A stretch of 61,588 bases of DNA, the filler included, from Sphacelaria rigidula (lineage: Eukaryota), in NCBI GenBank assembly GCA_964200075.2. It is 7 parts of 7 records of this genome, joined end to end, with 100 filler letters (N's around TTAATTAATTAA, not from the genome) between each part and the next. Parts side by side here need not be neighbours in the genome. Positions count along the whole stretch, not along the records: positions 17,628 to 26,340 come from CAXNAA020010296.1; positions 26,441 to 35,153 come from CAXNAA020010297.1; 5 more parts are not named here. One strand, written 5' to 3'. Each line of letters opens with the position of its first letter. The first letter of the stretch is position 1. A model generated the notes under the pieces. It worked only from the letters and a program-made list of their open reading frames with translations, did not search any database and was not told the origin of the DNA. Made by a program: the position numbers and the translations under genes. Positions 1 to 61,588 of the stretch are shown one piece after another.

Positions 1-48
1 GTCAAATGACTTAAGGCAAGCAACAAATGAGTACGCCCCCCCCCCCCC
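1..48 (+). mobile_element. 3' tip of RTEX-like LINE family A followed by oligo(C)
   Basis: GTCAAATGACTTAAGGCAAGCAACAAATGAGTACG then a C-run. Matches the 3' end of the long LINE copy at 47826-49507. Confidence 0.85.
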
Positions 49-825
49 GCCCCCAAGGTACGACCTCAGTTGGGAACGCAGGCAGTTCACCGTGTCTGCG
101 AGGAACGCTTACTGGTGGAAATATATATATATGTGCATTCGAAGTGTCTCTCCCCCACTGCGGTGTGAGCAGGGCTCGCTCCTCGCCCGTCATTCCTAGT
201 GGGGGAGGAGAGCACCCCAGCCAATCGCGTAGGTCGTGGCGGACCCAGCAAGGATGTTGTGGGCGGGGTTAATAACCGGGTATTTACCCTCCCGAATCTT
301 GTGTTACGATGGTCTGAAGATCCAACTCTCTCCGAATATGGGGTAAAGCCAGGTACGATCGCATCACCTTAACGAAAATCTTGGTATTGTCGAGTAAGAT
401 ATCAAAACTCTGCCCAAGCCTTGGGGTATTTAGAGTAGGATATTAAAAAAATACCCAAGTGATGGGAAAACCCTACGAACACACCCTTGGAAGCCAGAGG
501 TAAGGCACGTACATATAACTCGGCACCCAGCCAGGATCGTTCAAAGCCAAAGAAGAGCATGGCACCCGAGTCTGTCAAGTCATCATTCCAGCGAATATGT
601 GGCGCCGATTCCAACAGATGTAAACCCACCGATTGTCGCGGGTAAGCAGGAAAGGCTTCAATCCCCAGACTGCGAAAGTATTTCAAGAGTACCCCGTACG
701 TGTGTTACCCATGCTCCCACAAGACGGTAAAACAAGTGGACAGTGTTTTTCCGCGCATGCTGACATGGGATGAGTACGAGCATACCAAAATCATGGCACG
801 AGCTTCGGCACCATTACAGAGACGC

Positions 826-835
826 GACACACACA

Positions 836-867
<32 letters not shown>
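826..867. repeat. (CA)n microsatellite
   Basis: About 20 CA units, directly visible. Confidence 0.95.
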
Positions 868-869
<2 letters not shown>

Positions 870-875
870 ACTCAC

Positions 876-974
876 GCCTGGGTCCAGGTGGGCCGTGTGG
901 CCCATGCCCATGCCCAGGTCCATGTCCTGGCCCATGCCCTGGTCCGTGTCCGTGTCCATGTCCATGTCCCGGTC
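876..974 (-). CDS. Isolated 99-nt internal exon, probably encoding a Gly/His/Pro repeat (GPGHGHGHGHGPGHGPGHGPGHGHGPHGPPGPR)
   Basis: Minus-strand GGGGCAG| acceptor and |GTGAGT donor. Length is a multiple of 3. Third-position variation (GGA/GGG, CAT/CAC, CCA/CCT) is synonymous in this frame. Confidence 0.65.
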
Positions 975-1765
975 CTGCCCCACGACAGATATGGAGTAGG
1001 GAAAAAACACGGGGGAAAGAGCGAGGAGCGGGGTTGGGGAAGTATTAGCATGGGAGAAGAGGCTACTCATGAAGCGCACGTCACGAGCATATGTGGAAGC
1101 TAGTCCCAGCGACAGAGACCAACAACCATCTCCGGGGCGAGCAGCGCCAGAAGCAGCAAGAAGCACGACATAAGGAGAAGGCCCCCGTCAACTGCATACC
1201 CCCCTCAACCAGAGAGGCGCCGCGCGCTGGTCGAGTCATTGGGGTATCATTACCATTCTACATGATGCCAGGCACACCCAGTGGAGCTTCTTTCCTCTGC
1301 TCTGGTGGGAGCAGGGCCCACTCGAAAGGGCAAAATCAAAAATCAAAATCGAGATCGATTTTCAAATCCCATGATGGAGTGTAGGGGTACGCGGAGCATG
1401 TACAAAAATCGCCGAAAACGGACGATTGAAATCCCAAGCAACTGACCCGTGTTCATACAGAACGCCGAGAAACATGAGACGGATCCTTTTACTTTCCCAG
1501 GTGCCAAAACTTGTGGTCGACATCTTTGGTCGACGTCTGTACCTTCGTTCGTCTTCGGTCTTCCTCACACCTAACGGTATTAAACTTTTTCGATGTCAAG
1601 CGCACGTGCTGGGAGCTTTTTACTCTAGGGCTGAAAAAATCGGAAGTAGTTTTGGTCGTAGCTCATTCAGAGCAATGGGCCAACCACATGAACATTCATA
1701 TACCATGCATATCTCTCGTTCTAACTTTCGTTTGATTCTTTGTTCATGCTTATGCACCCGCCTCA

Positions 1766-1862
1766 AACCTAAGACCGCGGTAGTCCATCTGGATCATAGT
1801 TACGTTTTCCAAGTGGTATATTGATGCCGATTCAGCAGATGACCAACCCTCGCGGTCAAAGG
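1766..1862. mobile_element. Short piggyBac-like MITE; related copies near 16728-16800, 17927-18022, 27039-27186, 28619-28715
   Basis: Ends resemble CCCTT(T/A)GACCGC...GCGGTCAAAGGG. Shared core CATCTGGATCA...TTCCAAGTG...TGATGCCGATTC. TTAA precedes CCCTT at 28619. Confidence 0.6.
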
Positions 1863-2364
1863 ATGAAGAACCGGTTTGATTGAAAAAAAAACTGCGCACA
1901 AATCAAGTTACCGAAAAATACCACGTATACGGCCCCTGGGTACTGGCATTTTGGGACCCCCAAAGTCATCACCCTGGAATGGTACTCAGGGAAAAGAGTG
2001 TGTACACGACCAACGGGTCGTATACACCATATTCGACGATATAATGCTTATTTTGCCCTGTAACTTAGTGTGCGCGTTACTAGCACCCGAGGCGGGATGG
2101 ATTTCCGGTGTCTGTTTTAGATACCAGATCCACAGTCGCTCGAAAGTCACAAATAGCTGTGCCCGAAACACTGAGAAAAAACACCTAGAATCGTGTGTAG
2201 ATTTACCGAGCTCTTGGGTAGTGTATAGTAGTCAGCATCAGAAGTTTTCAGAATTCGTAGTTGTTGTAGTTCTTGAGTTTTTCTCGAGTATTATTGTTCA
2301 ATACTGCTTGGAAGTGCTAGCGCCGGTAGATTTAGGGGGAAAGCGTAGGCCGCGCTCAAGCGAC

Positions 2365-2785
2365 AGTGCCCAAGTTGGTGTTTTTAGGGCGATACGGACT
2401 AGATACCCCGTTTATCAGGAGGGTGTTATAGACCGTTTTTGGTCCAGTCTAATCAGTTTACCGGCTCTTCCGCAACGAAACGGTAAATATTCAGATAAAT
2501 GAATACACATACAATTCTTCAAAATAACGATCAAGATTTAATTTCCCTCCTATACTGCACAGACCTATCAAGCATTTTCTGCGGATGGCCTCTTTTCGGG
2601 GGGTTTTCGCATGGCATTTCCTATGAGCACTCGAAAGTGCTACCGTCGATAGTTGAAGCAAAATAAGCAGACCGTGCTCATGCCCAAGTTGGTGTTTTTG
2701 GGGCGATACGGACTTGATACCCCGTTTATCAGGGTGTTGTGGACGGTGAATGGTCCAAGAAACATAGCTTTCTGGCTAAACGTTA
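2365..2785 (+). repeat. Two dispersed direct repeats (about 2365-2470 and 2681-2785) of a non-autonomous DNA-transposon family, also present inverted near 31420-31510
   Basis: Shared TGCCCAAGTTGGTGTTTTT.GGGCGATACGGACT.GATACCCCGTTTATCAGG. Confidence 0.75.
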
Positions 2786-3617
2786 TGCGCGCATACGGAA
2801 CGAAAGCCTAGGGGGGGTGGGGGGTTCAGTAAATATGAAGGCGGACCTTGCTATAGCTAAAATCCGGTCAAATGGCCCTGATTTTTGAACGAGCAAAGTG
2901 ATACGATGACCACGAGTAGCGCACGTTGTGAAAAACTCGTATGGCCTGTTCGTCCCTTTCAATATTATTTTTCCGGCCTCATCCCTCAAAACCTCAGATG
3001 AGAACGCGGGTGACATTTCCCGGAGAAACATGTTGGTCATTTCTGTTAGGACCAGCGCCTAGTCCGAGGCCTATTTTCTAGAAAGAAATCTGAAGGGTAG
3101 ACAATCCGAGTACAATGTTTTACAAGCGCAGGGGAACCACCACTTCGCCGGTTTCGAGGGATGTCAAATGTTTCCGCGTTTCCGCTCAGCGATTTTCGCA
3201 GGGCAGGGGTGCATGTTCCCATGCACCCCTGCGCAAGCAGCACGCTGACTCACCACTCCCGCTGGGGTATATTTACGCAAACGTGCCATCTGCCTTTGCT
3301 CTCGCATTCTTGGTATTTGTTTAGGAAATGACGACACACCTTCAGCATACTCGATGTTGCAGTGCATAGGTCACGTCATCTCAACTGCACAGACAGGGAG
3401 TGTTACTCCTGCTGCAGTACCCACCACATGTACATACAAGGAAACAAGTTCTATCGGAGGCTGAATAAACGCGACGCTAGTGCTCGACAGATAATCAGGC
3501 CTGACGGTTATCCCGAACTCCCCCTGCTCTCCCCCAAGAAGACCTTGGAATTATAAGCCAATGATACTGTTCCGGGGCGAAGCTAGCGTTCAGCTATGTA
3601 TGTTCATACATAGTCCA

Positions 3618-4068
3618 AGACTCACTTTTATGGCAACTAATCTGTATCTGTACAAATATGAGGATTTCAGTCCGTTTAAATCCGACTTTCTCCCGTGGAT
3701 TAATTTTTCGGACCCCAGTCCGTGGGGCAATGTTTTTCGCCCACCTCTGAGGAAACCAGTTCAAATCTCCGATTCTCTAGGCGCTGACTTTTGGTTTACC
3801 TTTCTGCTCAGATCGAGATACTCACTTTTGGTTCATCTTTCTGCTCAGATCGAGATACTGCAGCTCTCGATCTGAGCAGAAAGGTGATGAACCAAAAGTC
3901 GGCGCCCAGAGAATCGGAGAATTGATCAAGTTTCCTCAGACCTAGGCGGAAGACCTTGTCCAACAGGCTGGGGTCCGAAAAATCAATCCACGGGAGAAAA
4001 TCGGAGTTGAACGAAGTCAAATCCTCATATTTGTACGAATACGGATTGGCTGCTATACAAAGTGGTCT
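3618..4068. mobile_element. Foldback element / palindromic MITE (about 450 bp) with an internal duplication near the apex
   Basis: Left arm GTACAAATATGAGGATTT...GATTCTCTAGGCGCTGACTTTTGGTT is the reverse complement of the right arm. CTTTCTGCTCAGATCGAGATACT occurs twice. Confidence 0.85.
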
Positions 4069-5908
4069 AACTCTTCGACCGTGACGGTGCGTCGTCAAAG
4101 GTGACCCATCTTGTCGGTCAACGGGTCACGGGTCTGATGCCGTCGCTGCTCACAGGGGACAGGCGTCGTTTCAAAATATGACCCATCCCGGTGGTCAAGG
4201 TAACCAGCAGCCCTTAGGGTGCTCAAGGGTGTCCATCTGTTGAAATTACTCCACTCCAGGTGTGTACATTACACGCGGCGTAAAATCTCAAAGAGGCCGA
4301 GTCTCCGACCCACTTTAATGGCAACGGATCTCAATTTTTTTGGGACCCCGATTTAAAAAAAATCGGCGGGACCGTTTCATGGCACAGCACAGTATCACGG
4401 ATTTGTGAAACGATTCTGTGTAAAGACGTTCATTTTCTGAATGGATGTGCTACTGCTTGCTCGTGCATGAAGCCGAAGAGCAGGCAGGCAGTGAACAATC
4501 CTTCGAGTACAATGTCGTCCCTTGGTACCTCAGGTTGATACAGTGCAGGACACTACATCAGTACAGTACATGGTAATGCCGTGTGGTGGTGCATGATGGC
4601 ACAGCCAGTATCGCGAGAACAGAGAACAAACCGTGCGCGAGCAGAGTTCAGTAGTGCAGTGCCGTACATGACCGTTCAGGTACAGCGACAACGGCCACGA
4701 GAGTACAGTAGCGTTCGTCATAGTTATACATAAAGCAGCGCAGCGAAGCATAAAATATTACCCTCGCCGCAATGTACGGCGTCAGCACTTATTATGCGCT
4801 TGTCAAACCCCGTGCGAGGTGCTTCAGCAGCTGGGGGGTGGGCAGTAGGCGCGCCCTGCGCTCTGCCACAAGACTGTCTTCTGCTGTCGTTGCAAAAATA
4901 TCAAATGCCTCGTATTCTAGCATTTTACGCCAATGCACGTACGTCGCCTCAGAAAAATGGGGGGGGACCACGATCTCGGAACATTTTTTTCACATTTTAT
5001 TTTCAATTCGGGGCAAACCGTTTCGACATCGTGACTCCCCGATTTTTTCGACCCCCATTTAGTCCGAATCCGTGTGCACAAACGTATTCCTTCATTTCTC
5101 TTCCCCCGGTGCTCGAAAAAATCGAGATTCGTGCCAGCCATAGAAGTGGATCTTTCGAGGCAAGAAAAAAGGCGGAAGAAGTAACAGGATCGCAATGTCA
5201 AAGAGTGTGCTGCGTACATCATTCAATCCTTCGTCTACTACGATAGACGCAATCGTCGATACTTTACGCAGACACTTCTCGACAACGTGATGCACTGTCC
5301 GGGGTGTGAAACGCATCCGCTGCCTGTGAGGCGATCCTAGATGAGCAACAGTTGTCGATAGGGCAGGGTACTTCTGAGAGTTTGTTCAGATGTTTTGTAC
5401 TTCGAGTATGATGGGCGGGAAAATGAGGGGGGCATGGGGTGGAGATCTTTCCGTTAGATGGGAAGGCTCCATTCAGGGGTCGGGAGGAGGGGAGGGGGGG
5501 GAATGGGGGGGCGTGTGTTTCATTTGGTCAGTTGTACCGCAAAAATTCAGGAGTACGACACAGACTGTTGTACTACACACGCGGATTGTAGGCGTCCGAT
5601 TAGTGCACGCGTACAGTACCTTGTTCTGGCTGGGCTGCTTGCTGTCGCCGCGGTACACGGCGGGTTTGTCCCAAACCGTGCTTGCAGGATCTAGAGTAAC
5701 AATGATCTTTTATGAGAGACAACAAGGGTGCCTGTGCGGACCAATTGGGGACCATTTTCAGCCAATCTCACGTCAACATGACGCCGATTCACAAACGTAA
5801 AAATTGTCAGTGGGTTCCCAAAGGGTTAACGATTTACCCGCAGTGCGATTCAAGTCTGCACTAAACTTATTCATGATGACATTTTCTTCTAGTATGCACT
5901 GGCCGGTC

Positions 5909-5978
5909 GCCCCGGTGGCTCAGTCGGTAACGTCATAACCTTCTTATGGTCGAGTAGTGGGGTTCAATTCCTGGAGCG
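5909..5978 (+). mobile_element. Degenerate tRNA-like sequence (tRNA-Lys-like), probably a SINE head or tRNA pseudogene
   Basis: Pol III A-box TGGCTCAGTCGG, B-box GGTTCAATTCC, and an anticodon-like arm AACC-TTCTTAT-GGTC. D- and T-stems pair poorly. Confidence 0.6.
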
Positions 5979-8714
5979 AACTAGGATGTTTTCTTACACC
6001 ATGCCCAACAGTGGATAGCGACCATGTCGTGGGTACACAAGATTCTACTCGACGCTCGACGAGGGAAAGGGACCGCTAAACCCTTTTCGCGATATAAAAA
6101 ATGAAGGCAAGCACCGCAGAAGGACGGTGGGGTACGAAAAAAAAAGGATCCTGTGTTGACCTTCCTCGCTTGTGACCCCGGCTGGTGCGCCCACATATAC
6201 CGAAAGATGTAGACCGGCGCCCAGAATATATGGGACGACAACACACACACATACACACCCACCCACACATGCACCGGTTGTCCCGTGAGCGGGATACGTG
6301 AAAATATGGTGGGGGTTGGCGGAGCGGAGGGCAACACGACACATTTCCAATGATAATCAACCGTTGCAATTTTCTTCGAATCACTGATTAGCTGGTGCCT
6401 GGCGCTTCGCATTTTGTTTGGTGACCGTCGAGGCGAACCCGTGCAGAACGCTCCAACAAGCGTGCCCGATGAAATATGTGAAGATACAACGCGTTCCTCG
6501 GATTCCTGATGTTCCCTGAGTTCACTCTGCAGGTCAAGTCACGCTCTTATATGACGATGTGTTCCGCGTGATGCAGTACATGCAGCTCGAACGTGCTCAT
6601 GGTCGGGGTCGGCGAGAAGCTTGTGCTGAGATGTGGGGCCTATGGGCGGCTTGGTCGCCTATTAATCGATCGGAATCGAAATGAGCTGCGACTGAACATT
6701 TGATTTTGATTCGATCATCCCCACATTAGTTGATTGCAACAATCGATGTTGTGACTGACCATGAACCTTGGTCGATCTACTGTCTCTCTATGCTGTTTTG
6801 TAGGAAGGAAAATGACACAAAACTCAATTTGCTGTACAAAGGGAGACTGCACCTGTCAGGACACGGAAAGGAACAGGACCAGGGTTTAGAGGGTGGGGGA
6901 AAGCATGACAGTACCTGACAGTACCGATAATACTGTATATCGATTCCAATGTCTCGAGTGCTACTATACTGGGACGGGACCAGAACCAATCATCATCACT
7001 TTCATCTGTCATCACAGCAAGCGGGAGCAATATCGTATGCGGCGAGCTAGGAGAGGGGCTGCACGGTGTATCTGTCACGCGCCCAAGCTGTGGGGAGACA
7101 CCCTTGTGCTATGTTTTGAAAACCAGGGATAACTGCTATAAAACTAGCCGTAGTTTCCTACGAGAGAGCATCATTTTGGGATGCAAGATGGCATCGACCG
7201 TGACAGGTGAAAGACAGGTTCATCTGGCCGCTGTGCCATCGCCGTAATATCTGTGCTATATTAGCTAGCGGCTCGTCTATTCTTGGGCACGAGTACATCG
7301 ATGCAATGAGAGGCTAGGTTCTACACCGGTGTTGCCGCTTTCATCAATGGAACAAGGGAACCATTCCAGAGCTTGTTCAGCAAAGCGCACGAGTCTTCTG
7401 CAGAAGCTACTACAGCTACACTAGGTGCTGCAGTGAAAGCGAGCATATGCGGAGGGTGGTATCATTTTCTCCGAGACCCGTATCGAAATGCCGCATCGAT
7501 CTGAAGTCGTGACATTGGTGATACAACCTCACATGAAGAAATACAGTGCCGATCTATCCATCAGGGGTCTCTGTCCTTGCTCGGTCCAATATCTGCGTCA
7601 AATATAGCACTCACCAGGCATTATGCGTCAGCCTTTCCTTCCGAGACAGCAATCGCCCAAACCTCAACGCGTTGCTAAATATCCAGTTGCTGATTGAGTG
7701 GGATGGGCAAGGGGTTGGCGGTGAAGCGGGCGGAGGAGATTGGAAGAGTCTAAAAATTGGACAGGAAACAACAACTGACAGTGCTGACAAAAGTAATTAG
7801 TTGCAGAACATTGGAACATGACTACAAAAATGGGGATGCATATATATGCGTGATTTATTTGCTATGGCTGGTTGGTTGGTTGGTTGGCTGGGTTTATGGT
7901 GGACGATAATTGCGATTCTTTGTTCTGTGGTTGGTGGTATTGGGGGCCTTGAGTCTCGCCCGTAGTCGAACCCTTTGTTTATTTCTACTTGGCCTCGCGC
8001 GTCGAGTTGAAAAGCCGGGTGCCACCCCCTGAGAGTCAAATGGCTACCTGCAGCACCGGATCTTCTGAGGTTGTAGCTAGCCGATGTACTCTCTTCCCTC
8101 TTTATGATTTACCCCTGTTTTGCTAGTATCGCGTTTTGTGAAAATCTACACGTAGATCCTCTTCTTCTTTTTTTTCGATTTCCTTATACCTCACCATAGG
8201 TACGTAGCTAGTCTTTGACCACGGAAGGCGTCTGCATCAGATGCCCAGTACGAATACACCGCGTAGATATCGAAACGGTTTTTTTTATGTGAAGCCAAGA
8301 ACAAGAACACTGAACAACAATAACAATAATGGGAGGTGCATGATCATCCGTGATACGTGATACTGTAGGCGAAACGGAACATTCGCCGACGGTTTCATGT
8401 TACATGTTTCATATCCAACGGCCGAAGAGGATTTGACGAAAACGTCGCGAAAGTACGTCAAGTCTCATCACACACATCTCTCAGCTCTGTGAAAATGGCA
8501 CATGTCACTGTGCTTGACGTAGACAGTGTTATTCAGTACAGTGATATAGCGTACGGGGGCCGAATAGATGACAGGTGCGCCCGCAAGTCAGGTCAAGACG
8601 TACAGGACTATGACCACGGGCCCGCGAGACTCTAATGTCAGGCGACAAAGCTCGGAAGCGCCCACCGCCCCGCTCTACACCGTTGGTCCCCACGGGCTCC
8701 CCTCAACAGAGACG

Positions 8715-8814
8715 NNNNNNNNNNNNNNNNNNNNNNNNNNNNNNNNNNNNNNNNNNNNTTAATTAATTAANNNNNNNNNNNNNNNNNNNNNNNNNNNNNN
8801 NNNNNNNNNNNNNN
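8715..8814. other. Artificial 100-bp contig spacer (N44-TTAATTAATTAA-N44); identical spacers at 17528-17627, 26341-26440, 35154-35253, 43966-44065, 52778-52877
   Basis: Six identical spacers with a linker carrying stops in all frames. Intervening segments decrease monotonically from 8714 to 8711 bp, as in a size-sorted concatenation. Confidence 0.98.
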
Positions 8815-8883
8815 TCGCGTGGGCCTCTCTCCTTACTCTGATAGCCTCTTTCACTTCCTCATCCCACCATTTTACTGCTGCTG
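8815..8883 (-). mobile_element. 5' junction of a longer LINE copy cut by the contig end (AAVKWWDEEVKEAIRVRREAHA)
   Basis: WWDEE motif typical of the LINE ORF2 endonuclease-RT linker. Starts right after a C-run on the minus strand. Confidence 0.65.
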
Positions 8884-8922
8884 AGGGGGGGGGTGGTGGG
8901 TCCGTGTCCGATATTTTTCTCT

Positions 8923-11020
8923 CGAGAGCCCCTCGCGGAGGCCCTGGTTAACGTTGAACCGCTCAGCTGTCTCGCCGCTGCCTAGGCGTACGCATGCCCG
9001 CATGCTGTCGTGAAACTGGCGGATGATCGATATTTCCTTGGCGGGGATGCCGTATTGTGCTAAAACTCTCCAGGGAAGAGAGCGGTCCAGTGAGTCGTAT
9101 GCTCTTCGGGGGTCGATGAAGCACATGTACAGAAGAAGATTTTCTCTCTGGCCAGTTCTTGAAGGCTGCGCACAGTGAACATCATGTCGACTGTGGACCG
9201 GCCAGGTCGGAAACCGCATTGTGCTTGTTGGAGGATTCCATCCCACTCGCAGTAAGCACTGCGGCGAGTCGCAACTATCTTGAGTATCACCTTGCTCGCG
9301 TAGGACCCGAAATAAATGCGGTAGTTGCCGCATTCGTGGGAGTCCTGTTTCTTGAAGAGCACCTTGATGCTGATGTTTTTCCACTCTAGCGGCACTACTT
9401 GCTGCCGCCACACGGTGAGCACGATGTTGTGGAGACACGTCAGGATGGCAGAGTCTTCGGTGCGGCCGAGCTTCAATAGTTCGCCACAGATGTTTTCCGT
9501 CCCAACGGCCTTGCCGTGTGCCAGCTTGCCCACCGCTTCCTTCACTTCTGCTATCGAGGGCTCCGCCGCGAGCGGTGCGTGCTCCGGTATCTGTTCGATG
9601 AGATCGATGATGGAGTGGTCGATGGTAGGCGAGGTTGCGTTCAGCAGTGTTTCGAACCATTTCTTCCACCGTTGAAGCTTGCTTGTTCCGCAACAGCCCG
9701 CCAGTCGCGCTTCTGATGTAAGTTGAGTTGCTCTTTTTTTTCCCGTCCAGTTCCAAGTACTTGATATGCCGGTACAGTCCCGCTTGATCCTACGAACAAA
9801 CTCCGCGGTCCGGACTGTGAAGTCGTGAACGAGGTTCTGCAGGTCAGCGTTCTTCACTCGCGTGAACGCGTTGTCTGTCACCTTCAGCGGCTTCTTCATT
9901 TGCTCGCAGTTTCTTCCATGCACTTTCCCTGAGATCCCACGCCCCTTGAAGGCGATCCTGAAGTTGAGTTGAGTCACTGAAACCCCTAAATGGGATTCTC
10001 TGGGGGGCATCGAGGGCGTGTATCCGCGGCCGTCTGTCCAAGGGCGCTGACGAAGGTGGATACCATGTCGTTGACGTCCAGTACTGCGGGGAGTTGGTGG
10101 CATTCAACAGCTTTGCGACAATGGCCTGTGAAACAGTCGGTCGGATGCGAGGGCGTTGCGGTCGATACGCGGTCCACTAATTCCGCCTCTCGGTTTCGGT
10201 CGGCGGGTGGGTGTGTTGCGTTGCGTTCGAGGAGACGGATGGTGGCTGAGACCAGACGACGTCCCGACTTCATTTCGGGGTGCACAGTGACATTTCGGAC
10301 GAGTCTGTGGTCTTGCTGTAGGACTAGAATGTAATCCAGGCGCAAGCGGCATTCTACCTTCGGCCCCGCATATGTGTATATGGTCGAGCTTTCCCCGCGA
10401 ATCGGTGTGCGAAAAAATGTGTTGGTGATGGCCATTTTTTTGTTCCGCAGCGCATTCCGGTAGGCGTCTACAGTTATCATTCTGGGTGTCTCTGCCATAT
10501 TCTGTCAATACCCAAACGTCATTCATGCCTCCTTCTTCTCTCTTTCCGGTATGAGCATTGGCATCCATCACAAGTACCAGGTGGTCGTCGGTGGACTACC
10601 GAGGGTCTTTCAAAACTTGGTGTTTTCACAAGCTCGTGCTGTCTCAGGAGGAGCATACCCTGCGATGGAGGTTGTTGCAACTCGATGCCTTGAAGCAACT
10701 CGTACCTTGATGACCCTGGCACTCACGTGTTCGGGGGCGATGGCTTCTGGGCCCAGCGTGCGGGCGATGGACTCCTTGATGGCGAGGTCGACTCCTAGCA
10801 TCCCCGGTTCATCCCCGGTTCCATGGCGGTGGTCGCTGCAGTGAATGACGTATCCTGCTGCCGGTGCGTGGAAGGTTATTCGTCCATCGCGACGGATGTT
10901 TTGACGGGCGACGGGATCACAGTTGTATTTGGATGCGAAAAGTAGCAGGTCCTCGGCGTGGCCTGTGCCGTTGGAACCTCTCTCGGCCACGGTGCGTACA
11001 TCATTCCAAGTGACCACCAC
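8923..11020 (-). mobile_element. Decayed RTE-clade non-LTR retrotransposon ORF (APE endonuclease plus N-terminal RT), frameshifted and 3'-truncated
   Basis: APE motifs TWNDVRT, GYAP, MDANA, ITNTFF, LDYILV. RT motifs CGNYR, QCGFRPGRSTVDMMF, CFID..RAYDS.DR, QGLREG. Split across several frames. Confidence 0.93.
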
Positions 11021-11115
11021 CAGCTCTTTGGATCGAGACTCCGCCTTTACGGCGGTGCGACGGGCGCGAGCCTGAGCCTTGGCAGCTCGTCGGCCTGGTT
11101 TTTCCCTCCTTCCCT

Positions 11116-11520
11116 TAACAGCTGATCATGGAAATTGAGGATGAGAACCCGGAAAATTGTAATCTTATCCACACCAAACCTTCGAAATATGGTCCCATCC
11201 CTTGATCTACTGGTGGCTATTGACAACTGGTACACTCCCTTCAAATCTGGATTTCGATAACCGAAATGTTGGGGTCCAATTTTGGGGAATTTCTGTCATC
11301 CGATCGCATGGCCGAGATACCCCAAAATTGGTTCTTCACTGAGGACCCCAACATTTCGGTTGTCGAAATCCAAATTTTGTTGGGCGTGTAACAGGTGTCG
11401 AAAGCTACCCGTAGGTCAAGGGATAGGGCCATATTTTGAAGATTTAATGTGGATACGAAGATTTTAGTCCTCCGAGTTCTCCATGAGAAGCCCCATCCTG
11501 AATATCGATGATCGGCTGTT
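11116..11520. mobile_element. Palindromic MITE (about 405 bp) inserted in the RTE 5' region
   Basis: Ends AACAGCTGATCAT / ATGATCGGCTGTT. Arms complementary along their length (GGATTTCGATAACCGAAATGTTGGGGTCC / GGACCCCAACATTTCGGTTGTCGAAATCC). Confidence 0.85.
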
Positions 11521-12141
11521 TCTTCCTTCCTTTTGCCATGTCCCTTCCCTGTTGGAATTCGATCCAGCGTTCGTGGGCTATTCTCTGTTTTCAAGCACTC
11601 TTCTGCCTACGCTGGTTCATCCCTCTTCGTTACTGCGCGGGGTTCAGCGGGCCCCGCGCACGTCGAGCTCCATCAAGTCGACCTTTTTGCCTAGACGTAT
11701 GCCGCTCTCTGCTCTCAGACCTACGGCAATAATGCTTTCGGCGGTGGCGATGATTAGTCGGATTAGCAGCCCCCGCCGGCAGGAGTAGGGCGTGTTCCGT
11801 CACCATCGTCATGTAACTGTACGGGTGTTAATCACCGTATGGTGAAGTCAGTACTGCCCAGCGCGATAGGCATTTAATCTCACACCGCTGTGGTCCGGAG
11901 CAGGTAGATAGTAGAATTTACTCTCTGCACAAGCCAAGTGTTCTACTCTTCCAGGGGTCGTTGTCTTAGCTGGCCAAAACCCGGTCTCGGTGGTTCGGAT
12001 CTGCGACCGGGGGAGAGTATCGACTGTATCACGGATGATGAACACCGTACAGCTTGCGCGCGCGGGGTACTTCGAAAGAGGGAGTCACCCAGCTCCTTCA
12101 CGGACGTGGTATGGAGCAGTTTGACAGCAGGCGTCACTGAT

Positions 12142-12234
12142 TCTCCGTATTAGCCAAATGCTGTCTTTCCTTGGGCCGCTGCTCGCAGCCGTCCCAACCC
12201 GGCCTCAGTGCTGATGTCCGAGGCCGGGGGGAAG
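12142..12234 (-). repeat. Conserved structured module upstream of the RTE ORF; second copy at about 35268-35365
   Basis: Both copies share CTCCGTA.TAGCCAA...TTTCCTTGGGC.GCTGC...CCCGGCCTCAG...CCGAGGCCGG. Confidence 0.7.
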
Positions 12235-14446
12235 TCTGCTGAAGAAAACGGTAAAAATTCCAATCGTCTGGGGAAAAATACTGCATAAAAACAACTAAAG
12301 TTGCCCAGTTGATGATATTAGTACCCACTAGTGTTGAGTGTAAAGTATGATACTCGGGTCTCATCGGGGGATGGTCGAAGCTGCTCGGTAGGGCACGCAG
12401 CCCAGTTGTGGTCTGCCAAACCGCTTTGCCGGGGCACGGTATGTACCCTGTTGCGCGAGTTCTCGGTATGCGTTGTGTGAGGGGCCATTTCGGGGGCTTG
12501 ACACGAAGCAAGTGCAATGTACCAACCATGAAGTTTAGTCACCACTTCCGCTGGCGCACCTCATTTTGGTGTGCCCGATCATCGATCATGCGTGCATGTA
12601 TGCTTGTGTTGGACGCATGGTTGGGCCCTTATGAGCTGTTTTTACCCTTTTCATACTTTTCACCCATTTTCATGACTATTTTATCATACAATACATGAAG
12701 ATGATGGAAAACAAAATAAAGCCTGTTAGTTGCGACCCTGCACATTGCTAGACGTGAATTAATTATTCCGCCACCGCGACGGGAAGGTTTTCGTGCGGTG
12801 CTGCTTGCTGCCTGCATGCTACATAAGTAGTTTGCTTCTCCGCAGCGTCGCCTTTTGTTTTCACTCGAGCCCGTATATCTCCCCCTGTGTCTGCACACCG
12901 ACGCTGCTTGAATATGTCCCCCTTCTCCCCTTCCCTAAATAAGTACAGGAACGAGAGCAGACAGAGGTCGAACTGGAGAGGGGCATGGAAGCACATGCTC
13001 AGGTTAGTTGTTTTTGGAATGAGTGCTGCAAAATGCAATCTTTTTTTCGTTATCCCCCCCCTCGAAATCGTGTCGCGTTTTGCATTTTTTTGCCGCAACA
13101 GTCTTTCGTTCGACTATGTCGTACTCCACCGACGGGCGGGTTCCACGTATGCCCACCGTGTCTAAGTAAAGGAGACACCGCGATTGCTGAGCAGTGAGTG
13201 AGAAGCGCCTTTGCCTCTTTCGATTTTTTTGCTTCATTATCATACCCTGGACAAAAGAGTACTGTGACGAAAACCATACTGCTTACAGGATCGACGACTG
13301 CGTCATGCAAGAAACAAGATATTCTACTAGTGGTGAGCCATGGCTGACGCCCGTGGCAGCTCCGCCGCAGGTACAAACGCCACGGGTTTGGCACGCGTGG
13401 TGGTTTTGAACAAAATTGCGAAAAGCGAGGAGGACTTGCCCCATAGTTAATAAGTACAAGGTATGAGTAAATAAGAGCTTCTAGCCCCACAGCTAACATG
13501 ATGAGCGTTAGGGGTGCTAAACGCGGGGGGATTGCTACCCTCCGACCAGTGTCCGGGCTGTTCGGCAACATTCGACTAACCATCGTCCCGTGTCCTTCGC
13601 TTCTTGGGATACACTTGATTTCAGACCACGTTTTTGACATGGAGAAATCGTGCGTTAAGGTAACGCTCTTCGTATTCAGACGCCACATATAACTCCACAC
13701 CAGTGACACATTTCGGGGGTTGATGCTTTGTCTCGAGTGCTTTTCAAGCCGACCCTCGAAACCCGGAGAAGAAATAGGCCATTGTCCCATTTTCCCCGCT
13801 GAGCGCGGGACGTGCCCTGGAAGGGGTTTTATAAACCAGTGGATGCATTCGGGCTCTAAGCACACAACGCAAAAAATAGCGAACGCACTCCGGCCTTGTA
13901 GTTGGTTCGAAACAATATCCAAGAGTCTTTTTGTTTCTTTCCCTCCAAGGAAGGAATTAGGGGGCAATACTTCTCTTGTGTGCGTTTATAGAGCAGAAGC
14001 GGCGGGCTTGGTCTTTCCGCTGCATGATTTCTTGATTTTCGCCGCTAGCGGTGGTTCCTCTGTGCATGAGTGCGTGTGAACTGTGGCACTGGGGGTGTGC
14101 GTACCGTGGCGTGCGCTATCTGCCGGCTCTGTTGTGTGCGGGTCGATTCAAAAGTGGTGTTGGTTGGACCGGCGGGTCTGCACAACTGTCCTGTTGAACT
14201 GGTTCTGCTACTCTGCCGGCAGGTCCTGTTGCCCTTTCTCAATCGGTGCGAAGTGTTGGCGTGTTTGCCAAGCAAGTTGTGCGTTGGAAGACCTCATTTA
14301 GACAAAAGCGCGTCCTGCGCAAGCTAGGAGCGCAGTTCCCATTAAAGTTCCAGATACCAGTGTCCACAATATATCCAAGTCGAGGCAACTTCACGTCACG
14401 AAGTGGTCAACTCTACCTTAACATCCGCGAAACAGAAGAAATATAT

Positions 14447-14635
14447 GTGCACCCAGGGGGCAGCGAAACAAAAATTCAGGACACTTAGGCCCCAAGGTCG
14501 AAAATTCGAGTTTTTAAGGGCGCGGGGGGGGGGGGGGGGCCCCGAGCCGGGGGTCCCCTGGTTTTTGGCCGAGGCGGGGGNNNNNNNNNNAAAACAAACG
14601 ACCAGCAGGCCCCGCGGGAGAGGTGGCGATGGGGT

Positions 14636-14669
<34 letters not shown>

Positions 14670-15450
14670 CGAGCCGTGTGTCCCCTAGTTTTTGGCCGAA
14701 GCGTGGGCGGATGCGGTCAGCTGCCGTATACAGTAGAGATCCTCACATATTATGTTTCATATATTATACTTCATATACTGTGTTTCATGTAATATATTTC
14801 ATATAATATAGGTCTATATTATAGTTGTATATTATACATATGCTTCTCCTTAATATATACTACAATATACATACTATATAAATATATTTTATATATTATG
14901 TACAATATATTATATACAATATATTCATATATCTATCAAGGGGCAGTATATACTATATTATATAATATGTATGATCCTTATTTTATATATCATGTTGATA
15001 TATATAAAAAATTGTAAAAGATTGGAAGCAAACATACACCCCGCAAAGCCCACCAAACTTGTCGGATTTTGTCAATGTTCATTGATCAATTTCTCGCAAC
15101 AAAGTTGAAAGAAGATATATAAAAAATCAGGACAATTCTATTTGTCTAAAACGTGCCCTCCGGCATCTGAGGTCATCGGGACAGAACGGGCAAGGAGCAG
15201 AAGCAGATTTACAAACCCCGCAAAGCCCACCAGACTCTTGTGCTTTTGTCAGCGTTTATTGATGAATTTCTTGTGACAAAATCAACAGAAAAAATCAAAA
15301 CAGCGTGATCAATTTATTGCGACAAAGTTGTCGAAAAAAATCGAAAAAATCAGGACAATTTTCGGAAAAATGCCCTCCGGGAGGGGGGGGGGGACGGGGG
15401 GGGTGGCCTACGTGTCCGAAAATTTTCTCCGCGCTGCTTCCTGGTGCACC
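14447..15450. mobile_element. About 1-kb element with imperfect TIRs enclosing an AT-rich low-complexity tract (14745-15010) and direct repeats (15035-15380)
   Basis: GTGCACCCAGGGGGCAGCG...AAAATTCAGGACACTTAGGCC versus inverted GGCCTACGTGTCCGAAAATTTT...CGCTGCTTCCTGGTGCAC. CCCCGCAAAGCCCACCA occurs twice. Confidence 0.6.
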
Positions 15451-16064
15451 CAGGTGCATCATTGACATCTGTGCAACCTAGGATAATGGCGAAAACACTT
15501 GTGGCTGGTGAGTGCCGTATGACCACCCCGACCGTGATGACGTGGATCACACTTTCAATGCAGAGCTATAGCACAACCACTCAGAATACAAAAGTACAGT
15601 AGCATACTGCTGCACTCTCTCAGGGCCCTTTTCATCAAAGGGATTTCACACCCTTGAAAAAAAATTCCCTTTCTTGAAAACGACCTCTAATTTTTCGCTG
15701 CAATACCCCCCCCCCCCCCCCCCCCCCCGCCCTCCCTTTTTCTTTCCTCTCTGCCTCCCTCCTCCTTCCTCTCTCGTTTTCTTTACTCTACCACCCCCNN
15801 NNNNNNNNCCCTTTAACAAAAAGAGATTCCCCCCCCGTTAAAAAAAAGCCCTTCCTTTAAAACCACCCCCTTTTTTTTTCTTTCAAACCCCCCCCCCCCC
15901 CCCCCCTTGATTTTTTTTTCTCAAGCGTGCACAGAAATCCCCTGTTTTTTGGGGATTTCAAGCAGTGCAATAGCACTCTCTGAAATCTTTTCAATAGGGG
16001 ATTTCAGGACACCTCGAAGGGGAACATACATGTCCGGTTGACAGGGGCACATGCAAACGCTCAC

Positions 16065-16177
16065 CACAGAACCAGACACAATCAGAGCTGAACCCGAGGA
16101 ACTTGGTGCCCCTGCAAACCGACAGCACACAGCTCGAGCCGTAGCCTGCTCATCAGCTGCGCATGTTGTGCGTGACC
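16065..16177 (-). CDS. Possible internal exon (…ADEQATARAVCCRFAGAPSSSGSALIVSGSV)
   Basis: CAG| acceptor, |GTGAGC donor and an open frame. LIVSGS is reminiscent of WD40 but not diagnostic. Confidence 0.3.
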
Positions 16178-17732
16178 CTGCTCAAATCTGTTCAAAATAC
16201 TTTGAGAAGTGATGATATGTGTGAGACGCACGCGCAGCGCTTACAAACGGTGAGCAACGACACGTTTTCGGTTATTTTTGACACACGCGGCCGCCATTCG
16301 TCCAATACAGAACGGATTTTCGTCAAACAAAGACTGCCGTGTGTAGATAAGCAAGGGCTAGCGGTGAAACTAATGCGCGTGAGTGGTGGACGTCTGTGCG
16401 TGTTTTTTCGGGGCTAGGTGCGTGAGTGTTGTGTTGCCTCGTTTAATCTTGTGTGGAGCATCACAGAGGCCTTGGACTAACGACTAGTTCCAGACCCGCT
16501 GCAGTTTTAAACCTGCGTGCAGACCTGGGGTTCGATCTGTAGATGGACGGAAGCCCAATAAAAGTACACATGTGGTATAATGCTGTACAATACAGGGCAG
16601 TGTCTCCTTCTCTTCCCGCCTCCCTCGCTGCGTTCCTTCCCTTTGTCCATGGATATCACTAAAGGATCAGACTCCATCAAGCCTCCGGAGAGCGTGACCC
16701 CTTTCTGCGGCCAGCTCTAAAAATTATCCTTTTGACCGCCAGGGTGGGTCACCTGGGTCTTGTACTCATTTTTCAAGTGAAATTATGCCGAAACAATATA
16801 GAACGCGCCATGCGGGTGATACGTGCTCCATGCTCTTCCAAACAGAGGATGAGTGCTATAGAGACGGCGCGGCGAACGTGGCGGTATTGAGGTACAATGC
16901 AGCATAGTAGTGCAGTGGTTTGTCACGGATAACGCGTGTAGCCCTTCGTCTGCGAGGGTAGGTCACCTGCTGAATTGGCATCAAATTCACTTGAAGAAGC
17001 ATGCGTGATTGAGATGGAATACCCGCATTGCGGTCTAGAGATGAAACTGAGGGTCGGATAGGTATTTTCAATTTTTGATATGTGATGATGTGAAGTGAAG
17101 GCTTCGAAATGGAGGGCGCAGGTGGTGCGGAAAATTTCCGTCAGATTAAACCCGTCAAAATGAACCGTTTCTCCGTCACTGTGCCGTACGTCTTGTTGGA
17201 AGCTGGATATGAAGGCGAGGATAAGCCACAACTTGGAATATAGCTACTGTCGTACTGGAGTGCTACAATATTTGAATGTCGACGCGCGTTACTGAAACAC
17301 ACCACTGACCGTTGAGGACCCAACCCGAGCAAACACGCAAAGATATTGGAAGCAAACATACCTCACCAATACATGAATACATATCTTTTTCAAAAGGTCT
17401 TCCGTTGGGGCGTATATGCGCGGAAAACAAAGAGCGGTACCCTGTTTGTGGAAAGGGCAATGGCCTAGACAAGGTATACCTTCTCGTTTTTTGCCTAAGA
17501 AGGGTACGAAAAATGGCCAGATTCAGANNNNNNNNNNNNNNNNNNNNNNNNNNNNNNNNNNNNNNNNNNNNTTAATTAATTAANNNNNNNNNNNNNNNNN
17601 NNNNNNNNNNNNNNNNNNNNNNNNNNNACTACCATTTCCCGCCCTCTGTCCCCATCCGTGCCCTATCGAGGTCCAGTCCTCATCGCAGCAGAAGTGCTTG
17701 CATCACTCCCCTCCCCTTTCCCCCCCCCGCCT

Positions 17733-17772
17733 TCAATGGTCAAACGACTAAGGCGAGAAACGAATGAGTACG
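17733..17772 (+). mobile_element. LINE family A 3' tip between C-rich tracts
   Basis: TCAATGGTCAAACGACTAAGGCGAGAAACGAATGAGTACG. Confidence 0.8.
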
Positions 17773-19203
17773 CTCCTCGACCCCCCCTCCTTTGATACAA
17801 CCCTTGAGTGACGAATTTTGGAGTTTGAAAACCTTCTCACCTGGGGTTCGCAAATCAACCCATGTTACGTCACAGCATCAAGACCAAATTACACTTTTTC
17901 GCTGAACGTGGGTAGAAAACGACTTCAACCCTTTGACGGCGAAAGTAGATCATCCATTGAATCGGCATCACTTACTTGAGAACAGTATGGATGATCCAGA
18001 TGGACGACCCTGCTAAGGGTCAACTGAGAAGAACACGCGGTCCAGCGGGCATGTTCCGGCACTCAGTCGAGTCCTCGCGTCGGCTTTAGTGATCCAGTTA
18101 TTTCATCTACATGCTGACAGCCGTACCCACGGGCTACCATGGTAGACCATGCCAGAAGTGTGTGTGGGTACCACCCCATAGAAGGGGAAAATTCCCACAA
18201 CTGTCCGTCGAGGAACAACATTTGCACATTTAGTTTTTCACTATTCAACGGTTGATATCTGCCTTTTTGTTGCCCAAGCTATCGAGGGAATATTAGCGAC
18301 GCCGGGCTGTGGCGAGAGAGCACGTTCTCGAAACACAATTCATCTGGATCTCGAGAAAAGTTCAACAGCTCAAGAGTTGGGCGTCGGTCGAACGCGGAGG
18401 AGCGATGTGGTCGTGAAGCTTGATAATATATTTACGTTTTATCCCTGTATTACAGTAGGCTACACCAGAAAACTAGGTATGCCCCCCCCCCACCCCCCCA
18501 CCCCCCAACCCCTTCCCCCTCATGTCTCCCCCCCCGCCGCCTTTGAGCTGACAAGGCTAAAGGCCGAGAGCAGCAGCAACAGACTATGGCTCCCTGCGGC
18601 AGGAACAAGCAATACAAATATCAAGTATCAAGACAGCTGCGTGCATGCATCACCTGAAAAAGGTCAACAGCAGCTACGAGTAGCAACATTTTTACACCAG
18701 AAATCGATGAATGCACACGAGAGACCAGGAACACGTGCCAACTGAAATGCATTAGTGTATCCCTCAAGTAAAAATCAAACCAATACAAGTAAGTCAGAGG
18801 CTTTGTACCTCTTCCAACAACTGACATCGACATCACGCAATGTACGACGAGATTGTATAGTTGCAAAATTTCCAGTTTCCTGACACCACAACACACACGA
18901 ACAAAATAACAGTAATTCCTCGCATACCCAGCCATCCATCTTCACTTCCTGCCTCCTCCTCCCCCCCTCGGCCCCCTTTCATTCTGACGATGCCTTTGTC
19001 CCAAAAAAAGAGACGAAAGCAGCGCACACATCACAAGCAAAAATTCATTCACCTAGCAAGCGGTCCAGTCACGACCCCCCCACACACACACCCTAGGGCA
19101 TTTTTCCCCCCCTGTCCGATTCTCGTAGTCGATCATGTATGTGGGTGGTTCGATTCCGATAGGATACAACCAAGGAGCAAATCTTGGCTCAACGTTTCGG
19201 GGA

Positions 19204-22200
19204 TCAAATAGCTGCCGATGAAGACGATCCACCCTCACTGCCCCCGGATCCCGCTCTGGGTCCCGAGGCATGGCGCGCTCTCCCTCTGGAGCGAACGACG
19301 TGCGGCATAGTGACAGCACGCCCGCTGTTGGTGGGGCTCGAGCTAGGAGTGGAGATCACGCCCTGGGGCCCTCTTGTCTGCCACGTACGCGATTGGGTGG
19401 GGGTGAGGGCGCGCGAGGCATGATTGATATTGACTGATCAAGTGCGGCAAGATACGGATGTGTTTCACAGGATTGCCCGTCCACGAAAGGGAGGTGCGCA
19501 TCGAACGGTGCACGAGGTCATGCCTTGGATTATGGCGTCAACTAAAAGCAACACTCCCCACCCCCCGGGTCTGTTCGCGTCATCGATTCCTCCGACCGCC
19601 AAGCACTCCGAGATTCGTGATCCCACGACCATGGGGAAGTAATTTGATACCTCAACATTTTTGAGCGTTGATGGCCGTACTCCCATCCACTCGGTTCCCA
19701 CCGGCTAAACGTTTGACCAAAAAACGTGCAATTGCACCACTGTGTGTATCAGCCCTTATACAGGGACTCTCCTACCGTATACATCTCAAACTCTTCGAGG
19801 CCGAAGGGTTGAAGTTTTCAGACGCGCGCTCTACTTTTTGTCCCGCGTGAAAAAAATACGTGAAAATTGAGCGGTAATGCAAATCACGAAGTCGCTGTCA
19901 CGAATATATATATATATATATATATACAGGGAGTACGCTTCAGTACACACCTGACCCCCCTCTCCCCCCCCGTCCAGACCATCAGCGTTCGATCCTTGAC
20001 TTGTCATCACATTTGGGTTACCCGTGTCCATCATATCCTCCTCCTCAAACGGACTCTGTGCAGACGGTGGGGGAAGCGAGGGGGGGAGGGGGGGGGTCGA
20101 ATATTTTATTATGGTGTTATATGTTGTGTTTCTCAGCGGAACCATTTTCTGAGACATCTGCGGCGCTTCGGGAAACCACCACATCTCGACGTACCCCTCA
20201 ACCGAATATAAAGAAGAGCGTGCGACAGATGACACGTTCTCAAGCGTCAAGCGTTTATCCGAAAGCAAGAGTGGACGTCATCTATCAAATGCAGTACTCT
20301 TTTTTGTCTTCTGTAATTCTCGACGGCAACTACAAGTGACTAAAGCTGACCAGCGCGGAGAAGTGCTGAATAATCGACGAGGAATCGACGAGAATCATCA
20401 CCCGGACAAGAAAAAGCTGAACACGCCAACACTACGGTTTCTAGACTGCTGGTATGCTAGCGCGGCGAACCAGCACAAAGGTTAAGTACTCATTTGGAGG
20501 TAGGAAGAGAGTGGCAGAGTTTCGAACTACGGGTATACCCAATCGTCTGAACGCTCAATCGAAAGGTGTCGTCGAGTTTTCCTACGGCTATTCCACTCTA
20601 CGAATCATAGCGCACTGGAGTGAACAGAAACGGAGCGTGAGTTTCTCGCGTCCCAATCGAACAACACAGCGATTCTACGCCGCTTCTAAAGTGCTGAGGA
20701 AGCGCGCGAGCAAAACGATTTCCCACATGACATCGCCTGAAAAACACCGATCACGAGAGGCATAGCACAAGACACCTGCACCTGCTGGTTCAACGCGACA
20801 AGAAACATTCGGGTTCGGACCGAATAAGACCCCCTTCCCGCGAGACTCGCGCATCACACTGACACTTACACAAAACACCACAATTGTGAATACGCAATGC
20901 AGCTGTTGCGCTCATGAAAATACGCGTGGCGCACCTGGGTAGCGTTGGTGCCCGACTCGTTGTCGGAGTTTTCGTCGTCAGTGTTCACTGGGCTCACGAA
21001 CACCCTGATGACACTTCTATCCTTCACAGGCTGCACATGCAAATAGAAGTAAGGAAAAGAAGCAGTCCGTCCACAACGGGACACGGCCGGGCGCTTTGCG
21101 TCATAGATCAACACCGACACCAGAGGGTTGGCATTACCCCGCGTGCAGTAGGGGGGACGAGGAGAAACGGTGTTCATCCTGAGGTACAACAGATGCTACA
21201 GGCTGGTTCAAGTTCATCCCAAGATTGTGCCATCAGCAAATGCCTTCAGCAATACCTACCCAAAAGCCACACTTATGGTATCATACTGATCGCAATGAAC
21301 AGACCAAGAGGGTGGCAAAGCCGGATTTTAGTCCAAGGCCATAGTGGGAACGTTAAGGGCAAAAAGGTACCTCGACCAATTAGCGCCCTTCAAACTGTTC
21401 TGACATTGAAGCACCAATTCTCAACCCAATTTCCACCCAATCTCTACATGCTTTGGATTGTAGTGATCGCTCTCAGCACGGGGATCCAACAGAAACGCAT
21501 ATTTAGAAACGGCTACTATGGGATCGGGCGATACCCCAAACTGTGGCATTTCAGCGATGTGGGGGTATTGACGTCGTTAGATTTTCGCTGTTCGCTGATA
21601 CCACGGAAGAGTTCCGTTATATTTGTCGTAGAAAAGCTCAGATCGCCCTCAAACTTGGTGATTCCGTAGGTCTTGGTGCTCCAAATGGGAAAAAACAGAA
21701 AGGTAGACAATTTCTCAATGTTTCTCCGTTCTGTAACGGCTTCCGGGGGTCCCGCATGAAGACGCCTGGAAGACGGTACCGAATGCCTCAAAAAAAAAAT
21801 GAGCCTACGATTGTGTATCCAAAGAAGTCGAAGGAACATATGTACACAGCTTGGTTGCGAAACTCGAAGACATCATACAGTTTTTCTCCACATACCCGAA
21901 AAATACGTCTTCATATTAAAACCAAGTACTTGAGAGTTTGCAGGATTCAAGCTAGCTCACTTCATCGCGAACTTCACGCCGTTTCTAGGAGTTAGACCAT
22001 AAAAAATTGCAAACACGTACTACTCGGATGGGCCATTACAAAACTTTCGATGGATGAGTTTTTACTTCTTGACTTTTTGATTTTTCACCGGTTCTCGGGG
22101 ATCCCACGGAGTCCAAGGGCCCCGAGAAGAGGTCCTCGACAACACTGGAACTTCCGAAAATCCATAAAAAGACGAAAGTGCAAAAACCTCGTTCATCGAA

Positions 22201-24796
22201 ATTCTTGTAATGACCCGTAACACATTCGTGCAACTTGTCAGGATTTAGCTCCTAGAAACGGCGTGAAAGTTTGCAGACGAATGTTTCTAGGGTGATACCG
22301 CCGGATTTTATGGCACACAGATTTTTGGCCCACGGGTTGTTCACTTTTGGGACGTTTGACTCACCTTTCGACCCCCAAACAGGGAAAACCGCCAACACAC
22401 GTCTCGGACATTTTTTGCATCACCCCACAAAAAGCCTCGTCTATTTTTCAGATTTGCTTGGCTCCGAGGTTTCGAGATTGGCCGCCGAACAAAAACTGGT
22501 GCGCAAAAATCTGTGCTTGCCGACCCCCGCCAGTTTGCTTGCCAGTTTGAGCGAACTGGCGGGGGTCGGCAAGCACAGATTTTTGCGCACCAGTTTTTGT
22601 TCTGCGGCCAATCTCGAAACCTCGGAGCCAAGCAAATCCGAAAAGCATACTAGGCTCCTTTTGGGGGGGTGATGCAAAGTGTCCGAGACGTATGTTGGCG
22701 GTTTTCCCTGTTTGAGGGTCAAAAGGAGAGTCATACGTCCCAAAAGTGAACAATCCGTGTGCCGTAACATGCGGTTTAACCATGAACCAGCCTGTACACG
22801 GATATACACAGATGGCACGGCTCATCCCCTAACCCCAGCGTCACGATTGAGCTGTGCTGCCAGGTGATTCTTTCATATCCCCCCCCCCTTCCCCCCTCAT
22901 CCTGTGAAATGCACAGAAGAAACGTAACGAGTCTCAAAATGCTGGAGGTACTTTCATCAAGAGTAGGAACAGTGCTCCATCTCGAGAGGTGTGCATGGTC
23001 AATGGTCATGTAATCACGGCAAGCAACAAATGAGAATGCCTGTCCCACACCCCCACACCCCCTCCCACCCCCCGCTCCCGATACGTAATGACCAGCCCCC
23101 AAGTATCGCACGGTGCGATCTTTTAACGGGAGATTTGAACTTCGCTCTACACCCGGCGCCTTAACCTTGCATTACAATGTCTGTCAAACCCTGAGCTCTG
23201 AACTCACCCCACTTGGCACCGGCAGCCATTTGAGGTTGGCCAAAGCTCCCTCGGTCACAGCCTTGCCGACAACCTGAACCTTCGTTTCGGCCTGGTAGCA
23301 GGGTACATATTCCTGAGGTGCTCTCGGGACAACCTCACACAGATACCATACCCTGCTGCTGGGATCCAAATACTGGTGTGTCAAGCATTTCCCCGCCGGC
23401 AACCAGGCAAAATATGCGCGAGTGCCGCACACAGATGGTACACGGAAACGGAGGAAGCGATAAATGGAAAAGATGAGCGAATAAACCGAGAAGTAAACAT
23501 GGGAAAATACTCGACCGACAAGGACGGGGAGGAAAGGGGGCGATGCCCGTTTGGGTATTTTTCCGCAGGTTTACAACAAACATTTCTCGCGGTCGGTCAA
23601 AATTTTCAGAGGTATGAGTGACTTATGAAACCACAGTAACCTGGAGGTCGTAATCCTGGGTAACATCCCGACATCTCGCTGTGGAGCATAGCTTCATCCA
23701 CACCGAATACACGGAAAGGTACGCCACTGATGGGCGCTGTGCCTCGGGGGAAAAGCCGACCATGGAGACGAACAACAGGTACATGGCATCGACGGAGCAG
23801 CGGCCACAAACTCACGAACCCACAACAATGACCCAGCAACACCCACAAAACAGTGATGCCATAAACTGTCTTGTACCTGCGTAGTAATATCACGTGGACT
23901 CGGCGAATGTCATGTATCACGTATCAACCGCAAAAACTACGTGACGGTCCACGAGAAAACTGATGCAACCCTGAACAAACCGCAACATGTTTAAAAACGA
24001 ACCCTATCTTTACGGAACTCTTCTTCTCCTATATATTTTTCCGCACACAAGCCCGACCACTCAAACCCGTAGTCACAGACTTGGACTTGCGCCTTCCGAG
24101 GACCGTCAATGCTATTCCTCACATGAGTTAGAAGCTATATGTTTTTTTCGCATCTTCTGAGACTCTAAAACAAAGCACAAACAGAGGGGGGGGGGACGTC
24201 GAAAAATCAAAGGAGACAAGACCTGCCCTTGACGTGTTGGTCGGGTGTGACAAAATGAACAGATGAGACCCGCCAGTAAATCGACACAACAGATCCGTAA
24301 CTCACGATTACGTAGCCGTGATATTGGTGACGATAGAACTCCACCCCGTCGTCGTGCGTTTTTCGATGGTAGCGCCCGTTCATTAAAGGGTTTCCCGCAC
24401 CCTCCACTCGCAAGTCGTGCGATACCCCACTGTTTCCACCACGGCGGTTTTTCACATCCGCGCCGGCGCGAGCAAGGTCATCGAGCACACAGTCGATCGT
24501 CGCACAAATATTCACGTGTTAGCGCAAGGTCAGACAGAGATAGTTTCCAAGTAATGCCTCCATCCTGTCCTCCCCGATGATTTTGATGACTCGGGAACAT
24601 GACACACTTGTGTTCACGGGTCGCCTCTTACCACCAACGAACGCAACAAACAGCGACCTCAAAAACAAGCTTTCACGCTGTCTCCATGCACCTGTTGTCA
24701 CTGTCTTCCCCAGAGTCTTGCGGATGCTGGTTGCTCTGCCGAGCGCTGCCCCCTCCTCCACCTCGATGCTGCGTGCCTCCACTCCCGCCCCTAGCT
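19204..24796 (-). CDS. 3' part of a spliced gene of unknown function; exons 24796-24692, 23352-23208 (or 23372-23208), 21030-20935, 20055-19951, 19377-19204 (stop)
   Basis: AG/GT-bounded exons with compatible phases: …RVWYLCEVVPRAPQEYVPCYQAETKVQVVGKAVTEGALANLKWLPVPSG / PVKDRSVIRVFVSPVNTDDENSDNESGTNATQ / SPFEEEDMMD…GGQ / TRGPQ…SSAAI*. Confidence 0.6.
22327..22763. mobile_element. Near-perfect foldback element (arms about 215 bp, tiny loop), intronic
   Basis: AAAAACTGGTGCGCAAAAATCTGTGCTTGCCGACCCCCGCCAGTT is mirrored exactly across the centre near 22545. Confidence 0.92.
22890..23038 (+). mobile_element. Diverged LINE family A 3' fragment flanked by C-rich tracts
   Basis: GAGTAGGAACAGTGCTCCATCTCGAGAGGTGTGCATGGTCAATGGTCA...GCAAGCAACAAATGAG. 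Confidence 0.75.
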
Positions 24797-26467
24797 CTAG
24801 AGTTTCGGTCCGGAAACATATTTTGCGCGTCGGCGCTATTCTGTGGACAAAAAACGTTTGCGATAAAAAGTATTGCACATTGACTTCAAGTCGTGTTTTA
24901 TAATCGCGACACGGACACCAACGGTCACCATCCACGTTACGGACGGCAACGGTATAGGAAAACACGCTGCGGCAAACTTCACTGTCATGTTCCATTACTT
25001 TGTTTCGATCATCATACGAGCTGGGCCAGCCGTACAACGCAGGACCCGTGAGCACATCACAACTTCAGCAGCTTCCCGAATCAGCCCGATTTATGCATAT
25101 CGCAGTGAACTGCAGACTTACCTGGTAACATAGAGCTCCGCCGCTGCTCTATTGGCGCAGTTTTGATGATCACATTATTTTACTGTATCAAGGACCAGGT
25201 ACGTCTCATATCGTGGTGTGATGGTGTTCTCTGAGGAGGGGAGGGGGGGAGGGGGGTTATGTAAAATGCGGCAAAATGACTTATGACGACTTTGACATGC
25301 CGAGTAAAGAGTGCACTGGGAATGCTTGCGGGATGGCATCAAACTCATCAGCAGCTCTGTCATGGGGGAGGACATCCCAGCCGCTTGTCACATATAACGA
25401 GCACAGGAAAAAGTATCCAACTCGGACTGGGCTGCAACGCCTTTCGTCAATCCAATCCTCGATTGTGATCGTTCTTCCTCACAGTTGAGAAGAAAAAAAA
25501 ACTGCCAGATTTTGAGGAAAAAATGGTTTTGTGGGGATTCAAACTCGTAACGCATGTAATTGGCGACTCCTTCACCAGTTGGTCCCCCGAGGTGCAGCGA
25601 TGTCCAACAAAAATTTCCACGCGCGGCCCAATTTCACGACTTTTGAGCCAAGGTTTCACCAGGATCTTCTGTGCGCAAGTGAAAGATTCGTGTTGCGACA
25701 TGGGGCCGTTTTTGGTTTCTTCACAGAGTTACGTCATATTTTAGTTCTTCGTAACAATTTCGAATCGCCCTCATTTTCCTTCCTTTCATTTTTTCTTCGT
25801 ATCCCGCACTGTGTTTCGCATCTTGATGAAAATGTCGCCAAAATTTCAGCGCCCAACTCGTCAAATTCAGCCACGCATCACATATTTTGCCGAAAAAACA
25901 GGTATGTTGGCGGGCCCAGCTTGTACACATTTTCAACTATTAAATAGCCCATAACGAGAACGATGTTTTGGACATCGGTTTGTCATGTATATTTCGAACG
26001 CGATTTTGATTAGTATTGATTTTCTCGACATGATCCATTACGGCTAATTATGGTTTTCATGGCAGACGATCACCGTACGTTCACCAGTTTCCATTTTACC
26101 CGGTCGTGACGAAAGATGAGAGCGACGCAAACCGCACAAGACTCTCGAAAACGAAATACTCGTGTTCGAAATTAAACAAGAAGAAACACCACTTCTCTCA
26201 TTCGTGGATTTTTATATTCGGTGACCTTCTGGTTTCTACTCGCAAACATGCACGGTTAGGACAAATCAGAATTCATACGAGTCGACTCGCCATGACGCGC
26301 AAGCAGTCATGCTGTAGAAGCCGCTGGTCCCGCTGGGTCGNNNNNNNNNNNNNNNNNNNNNNNNNNNNNNNNNNNNNNNNNNNNTTAATTAATTAANNNN
26401 NNNNNNNNNNNNNNNNNNNNNNNNNNNNNNNNNNNNNNNNACGCCCCCCCCCCCCCCCCCCCAAAGT

Positions 26468-26537
26468 ATGCTCCGTCTCGAAAGGGGGGCGCGGTCAATG
26501 GTCAAACGACTAAGGCAAGCAACAAAAAATGAGTACG
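26468..26537 (+). mobile_element. LINE family A 3' tip with (C)n-AAAGT target-site duplication, inserted in a MITE
   Basis: C19-AAAGT at 26444-26467 and C13-AAAGT at 26538-26555. Confidence 0.85.
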
Positions 26538-28330
26538 CCCCCCCCCCCCCAAAGTGCCTGGTTGGAGGAGGTGAAATCCTCACGTAAATCGAAATGGAAA
26601 AAGCCGAGTACAACGAGCAGCTGGGATTTCCCACGCTCGGGTTCGTTCTCGCCAATGTCGCCCATAATATGAGGCGCTTCATGCAGCCTGAACCCCAACA
26701 CCGGGCGCTGTATGACTATTTTTTTATTAACATTTCGGGCTGGTTTTGGGGGGGCTATCGTAGAAAGTGTCCCAGGGTGTGATTTTTACAGAGTAGTATC
26801 GGCCCGCTATCACTCGAAAGCAGGCTCAGCTTGGCTGTTTTCTTCTATGCGAAAGGAGAAACAACACCGTCTTGTACTGTATAAACGACACTCAGGCAGT
26901 GCCCAGCCTGCAGACGTCAGAATTCCCAAAATATTTTTCAACCCCCCAGATTAATCATTCGAAATGCAGCGAGAGATACCAGGCGTCACACAGCAGGAAC
27001 TACAATAATGTTCACACCAAAACAAGGAAGCATGACTCAACCCTTTGGCCGTCAGGGCGGGTGATCTCGTAGATCTAGTTTCCCTGTTTAGGAAGCGAAT
27101 AGTTTACCCATTGAACCTGAACATTCCCCCCCCTTGAAGCATGAGCGTAAACCCCAAGTGACCCACATTCCGATCGTCAAAGGGTTCAAGCGGCTGAAAC
27201 AACAAAGTCGGGTCGGACCCAGAGTATCACAACGAAAACTCAGATGTATTCTGGATACGGCAACTAGTATAGCATTCGGTTAATAGTGTCTGAAAGCACA
27301 ATGACGGAGTTGCTCGGTAAGCTGTAAGCACTCTTAACTCTTAGGCTACGAATCCCCCGGAGATGGACTGAGATGGACTACAGTATGCTACCCTTGGGGT
27401 TCAGAACGGCTGTTTTCTCGCTACACGAAACGCCCTTTGTTATGAACATGTGGATTTTGGGCATCTATAGAGAAAACAGTCCCAGAGAACCACTGACTGT
27501 GTTTTATCCTGCAGTCAAGTACATGCGGAGTCAGTATATGTATGATATGCTGTATGTCTTCGCTGGGTACAACGGCAAGAGAGTCAGCGTTGGCTCGCCA
27601 TTGAACACAGTCTACTGCACGCTTCTGATGTCTCTGCCTAGTGTTGTACAACAACACTACAGGCAGTGTGAAGCTGTTCTGGCAACACAGAGCGGTCAGA
27701 CAAGCGGCAAAGACCACGAACAAGGCAAGAAGCGCGTTGCTTGTTTCCCTAATATTTATGAATGAATGGTCATGGCTAACATATTTATAGGGCTAGACGG
27801 CGAGGTGGTCTATCTGGAGTCCATCTGTAGGGGGAAAAGTGACCATTCTGATCAATCACAACTCTCAAAATTGCCACTCCGCTCCTCTCGGGCCTTGTTC
27901 CTGGCTTCCAGATACACATGATTGACTCACGAGCTTTTCGGTTGTTTTGCGAGCAGGCCCGTACCTCCCTCTCGAAAACCACCACCCCCCGGCCCCTGGA
28001 AACCCCCTGATGTCCCTTGGCTGTCAGCCTGTGAAAGTGTCCGAGGCGACACTCGCGGTCTAAGGGTTGACCGGTCTTACAGCGGAGTTTTTTTCTCCCC
28101 TGTTCCTCAGGTTATCTGTCCCGTACCTTATGTACACACAACACAATGATTTCCATCGGTCAGGGGTACATATTATTAGTACTGCACCATCATTACCAAC
28201 TAACGAGCTGAGTTGAATATATCTCTGCGCGCTTGGGCATGGATGGAGGGCGATAGCACCAGAAGAACGCTGAAATCCGTAAAATATTGCCTTGGAGTGA
28301 GTGTCCGCCATAAGAAAATTCAGTAGCAAC

Positions 28331-28574
28331 GCTACGGTAGGGGTGCGCTTTTTGCGCAGAATCTTGTCTGGTTCAGGGGCTCCTAACGATTAGAGATGCA
28401 CAAGAATGTGGGTCGGGGCATCCCCGTTTGCAAATTCATTCGGGATATCCTTAGCACATTGGAATATCAAAACTGGCGCATTCTCACAAATTTCATACGC
28501 TGTGTTCCGGATGAGATGAAGGGCTCCGAACAATTCTAACCTCAGAGAATATTTGGACACCCTTCCGTAGCATC
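28331..28574. mobile_element. MITE with TIR (GAT)GCTACGGTAGG; inverted copies at about 34044-34293 and 42927-43174
   Basis: Shared core TCTGGTTCAGGGGCTCCTA...GATGCACAAGAAT.TGGGTC.GGGCATC.CCGTTTGCAA.TTCATTCGGGAT. Confidence 0.85.
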
Positions 28575-29004
28575 CCTGTCAGGGAGGGGGATCGGGGGAA
28601 TTCAAACGGTAAGTACGGTTAACCCTTAGACCGCGAGGATAGTCTATCTGGATCAGGCATACTTTTTCCAAGTGAAATTGATGCTGATCCCACATATGAC
28701 CTACTCTCGCTGTCTAAGAGTGACACAAGAAGAACCCGGACATCAGACGAAATACATTTGCTGCAAGTTTGGCGGGTTCTATACCAGGATCAGGGCACCC
28801 GCCCGCATAGCACTCGTCATCATGAAGTGGGAACAGCAGCTGCGGTAGTGTCCGTTGTCTACAGCTACGTACTGTCTGTTCTACCCTAACCTGTGTTGAC
28901 ATGTACTACACAACGCTGCCTTCACTTCTTTTCTGTATGTATGTGCCGTACAGCACAGTATCTTGCCGCCGTTCCTGCAAGAAAAGTATGTCCGAGTATC
29001 GGTA

Positions 29005-29263
29005 GGGGACACTTTCTACGATAGCCCCCTCCCAAAAAGTGCATGGTTTTGGGAGGCAAAATCTTTACGCAAGTCGAAATGGGAAAAGCCGAGCACAACG
29101 AGAAGCTGAGAATTCCCACGCTTGGGTTCGTTCTAGCTAATGTCGCCAAAATGAGGCGCTTCATGCAGCCTGAACCCAACCATCAGACGCTGTATGGCCA
29201 TTTTTTTCGTGACACTTTTGAGCTGGTTTTGGGGGGGGGGGGGGGGCTATCATAGAAAGAGTC
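29005..29263. mobile_element. MITE with TIR GACACTTTCTACGATAGCCCC; relatives at 26538-26773, 29355-29696, 41545-41776 (-), 43895-43965 (-)
   Basis: TIR pair plus shared core AAAAGCCGAG.ACAACGAG.AGCTG...ATGAGGCGCTTCATGCAGCCTGAACCC. Confidence 0.8.
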
Positions 29264-30810
29264 AGGGATAGCCGGGACCGCACTCAATGCGGTGTCAGCC
29301 GGTGCGGCAACAGCCCGTGGTTCAACGGGCGCAACAATCGGGGCAAGAAAGATGCCGCGATAGCCCCTAAAGAAAAATGGTGGCAGGTTTGAGGACGCAA
29401 ACCTACATGAGAATCAAATGATGAATAAAAACCGAGCACACCGAGCAGCTGGAACTCCCAAGATTGGCATCGTTTTCGCCAACACCGCCTATATGAGGCG
29501 GTTCATGCAGCATGAAGTCAGCTATACGATGTATCTTGGCTGCTGCATGGCCATTTTTTTCGTGACAGTCTTGGGGCTAGGTTGGGGGCAGGGGGTGGGG
29601 AGTGTTGTACGAATGATTTTGCATACCGTAGTCATTTTGACTATGAGAGCAGAGGGGCGGGCGGCGGCGGCGGCGGGGGGGGGGGCGCTATCGCGGGATC
29701 ACTCAGAACAACCTCTAGGGTAGAACCCGGGGCTGCAGCCGCTGCGGTAACATTTTCCTCGAATGTACCCTCTAAATCTGAGATGAGAATCTCAAGTGCT
29801 GCTGCATGTGGTCATCAATATCTATCGAGGACACCACTTCCGTGCGACATCGGCTGTTGTTGCCATCTATCTCTGAAACGGTTTCAGCCCGCACATTCAT
29901 GTCAACACATACGCGGTACGGTCGGCGATACACCGACCAGTACAGTATGCACCAAGAAATTTACAAGTGCTTCGTGTGGGCCTTACCTATGTTACAGTAC
30001 GGGTGCCGCCACTCTGATGCTCGATCGAGCAGCGGCCCTTACCTTGTCATTTGGTCCACACGTAGAAGATGACTCCTCGGTTTGGTACAATCTAGAATCG
30101 GCGTTTTTTGCTTCAACAGCTTGCTCTGTGATATATCTATATATCCATCACCTGTTTCTGCGCTGTGGTGGAAAGTGGAATGCGAACCCCTTCGAGACAT
30201 AGCTGCGAATGTTTTCTATAGGGTTATACCAGTAATGGCGTGCTTTTGTGCCCCAAGAGACCTACAGACTCATCCACGTTGTGATTCACCGGGGGTGGAA
30301 CAACACTGTGCGGACTACTACGAGTATGTGACAACAACTATGTTGGACGTTTTGCCGTTGTTTCTTCAAACAGGTCTTCTCGATTCTGAAACCCTTTGCT
30401 GTTCTGTGCGTTGACTCTGCCTCTCTATTGTTTCTATGTTTATGCTTGTGTGTCTACTGTGGGAAGTGAACACTCTACAAAGTGCTACACACAGCCAGCG
30501 GTCAGTCGTCACTTACAGAGCTGTCGCTGTCTCATTGGTGCGTTCGTTGTGCCGCACTTCAGAAGTATTCAGCCAATCAGATTATGCCAAGCGAAAAATA
30601 GCCCGAATTTGCGACACATGATTCAGCCGTTCTGTCGTGCTTTCTCCTTCTCTCCCTTTCCTGCTCGCTCTCCTCCCCCTTTTATTCATTCTACAAGCAC
30701 CACAGTAACCGCTCGGATATAACAAGGCATCTACCCACTCCTCTCCATTCAACAAGCACTCCCCACTCACTGTACATTCGAGTTTGATTCGGGCACCTTC
30801 TGCGACAACC

Positions 30811-33800
30811 ATGGGTATCATTATCTCGCGTATCCTGGACATCATCAACGGTCTCCAGGTGAGAAGCAACGGACGGTGTTCCATGTCCTCTCACTATCAT
30901 ATACAGTACGCCCACAGCATGGTACGCTAGTGTACGCCGTAACTTCTCCCCATAAGTCTAGACACAGTCATCCTGTTTCTTTCATGAACGGATAGTCCGA
31001 GTGAAACGCTCGGCCAAGCAGTGGAGAGTTGCTCCCTTCTCTTGCAAGCGCATGCAGTTTTGTATGTACAGTAGTGGGAGTTACAGTGCAGTAGTATACA
31101 GTAGTGGGCGCCTGAACTATTCATTTTGTAATTTTTTCGTAATTGGTAATTGATGTTTTCCTTAGTTTCTCTCGCTTGCCACCGCTCATCAACTGGGGAT
31201 CAAGAGATACTTGTATCCGCTCCACGTTCCAAGAAAAAGAAAACACATCTGTATTCAGTATTGAGTGACTTACAGGCTGACCGGTGATCGGTGGACCTGA
31301 CACGTTTTAGCCCAGATTCTGACTCTTCGGTATTTCCGGTCGATCGAGCCTGTCCCGATCGTATTTGTGAAGAAATGTGAAGGTTCGTTTTTTTAATTTA
31401 TACCTAATCATTGCACTAGAGCCGAAAAACTGTGTGTTCACGGTCAATATCAACCTCCTGATAAACGGGGTATCTACTCGTATCGCCCGATAAAACCAAC
31501 TTGCACTAACTTGGGTACTGGGGGGGGGTGGAAAGGATACGTTTATTGTACCAAAATATACCGACGCTAGCACTTTCGAGCTCTATCGAAAAGTAGTTGC
31601 GGGAAAAAACCCTTCTGAACAAAAAATAGTTGAGGTGCCCAGTATTTATGTCGACATGATACCCTTCGATTGCCGCCTGGAACTACGGAGAGTCAGGAAT
31701 GCCGGGCAACCCTTGGGTGACCTTCAATTATTGTCTCTTGTCCAGTTCTTCACCGAAAAATCGGCTTACATTGTTCAAGCTTATGGTAATGTTAACCTGT
31801 TTTTGTGTTGTCTAAAGTATATATCGTCTTGTTGCATCGAACATAGATAGTTGTTGGGCGCACGGCATTATGCTGTGCTGTATGGTAGTACTCGGCGGAC
31901 AACGTAGTCGACTTCCGTTTTGGTTTCTTGCATAGTTTTTCCCCTTAGCGCGCCTAGAGCCGATGAGCATGGGGAAAGTAAACGGATTGCGCTCAGGACA
32001 CAATCCCCAAGTCGTCGTTTTCGAGCTGATGGCGAGTAAAGACCTCGTTTATCACGAGGGCATTGTTGACCGTCAACGGTCTAAAGAACACAGCTTTTCG
32101 ACTCTAGCATAATGAAGAGGTAGAATTCAAGTCTTTTCTTGTCCTGAGAAACGATCGGGATTGGTCCAATCGACCGAGAATGCCAGAATGCGAGTCAGAA
32201 CCTGGGGCTGTGTAGTCGCAGGATCTCCGAGAACCGGTCACCCCGTAAGTCGTTCAATATCAACTGATATTGAATGCAGGCCTGATTTTATTCTCGGATT
32301 GTGAAGCGGATGCTAGTATCTCCCGATCCCCAGACTTTGAGATCAAGTTACAAAGTTTGTCACTGGGGCGATGAGCGGTGGCACGCGAAAAACCGCACAA
32401 TTTGTCAAACTACAAAGTTCGCTAAGTTTGCCTACGACTGTTGCTGTACTCTATTATTTTTATTTTTGCCATGTATTGGTGTGCTGTCGTGACTTTTTGC
32501 CCTCAACAGATGTTGCTCTTATACAATATCGAGCGATCGAGGAGACACTGTTTGTCGCTGCTTTTTTTTTTGCTCATCAATCGGGGATCTGTGGTACATC
32601 CATGCTTTGAAAACGATATTGCAGAAGAAAAGCTTATGCTCGCTTCATACGGCTCATTCTTGAACGAGGAATATTGTTGTCCCCTCTTACTGCTGTTGCT
32701 TTGTTTTTTTGTGAGCAGGAGAAGCGCCTGCTCCTTCTAGGCCTTGACGCTGCGGGCAAGACGTCTCTCCTGGTGAGTGGGCATCGCATGAATAACTATG
32801 TCAGCTTGATGTGTATAGGTATCAACCCTTCGGTCGACCGTCTAGCAGATTGATTGATCGATTGATTGTTGCACTTTAACTGACCCCCCCAGGGGTCCAG
32901 TGGTCTCATGATAGACGTACCCAAGAAAAACAAAACTGAAACACGCTCTGAGAAAAATAGAAGGAACAGCAGAAGAAGCCAAAATTGCCGGTTGACGGTT
33001 TCCCTGTGAATGAATGCAGCAGCAGCGTGGTGAAACCATATTGTCTGAAACAACAGCAACAGACCGCTTGCTTATTTACAACATAAATGGCGGGGCGTCG
33101 CAATGATCTGGGCAAAATCGGGACATGTTCAGCGGGAACCCGGATTTAACAAGCACGTTACATCTTGAATAGGGGGTAAAATGTAGTCTCGGCTCTTTGC
33201 TGTGAAAGTTGTCCTTGCTTGTCTCCATTGGACTCAGCCTTGGTGCGCCCATCTTCTGTGTGACGATGAACGATGGGGTCTCTGGGCAAGTGGAATGCTA
33301 CCCGCCACTTTATAGGGTCGATGTTGCTGCAAATTTAGGAGTTGGTTGTCACTAGTCAGGAGGTGGTGACCGCTTCCCATCGCGACGTTATGCATCTTCT
33401 GCTGCCCTCCATCGGTGCTGTCGTGTTCTCTTGGCAGCAAAACATTCTGATCTTCACGAAGAGTCCCTCATGCAGGCCCCAAAACGTTCTCACTTACACA
33501 CCACTATTCTTCTCACCCTCTCCCTCCCTCCTCAGGAAGAATCCACTGTCACACAGGATCAAGACATCCATATCTCTCCCGTGAAACGCCTGACAACGTA
33601 ATATCAAGATTTGGACCAACATTGCCGCACATCATCGCCCTTCCTTCATCTAATCGCTATACCAAGTAGACGAAATAATTAGAATACTCTGACACTATTC
33701 TTCCCCCCAACACACACACACACACAATTTCGCCACCCGAGACCCACCGGCATATCCTGATTTCGTCATCAAATGCTTTCCCACCCTCCCGTCTATATTT

Positions 33801-33920
33801 GATGCTGTCATCACCGGCCACACAGTACAAGCTGCAGCTCGGCGAGAACGTCCACACTATCCCAACCGTGGGGTTCAACGTTGAGCGCGTGGAGTACAAA
33901 AAGATGGACATGACGATCTG
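30811..33920 (+). CDS. ARF-family small GTPase, 5' part; exons 30811-30858, 32719-32772, 33826-33920; remainder lies beyond the contig end
   Basis: Spliced product [66 protein letters not shown]. It has Gly2, P-loop GLDAAGKT and switch I PTVGFNVE, with canonical GT-AG sites. Confidence 0.95.
31261..32257. mobile_element. About 1-kb non-autonomous DNA transposon with long imperfect TIRs and TA flanks, in ARF intron 1
   Basis: TA|TTGAGTGACTTACAGGCTGACCGGT ... ACCGGTCACCCCGTAAGTCGTTCAA|TA. Complementarity extends more than 100 bp. Confidence 0.75.
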
Positions 33921-34889
33921 GTGAGGAATACATCACTAGCTGCACTACGCCGGGATTGCGGCGCTCCTTTTCGTTGTTGTACCGCTGACTACAAGTGCAT
34001 TCTAAGATGCGTGTTATGGCGCCGTTCACTTCAAGCAACGAGTGATGCTACGGTAGGGATGCACACATATTTTCTGAGGTTAGAGTTGTTGGGAGCCCTC
34101 TACCTCATCCAAAATATGACTTTTGAAATATGTGAGATTACGCCAGGATTACTATTCTAATATGCTGGGGATATCCCGAATGAATTTGCAAACGGGGATG
34201 CCCCGACCCACATTCTTGTGCATCTAGGAGCCCTAGGAGCCCTAGGAGCCCCTGAACCAGACAAGATTTCGCGCAAAAAGTGCACTGTAGCATTGCTCCA
34301 ACGTCTGCTTAGGAGCAGCATGATCGCCATCAGAACGATCACTTGCGAGTATCCATCGCCTGTTCAGCTACGCGTGACTCTATATTGTAGCGGTTCTTTT
34401 CGTATTTCCTCAACGTTCCTGTATCGACAACTGCAGCAACGAGTGCGCTATGCTTTTATGCCCAGGTGCTTATTTGTCCCGCTTGCGGCTCGTCACTCCG
34501 CTCGTCGCTGGCTTATTACTGATCGGTACCAAGACGTGGAGATAAAAATTAAGGAGGATGACGCACAAGCGCCAGTCAGTCAGCCATTGAATCAGTCGAT
34601 CGGTCGGTTTTTCACATTTCAAGCAGAAAGTACAGCTACTCCGTTCGGCCAACTACCACTGTTAGTCGCATGATTGAATGGTGATCGATTAATTGTCGCA
34701 CATCAGATGTCGAATGTACAGAAAAAACACAGAGTATCATTGTTGCTGTTGAAAAACGCTAAGTATGTGACGTCCGGGGTGTAACGTCTGAGGCAATCAG
34801 AATAGCCTTCGGCTAATCAGCTAGCGTTGTACAAGCATGATTGCCCAACATGCAGGAATGTGATACCTTCCTCTTAGATCCCTCTCCGC

Positions 34890-35034
34890 CTATAGGAATG
34901 CGAAGTCAATGATCGCATGACTGTGACACACAAGATCTTGAGTACACCCCCCCTCTATTAGGAGTAGGAACAGTGCTCCGTCTCGAAAGGGATGCGTGGT
35001 CAATGGTCAACCGACTAAGGCCGGCAACAAATGA
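34890..35034 (+). mobile_element. Tandem LINE tips: family B end, C-run, then family A end
   Basis: GGAATGCGAAGTCAATGATCGCATGACTG...GAGTACA-CCCCCCC-TCT-ATTAGGAGTAGGAACAGTGCTCCGTCTCGAAAGGGATGCG. Confidence 0.75.
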
Positions 35035-36175
35035 TGGTTAGACACCCATGAGGCAGTGTATAAGCCATGGCTGTCTGTGATTGTAGGTTGTCATCCATAT
35101 GCAAGGTATTTAGCAGGCTTCGGGCCGAACAATCTTAGCAGGATGCAGCTGACNNNNNNNNNNNNNNNNNNNNNNNNNNNNNNNNNNNNNNNNNNNNTTA
35201 ATTAATTAANNNNNNNNNNNNNNNNNNNNNNNNNNNNNNNNNNNNNNNNNNNNTAGATATCACAGATACTCCGTACTAGCCAAGTTGCTGCCTCTTTCCT
35301 TGGGCTGCTGCCGTCAGCCAGCCTGACCCGGCCTCAGCGCTCGGGCCGAGGCCGGAGGAGGGAAGGTGATATATTCTACACCGGCATCATATTCAAAGTT
35401 CAAATTATCCAGAAACATAGCATCATATCTTACTCGAGATAACCTGCTACATTTCGAGATACAAACGCAGACGCAGGCTATACGTTGTAGTCCACTTGTA
35501 ATGTTAAGAATATCTCCTTGTAAAAGGATGGAGAATCCGTTGGCCGAATATACGATCTCTGAGAGTGGTCCGATGAATAATATTATCATTGGATAGCCAA
35601 GCGATTCCGATGCGTAAGAAACGATATCCCTATCAACGCAGAGGATGGTGATCATGTCCTTCAACATTCACATGCACCTCTTCCGAAATTACCATCCGAT
35701 AAACGTACATTGGATCGAAGTAGTCAGTTTCGGAAATCGACCCACGACATTCTCAACCCTAACAATGCCGTGATGTGTTATCTAGACAGCCGCATACGCA
35801 CATACCTATACAGAACGTTGCCGAGATACAACCATCCCGCTAACGGAGACCGTCTCGCCTCCGATGTCTGGCGCGAGGCCATCATAATGCATGTCTGTCG
35901 TGTGTCTTTCGTAATTGCATGTATGTCGCTTGTGCTCAATGTTAGAACCAGTAATAATAAGACCATCGGTAGGAGTGGCATGCTATTGTTCATAAGAGTT
36001 GTTGGTGTTGAGTGCGCAACCAACCTTATGCTATACCGGCAACATGGACCGTGCGGGATACATCTTCTCCATTTGTCTTCGATAACAGAAGCCCTGTATG
36101 AGTTCAGCCATTGGGATCCTTGTCCCTACCATCCGATAAGCGTGCCGCAGAGAAGAAGTCAGCACACCGGCACAG

Positions 36176-39100
36176 TTGACTGAAATATTGGGCAGCAATT
36201 GGGAGGACAACCTCTGGAAGGACGACGGAAAGAAGAGAGGTGGGGAGGAAGACGCAAACGAGACATGGAGGAAGCTCCTCGATTACGTGGAGGGATATGT
36301 GATGAGATTCGTCCTCACACCCCCAGGGGGGGCGCCGTTGAAGAACGAACCGCCTCAGCTCGGGTCGCTGGTGACGCTCGTGTTCTCCGTGGCACTTTAC
36401 GACCGAGACTGGCCATTGCAAGACGTGGTCCTCGATCGCCTCGCATTCGAGGAGGAGGAAGGGATCAAACCGGTGAGCGCCGCCTGTGCGACATTGAGTG
36501 GACTATATAGTGGACCATGCTCCCACGACAGTTTTGGTGTCCAAATAAATTATAGTCTTCCTTCTGGTCGGGTCGGCGTACACGCCCCTGTTTCATGTCA
36601 CACCCAGGACGACATCGCTTGTTCAGACCACAGTGGTGTGATGTTACGCTCGCTGCCTGTGCCTATAAATGAACGTGGGCCCCATTGTACATGATCTGCG
36701 TGATTAACCTAGCCATATAACCATCTGGTGTCATCTCGCCAATTTTGCCTCATACGCGTCATGTTCGACAGCCGATGCAGGAGTCGTCGCTGGGAAATCT
36801 CCAAGCCTACTCTTACTTATTTGGCCTCGACAAACGCTGCTTGACTGATGGTCACCTGCACAAGCTTGTCCGGGAGAATGGCATCAACCAAGCGGTCATG
36901 ACCTACTGTCAGGTATTGAAGCCGTTGCATCTCGCGAACGATGTCGCATCCACCTTCATCAGCGGAGCGCACATGGACAGAGGTCATCATAGTCAACTCG
37001 ACGAGACCGGTCGTATTTTGAGGGTGAGTCTGCGGGTGGCGACTGACGATAAGGAAGATGCCGACAAGATAACCTCGTGGCGGTGGCATCAACTTCAGTT
37101 TGATTTTGCTACGGCACCCGCAACGTGGATTCATGAGCAGGAAAGCCGTAAGGCGATACAGTCATACACTTACACGGCTACGAACCCCAACGCGTCGGAC
37201 GGGGCGAAGGAAGCAACGGGGAACGTCTTCGATTGGCTCGACGCCGCATATCACCGGGTGTTCAAGGACGCACTCAGCGGGGCGAAGTCCACGACTTCGG
37301 CGACAGCCCAGGGACGGATTCAGAAGAAGAACCCGCGCCACAGCAACAAGAATTCGTTCACTATGGGAATGAGGGAAGTGCCCTACGGGTCTGCGTGGGC
37401 GCACCCATACATTTTCGACAGTATCACCATGTACGAATTCGTGAGTGCATGAATTGTTCGCAACAGCGACCGGTTTACATAACATGCAGATATTGTGAAA
37501 CCTAAACAATACATTAGCAGCGACGTCAGTATATCCGACGCAGGCATGGAATGGGTGCGCTCCCAGTCAAACGGGGAACGAATGTCTTACAATAACGAAG
37601 ACATATGAGACTCGGTTCCTGAAACCGACCCGCGTGCATCATTCAAATCGTAAAAAATAAATGTATTATGCATCATTCAAACTCCGATAGTTATACGCTT
37701 ATCGGCATGCCATTTGGGAATTCGTTCGTCCCTGTGTGTGATGCCAATAGTCAACTTGAGATGCATGACTTACTTTATCCACGGAGCAGTATACCGGCGG
37801 ATTAACTGGGATGTAAAGGCTACCATCGACAACTCAGTCCCACAAGCCTCAGGAGCAAGAATGACATATATCTGGCAATCGCCCATCCCCATGCACATTG
37901 CAGATATTCTCTCCGTTTTCCAGTTGAGGTTCATGCAGCCACTGTCTGATATATCCATACCTTGGAGCAGATGACGGATACACCACAAGGAGCCAAGGAC
38001 ACGACGAAGGCGGCGACCAGACGGAAGCTCGTCGTCATATATGCCCTTCTGGGGATGCTGCACACGCAGCATCTTGCGGAAGGGTCTACGGATGTATGCG
38101 ACGATTTTAGAGCCGTAGTAAATACCCTCAAGTGTGAGGATGATGCCCTGGAGTTCAACAAGCTGTTGGTGAGTGATCTGCCCAAACACCAGGTATATGA
38201 CGGTGGCCCACGTTTCCTGACTGAGACGGAGAGGAAGTACATCAAAGGCGTAATATTCCCTGGCGGCATCAGCGACGCAGTGGCCACGAAGGCGGATGCT
38301 GCTCTCACCATCGAACGAGCAGCAACCCTACCCGGTGAGTTCTTACAATCCCTCGATAAAATATGATTATTCCAGATGTGTAAATGTGTTCGCGGGTGAC
38401 ACGCGGGGCCGTCGTTTCAGTAAGAAGCGCGACAGATCGTTTACGTTCATAACTTACGTGGTGCACGGCGTATTGCACTTTAAATGGTCACATAATGGTG
38501 ATGAGCATCATGGACTGCCATACTCACTTCACGTCCGAATATCGGATGGGAGGTGGTCATCTACTCACTCGTTATTCGATACGTTCATCATTCCGTCACT
38601 ACTCGCAAAATTTTGTGCATCACGCACAATTGTAGACCGACAGTCGCTCTCCGAAACCGGGAGAGAGAATGCTCGATACCCATGGATCTCATCAGCTGTT
38701 GGATAAACGGGGGATGGTCCCACACACAACGCGGAGTCACAATATGTCCTCATCGGTTATACTCACTCATCGCGGTAGGCGAATCTTGTTACACGCCACA
38801 AGATGTAACACACACAATAACTCTAACGACATACAAGGGTAACACACACTCCCTCATCCTCTCTCTCTTATCTCTGCACAGACGTCAACATTGAGGCGCG
38901 CACCATTGAATTCAGGATCGACGACGACGAGTCTCCGCCGACAACGATGCCTGTACCTCTTCCTTTACGTGAGGCGCTCGAGAAGATCATTGGCGGGTCC
39001 GATGGTAGGATTCACCTAAGAGTGAAGAAAAATGAGACCCACTGGTGAGTTATTCTCCCGACATCATTGACCTAACGCTACCGCCCCCCTCTCTACCCTC

Positions 39101-40995
39101 GATTTGATAATTGGATAAGACCATATCAAATGCTGCTGTGTACTGCGACATGTGGGCGGGATAATGTTGATTCTCCGATGTGTTACAGAAGAGACGATGA
39201 GATGTTCAAGACGATGTTTGAATGCTGATGATCCGGTAGTAGCTATTGCAAGTGTGGCGCGGAATATGGTGCGGTATGCAAAACAGGTGTACATGACCAA
39301 GACGCAGATGACCCAAACTCCTCGTCAGCTTGAAAACCACAGGACCACCATCGACGGTGAATAAGCACGATGTCTTATCGCCGCCCTCATGTCAACTGTT
39401 ATGCCGACACGAACCCGTCAAAATCGTACACACTCGGGCAGCAGAAGAAGGGTAAAGGGAAGGCGCATCAAACTCCAATCCCCCCCCCCCCCGGCGACGT
39501 AAACGAGCCTACGGAGTGTGATGATGGTGGTATGGATGATGCCGGGCGCGGTAATGCCGTTGCCGATGGGATTATCGACGTGGATACGACACCAAGTGGG
39601 GGAGGAGGGGGGGGGGACCACACCAGCGTTGGGGCTTCCGACAACAGCTTGTCGACGGGCAGACGTGCCGCCGACAAGAGACGTGGCGCAGGCACACGCG
39701 CGCCTAACGCTAAGCGGAGGAAGGGGGACAAGCGCTGCATGTCCGCAGCCCCTAATTCAGACAAAACCTCGTCGGTGCCTCCTTCGCAACCGCCGAACCC
39801 TGTCTCTTCATCGGAGGATGGCACTGTCGCTGTTCGTGGTACCGATAGTGGAGATGACGTCAACAGGCGCAACAATAACGGCGGCGCGGCGTATGGGGGA
39901 AGTCCGCGCAGAAGGGGAGGTAAATTTGATGTGGGCGACTCCCGCGACGAGGATGTCGTCGGAGACAGAGACCGTGAAAAGGATAGTTGTGATAGTAATC
40001 CGAATAATAAGGAGTCGATGGTCTCCACCAAGAAGCGACACAAGGCAGGTGGCGTCTATTCATCCGATGAAGATGATTCAAGCGGATCCGAATCACCCTC
40101 CCACTCGGGACCCGACGACGCGGTCAGCGAAAACCACAGGGATGGGAGGGCGGGCAGTCCTATGTCAGTAGGCAGTGGTGGCGCTTTGGTTGGCGCAAGT
40201 GCCGTGCATCCTCCTGATGGATGAGGATATTACATCCACGCGTGCAGGAAATTAGAAAGTAACGGACAAACTACATTCATCTGACTGTACAAACAAAGAT
40301 ACAATAATAATGTGAAATAACGGTCCTCGCCTCGCGATAAATTTAAACGAAGGTAACGCCCCCTGGTTTCTCAAACCGGGACGGCGCCATCTGTGTCGCC
40401 GGAGAATTTATTTATCTCAATTCCCTAGTCTGTACGAAGCATTCGAGAACGCTACGTATCGCGAGGTGCGTAAACACGTCGGTGTTCTTTGCCCCCATCC
40501 CAACATTTGCATCGCAGTGTTACAGCGAAGCTGTGGCAAGTTTTCAACGAAATCCACGCTAAGATCTTGGCAGGATTGATCCCCAATAAGGAGGCGGACG
40601 TGTGGAACGCGGTGGTTACTGACCTGCAAGATGCAATGGAACGCGACGACTCCACAACAACCCAAGAACGTCCACTTGCTCGGAACTTAGATGTCGGCGA
40701 CCGCATCCGCAAAGAAGGATATGAATTCTCTACGGCCTACGTATTTGCACCGTATTGGACAACGCTCCCCCAAAAGGGCGCAAATAAACTGTTTCAATCA
40801 AAGTTTAATGAGGAAGTGTCCAGGCGGTACATTGTTTCCCCGGGAGATGGGCATAGATCCCTCCTCCAGTTTGTTATAGATAAAGAACGGGAGTTCCCTA
40901 AGTCCGCCGCGGATGCCGCGATGTGGCGTAGGACGAAAGGAGGCGTAGAGAAAAGACTTACCACACGGGGAGGGAGTTCGGCAGGCCAGTACTGA
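36176..40995 (+). pseudogene. Large multi-exon orphan gene, probably decaying; clean exons ...36472, 36772-37440, 37971-38334, 38882-39044, then disrupted blocks 39189-39356, 39442-40224, 40420-40995
   Basis: Long open GC-richer blocks bounded by CAG| and |GTGAG with matching phases. Splicing 39044 to 39189 gives TGA, and frame switches appear near 39215 and 40500. No recognisable domain. Confidence 0.6.
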
Positions 40996-42104
40996 GTAGG
41001 AGTTGGTGTCGCAGACGTAGTGTGTAGGCCTATCCGGGACGTTTATAGGGGGGGGGGGGGTGAGCTTCATTACGCCGAAGCAACCGCTCGCCATTTTACA
41101 CCGCCTAACTCGCCGGGTGGATTTCCCTCCGTTGCATTGTGCTCGAATACATGTTGACCCCGACGAAGAAAGCAATGGTGCTTCGTTTTCCGTATGCGTC
41201 GAGAAGTTCCTGAATTGTTTTGTTGCAGGACGGAGACGGTGGCTGCCGCGGCCCTTGATGCCTTAGCCTGTAAGTCATGCGTATTTTCTACATGTTTCTG
41301 GATATCTGTCGACGGGTAACAGGGATATGCTCATCGAGTCGCGTGAGTGGCGTGGGTATCGCTCTTTTAGCAGTAATGTTGTACTCTTAGTGAAGTTCAT
41401 CTATGCTAAGTCCACGTTATGCCCATGCAATTTGGCCATGAACAGTTTCATTTTATCAGGACGACTTCGGCGCTGTTCTCGTCGGCGTCCCGTTCGTGGC
41501 GTGGTTTGTCGTCGACGGTTCATCTTCCTCATGGGCAGGTTGAGGTTGCCCCCCCAAAGAACCAGCCCGAACTCCACACGAAGGAAGTGGCCGTACAGCG
41601 CCTGATATTTGGTTTCAGGGTGTAGGAAGCGACTTGTTGCGACGACTACGGCGAACCCCCCCCCCAAAACCTTGATTTTCGAAGCTACTCGTTGTGCCCG
41701 GGTTTTTTTCGTGTCGATTTAAGTGTAGATTTGGCGTCCCAAAACCAGCCATTTCTTGTGAAGGGGCTATCGCGGTATGAGGACTGTGACATGCTCCTTG
41801 CCGGATGACGAATGTTTTGGACCTCGCACGAAAACTTCCAGGTGTGAGTGATTGGAACGAGGCTGCGATTCCAACATTGGGTTGTTCCTTTGATGCAGTT
41901 TCGCCCACGTGAGAAGAGTGTACTAGCCCTAATTCAGTTAAAACACCCAAAAGGGTCGGTTCGTCCTCGCGAAACCAGCTCGAACGGTCTATATTTTCAC
42001 CCCTTCTGCACACGTTTGTGGCCGGTTTGTGGGGGGGCTATCTCGGCAGGAGTCAACACCAAGCTTTGAAAGATTACTGTGAAACCGTTTTTCGATGAGC
42101 TTAT

Positions 42105-42650
42105 GAAGGAGAAAGAGAAAAAACGTTTTCGTCGAGTACGGCGCTGCCAAACACAGACTTGATGGCGAAATTTGTTCCGAAAGCTAGGGGATAGAGCATT
42201 TTCATCCCCGCACTCTTATTGTTCCCAGTAAAACGAACCGCACTATTATAGAATCATACACATTTGTGCCAAAGGAGGAGACCTGAAACGTCCTAGGTGT
42301 TCCACTTTCGTGGTCATCATCGATTTCTGCTGAAAAATGAACGATTAGGGGGCACCACTCAACGAGCGTGATAGAGTACCTTAGTCGAAACCGATGAATA
42401 CCAAACTTCGGGAGGATAATATCAAAACGTATTTCACTGGGTTGAAAAAGAAAAAAAAGAAAAAAAAGAGTTTTCGCCGAGTACGGCGTTGCCAAACACC
42501 GACTCAGATGCAAAATTTGTTCCGAAAAACAAATGATAAGCGATTTTTATCCCCCGGATTGAATGTTTGTTTCGTTTTTTTTCTTGAACATGGACCGCAC
42601 AAATTTCATGAACATTTGTACCAAAGGAGGAGGTCTGAGACGTCTAAGGT
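42105..42650 (+). repeat. Diverged direct repeat (about 200-bp blocks, period about 345 bp)
   Basis: GTTTTCG.CGAGTACGGCG.TGCCAAACAC...CATTTGT.CCAAAGGAGGAG occurs twice. Confidence 0.8.
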
Positions 42651-44065
42651 CGCGAAGAGTCAACTGCTGCGTAAAGTGTACCGTAATTGAAACAGAGGGT
42701 GTTTTGGCAGCATTTTTGCGTCGATAGAGCCACACTCCACATTCACTCCTGCAACTTAGTTTGATTTTTGTTTTTCGAAACGCTTGGGCGATGAGGAGTT
42801 AAATCGCCTCTCTCCGGATACTCTGGGCATTGTCCCACGTGTTGTGGTTCCCACGAACCAGAATATTTCCCGTCAGGTGCCTTAAGCGTACCTTGATTGG
42901 GACACTCACCTCTGCTCTCCAGAGCGATGCATCGGTAGGAGGGCACAAATATTTTTTGACAATAGAATTGTTAGGAGCCCTTGATGTGACCCAAAGCACC
43001 ACTTATGAAATGTGTAACAGTAAGCCAGGAGTATTGTCTTCTAATGTGCTAGGGACATCCCGAATGAACTTGCAAACGGAGATGCCGTGACCCATATTCT
43101 TGTGCATCTAGAATAGTTAGGAGCCCCTGAACCAGACACGACTCTGCGCAAAACGTGCACCGCTACCATAGCATTTTTCCTTGATACGTGATCCGTACAC
43201 AGGGACAGCTGGACATGACTGATGAGGTCGATCAGAGGACACGGCCGGGCCAATCATGATGTAGAAGAGTGGTGCTACATAGCTTGACTGGGCAAGTCAA
43301 AGAGAAGGAAGAGAAGGAAGAGAAAGTGACTTGTTGTGGCCACCCAACACCGTGATAAGCGGAGCCTCCCAACCAGATATTGCGTACGTGAGTACAAGAT
43401 ATACGCCTACTATGGTAGCAAATGGCACCGCATGTAACCGTCAAAACCCGTAAAGACAGGTACCTCTGCACCGTGGTTGATCAGTACTGTAGACTACACT
43501 GAAAAGGTCGTTCACTTGAATACCTTCCTTGCACTTGCATTTCAGAAGCGGGCTTACAGGAAAACAGTCCGTATGATAACAATTCATCATGTGAGCAGGG
43601 TCATCTCTTCAAATTACACAAGTCACTAAACAGGTATATTCGGGAATAGATCGCACCTGGCCCCAGAGACATTATGTAACAGAATCATAGGAGCGCCCCT
43701 TCTTTCGAAACGTTAATCCGAAATCCTCTGTACTCCACTCAAGTTCTTGCGCTTAAATATCCCGATCAGCGTACCAAGATCCAAAACCAAGCTCTCGCGA
43801 AAAAACAACAATAATAATATCCGTACTTGGAAATTTTCAAACGCAGACTCTCACGTTTTGCGCCTTCCCATGGTGCAAGCAAGACGGTACACACGACACT
43901 TTCTACGATAGCCCCCCCTCAAAACCAGCTAAAAGTGTCACGAAAAAAATGGCCATACAGCGCCTNNNNNNNNNNNNNNNNNNNNNNNNNNNNNNNNNNN
44001 NNNNNNNNNTTAATTAATTAANNNNNNNNNNNNNNNNNNNNNNNNNNNNNNNNNNNNNNNNNNNN

Positions 44066-44256
44066 GGGTACTCTTTTGTTGCTGGCCTTCGTCGTTTGAC
44101 CATTGACCACGCATCCCTTTCGAGACGGAGAGGGAGGTGGAGGGGGGGGGTGTACTCATGGTCTTGCATGCCGTAGTCATATGACCATGGACCTCGCATC
44201 CCTGCAAAGCCGGGACAGAGCACGCCGGGTTTCCGCCGGTCCAGGCGAGCAATCAA
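44066..44256 (-). mobile_element. Tandem LINE tips: family B end (44256-44151), C-run, family A end (44130-44066)
   Basis: Minus strand GGATGCGAGGTCCATGGTCATATGACTACGGCATGCAAGACCATGAGTACA-(C)n-…CTCCGTCTCGAAAGGGATGCGTGGTCAATGG. Confidence 0.8.
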
Positions 44257-44792
44257 TCGCCGGGCGCGGAGCGCCGACCGAGCGGAGAGGGAGGAGGGGA
44301 TGACTATTGTAATACAACATCGCGCGCGGAGCTCAAGATAGAAGCTGCCCGCTCGTTGTAGGGAACAACTTGTTCGTCGTTAAAACATACAGAAGTAGTC
44401 CGGTGCGTAACGCCTTGGAGTTTTACTGGCGGGCACGTTGTCTTCCCGCACAAGGTCTCCCCTGACTTGGCCAATCCCTCTCCCACGAGACGGCCACTTG
44501 AACCCGCTAGGCCGTTCCCCTTTTTATCCTACCTAAGCCTTATTCTTCAGAGGAGATGATATATGTACTTGACCATCTGCCGTGCAAACCAGCGCGCACG
44601 GTTTCTTTTGCTCTTGATTGATCACTTCGGGGGAAGGCATTCCGAGTCTGCTGCTCTGTCACGCGCGTAGTCATCACGACTGAATGTTTGCTGGTATTGT
44701 GACTCAGCATCATATTGTACCACAAAACGTTAACGCCTGACTCGTGCAGTAATGAATCTAAAATATTGATTGTTTATTTTTAGCCAGTCGTG

Positions 44793-44972
44793 CAAATCTT
44801 CGGAGTATACATGTATTTACATGTGCACATGATGTTCTCGTATCTATCGTTTCACGTACCGCTACTGCCTTCCTCCATTTTTTTTCAAATCTTCGCAGTA
44901 TTCATGTATTTACATGTGCACATGGTATTCTCGTATCCATCGTTTCACGCACCGCTACTGCCTTCCTCCGTT
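44793..44972 (+). repeat. Tandem duplication, 93-bp period
   Basis: CAAATCTTCG.AGTAT.CATGTATTTACATGTGCACATG... starts at 44793 and 44886. Confidence 0.9.
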
Positions 44973-45020
44973 CTTATTTCATCGTCATCATGGGCATCAC
45001 ACACTTATTTCGTGTATTAG

Positions 45021-48000
45021 GTGGTGGGACAGTTCCGTGAACGTGGGGCTGACCTGGACGATGTACTGCAGCACGTCAACACCCTCAACAAGTCCAACAG
45101 AAAGGATGACTATGTGAGCACTACCAACTGCTGCAAGGTAGCTGTATCTTTGAAATACGTAGCGTACTATCCAGCGTCTAGAAGCTGGGAGCGTGCATGC
45201 GCTGATGTGTGTGCAGCCACAACAGGTCTAACAGAAAAAAAAGGATGGCTACACTGCAACGTAGGGCGTATTTTTCTGTGGCACGAGGATCTTTTTTGGC
45301 ACCTGGAGACCTGGAGGTATGCAAGATGTGCATTAACGGTGATGGCCAGTTCTGTTATGCCGTGAAAGCTTGACCTCGTGAAATTCGCGAATGCAGTGTG
45401 TGTTAGTCGGCTAATCACGGACTTGTTTTGCATGCAGAATAATTGCAAGAGTTCAGCGATCTCTCTTTGTTTGTTGTTGCAGCACCAAAATATTCATTCT
45501 GAACATAAAGCTGCCCGACTATTAGACGACGTGCTCCGGTGAGGCAGATGGTTGCACGTAGAAGTACATGGCGAAAAACAATGTCGGTGTGAGGAAGTAT
45601 CTGCGCTCAAGCCAACTCTAATTGGAGCCGTTCAAAATTCCTGTTGGAAACTGGCTTTTGTGTCCTTCTCCGTCGATTTACGCCCGAAAAGGGGGCTAGG
45701 CGGATGTTGACGCCTTGGAATAACTTCCTCTACTCGTCGAGACCGTTCCAGGGCAACTTTGCCTTTCCCGCTGGCCGCACCCTTGTGTTCGGCCAAACCA
45801 GGTCGAACACGGAGTTTCAGTAAGAAACGGGCAGGTGATCAAAATTTCCCCCTGTTTTTGATAGCTTGACTGTTTCTTATTGAAAATCCGTGAGTGACCG
45901 AAAATGAAAGTGCAGCCAGCCGGAAATGCAAAGTTGCCCTGGAATGATCTCAGTGAGTAGAGCAAGTCATTCCAAGGCGTCAACATCCGCCTAGCCCTCT
46001 TTTCAGGCGTAAATCGACGGAGAAGGACCCAAAAGGCAGTTTCCAACTGGAATTTTGAACGGGCCCCATTGGGGTTGGCCTCAAGGAAAAAAAACCTGTC
46101 CCACAGAGATGCCCTATCATGGGCTTGGAAATCGATTTCAAGCATCTGCCAGTTAGCAGTTGACCGTGCCCGCTAAAGCCTGAAGCGAGCTTTCGTCTCG
46201 CTTGTAAACTCCACGAAAGAAAACAATTCCCTTAAGGGCTCAAGTTCAACCCTGTCTCTCAGATAATATTGTTCTCGTTGATGCTAACCCTACGTCCCAC
46301 GGCGACTTTCTGACTGTCAGCTGCTTCACCCTGACAAAGCCTAACCCCGCCGAGTTGCACTGTTTCGTTTCTTCCGTTGATATCAGAAACCTTTCGTTTC
46401 TCGAGAAGCACTCAAGGGAGATGCGCGCACGGCAGGAGGCATGACTGCTCAGCATCTGTACCCTGTTTACGACAGACTGGTACGTGCTGACGTATTTTCT
46501 TTTTTCGTGAATTCTTGCATGTGTCGCCGTTGCGAACGGGGCCGGTTGGCCATGTACAAGCCGATCAACCCTACAATAACCGAGTGATGAACCCGACCAA
46601 CCGAACGAGGCAGTTCGATAGAATCCGGTCGTTGTTTAGGGTGCCGCCCCGCAGAATTATCATGTGTAGGGTATGTAATGCAATGTATAGTTGTCAACAT
46701 TTGAACTTTTTTTTTTAATCGAAAACGATATTTTGAAAAACAAATTCGGTTACCAAGACTCGTCATGGTTACTGTCCCATCTCAAACTCTGAGAATCAAA
46801 ATATTTGAGTGTCCGACACCGATTCCCCCCCAAAGTACTGTACATGTAGGTCTTTTTTACGACCAACTTTTTGAACGTGTTAACGGCTGACCGATCATCG
46901 GGAACCCTACGAGTGTACGCCCCCTGGTTCTCGCTCTCTGATATTTTCTCTCAGCCGAGCCGATCCGAATCATTATCATGTACAGTTCTTCGGATTTTTT
47001 TTTTGTAGAATCTGCAAAGAAAGCGTGTTTTTGGACAGTGCACAGTCAGTAACCCCACCTCGACGAACAGGGCTCTACTCCATGTTCCAACAACACAAAA
47101 TTGGGAAATGTGTCCCGAGGACGGCCTGCTTATCTTTCCAGCGCCTACCGACTCTCAAACGTTCTAGTGAAGATGACGAGTCGTATGCGAAAGCTCCGAT
47201 TGAATGAGTCAATGTTTTGAGCGTTGACCGCTGTAAGGGCGCGCAGTAATTTTTCTGGCGCCCACTAGTTTTTTTCAAGGCCGTTTCTTTGGTGCCTTGA
47301 TTTATACTCGAGTTTTTTCTGGCGAGTTTTTTCCAATACTAACCGCGGGTACGCCCATGTCGCACCGACAGTTGAGTTCGTGGCGGGTGTTTGCAGGAGG
47401 CGTTCAATCTACCAAGTACGTTGCAGAGTCACTAGACAACCCCTCTCGAGTGGGAGTTATTTTCGACGTCAGTTTTCTCCACAGGGAAGACCCCGTCAAG
47501 CTGGAGATAATCCTTTGCGTAGGCAGATATTCGCTGTATCTTCTCCCACGGCAAGAAGTTTCGACACATCCAGCGTCCTACTTTTGAAGTTCCGGCCACT
47601 TGTTTTTCTGAAGAGGGGTGTGTTTGCAATTCGTTACTTAAGGAAGGAAAATCGTAAATTTCAACAAAGAAGCGCTGAACATTGGCAGCGTCATTACTAC
47701 CCTATGGGTGGCGACGAAGAGTGATAATGGACAATGACGAATGATGGTGCTGCCCGCTGTCCCATAACTGAGGGAGGGTAGATGCCATGAAGGCGATGGG
47801 TGTAACACCTCCGAGGGGGGAGTGCGCGTACTCATTCGTTGCTTGCCTTAGTCGTTTGACCATTGACCACGCATCCCCCTCGAGACGGAGCACCGTTTCT
47901 ACTCCTAATGGAAACAGCCTCCAACATTTAGGTGCTCTCTATATTTCTTCCATACATGACTGTACACAAAAACCTTTGACATATCTTATCCCTGTCCTGT

Positions 48001-51000
48001 TTCGCATTCTATGGCCACCATGTGTATCCTAGTAGTATAGCCAAATTTTTCTCCCTACTGTTTAATGCATCAAACGATTTCATTTCACCTTCGTTCACTT
48101 TCCGAACTTTCCCCTCTGGCCCGTCCCATTCCTCCTTGTATAGTTCACATCCTGCCTCTGTATGAGTTCTGCTCTCTACTTCTTTGCCACAGGGGGCAAA
48201 TCTGTCCATGTACTTCCTCCTCCACACGACGACTGGTATACTTTCTTCTCCACCCGAAATCGCAGTTTCAATTTTTTCTCGCGGCGTCTATTGGGCCATG
48301 CAGATATGTTTCCATCCCTATCCCCTCCCTCAACCCCCGTATATCTTCAGGTGTTTTCCCTCATCTAATTGGGGTCTGAGGTTATATTTCCCCCTCATTT
48401 CTATCATGTCTCTCACTATCGTCTTGTACTCCCAACCTTCACCAATGTAGAGTATTTCGTCTTGGTTTCCTCCTATCTCCTTCCATACTTTCTCGACAAC
48501 CCTATCCCACCTTATTCTAACCTGCCCTTTCGTCATTTTCTTCCATACAGCCCTATCAACTATGACTGGCAATCTCTTTCTCTGCATGTTCTTGACGCTG
48601 TATTGACATCGCAATTTTCTCATGTCTCTGATTGTTTTAAGTGGGTACATTCCCAACTCTGTTCTCAATGCTGCATAGCTACGTTCCCCTCCCACACTTT
48701 TCCTGCATATTCCAGTTTTGATACAATCACGTTCATTGGGATACATCTTTCAATCCTAGCATCTAGGTGCGAGTCGCTGGGGATCACGTCCATCCTGCTT
48801 ATCTGTGACTGACCCTTTTCGATTACTTTATTCATGTGTACATCCCGAGAACAGTTTCTCGAGATCTCTACGGCAAGGTATGTGTATTGGTCTACAATGC
48901 GCAGTTCATCTTTTCCCCACTTCCATTTGAACTTTACTCGATTTTCCTTATCCTCGTTCCATACGAGTACCGCGCGTTTGTTTACGTTGGCTTTCACTCT
49001 CTATTTCTTAGTGTATTCTAGCGCCTCCTCTACTACTAACTTCAATCCTTCTAGTATTTCTGATATCTCCACGAAACCGTCCGCGAACATCAACCTGATA
49101 CCATGTCTGCCCCCACCTTGATTCCTTCCTTTGCTTCTTCTATTGCTATTATCAGGCCATTATTATTTCTCCGAATAAAGTGCGTGATGACGTACATCCT
49201 TGTAAGAATCCTTGTAAAATATAAAAATCTTTCGATATTCCCCCGTTTAGCATCATCACACTCGTGGCACACTCTGTTATCTTCTTCATCATTCTCCACA
49301 TCTCTCCTCTGATGCCAGTTTCCCACATCTTTTCCCGCAGCCCATGTCTCCGTACCGTGTCACAGGCCTTTTGTACGTCCAGAAAAAAACAGTACATTGC
49401 CAGCCCGGTGTCTTTCCTACCTTGAATAATCTTACCTAGTGTGTACACATGGTCTACGCAACCACGGTCTGGTCTAACACCTGCTTGCCCGTCACTGATG
49501 CCTACGAGGGGGGGGCGGGGGGAGCGCGTTTCCAGTATGTTGGTTGTATTGAAGAGATGAAGTCTGCACTCCCAGAAGGTACCGTTAGTTCCTTCGACAT
49601 GATCTCCACCAGGTATTTCGGCTTCATCCCATGTTGTGGTGCCAGCTATCGTGAACAGTATGTCTGGTGCTCGGGAAGTCGCAGCAGCATTTGCACACTT
49701 GTTTTTTGTGTCACTGGCGAATACCGCACGAGTTTTGTCCTGTGCGTAGTACGCGAAGTTGTTGATGGTATCTGGTGCTCAGCATCCACGGTATCCATGC
49801 GCTATTTTTGTTGCTGCCTAACGAAACGGTACATGGTTATGCCGCACAAGTGAACACTGTACAAATCAGCGGAAAGCAACGGTATCTACCTCAGGTCTCC
49901 GAGAGCTGATGGTGAGGCTGTTTGCACTCCTACGTAGCGGTATGGAGTTATCTATGGCAAAAGGTTTTGCAAGCAGCAGTACTGTATTGTTTCTCGCTAC
50001 CTCGTTGGCGTGCGACTGAAAAGGGTACACTGAAAAGGGTACTCCATTCCAACTTCAAAGATGGCATTTTCCTGTTATCCCATATACTCTGGTGCAGAAC
50101 GGATTTATGAGGCCACAGATGTTTCTAGCCGTGGTACGTGCACCGCAACTGGAACTACGTGATATGTGGAGGTTGGTCCCAAGAGTCACCCCCCTCCCCC
50201 TCCCCCTAGGGATGCGTGGTCAATGGTCAAACGACTAAGGCAAGCAACAAATGAGTACGCCCCCCTGCCCCCCCCCTCCCCCCATTCCCCCCGGGTACTG
50301 GAGTATGGAGGCGTCATTTTGAAGAAATTAACGGGTAGTGCCGGCGAGTACTGGGCAGTACAGCACTGGGCATAGAATAAACCCGGTATGTACCGGAAAG
50401 ATGCCAGGTAGACCGAGTATCGGGTTCGCGCCGGTACTGCGGGTACTCTACATGAAGGCGAATAGTGACCCCCTTCTGGCAGAACGTGAATCACGCGGCC
50501 GTGTCCTTACGGCCTGTTCGAGATCCAGTCTTACACGGATGAATCATTGTATAGGTTCACCGTTCACCTCCCTTGCAACATGAGTCACTGGAAGATGGAG
50601 TAAATTAAGATTGATGAAGGCGCGCTTGAGATGCGGGTCAGCGACTTATTCAGTGTCTAAAAATGGTGTCTGGAAAAAGTCACTGCCCGAACAGTTGATT
50701 GTTTTCGGATTATAAGAAGCGGTCTCCAGAAGATTGATGATGATGATGGTGGTGGTGATTATATTTAGTTGAAATAATAGAAAATAACAATTAGCAATGT
50801 GAATGATGACAATACTAATAACGAAAAAAAAGTATAAAAACATGGGAACAATGACCATAGTGATATTGATGTAATATCAGTCATGACAGTAGTAACAAAT
50901 ATCAAAAACAACAGTAACGACAACCGCAATAACAGTGATGATGACTGATAATGATCAAAATCAACACATCAATACCCAACAGAAAAAAAATGTGTACCTA

Positions 51001-52651
51001 AATTGATGGATGATGATCACGTACACGGAAACAGTATGAAATCGTACAAAAACGGCACCAACACCGCACAGTTCGCTTCACCACCTTTAACTGAGGTGCC
51101 TCCAAAACCCGGATACTGTATGGGGTCCTCGCCGATACGGGGCGGCCGGTGCTAACATCTTGTACTTGACGGGCTGGTGAAGATACACGCTCTAGTACCC
51201 ATCGAGCACTGTGAGTTGGGGGCCAAACGCGTGTTACCCATTATTTGGCGTATGTTCAACGCTCCTTTCCGCTTCCAGTAGGTCTTTTTCTTCGAAGATT
51301 TGAGTGGGTCGCGCCGAAGGGTTGTTTCTCTGTTGAAAATCGGTGAAATATTCTTTTTTTGCATGAATCACACCACGTCGTAGTTTTGCAAAAGGTTTTG
51401 TTTTTTCCTCCATGTCCGTTGCTTCGTATCGCTGTGTCTTGACATTTGTGCCCCTTATGATTGCAAAGTTCAAGGCCGGCTTGCTGTTCAAGAGCATAGT
51501 ACAGAAGCCGCTGCTGGGGGACGACGAAGAAGAGGATACCTTGGGACGCTTCACTCGGCTGTATCTTAATCGCTTCAGGGATAACATACTTTTAGAAAAG
51601 GGATGCCGGTTAGAGGTGGGTATATTGTAAATTCTTCAGTGATGCTGTTCTCATGGCTTACCGAGACCGGAGGGGAGAGGGGGGGGGGGGGACTTCACCA
51701 TAGAGAGAACACTTGAAGTGCCTTTGCTCAGTTATGTGACAGGGGTGTAGAAAGATGAAGTAGTGTTACCTTGTCAAATTTTGAACATGGTTTATGGATA
51801 TTCAGAGCGGTCTGCGTAGGGGTGACATTGTCTTCCATTTTTGGTTGATGGACTGCAGAAAATTCCTCTTCACGAGGAGGACATTTGGGGACGGTGTTGG
51901 ATGCTGCCGGCGTGTATCTACCGCCTAGCGACAATATGCCAATAGCGAGGGAGACAAGAGGCCGTATTTTGGAGCAGCTGGGCTATTGACAGTTTTCTTT
52001 TTTGCTGCTGTGCGTTGGGCGTATATTCGATCGTCCCACATGCACCGTGCTTTTAGAACTGCTCCAATACAGCGGGCAGTTGGTTGCTTGATGCGGCCGT
52101 GTGCTGGGAGTGTGTTAGGGTGTCGCACACGCAGTGTGTTCCTTGCGCTGTGCTCCTGGTGTAGGTATGCAAGCGGCCCAAGCGTGCGCTTGAGATCAAT
52201 CGTTCAACCCCGAAGCTCTTGAGATCTTTAATGCGGGAGCAACTTTTTCTATCGGTACCGTGTCCTAGCACGTGCACAGGGGCATGTATGGGTCTGAAGT
52301 GACTCCTTCGCGGTCAAATCGTTTTCAAACGGCGGCGTTATATGATGAGAGCCTTCACCCCAGCATGCTGCAGGTGTTTGATGATGAAGGGGTAAGCTGT
52401 TCCGATAGTTCGGGTACGACGATGGTACAAGGTTCGTGACGCTGGAGGCACCTTGTGGTCTTGTCGTCCGTTTTACTGTTTTATTCAGCTCTCGTGTCCC
52501 CCCCGCCGTCTTGTTCAAACATGGTTTCCCCCAGCCAACCGCCAAGGAGGTTTTCCTGGACATGCTGGTGAACCATCTTTCTCAGCTCGTGGGGGGTGTG
52601 GGAACGGTGGTCCCTTGGCACAACGTGCGGTTGGCGCTCTTCCCTAAAAAG
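45021..52651 (+). CDS. Two internal exons of an unknown gene: 45021-45113 and 52489-52651
   Basis: TAG|…|GTGAGC and CAG|…|GTACAG boundaries. The phase-compatible join gives WWDSSVNVGLTWTMYCSTSTPSTSPTERMT-I-SRVPPAVLFKHGFPQPTAKEVFLDMLVNHLSQLVGGVGTVVPWHNVRLALFPKK. The frame of the first exon is ambiguous. Confidence 0.5.
45611..46079. mobile_element. Foldback element / palindromic MITE (about 470 bp)
   Basis: TCCTTCTCCGTCGATTTACGCC...GCTAGGCGGATGTTGACGCCTTGGAAT is mirrored at about 45968-46028. Confidence 0.88.
47826..49507 (-). mobile_element. 5'-truncated, decayed RTEX-like LINE (family A): RT plus C-terminal Cys/His knuckle
   Basis: Motifs QAGVRPDRGCVDHVYTL, FFLDVQKACDTV, QGFLQGC, MFAD, QYTYL, ALRTELG, KLKLRFRVG, PCGK..ESRTH...C..Y. 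Ends …IRSRNGAPSRGGCVVNGQTTKASNE*. Clade assignment is by motif recall. Confidence 0.9.
50208..50259 (+). mobile_element. LINE family A 3' tip between C-rich tracts
   Basis: AGGGATGCGTGGTCAATGGTCAAACGACTAAGGCAAGCAACAAATGAGTACG. Confidence 0.88.
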
Positions 52652-52707
52652 GTACAGGATGTGGTTCAGCTGTCATGCGGACGTTCCCCCCCCCCCGCAC
52701 ATGGTTA

Positions 52708-52777
52708 CGTGCTCCGTCTCGAAAGGGATGCGTGGTCAATGGTCAAATGACTAAGGCAAGCAACAAATGAGTACGCC
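52708..52777 (+). mobile_element. LINE family A 3' tip at contig end, preceded by a C-run
   Basis: GTGCTCCGTCTCGAAAGGGATGCGTGGTCAATGGTCAAATGACTAAGGCAAGCAACAAATGAGTACGCC. Confidence 0.88.
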
Positions 52778-53389
52778 NNNNNNNNNNNNNNNNNNNNNNN
52801 NNNNNNNNNNNNNNNNNNNNNTTAATTAATTAANNNNNNNNNNNNNNNNNNNNNNNNNNNNNNNNNNNNNNNNNNNNGGGAGGTGGGGGGCGCCGCAGGG
52901 GTGCGGGCGGGTGGGGGAGGCGGGGGGCGGAGGGAGGGGGGGGGGGGGGGGGCGGGGGGGGGGGGTACAAGTACGGCGAGCAAGAGATGCAACCCCTCGC
53001 CGGCCGCTGAGCATTGTGTGAGAATGAGGAGTGCACTTTTAAGGGCAGCTCAAGGCGCATCTGTGAAGATCGATATCGGAAGAATTTGGACGTACTCTTC
53101 ACAGCCTTGGGCAATATCTCAACCTCGGTCCTTCGAGCAATGAGGTAAATAAACCCGTTGGTTTTCACCCACTCGCCCTTGGATGGCTTGGAAGTTGAGC
53201 CTTCGATACCGCTACCCAAAACTTCGAGCAATCCTCATACAGCGTGCTGCGTGCCATCATTGTCAAGGTGCACCCTGGGATGATAAACAATAGAGCATCC
53301 ATCGAACCCCGAACTACTCCCCCTCCCCCTCACTCCCCAATAGCATGTACACCAGAATCTCCCTCCTGTTCGGGAAAGGAGAAACTGAC

Positions 53390-56300
53390 CTCCATCGCCG
53401 CGTATTGAACCAGCATGTTTGCGCCCGCCTTGCTGGCCGAGTACACCCCCGCGGTTTTGAACTTGGCGGTTGCCCTGATACCCGTCGCAGAGGTGTTCAC
53501 GATAATGGATCCCTTGTCTCCTGACTTAGCCATAGCAGGGATCTGCGTACATAACGCAAAGGAATCGCATTTACAAAAAAAGGGAAAGCAGTAGGGCATG
53601 TTGCACGATAGAAAAATTGATGGAGAGAGAGTTTTCGCATACTAATTCATTGTTCCATGAACCCAGCCGTCGTGATGGCCGTACCCACGGTACAAAGATC
53701 AAGAAAACCCCCCTGATAGAAACTCATACGAGAAATCGACTTCGGAAGAAAGTAGTTGGCCGAGCTTGTTTGACGAGAGTTGACGCGTTGTGGAAGAAAG
53801 CGCTGACCCAATCCGCGAGACAAGAGTGCAAGGCGTGTACCGGAGGAGGGTGTACACATGATCTTACATGCCATAGTCATAGGATTATTGACCTCGTGCC
53901 CCTACAAAGCAGGGACGGAGCACGCCGGGTTTTCATCGGACCAGGCTTGCAATCAACCACCAAGCGCGAAGCGCTGTGGTGCGGTCGGCGAGTCGCTTAA
54001 AGGGTGAGCTGCATCCTGCCAAGACTGTTCGGTCCGAAGCGTACCGATTATGTTGCATTTGGATGACAGCCTCCAATTTGTTGCTTCATTTTCTGGTATC
54101 GGCACTTCCAGAGACAGCCACGGCCTACATACGGCATCATGGGTGTCTCATCATTTCAACATCACGTAGTATGATCATCCCCTTTGCGCGGAATCGATGT
54201 TGTCCCACCCCGCAAAATATGATCCAGCTCGATCACCATCATGGTTACCGCAGGAGCAAACGCAAGTGCGCAAAATAAATCGGTAACTTGGCTACCTAGC
54301 TTACGGAATGAGTGGTGCTTTTCACGGCGTCATCGCCAACCGACGTCAACCCCACAGGGGATCCGACGCGTGTGTAATGCGTGAGAGAACCGCGTGCTCA
54401 GAGGACCGCACCAGAATTTAAGCACCCCTATGGTTAGGGTTAGGGTTAGGGTTAGCGTTGGGGTTGGGGTTGGGGTCAGGAGCGTATTCCCTGCAGGGAC
54501 TGACCCGATTGGTTTTGAAAAAAGCCGATCCGGAGGTGTTTTGGACGACGGCGCGGTCCTCTAAGCGCGCGGTCCTCTCACGCATCACAGCGTGTACCGA
54601 GGGGGGGGGGTCTACTCATTTGTTGCTTGCCTTGGTCGTTTGACCATTGACCCAAATTAAAGTAGTGGCAAATAGCAAATAACGAATAAAAAGACAAGAC
54701 GAAGGAGAAAGGAAAAATGACCAGAGACTGGAGAACGCATTGAACAGGAAGATACAATACACAAAAAACAAAACATATACACCAGTCGCTCAACCGTCAC
54801 TTAGACTCCAGGCAACCGCGGACAGAACACTCAGGTCTGAGTCATTCTCAGCAAAAGCATAATGCCAGTTCACAACATATCACAAAATATTACCGAGTGG
54901 TCGAAAAAGAGTAAACAACAATGCTCGGCTGTGTTGCACAAAATGTAATTCGTGGGAAGACCGCGTACTTTTTGGACCGGATCGGAAGTTGAACACCCCA
55001 GGATCGACGTCTTTCGAAACCGCTCGGGCAAGTCCCTGCAGCGACCGCGCCCCTGACCCTGACTCTAACCCTAACCCTAACACTAACACTAACCCTAACC
55101 CTGAACCTAACCCTAACCATAGGGGTGTTTGAACTCTTATGTGCTCCAAGTAGCACGCGATCCTTCCACGCATTACATAGGCGTAAGGTGCCAGGTTCAC
55201 ACCTGGTATGTCCCAGAAATGCAGAACCTTGTCTCCATCCTATGATGCCCATACCTGGTACTTGAAGCAGAAGATGAGAGACTTGAGGTTGATGTCCAGA
55301 AGGGAAGTCGCCATTTCATCCGTCATCTCGGCGAACGAAGTAGCCTGGAATATGCCGTGGTTGTTGAACGCCACGTGCAGGCCGCCGTAGGTAGACACGG
55401 TCATGTCCACCATGTTCTTGCAGTCGGCTTCCTGCTCCAGCAACGACAAGAAAGCAATTACAAGAGAATAAACAGCAAGAAACTACACAGGAGACCAAAG
55501 AACGCAGTGCTTCAATGGGAATATATATGTGATCTTCGTATTCCTCGGGGACCCCAAAACGCTACTACTGCTGTACACTATTTCGTACCTTGGAAGCATC
55601 GCCGGCCACAACGAGAGCTTCGCCCCCGGCAGCCTTGATCTCATCAGCTACCAGCTTCAGCTTTTCTTCAGTCCTAGAGACTAGAACCACCTGAAGGGGG
55701 AGCACATACGAAGCAAATCAAACACAGCAAAGCACGTGAGAGTTTACTTCACCATGCGAGTATGTCGAGAATAAAAGTATGGCTGAAATATACGTTTGAT
55801 GTTAGTACAGTCATGATGGCAGGCTAGACGCCTGAGATTGAGACCCTTCTTCATGGCGCCGCGCCCGAGTTAGTCTTTACCGGTGTAATGCGTGAGGGGA
55901 CCGCGTGGTTAGAGGACCGCATCGGAAATTCAACATTCCTACGGTTAGGCTTAGGGTTAGGCTTAGGGGCGTTGTACCTGCAGGGGCTGGCCCGATTGGT
56001 TTCGAAACACGTCGATCCTGAGGTGTTTTTAACTACGGCGCGGTCCTCTACGCACGCGGCCCTCTCACGTATTGCACCGGTACATTTCGAGACTGATCGG
56101 TCCTCTGGATTTTTAGGAACGTTTTTAAAGGCGAAATACTCCAGGGTAGGCAGGATATCTATAACGCGTGGGAGAACTGAGAAGCAGCTCGGTGCATCGG
56201 TGACGATTACACCCTTTTCTTCATCGTCTCTCCATTATCATTCACCACATCACCTCACACCGTAAGCCATGTAGACTCACATGAAACCGATATAAAACAT

Positions 56301-59300
56301 GGACCACTGAATAACAGAAGGAATCTCGAAGAACAATAGTGGAACTAAATTCGGGTGGGTGGCATGTGCTCGCCACACCACGGAATAACAACAGGAATTC
56401 GTCATACCACATAATCCGATGAAACGCCTCCTACACGACATACTCCACGGGCACCGTAGGTGAGGTACCGTACCGAGCGTACCCCCAGTATTTACCGGGG
56501 TATCCCATACCGTGGTATGCGTAGGTATCGTAGGCATGACGTTTCAAAATACGGGATTGGGCGAGTACGGTAGGTATTGAAATTTCGAAATACCATGCTA
56601 TCGTAGGTGTCGTAAGTATGGCATTTCAAAATACCGAATTGGGCGGGTACCGTAGGTACTGAAATTTCGAAATACCGTGGTATCTTGGTACCGCGCAGGG
56701 ATGAGTTTCGAAAATACCGCATTGGGTCGGTATCGGTAGGGTAGGAGATGTCCCCAATACCGGTGCCGGGTACCTACCTTACCCTCTATACCGAATTCGG
56801 AATTGTCATCTGGCAGTGCGAAGCGTTTCAGATCTGCAAGTTGGGCAGTCGACGTTTTCACAGGCACTGTAGGTAAGGTACCGTTGTAATGCGTGAGAGG
56901 ACCGCGTGCTTAGAGGACCGCGCCGTAGTTCAAAACACCTTAGGATCGACGTTCTTCAAAATCAATCGGGCCAGTACCTGCAGGTACGACGTCCCTGACT
57001 ATAACCCCAACACTAACCCTGACCCTAACCCTGACCATGGGGATGTTCAAATTCCGATGCGGTCCTCTAAGCCCGCGGTCCTCTCACGCATTACACCGTA
57101 CTGAACGTACCCCCGGTATTCACCGGGGTATGCCATACGGTGGTATGCGCAGGTATTGTTGGTATGGGTTTTCAAAATATCGGATTGGGCGGGTACGGTA
57201 GGTATTGAAATCTCGAAATACCCTCGTATCGTAGGTATCGGAGGTATGGCATATGAAAAAACCGGTTTGGGTGGGTACGGTAGGTACTGAAATCTCGAAA
57301 TACCCTGGTATCGTACGTATCGTAGGTATGACATATGAAAATACCGGATTAGATCGGTAATCGGTAGGGTATGAGATGTCCCAAATACCGGTACCGGGTA
57401 CCTGCCTTACCTACTACGGCGCCTGTGGAATACTCCAACATCCCCACATTCCGGTTATTCCGTCCACATATTCCTTGTATCACATCGCGTAATCCGATGT
57501 GCACACAGTATCCTATAAGTCATCATCATTCTCCTCACGACTAAGTGTAAGCATATTCGATCAAGGACCGCGTACTTTTTGGACCGCATCAGAGTTGAAA
57601 CGCCCCTAAGCTTAGGCTTAGGCTTAGGCTAAAAGTTAGGGTCAGGTGCGCGGTTCCTGAAGGACTGATCCGAGCGGTCTTGAAAAACGTCGATGCTGAG
57701 GTGTTCAAATCCCGTTGCGGTCCAATATACAGTAAGTACCAGTCCAATATACAGTAAGTACCAGTCCAATATACAGTAAGCAGTACGCGGTCCCCCACGC
57801 ATTACAGTATCGATTGCCGAAATGGTCGGTACTCCAGGGTAGGCAAGGTATCGACACCCCCAAGCACCCTACTTTGTACTCTACCCAACGCTCAACCGCC
57901 TGCATAGGTATGTATCTGGAGGGAGGTGAGCTAGTCCGTCGAGGCTTACAGACTCGTCCTGAGGAAGAGAAGGGCGGGGGTTGAAGGTATTACAAAAAAA
58001 GAAAGGAAGAGAAGAACGACGACACACAACTCGTGCGTGGTGTATGGCACATCCAGCAGCGAGACAGCTAGCACAGCGCGGACAATACGGGCAATTGGGA
58101 TGGCGTGGCACGCCTTGCAACACGCTGGCAGCCAGCGTGGACACACCGAAAACGAAAAGGGGCATATATGCGCAAGGAACACGGCAGGATAAAGGCATCC
58201 GTGAAGTCGGAGGAGACCTTTCCTGCTGGTCGAACATAATGGTTGATCTGAGGGCGTGTTTCATTACAATACTTTTTAGGTTTGTTTATACCACGTGGGA
58301 GGGTGAGAAGTTTCTCGGAAATCTATGACTTCGGACAGATTGTAACACTAACACCCCACTACCACTACCACTACCACTTCCACTACCACTGACACTAACC
58401 CCGACCTCAACGAAGGCATGTGCAGCACCGAGAATCCTAAGGCGAGGGGGGTGCTGTCAAGAATTTCATGTTGCATAAGATATGTGAGTCAATCTTCAGT
58501 GGCACCAAGCTAAAATACGGAGGCTTGTTCATTGAATAACAGGCGGGACATTATGCGGGGTAATAGGAAACGATTGGAGTTGTTGTGCAGCCTTCCAGAA
58601 TGCTGTGGTGTGAAGGTTGTTCTGGAAAATATTCTTGACTAGTAGTCGCAGGTCAGTCAAGAACTCGCCAGATGAATAGATTTGGCGGTTGGATACATTT
58701 TCTAAATTTGGCGGAGCATGCGACAGTGAGCTCGAGAAAGATTCCTAATGTGGGAACACCGATTGATTGTTCGAGAAGGTGGCACAGTAGCGTAACGATC
58801 TTCGTTGTGACCGTCCCACATGGTCCTGTTTGTGTGGGATCTGCTACATGGACAAGTAATAGTGAATATACATTCGTGTTCAGACGCCTGCGGTGTCCAC
58901 TCCTGAGACAAGGTCAGCATAAAGCTGCCTGCGCCAACCTCTGCCGTCAACTGCCAAGAGGAGTACAACGGTCTCCAAGACTACCATATTCCTCAACAGT
59001 GCAAAGTGTTCCCTGGGCGAAGTGTGCGTTGCTAGAACTCGAATCCGCGCCCCAGGCTAATCAATTGGCACCGTTCTTGTGAGAATACACGGTCCATGCA
59101 GTCAAACGAACGACACGAACACCTTTGTACAGACAGACTGAGTCCTTGTATGGACACGCACATGAGCGAAGTGGTGCTGCCATGACAGGGTACACGGATC
59201 ACACATACCTTCGCGCCTTCCCTCGCGAATTTCAGCGCCGTCACCTTGCCTATCCCGGAGGACGCACCGGTTACAAGCGCCACCTTGCCGGCCAGCTTGC

Positions 59301-59316
59301 CTGATGCGGAGGACAT
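53390..59316 (-). CDS. Classical short-chain dehydrogenase/reductase; exons 59316-59209, 55690-55589, 55431-55255, 53542-53390; last exon(s) not found
   Basis: Motifs GKVALVTGASSGIG, VVLVSRT, VAGDAS, AFNNHG, DINL, IIVNTS and catalytic YSASK. All introns are GT-AG, phase 0. Confidence 0.96.
53851..53960 (-). mobile_element. LINE family B 3' fragment ending at a C-rich tract
   Basis: Homologous to 44151-44256 (AAACCCGGCGTGCTC.GTCCC.GCTTTG.AGGG). Confidence 0.75.
54373..54589 (+). mobile_element. MITE carrying internal (TTAGGG)n/(TTGGGG)n, copy 1
   Basis: TIR TGTAATGCGTGAGAG.ACCGCG / CGCGGTCCTCTCACGCAT.ACA. Telomere-type tract at 54434-54475. Confidence 0.88.
54612..54652 (-). mobile_element. 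LINE family A 3' tip followed by C10
   Basis: Reverse complement GGTCAATGGTCAAACGACCAAGGCAAGCAACAAATGAGTAGA-(C)10. Confidence 0.82.
54944..55177 (-). mobile_element. Telomeric-repeat MITE, copy 2
   Basis: Same TIR family; (CCCTAA)n at about 55060-55117. Confidence 0.85.
55880..56080 (+). mobile_element. Telomeric-repeat MITE, copy 3, with TA flanks
   Basis: TA|CCGGTGTAATGCGTGAG…CTCACGTATTGCACCGG|TA; internal TTAGGC/TTAGGG. Confidence 0.88.
56455..57414. mobile_element. Two tandem copies (about 56455-56785 and 56868-57414) of a GGTAC-rich element with internal subrepeats
   Basis: Repeated GTAGGTA.TGAAAT.TCGAAATACC and ends GTAGGT.AGG / CCTTACC. Confidence 0.8.
56881..57098 (-). mobile_element. 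Telomeric-repeat MITE, copy 4, nested in the GGTAC-rich element
   Basis: TA|CCGTTGTAATGCGTGAGAGGACCGCG…CGCGGTCCTCTCACGCATTACACCG|TA; degenerate CCCTAA tract. Confidence 0.88.
57564..57806 (+). mobile_element. Telomeric-repeat MITE, copy 5 (TTAGGC variant) with a 22-bp tandem triplication at 57721-57780
   Basis: GGACCGCGTACT…(TTAGGC)3…AGTACGCGGTCCCCCACGCATTACA; TCCAATATACAGTAAGTACCAG x2.7. Confidence 0.8.
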
Positions 59317-59879
59317 GATCTCAGTTTATTATCCTTTTTCTAACGTCCCTATGGATGGCAACTTTAAGAGCGCACTGAGTAGGGGTTTTCGTGTCTTGAT
59401 GGATTTTTGGTGTCGTTCGTGAAGCTTTATTGTCACCCAAAGTTGAGATGGATCCAGAGGTTAGCTACGTTCTGACGGCGGGTGGGATTGTTTGTGTTCG
59501 GTGAGCGAGCGGAGCCGCGGGACGAAGAAAAGGCATTTTATCCCGCTGTTCCATATCTGCGGGATGAGGCGGGGAGATATTTCGGGTTAGAGACAGAAAC
59601 GGGTAAACAGTAGCTCCGAGAACCTTGGCTGCAAGGGGGTACTGCGCATTATTCAAGGCGGTAGGTACCAGGGTTAGACAAAACATCTGTAGCCAACCAC
59701 GGTGTGCCCTGGCGCACACTGGAGCCGAAGACGGTGTGCGCACCCCGCATAGGGGCCCCCGGAGGGCAACGCCGACGTAGGGGCCGCTGGAGAAGAAATA
59801 TGGGTTTCAACGGCGGTGTCGGCGATGAGTACGGGGAAAATATTTTCGCGCAAGCCCCCCCCCTCCCCCCTCCCCTCCC

Positions 59880-60640
59880 ATACGGGAGAGGAGAGCGTGA
59901 AGATGGTGAAGAAGTTGGGAACAGTACTTGGATGCTCGCAAACGACGAGTAATACAGCATTGAGAGCAGAGTTGGGAATACACTCACTTGAAACTAACAG
60001 AGACATGAGGAAATGATGTGGCAATATAGCGTAAAGAAAATGCAGAGAAAGAGATCGATGATAGCTGTAAATAGTTGATGAGGCTTTATGGAAGAAACCA
60101 CGAAAGAGCGGCCTGGAATAAGGTGGGATAGAGAAGTGGAGAGAGTATGGAAGGAGATAGGAGGGAACCAAGACGAAATACTGTCCATAGATGAAGGCGC
60201 GGGGTGCAAGGCAAATGTAAGAGACATGATGGAAATGAGAGGAAAATGAGCGCCCAGACGCAAGTAGACGAGGAAGAACACCTGAAGATGTGCGGGGGGT
60301 TGAGAGAGAGGATATAGGGGTGGACATATATTCGCATGGCCCAATGGACGCGGCGAGAAAATTGAAACTGCGATTTCGGGTGGGGCACCTGGACCTGCCA
60401 GAAAAAAAAAAGATATTTACCAGTTGTCGAGGGGAGGAGGAAGTAGATGCACAGAATTGCCCCCGTTGTGGCAAATCAATAGAGAACAAAACTCATACAA
60501 CGGCAGAATGTTAACTGTACAAGGAGGAACGGGACGTGCTAAAAGGGGAAATGCGGGGCGTGAACGAAGGTGGCATGAACTCGTTTGATGCATTAGACGG
60601 TAGCGAAAAAGCGATGGCTATACTGTAATTGGAGGTAGAT
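59880..60640 (+). mobile_element. RTEX-like LINE family A fragment (C-terminal region), starting after a C-rich tract
   Basis: NTALRAELG, GPMDAARKLKLRFRVGHLDL, CPRCGKSIENKTHTTAEC. Homologous to 48030-48700. Confidence 0.88.
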
Positions 60641-60669
60641 GGTGTAAGTCACGTGGGACAAGCGCGAAC

Positions 60670-61185
60670 AGGTATTCCACTCGCTGGAGGTGGACATGAG
60701 CTATGCCCAACTCGTGACTTGAACATAGCTTATGTCCCTCTCCAGTCGGTTGGCGGTATTTTTTGGCATTGTGCAGCAGGCGCGTTTCTCGATTGCTCCG
60801 AGGCCGTTTGCACCGTGCGATGGCTTGAATGGTGGCTACGGACTGTGTGAGTGTTTATCAGGTGTTGTGGTGTCGACGCAAGGTATTCCAATCGCTGGAG
60901 GTGGACATAAGCTATGTCCAAGTCGCGACTTGGATATAGCATATATATGTCCACCTCCGGTCGGTTGGCGGTATAGGTTTTGGCACTGTGCAGCAGGTCC
61001 GTTTCTCGTCCGCTACGAGGCCGTTTGCACCGTGCGATGGCTTGGACGATGGCTACTGGATGTGAGAGTGTATTCCGGATGTTCTGGTGCCGATGCGAGA
61101 CACATGAGACGAACGCGGGCTGGTATAGTCAATTCCCAGCTGGAGGTAGACATAACTATTTCCAAGTCGCGACTTGGAAATAGCA
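60670..61185 (+). repeat. About 2.3 tandem units (210-245 bp), each opening with an approximately 65-bp hairpin
   Basis: GGAGGTGGACATA-AGCTATGTCCAAGTCGCGACTTGGATATAGC-…TATGTCCACCTCC. GAGGCCGTTTGCACCGTGCGATGGCTTG occurs twice. Confidence 0.85.
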
Positions 61186-61588
61186 TTACCCAAACAAGTA
61201 GTTGCACAAGCGTATTACTTCCCTGCCACACGAAGCGGCACGCAACGCAGCAGCAGGAAAATGTCAGGAAGCACGCAGCGGCAGGAAAAGTGTCACTTTG
61301 ACGGCCAAATCGAGAAGTATTCCAGCTCATCTGCCCGTGGCTAAAAACAAGCGCAAAAATGGTTTTACGCGGAAGGAGTCAAATAAAAAACCTGAGGTTT
61401 TGGTCCCAGCCCGCGGTAAAATTGTGGTCCTGGATGGCTTTCTTGACTTTTTCCGGAACCTTCCTAACATCGAACAACAAATTGTGCGAATTGAGGTTTT
61501 ACTTCGAGATGAGGCTCAAGCCCAAAACAGTGCTGTCCCCACACTTTCAGCGATGGTGCCCAATGACATTTTTGTCGGCCTAATGCCC

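Follow-up and report, generated by a model that had tools for sequence, protein, structure and literature searches.

The closest described relatives of the element analyzed here are LINEs of Ectocarpus sp. 7, whose transposable element library (Dinatale et al. 2025, PMC12477816, Supplementary Material 3) lists RTEX-1a_Ec32 as 'single EN-RT ORF; (C)n 3'' and RTEX-2_Ec32 as '(C)n termini/TSD' and enters the target-site duplication (TSD) as 'C-rich' in all six RTE-X rows. According to the same library, RTEX-1_Ec32 and RTEX-2_Ec32 are 5.5 to 5.9 kb long and make up the most abundant LINE group; they have partners, RTEX-N1/N2_Ec32, and RTEX-N1, at about 600 bp, can occur in tandem and has 60 bp of 3' end in common with them at 83%. 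A (CAA)n or (CA)n terminus is given for the remaining curated Ec32 LINEs. In the parts of the article available to us, the trait is given in table notes only, with 0 occurrences of 'C-rich' in the main text. The name RTEX-1 has also been used in Saccharina (PMC4421812).

Green-algal RTEX elements are listed as ending in (CA)n, (CAA)n, (CCAT)n, (ACAATG)n, or (CTTGTAA)n (Ohshima 2013, PMC3747384, Table 3), and RTE-clade LINEs and SINEs are described as having microsatellite tails, with a stretch of T's preceding the TSD by about 10 nt (Nishiyama and Ohshima 2018, PMC6007223). The Chlamys Penelope-like elements have been reported to target (C)n repeats for insertion (Craig et al. 2021, PMC8557442). 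Our own literature search, whose terms could not match 'poly(C)' or '(C)n', found no paper on poly-C targeting by LINEs, and in the literature searched we found no APE endonuclease with biochemically shown recognition of a dC:dG homopolymer.

RESULTS

The window, by which we mean the whole 61.6-kb stretch of Sphacelaria rigidula DNA that was analyzed, contains 12 pieces of one LINE family, 10 with a 3' end and 2 with a 5' junction only, together with four ends of a non-coding partner family (Table 1). Truncation of the 10 LINE 3' ends is variable, with 5' junctions lying 35 to 1752 nt from the stop codon, and only five bases lie beyond the stop. As originally predicted, no A-tail or microsatellite stands behind this TGA-GTACG terminus, either in the eight readable 3' flanks of the window (8/8) or in the four loci from outside it (4/4).

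A protein search with the longest copy, which matches residues 777 to 1360 of the relative P0004 in four pieces (tblastn) and the full-length relative L003 at 78 to 80% DNA identity, returned nine proteins, one of them from Ectocarpus at 72%. The RVT_1 match of this copy lies at 49152-49520, and the EN part is missing from the window copies. Among the relatives are complete single ORFs of 1328 and 1360 amino acids (P0003 and P0004) with PF03372 and PF00078, in which EN precedes RT; the full ORFs end in ...VVNGQMTKASNK, the peptide that the window stubs encode. All of P0004 (residues 1 to 1360) aligns in one piece to L003, which extends about 5.0 kb to its 3' end, although the contig may have cut off part of its 5' end; as to full length, the contigs of 5597 to 5895 nt that carry cluster members are suggestive only. 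All 26 aligned relatives have the APE catalytic residues N173, E203, Y282, D319, N321, D386, D411, and H412 unchanged, and the best structural matches of the endonuclease profile are L1 ORF2p and L1-EN (E 2e-18). Judged by these alignments, the window pieces are 5'-truncated 3' ends of an APE-type non-LTR retrotransposon (LINE), which bears out the earlier reading of an APE-type LINE without poly(A).

Among the relatives, P0002, P0024, P0025, P0062, P0069, and P0149 are Ectocarpus sp. proteins. In a quick RT tree, built without clade references from 116 of 124 proteins and two short fragments of the window, the window fragment falls in a nine-row clade (SH-aLRT 100) that splits into two sub-lineages, both with members from Ectocarpus. 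Presence in Ectocarpus with two autonomous lineages is likewise a feature of RTEX-1_Ec32 and RTEX-2_Ec32 as tabulated (PMC12477816), and the published descriptions agree with the window family in the single EN-RT ORF, the (C)n 3' end, and the C-rich TSD. These table notes show no difference between RTEX-1/-2_Ec32 and the window LINE, and we assign it to their kind by a match of features rather than of consensus sequence; no named RTEX reference element was among the protein matches, and the RTEX label is taken from PMC12477816.

Identity with RTE-1_Ec32 or RTE-2_Ec32 was rejected because their (CAA)n or (CA)n repeat is absent in 8 of 8 readable flanks, and CRE-1_Ec32 was rejected on the same absence and because EN precedes RT here, as opposed to the RT-EN order of CRE. 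We also rejected a Penelope-like identity: the Chlamys elements have a GIY-YIG endonuclease, a PLE-type RT, and pseudo-LTRs (PMC8557442), whereas the window family has an APE domain and an L1/R2-like RT of the LINE type.

A wider profile search brought in only further relatives without names. Rfam gave 0 matches in the window at gathering score, and no RNA sequencing run carrying the LINE was among the matches listed. Viral contigs gave 0 pattern matches in one scan and, in another, one pattern stretch without a confirmed relative. Scans of metagenomes and prokaryote genomes yielded 3 + 1 loci; since the 5' flank could be read at none of these, they inform on the 3' end alone.

Table 1. Features of the LINE family, its partner family, and their host MITEs in the window
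Position	Strand	Feature	Evidence or remark
1..36	+	LINE 3' end, then C13	DNA match to L003 and flank reading
8815..8878	-	5' junction of longer copy, C9 upstream, running into gap	93.8% over 64 nt to L003
17733..17772	+	LINE 3' end, both sides C-rich	DNA match and flank reading
22900..23038	+	Older LINE 3' end, both sides C-rich	DNA match and flank reading
26341..26440	.	Assembly gap, N44-linker-N44	Hides MITE left arm, probably another LINE 3' end
26441..26443	+	ACG, probable end of earlier insertion	Matches LINE terminus; 3 bases
26444..26467	+	C19-AAAGT, left TSD copy	Direct repeat; C19 26444-26462, AAAGT 26463-26467; left flank of 70-bp insert
26468..26537	+	70-bp 5'-truncated LINE 3' end	90% over 70 nt to L003; TGA 26530-26532, GTACG 26533-26537
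26538..26555	+	C13-AAAGT, right TSD copy, running on into MITE	Direct repeat; C13 26538-26550, AAAGT 26551-26555; right flank of 70-bp insert
26538..26773	+	Host MITE, visible part	Right terminal repeat 26750-26773 with own G7 run
29006..29263	+	Paralogous MITE without insert, proxy empty site	C5-T-C3-A5-GTGC at 29025-29042
29606..29645	-	40-bp partner-family 3' end in C-run of MITE arm	GATAG-CG-C11 left, C-rich right
34894..35034	+	Partner-family 3' end, C7, then LINE 3' end (stacked)	DNA match
44151..44274	-	Partner-family 3' part	Then C9 and a further LINE 3' end, 44068-44130
47808..47820	-	Right TSD copy of long element, C6-TCGGAGG	Pairs with 49501..49513
47827..49499	-	Longest LINE copy in window, 5'-truncated, decayed RT to C-terminus	Pfam RVT_1, E 5.5e-7
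49501..49513	-	Left TSD copy of long element, C6-TCGTAGG	12/13 match to 47808-47820
50208..50259	+	LINE 3' end, both sides C-rich	DNA match and flank reading
52709..52775	+	LINE 3' end, upstream C11, downstream gap	DNA match and flank reading
53851..54372	-	Non-coding element, ~520 bp, with shared 3' end	Sits directly behind LINE 3' end
54613..54652	-	LINE 3' end, downstream C10; sole copy without upstream C-run	DNA match and flank reading
59899..60644	+	Internal LINE piece, 5' junction C-rich, 3' end lost	tblastn and DNA match

At 26441-26555 the coordinates first proposed were confirmed: a 70-bp element, encoding the last 18 ORF residues (tblastn, P0004 1342-1359, 83%), lies between C19-AAAGT and C13-AAAGT, and C13-AAAGT forms an exact 18-nt direct repeat on its two sides. 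Target and LINE have a GTGC microhomology at the 5' junction of the insert, with one or two extra bases. An assembly gap of 100 bases, a pattern found at six places in the window, stops three bases short of C19, so the left arm and left junction of the host MITE are not visible. The three bases between the gap and C19 are ACG, the last three of the LINE terminus GT-ACG, as against the GATAG that precedes the C-run in three other aligned MITE copies. The 70-bp piece is thus probably a stacked second insertion behind another LINE 3' end that would lie in the gap, a reading drawn from three bases.

The original prediction described an insertion inside a MITE with a visible empty site. The MITE remainder (26540-26771) is indeed present, at 79.8% identity over 242 nt to 29025-29263 of a paralogue with a single C-tract, but the left junction is hidden by the gap, and what serves as the empty site is a paralogue of 80% identity rather than an allele; for this locus, a clean single insertion with a visible empty site is overstated. 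Among the matches listed from four public sequencing runs, there was neither a contig spanning 26441-26555 nor an orthologous empty allele for the insertion at 26468-26537.

Across the window, a C-run of at least 6 lies within 35 nt upstream on the sense strand at 10 of 11 readable 5' junctions, against a background of 2.1% (binomial P about 2e-16, with junctions treated as independent). G-runs of at least 6 occur at 0 of 11, which makes the preference strand-specific. Both the predicted insertion at C homopolymers and the predicted enrichment of C over background at 5' junctions were therefore recovered, for sense-strand C only. On the other side of the element, a C-run of at least 6 follows in seven of eight readable 3' flanks in the window, with two more flanks reaching gaps after two or three C's, and in all four outside loci, L001 to L004. 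In all four public runs, the loose ends that follow the terminus share the consensus TGAGTACG-Cn (465, 264, 417, and 119 contigs; the runs represent at most four samples from two studies, and summed contig depth was left out as copy number). In the same runs, loose ends before truncation points have C's in place of the LINE consensus, and at least 12 tandem joints lead from one 3' end through a C-rich spacer to the next.

The 3' end of the partner family at 44151..44274 matches that of L003 at 80.8% over 52 nt, much as the RTEX-N partner has about 60 bp of 3' end in common at 83% (PMC12477816), and the 3' end of the window LINE, being common to a non-coding partner, is probably recognized by sequence. 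A stem-loop common to both 3' ends was weakly predicted (-6.5 kcal/mol, with two-sided change in 1 of 11 pairs among eight sequences) and is left out of the argument. Beside the 520-bp partner element, a TIR element is nested at 54373-54589.

MITE arms carry C-runs of their own. Six uninterrupted arms in the window have runs of C4 to C16 (five of C4 to C7 and one of C16), and a seventh has the 40-bp partner-family end inside its C-run (33/40 columns to the 44151 copy, nhmmer E 0.0012), with both junctions readable and the GATAG junction intact. These native runs and the arm hit at 29606-29645 give independent support for pre-existing targets. C-runs also lengthen without insertion, as in the G16 of the other arm of the MITE at 29006..29263. 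Of 71 C-tracts of at least 6 in the window, 18 have a family junction within 60 nt and the other 53 have none, a count that predates recognition of the 29606 insert.

A locus-specific TSD, with the C-run on the left and 5 to 11 unique bases on the right, was found in three of six testable copies and was not found in the other three. The duplications are C13-AAAGT around the 70-bp insert, C6-TCG(T/G)AGG around the long copy, and C-run-CGGTACACGC (54590-54610 and 53833-53850) around the 520-bp partner, so that the geometry at 26468-26537 recurs at two loci far from gaps. In a permutation of the six copies the true pairing was matched in 5 of 720 arrangements, and of 53 other C-tracts, 1, 0, and 0 scored as high as the three copies themselves; this test down-weighted C matches, dropped two copies without a C-run on one side, and added the 520-bp partner, chosen after its TSD was seen. 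With ordinary scoring, the permutation of seven LINE copies was not significant (383/5040). TSD calling, proposed earlier as a check, thus succeeded at half of the testable copies.

In the three copies with clear TSDs, the 3' C-tract compared with the 5' one is C13 to C19, C6 to C6-G-C8, and about 9 nt to C10. Because the right tract never exceeds the left in length, a long tail need not be assumed, but two of the three left runs are 3' flanks of earlier copies. The earlier claim that the C-run is a pre-existing target and not a tail stands in its first half, through the duplications; 'not a tail' is too strong, as a short oligo(C) at the RNA end is possible, and the RNA may end in a few templated C's.

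DISCUSSION

With good confidence we read the 70-bp piece as a copy of a brown-algal RTE-X-type LINE, of the RTEX-1/-2_Ec32 kind. Target-primed reverse transcription would have carried it into a C-run in a MITE arm, most likely just downstream of a copy already there. The window itself displays the LINE 3' end without poly(A), the strand-specific preference for C-runs, the C-run left in the TSD, and the stacking. Because the layout of the TSD mirrors the TT/AAAA of L1, the nick made by the endonuclease would fall in the G-rich strand, at the 3' edge of the G-run or close to it. The ...GGG-3'OH set free in this way would then prime on RNA ending in ...GUACG, probably helped by a few read-through C's, a second nick would fall 5 to 11 nt past the C-run, and early termination would leave stubs of 35 to 140 nt. 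Since each insertion duplicates the C-run, both the non-coding partner and later LINE copies accumulate at such sites.

In human L1, a homopolymer at the left end of the TSD is contiguous with the 3' end of the element. The window LINE resembles L1 in its APE-RT protein and in the homopolymer at the left of the TSD; L1 differs in having an A/T target and a long poly(A) tail, against a C/G target without a long tail here. RTE-clade elements, as described, also have a homopolymer near the cut site and a TSD start tied to the 3' repeat of the RNA, but theirs lies about 10 nt upstream of the TSD, and that of the window LINE lies inside it (PMC6007223). Green-algal RTEX elements belong to the same named clade and also lack poly(A), but the ends tabulated for them are short repeats instead of a C homopolymer (PMC3747384).

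What selects the site may be the nuclease or the priming step, and nuclease-led choice is slightly ahead. In that case, which we put forward tentatively from sequence comparison, the APE endonuclease itself would recognize the dC:dG homopolymer and nick the G strand at the edge of the run, and the RNA would need no homopolymer tail, a G/C mirror image of L1 targeting. A reading that departs from our best explanation solely in the step selecting the site, and that we hold to be possible though rather doubtful, has loose nicking or breaks at G-tracts, with only G-ended primers able to pair with an RNA ending in read-through oligo(C), so that the C-run is tail and target at once. It gains from the filled-site C13, which is longer than five of the six uninterrupted MITE arms, from the clearly longer C-rich tract on the 3' side of two of six copies, from the correlation of TSD start with 3' repeat in RTE elements (PMC6007223), and from L1-EN, whose nicking in vitro is reported to be less sharply defined than integration (PMC1950540). 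The hairpin region that precedes the SxxD motif counts for it as well: the loop there is reported to govern target reading (PMC1950540), and the alignment of this region with L1-EN is free of gaps, so that loop length singles out neither nuclease nor priming. Set against selection by priming are the C-tract lengths in the three copies with definable TSDs, none of which is longer on the 3' side, although two of those 5' runs flank earlier copies, and the capacity of C-runs to expand without insertion (G16).

Two further explanations dispense with part of the insertion model. The C-run-AAAGT repeats at 26441-26555 could be a local tandem duplication or an assembly error at a contig edge rather than the TSD of the 70-bp insertion; the locus does begin at a contig edge, ACG-C13+ recurs there at a spacing of 94 nt, and the matches listed include no spanning contig. 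We think this unlikely, since two loci remote from any gap have TSDs of equal geometry, the inserted LINE end does not belong to the MITE, and target and LINE have the GTGC microhomology at the junction. Very improbable, in our judgment, is that the C-runs are a poly(C) tail only and that the upstream runs arose through self-targeting, by insertion behind earlier copies. Stacking is common, one partner element sits behind a LINE end, the public runs hold their tandem joints, RTEX-1a is annotated '(C)n 3'' (PMC12477816), and a recognizable earlier family end precedes 3 of 10 upstream C-runs, read by eye. The other seven have no recognizable family end before them, although one or two may follow decayed ends; MITE arms bear C-runs natively, one having been hit with its GATAG junction intact, and most C-tracts (53/71) lie away from any family junction.

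As a discovery, a LINE at C-runs is modest. The original prediction took specificity for C homopolymers to be undescribed, but a family with matching features and its C-rich TSD are already annotated, in six RTE-X rows (PMC12477816), as is (C)n targeting by another retroelement class, the Chlamys elements (PMC8557442); in substance, Supplementary Material 3 already records the behavior. Added here are the strand bias, the TSD geometry, and the stacking in quantified form; the table notes of PMC12477816 do not separate tail from target. C-run insertions lie at three of six contig gaps in the window, and the family may therefore fragment short-read assemblies.

What had been a table entry, 'TSD C-rich', thereby becomes a mechanism that can be tested in the LINE group most abundant in Ectocarpus. 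If the APE endonuclease does read dC:dG, every insertion would duplicate its target, and the family would seed its own landing sites and account for a quarter of the C-tracts in the window. A natural APE endonuclease preferring a G/C homopolymer would also be a counterpart to L1-EN for learning how such enzymes read DNA shape.

Other repeats and open frames in the window

The end of the C-run family, a brown-algal LINE, probably of RTE-X type, that inserts at C-runs, lies together with a C-run immediately beside three of the six 100-base gaps in the window, suggesting that these insertions break the assembly. Decayed remains of a second LINE have frames resembling APE and RT, share just 27-33% identity with the C-run family and look RTE-like. 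This LINE breaks off near 8940, and a junction of the C-run family at a C-run lies close by, at 8878.

Several other repeats were observed. A family of short elements with terminal inverted repeats (TIRs) carries internal telomere-like CCCTAA runs. Its copy at 54373-54589 has a CACGC duplication on its flanks and sits nested where the target-site duplication of a partner element has its edge; the partner elements are a non-coding family that shares the 3' end of the C-run LINE. Long foldback (self-inverted) elements of 300-480 bp have arm-to-arm identities of 65-88%, and three copies of a further dispersed repeat of about 250 bp are 77-81% identical. Tandem arrays have 41/82-bp and 217-bp units, and the array at 60670-61186 comes after the broken end (60644) of an internal piece of the C-run LINE. 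Three open frames span 184-287 codons, and the first two of them had no Pfam match at E 0.1.

Features of the window by position
Feature	Position	Strand
Gap beside family end and C-run	26341-26440	
Same	43966-44065	
Same	52778-52877	
Second LINE	8872-11125	minus
TIR element	54373-54589	
TIR element	55881-56086	
TIR element	56877-57096	
TIR element	54944-55184	
TIR element	57564-57725	
Foldback	22327-22763	
Foldback	45611-46079	
Foldback	3618-4068	
Foldback	11117-11520	
Foldback	21973-22267	
Tandem array	56467-56783	
Tandem array	57095-57411	
Tandem array	60670-61186	
Dispersed repeat	28328-28577	
Dispersed repeat	34040-34285	
Dispersed repeat	42922-43175	
Open frames	36140-37452	plus
Open frames	39361-40224	plus

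Relatives outside the window

One outside locus (L004) is a 3-kb piece of the eukaryotic C-run LINE inside a record that is classed as a bacterial MAG; host contamination is the most likely source. Among the protein relatives (P0064-P0103), several with RT identity of just 40-53% keep a C/R-x-VxG motif a few residues ahead of the stop, in the stretch encoding the 3' terminus that is shared. The end of the ORF may have a second role as the RNA recognition signal.

Follow-up and report, generated by a model that had tools for sequence, protein, structure and literature searches.

The closest described systems are the RTE-X non-LTR retrotransposons of the brown alga Ectocarpus. In the family notes of the curated transposable element library of 2025, as far as these were available, RTEX-1 is described as having a 'single EN-RT ORF; (C)n 3'' and a 'C-rich' TSD, RTEX-2 as having '(C)n termini/TSD', and RTEX-N1 as having a '60 bp 3' end 83% RTEX-1/RTEX-2' that 'can be present in tandem' (PMC12477816). 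In the part of the library covered here, (C)n ends are found only in RTE-X families, with RTEX-4_NV and RTEX-1_BF as the best blastp matches (PMC12477816). For LINEs of the RTE clade, the first TSD base is described, in the sections of the source covered, as correlated with the 3' repeat (PMC6007223). Our literature search found no paper on a poly-C tail of a non-LTR retrotransposon; the papers it returned on poly-C and target-primed reverse transcription concern, in the portions seen, LINE-1 and not a C-tailed LINE, and the accessible portions of the RTEX non-LTR literature gave no defining tail features. Short 3' UTRs were reportedly noted in RTE-clade LINEs by Malik and Eickbush in 1998. 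In L1, the poly(A) tail pairs with a nicked T-rich primer, the TSD starts with the tail base, and old tails are re-targeted.

Results

Anatomy of the long copy and its relatives

The window, i.e., the whole stretch of 61,588 nucleotides of Sphacelaria rigidula DNA (GCA_964200075.2) analysed here, consists of seven ~8.7-kb pieces put together via 100-nt N/TTAATTAATTAA linkers, so that copy density and linkage across pieces mean little. A long element copy had been placed at 47812..49528 in the preliminary description. The copy is real, but it lies on the minus strand and its body is limited to 47829-49504, between C-rich flanks of 17 nt and 24 nt. We read it as a dead, 5'-truncated copy of a single-ORF LINE with an APE endonuclease and an RT, of the Ectocarpus RTE-X type, lying amid shorter 5'-truncated copies, and we give this reading a probability of about 80%. 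The label 'RTEX-like' would follow from the published Ectocarpus curation and the features shared with it.

The long copy contains, in this order, RT, a Cys/His motif and the C-terminus, and its RT begins just ahead of a QAGxRPxRxCVDH motif. The copy is frameshifted: a single frame spans the Cys/His motif to ...IRSRNGAPSRGGCVVNGQTTKASNE*, with two in-frame stops (TAG, TAA), and several frame changes are required to read the RT part. Its RVT_1 match of 28 bits is below the Pfam cut-off of 29.6, and the other four of its five open pieces matched no Pfam family. Exon-like pieces near the copy were translated, and no recognisable host gene product was seen. Compared with RT proteins in the database, the copy showed 68-73% identity, and the complete architecture was found in one of these relatives, P0003 (1360 aa), where Exo_endo_phos (170-392) and RVT_1 (740-989) were the only Pfam families detected. 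Thus, this protein has an APE-type endonuclease and RT in a single ORF with no RNase H, and of this EN-RT architecture the long copy itself retains only RT and the C-terminus. The closest named proteins were Ectocarpus sp. products with 54-71% identity, one of which ends in ...NGAPSRKGRVANGQMTTASNK, and the ESM Atlas look-alikes of P0003 were generic EN-RT clusters only, from taxa mostly unrecorded.

Next, the end of the ORF was compared with that of the relatives. Intact relatives terminate in ...GCVVNGQMTKASNK, in the same frame and with the same stop as previously described for this copy. Of the five relatives, three extend as far as the C-terminus (P0002, P0003, and P0006; identity over RT, 68-73%), and all three share stop and frame, ending in ...VVNG(Q/L)MTKASNK. 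When the best 150 of 406 database matches to the last 150 aa were examined, 91 fragments reached this terminal motif; 45 of them stopped there, 32 continued into a Pro-rich K-x-V-R-P-P-P-P, which is the reading of a TGA-mutant GTA CGC CCC CCC, and 14 continued otherwise. The proposal that the short repeat is the extreme 3' end of the ORF is therefore borne out by the three relatives and by the 45 of 91 fragments, within the best 150 of 406 matches, that stop identically. The Cys/His motif of the relatives is a C-terminal CxC-x8-H-x4-C. Even relatives of only 38-40% identity still have a GCVVNG motif some nine residues ahead of the stop, while the preceding spacer varies freely. Matches at about 25% identity have an RGRPR..W C-terminus instead, which we take to be the RTE type.

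In the long copy, the TGA stop codon of the element ORF is at 47832..47834 (minus strand), the same end position as in P0002, P0003, and P0006, and GAGTAC corresponds to 47828-47833. After TGA come GTACG and then C-rich sequence; only these five nucleotides separate the stop from the tail, in agreement with the ~5 nt reported before. The 3' flank CGCGCACTCCCCCCTCG (47812..47828, minus strand) is a C-rich TSD copy, found where a (C)n tail would usually be, and the 5' flank CGCGCTCCCCCCGCCCCCCCCTCG (49505..49528, minus strand) is the matching TSD copy. The earlier suggestion of a decayed TSD agrees with the C-rich TSDs in the available RTE-X entries of the Ectocarpus library (PMC12477816).

Short repeats in the window

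To place the short repeats, 47812-49528 was used as the query of a self-blastn, which returned 11 rows: the query itself, nine short 3'-end pieces (1-47, 17733-73, 22937-23034, 26469-549, 34954-35034, 44068-130, 50209-60, 52709-76, and 54598-652), and a second long copy. All nine short repeats listed in the preliminary description are the last 34-141 nt of the element, their self-blastn alignments covering the final 41-99 nt of the long copy. The copies at 34954 and 44068 are each preceded, head-to-tail, by a further short copy of greater divergence. On the plus strand, a fragment cut by the window start is followed by G and C13 (1..48); a 39-nt fragment immediately preceded by C9 carries a C-rich tail (17733..17787); and a ~141-nt fragment with a C-rich tail has C10 and C6 just upstream (22897..23075). 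At 26441..26555 (plus strand), the tail of an earlier copy (ACG and C19) is followed by AAAGT, a ~68-nt fragment starting at ATGCTCCG, G and C13, and again AAAGT, so that this copy has a TSD of C-run and AAAGT on both sides (26463-26467/26551-26555). Two head-to-tail pairs were found: at 34895..35034 (plus strand), an older diverged fragment and C7 precede a ~80-nt one (34954-35034) whose 3' end is damaged and without tail, and at 44066..44205 (minus strand), the two fragments are separated by a C-rich spacer with C9, the downstream tail being cut by a linker. The 50-nt fragment at 50209..50290 (plus strand) has a long C-rich tail and a C-rich upstream flank, and the 66-nt fragment at 52709..52777 (plus strand) starts at GTGCTCCG, with C11 located 13 nt upstream and its tail cut by a linker. 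Finally, a 41-nt fragment followed by A, C10, and TCG (54598..54652, minus strand) is the sole copy without an upstream C-run.

Two longer truncated copies also directly follow C-runs, as had been claimed (runs at 59855-59879 and, on the minus strand, 8885-8893). The second long copy (59880..60630, plus strand; self-blastn match 59952-60624) is 78% identical, lacks the last ~220 nt, and begins right after C9-T-C6-T-C4-T-C3. The piece at 8815..8893 (minus strand), formerly left unassigned to a family, belongs to the same one: 8815-8880 encodes VKWWDEEVKEAI..., matching P0003. It is the 5' junction of another long copy, which, by comparison with P0003, enters between endonuclease and RT directly after C9 and has its 3' part cut by a linker.

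The short repeats of this family are the commonest short repeat in the genome. To follow them beyond the window, contigs of the sequencing runs X1, X3, X6, and X7 were matched to an 8.7-kb piece of the window. In X1, 132,391 contigs matched this piece, and the summed word depth, which is not a copy number, was ~1.8-2.6 million in bins with short repeats versus ~65-100 in single-copy bins.

The (C)n tail and the C-rich target sites

The eight window copies with an intact, linker-free 3' end all had C-rich sequence directly after GAGTAC(G/A). A collection of metagenome, genome, and viral contigs was also scanned with a 26-nt repeat pattern; this gave two loci in metagenome contigs, one in genome contigs (inside a bacterial MAG, and presumably mis-binned), and none in viral contigs. 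In all three external loci (L001, L002, and L003), TGA is followed by GTACG and C8-13 and then by unrelated DNA, with no conventional UTR or tail beyond GAGTAC. Contig loose ends behind 50265 were found in 617 (X1), 626 (X3), 64 (X6), and 68 (X7) contigs, and the consensus behind this position was further C's, 12 in X7 or 14 in X1, X3, and X6, before the sequences became unlike. Since GTACG followed by a C-run occurs in window copies, in the external loci, and in over 600 contigs from each of two DNA runs (X1 and X3), a tail exists and it is (C)n. The C's had been taken for incidental read-through, and are instead a regular tail. Moreover, the position of TGA 5 nt (GTACG) before this homopolymeric tail indicates that the 3' UTR is almost absent.

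At the other end, a C-run of at least 6 nt lay within 30 nt upstream of 10 of 11 5' junctions, compared with 1.7% of random positions; this fits both C-rich TSDs and insertion into older tails. In agreement, C-rich TSDs flank the copies, head-to-tail placement in the tails of older copies is frequent, and in many contigs a tail is joined directly to the start of a fragment (e.g., 53, 44, 18, and 16 in X1). Both the (C)n 3' terminus and the C-rich TSD of the curated Ectocarpus RTE-X families are thus found here.

The same C-runs could be target DNA only, i.e., a tailless, site-specific LINE may target (C)n/(G)n microsatellites that were already present, a reading that we regard as improbable. 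It would account for C-runs at both ends of 10 of 11 copies and for the long copy, which ends in GAGTA directly followed by the TSD also found upstream, and it is in line with the '(C)n termini/TSD' of the available Ectocarpus notes (PMC12477816). Of the 57 C or G runs of 7 nt or more that occur in the 61 kb of the window, only 9 follow an end of this element, as this reading would have it. Against it, several of the others come after the ends of different repeat families, so these runs may stem from such elements and need not predate them. Also against it, the C-run begins exactly after GTACG in the three external loci and in the more than 600 contigs of each of X1 and X3, and the 54612-54652 copy has C10 downstream with no C-run upstream.

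The head-to-tail units raise another explanation, a satellite that arose from a captured LINE 3' end and multiplied not by retrotransposition but through replication slippage or unequal crossing-over. Tail-to-head joints do occur in many contigs, and the window holds the two tandem pairs and a third unit that lies behind the tail of an earlier copy. However, most window copies are single and in unrelated flanks, the units within each pair are unlike in length and age, and the 26469 copy bears the C-run and AAAGT TSD, which leaves the satellite the least probable of the explanations considered.

Contig loose ends also fall before 52709/52710. A long C-run stood directly before 52710 in 371 (X1), 361 (X3), 54 (X6), and 64 (X7) contigs, and LINE sequence continued before 52709 in another 534, 486, and 71 contigs (X1, X3, and X6). 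About 40% of the contigs at this one point (371 vs 534, X1) thus have (C)n and A directly before TGCTCCG, a pattern more suggestive of a discrete short subfamily than of random truncation. This bears on the possibility that the short repeats are, at least largely, a discrete, non-autonomous ~67-nt retroposon consisting only of the tail (ATGCTCCG...GAGTACG(C)n), which the LINE mobilises in trans and which multiplies head-to-tail, for instance by the RT jumping from the short RNA onto the next C-tail. We consider this doubtful, although less so than the two preceding explanations. The base ahead of TGCTCC is A in three of the four runs (G in the LINE), the 26469 copy of the window likewise begins with ATGCTCCG, tails are joined to the ATGCTCCG start in many contigs, and the Ectocarpus RTEX-N elements are, in the entries available, non-autonomous, have only the 3' end in common, and 'can be present in tandem' (PMC12477816). 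On the other hand, the window copies begin at many points (39, 41, 50, 66, ~68, ~80, and ~141 nt long), there is no head, tRNA or Rfam match, or common upstream flank, and among the best-supported loose-end places listed (5404 more were present) a hot spot and a family are not separable.

Conservation at the end of the coding sequence

The preliminary description had proposed that the recognition signal for the RT lies inside the coding sequence. When L002 was compared with L001 (or L003), the last 33 codons showed no synonymous and six nonsynonymous differences, and the 110 upstream codons had 26 synonymous differences (P about 1.4e-4); because L001 and L003 are near-identical, this is one independent pair. 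The last 60 nt differed at 2 sites, compared with ~20% upstream. This synonymous freeze suggests an RNA signal that may overlap the coding sequence, and recombination at the 3' end could be another source of it. Indirect support for the proposed signal came from the absence of synonymous differences in this pair, and from the 60-bp 3' end that the non-coding Ectocarpus RTEX-N elements share in the available library notes (PMC12477816). In a fold of an alignment of eight near-identical sequences, none of the 18 predicted pairs covaried, and the single-sequence fold had a z of -1.35, with 21 of 200 shuffles folding equally well.

As for a Pol III head of its own on the short repeat, no tRNA genes and no Rfam matches were detected and the flanks had no common head, in line with the earlier view. 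A SINE-type head (tRNA-, 7SL-, or 5S-derived) upstream of the shared tail was not found in the window copies, whose upstream flanks share nothing but, in two cases, another copy of the same tail.

Discussion

We propose that the short repeats arose by retrotransposition of a C-tailed LINE. The endonuclease would nick a C/G tract on its G-rich bottom strand, and the freed G-run would pair with the element RNA at its (C)n tail, priming reverse transcription (TPRT). The RT would mostly drop off within the first 40-140 nt, giving the 'ubiquitous repeat', and as a further C-run would come with each insertion, old tails would become preferred targets and arrays would build up. The cis signal recognised by the RT may lie in the last ~60-100 nt, within the codons for ...RSRNGAPSRKGCVVNGQMTKASNK. 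Two copies run counter to this explanation, that at 54612-54652, which has no upstream C-run, and that at 34954-35034, which has no tail.

The proposed retrotransposition of the LINE would explain the C/G homopolymers peppering the genome, the assembly breaks there, and the identity of its commonest short repeat. It also offers a clear-cut natural example of a LINE that is all but devoid of a 3' UTR, in which any RNA signal for the RT must share sequence with codons, something testable through synonymous recoding. More speculatively, and in our view unlikely, the ...RSRNGAPSRKGCVVNGQMTKASNK codons may be an RT-bound RNA module, and the ~67-nt piece with (C)n a retroposon made of the tail only and arrayed by RT jumping. 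If so, there would be an overlapping code over the last ~100 nt of the ORF, freezing synonymous sites, and the persistent GCVVNG motif would be the mark of such a signal of ancient origin. The ATGCTCCG...GAGTACG-Cn retroposon would then be among the smallest known, in very large copy numbers, with the RT, on reaching the 5' end of one short RNA, jumping to the C-tail of another to give head-to-tail arrays.

The discovery here is modest: RTE-X LINEs that have a (C)n tail and C-rich TSDs were already on record from Ectocarpus. In common with RTEX-1_Ec32 and RTEX-2_Ec32, as described in the library, the element has a single EN-RT ORF, a (C)n 3' end, and a C-rich TSD, and a further likeness is that the copies run to thousands, most of them truncated at the 5' end and many located in introns (PMC12477816). 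The comparison is by description, and the host differs, Ectocarpus there and S. rigidula here, with one of the sequencing runs labelled 'algae metagenome'; the portion of the notes available for these families does not mention a stop 5 nt from the tail or fragments of 40-140 nt (PMC12477816). RTEX-N1_Ec32 and RTEX-N2_Ec32, according to the same notes, have only the last 60-100 bp in common with autonomous RTE-X elements, C-rich TSDs, and possible tandem arrangement, but also 188-607-bp bodies of their own and an uncharacterised 5' head (PMC12477816), whereas the short copies here have nothing beyond the LINE 3' end. With RTE-clade LINEs and SINEs (Bov-B, RTE-1, Au-like), the element shares a single EN-RT ORF, a simple-repeat tail, a very short 3' UTR, and the extreme 5' truncation that gives SINE-like copies; it differs in its C-terminal Cys/His motif and in the C homopolymer of its tail, compared with an AT-rich or (CAA)n repeat. 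Finally, the logic of pairing between homopolymer tail and primer is that of L1, in which new copies also land in old tails. The two differ in clade, in the base (C here, not A), and in the source of the tail, as the (C)n tail does not come from polyadenylation and has to be encoded in the master copy.

A decayed, 5'-truncated retrotransposon and the end of its ORF

The region 47812-49528 is a decayed, 5'-truncated non-LTR retrotransposon on the minus strand. In element orientation, this long copy starts within the RT, directly 5' of ...SDGQAGVRPDRGCVDHVYTL, and then shows an FADG (YADD-type) motif and the Cys/His motif APCGKEVESRTHTEAGC, the first Cys of which has been lost (relatives have CPCG at that place). 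The ORF ends in ...IRSRNGAPSRGGCVVNGQTTKASNE, with the TGA stop at 47832-47834. Several frame changes are required to read the RT portion; the final 150 codons are in a single frame, interrupted by one TAG and one TAA. Pfam analysis of the largest open piece detected RVT_1 weakly, with 28 bits vs. a cut-off of 29.6, and no match was obtained with the remaining four open pieces. The copy ends in GAGTA, followed directly by its TSD (CGCGC...), and the C-rich, TSD-like flanks described previously on both sides are present, with CGCGCTCCCCCCGCCCCCCCCTCG upstream and CGCGCACTCCCCCCTCG downstream. Separately, a contig of 7352 nt, from a run tentatively taken as RNA, matched 51468-51613 without any difference, and low depth in such runs was also observed at 44939-45229, 46394-46684, 46976-47266, and 51632-51922. 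These matches give a weak hint that the copy lies inside a gene's intron; nothing recognisable was found in the translations of the exon-like pieces near it.

The preliminary description placed the short repeat at the extreme 3' end of the ORF, and this was borne out by three database proteins, P0002, P0003, and P0006, which stop in the very same frame and position and have the C-termini ...SRNGAPSRKGCVVNG(Q/L)MTKASNK. The RT piece matched five database proteins with 68-73% identity. P0003 is 1360 aa long, with an APE-type endonuclease at 170-392 and the RT at 740-989. The nearest named proteins, with 54-71% identity, were annotated as 'unnamed protein product [Ectocarpus sp. CCAP 1310/34]', and one of them terminates in ...NGAPSRKGRVANGQMTTASNK.

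A HMMER search with the last 150 residues of the element, with X placed at the two in-frame stops, generated 406 matches (E ≤ 1e-3), mainly short ORF fragments of decayed copies. When the best 150 of these were subjected to a pattern search, the terminal motif was found in 91, and the end was not reached in 59. Among the 91 motif-bearing fragments, the common stop was used by 45, and 32 read through into the Pro-rich K-(R/C/L/Y)-V-(R/P)-P-P-P-P, as encoded by a TGA-mutant GTA CGC CCC CCC; the other 14 read through otherwise. PPP(P) also opens several database fragments, directly before the truncated start.

The 3' UTR and the (C)n tail

About 5 nt had been reported to follow the stop codon. 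We found the same in three external loci carrying the element 3' end: L001 on a marine metagenome contig, L002 on a WGS contig, and L003 on one within a bacterial MAG. Their frames are open across the last 143 codons, and all three read ...AAC AAA TGA GTACG, followed by C8, C10, and C13, respectively, and then by unrelated DNA. The piece 44066-52777 was also compared with contigs of four public runs, and loose contig ends behind 50265 numbered 617 (X1), 626 (X3), 64 (X6), and 68 (X7). In the four runs, the consensus beyond these ends comprised 12-14 more C's and then unlike sequence, and the X7 consensus behind 52774 was C25. The 3' UTR is thus limited to GTACG, and (C)n is the tail; the three external loci and the contigs of the four runs showed no conventional UTR and tail, which had been named beforehand as a refuting outcome.

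Short copies and their junctions

In self-blastn of 47812-49528, each of the nine places where the repeat had been noted aligned with the terminal 41-99 nt of the element. The search further revealed another long copy with 78% identity, at 59952-60624, in which the final ~220 nt are gone; here, the 3' end is replaced by an unrelated 217-bp tandem repeat (60670-61093), which comprises 2 copies at 83% matches and contains inverted repeats. When read in element orientation with their flanks, the short copies ranged from 34 to ~141 nt, with varied 5' ends, and ended in ...AA(A/T)GAGTAC(G/A), after which came a run of C's or a tract rich in C, except for the copy at 34954-35034, whose end is damaged, and the copies cut by linkers. 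A total of 132,391 X1 contigs aligned to piece 44066-52777, and their depth, which does not equal copy number, was ~1.8-2.6 million in the short-repeat bins and ~0.17-1.2 million along the body of the LINE, vs. ~65-100 in bins of single-copy sequence. The LINE family is clearly very abundant, and the 3' end is its most abundant part.

C-runs were also found on the 5' side. A run of at least six C's was present within 30 nt upstream of 10 of the 11 copies whose 5' junction could be read, vs. 1.7% of random positions; the exception, 54612-54652, has C10 downstream and no C-run upstream. The piece near 8883 (8815-8880, minus), previously noted to begin after a C-run and left without a family, starts after C9 and belongs to the family of the long copy; it encodes VKWWDEEVKEAI..., as in P0003. 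Both flanks of the copy at 26469 are a C-run plus AAAGT, and the tail (ACG+C19) of a linker-cut copy stands before its start. The short copies at 34954 and 44068 each lie head-to-tail behind an older copy that is more diverged and has a C-run of its own. An alternative considered in the preliminary description was a SINE with its own Pol III head that shares the tail. No tRNA gene or Rfam match was detected in the window, and the upstream flanks contained no common head; they had sequence in common only in the two tandem pairs, where a further copy of this tail lies upstream.

At 52709/52710, the LINE sequence continued in 534 X1 contigs, and a long C-run plus A stood directly before TGCTCCG in 371 (361 in X3, 54 in X6, and 64 in X7). 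The copy at 26469 likewise begins with ATGCTCCG, where the LINE reads GGTGCTCCG, and dozens of contigs had the tail joined straight to this start. The ATGCTCCG start may mark a hot spot for truncation, or it may define a discrete tail-only subfamily of ~67 nt.

The long-copy subfamily differed from the three external loci by +5 nt and +1 nt (47900-47965, minus), so that ~16 residues are read in another frame (..VMYGRNIESTxMLE.. vs. ..NIWKKRNERPNVGG..) before the frame returns at ...IRSRNGAPSR.... In the pattern search of the best 150 of the 406 fragments, the shifted form was found in 14 and the other form in 71; at 47958, X1 contigs without the 5 nt accounted for 96,496 of the 113,118 depth.

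Composition of the window and other C-rich repeats

The linkers, N44-TTAATTAATTAA-N44, are located at 8715-8814, 17528-17627, 26341-26440, 35154-35253, 43966-44065, and 52778-52877, with a spacing of exactly 8812-8813 nt between seven ~8712-nt pieces, several ends of which sit in C-runs or in LINE copies. The window is composite, and any distance or neighbourhood that spans a linker is artificial. An N10 gap at 14581-14590 lies amid G16 and G31 runs, and another at 15799-15808 lies within a short C tract, in a stretch rich in C-runs (C23 and C19 nearby); from these gaps, the assembly seems to break at G/C homopolymers.

A different, second LINE RT was observed at 8900-10103 (minus; …QCGFRPGRSTVDMMF…FIDPRRAYDSLDR…); it stops inside the RT and is followed by a short C9-tailed sequence and then by the RTE-X copy. 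Further recurring sequences with a long C-run at the end were seen at 14524-14666, 15383-15403, 8885-8930, 52936-52965, and 5494-5511 on the minus strand and at 59830-59863 on the plus strand, with forms such as ...GGCCAAAAACYAGGGGAC..CGGCTCGG-C16/C31 and ...GAGAAAAWWTTCGGACACG...-C8-11. They may be more (C)n-tailed families, possibly non-autonomous partners of the LINE. In the repeat GACACTTTCTACGATAG-(C)n-AAAACCAGC...AAAAGTGTCAC, the C-run is inside, between short inverted repeats; four matches were obtained, vs. 0 expected (26748-26771, minus; 29008-29031, plus; 29240-29263, minus; 43895-43918, plus).

A putative recognition signal and insertion mechanism

Two lines of evidence indirectly support the earlier proposal that the RT recognition signal lies within coding sequence. 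In the last 33 sense codons, L002 showed 0 synonymous and 6 nonsynonymous differences from L001 (or L003), vs. 26 synonymous and 27-28 nonsynonymous in the 110 upstream codons. The probability of zero synonymous differences is about 1.4e-4, and the comparison has a single independent pair, as L001 and L003 are almost the same. Over the last 60 nt, 2 sites differed, vs. ~20% upstream. The second line is that the non-coding Ectocarpus RTEX-N elements retain just the last 60-100 bp of autonomous elements (PMC12477816). Structure tests were neutral: the 3'-end RNA fold had a z-score of -1.35, and covariation was found in 0 of 18 pairs among eight near-identical sequences. In relatives with 38-40% identity (P0158-P0191), compared as protein sequences only, the end ...GCVVNGxxAMAAx is kept behind a freely varying spacer, long, of low complexity, and variable in length, with GCVVNG ~nine residues from the stop.

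The sequences show that 5 nt separate the ORF from (C)n, that the TSDs are rich in C, and that older tails contain nested or tandem copies. On the model of LINEs with homopolymer tails, and of RTE-related retroposons, in which the first TSD base correlates with the 3' repeat (PMC6007223), we infer that the endonuclease would nick a C/G tract on its G-rich strand, and that the G-run would pair with the C-tail of the RNA and prime cDNA synthesis. Early RT fall-off would leave the 40-140-nt copies, and each insertion would make a new target. The long copy may have been primed via a 3-nt CGC microhomology in place of the tail, which would fit its GAGTA running straight into the TSD.

Comparison with brown-algal RTE-X elements

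The LINE is probably a brown-algal RTE-X element with a (C)n tail, of a kind already known. One of the runs containing the window is labelled 'algae metagenome', and the host is very probably a brown alga. The observation made in the preliminary description stands, and its reading was essentially right; the placement in RTE-X is based on the features and the Ectocarpus link, the comparison with Ectocarpus families being by description. Young RTE and RTEX families have also been named in the Saccharina genome (PMC4421812). In Ectocarpus, LINE/RTE-X is described as the largest LINE group, with 16,418 copies and 3.41% of the genome, and RTE families have (CAA)n ends and CRE (CA)n (PMC12477816). 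RTEX-1_Ec32 is listed there with a 'single EN-RT ORF; (C)n 3'', a 'C-rich' TSD, and RTEX-4_NV as best blastp match, and RTEX-2_Ec32 with '(C)n termini/TSD'; the non-autonomous RTEX-N1/N2 share with the autonomous elements only the last 60-100 bp, their TSDs are C-rich, and they 'can be present in tandem' (PMC12477816). C-runs at both ends, the absence of an ordinary tail, and tandem units are therefore traits that the Ectocarpus curation already records for such elements.
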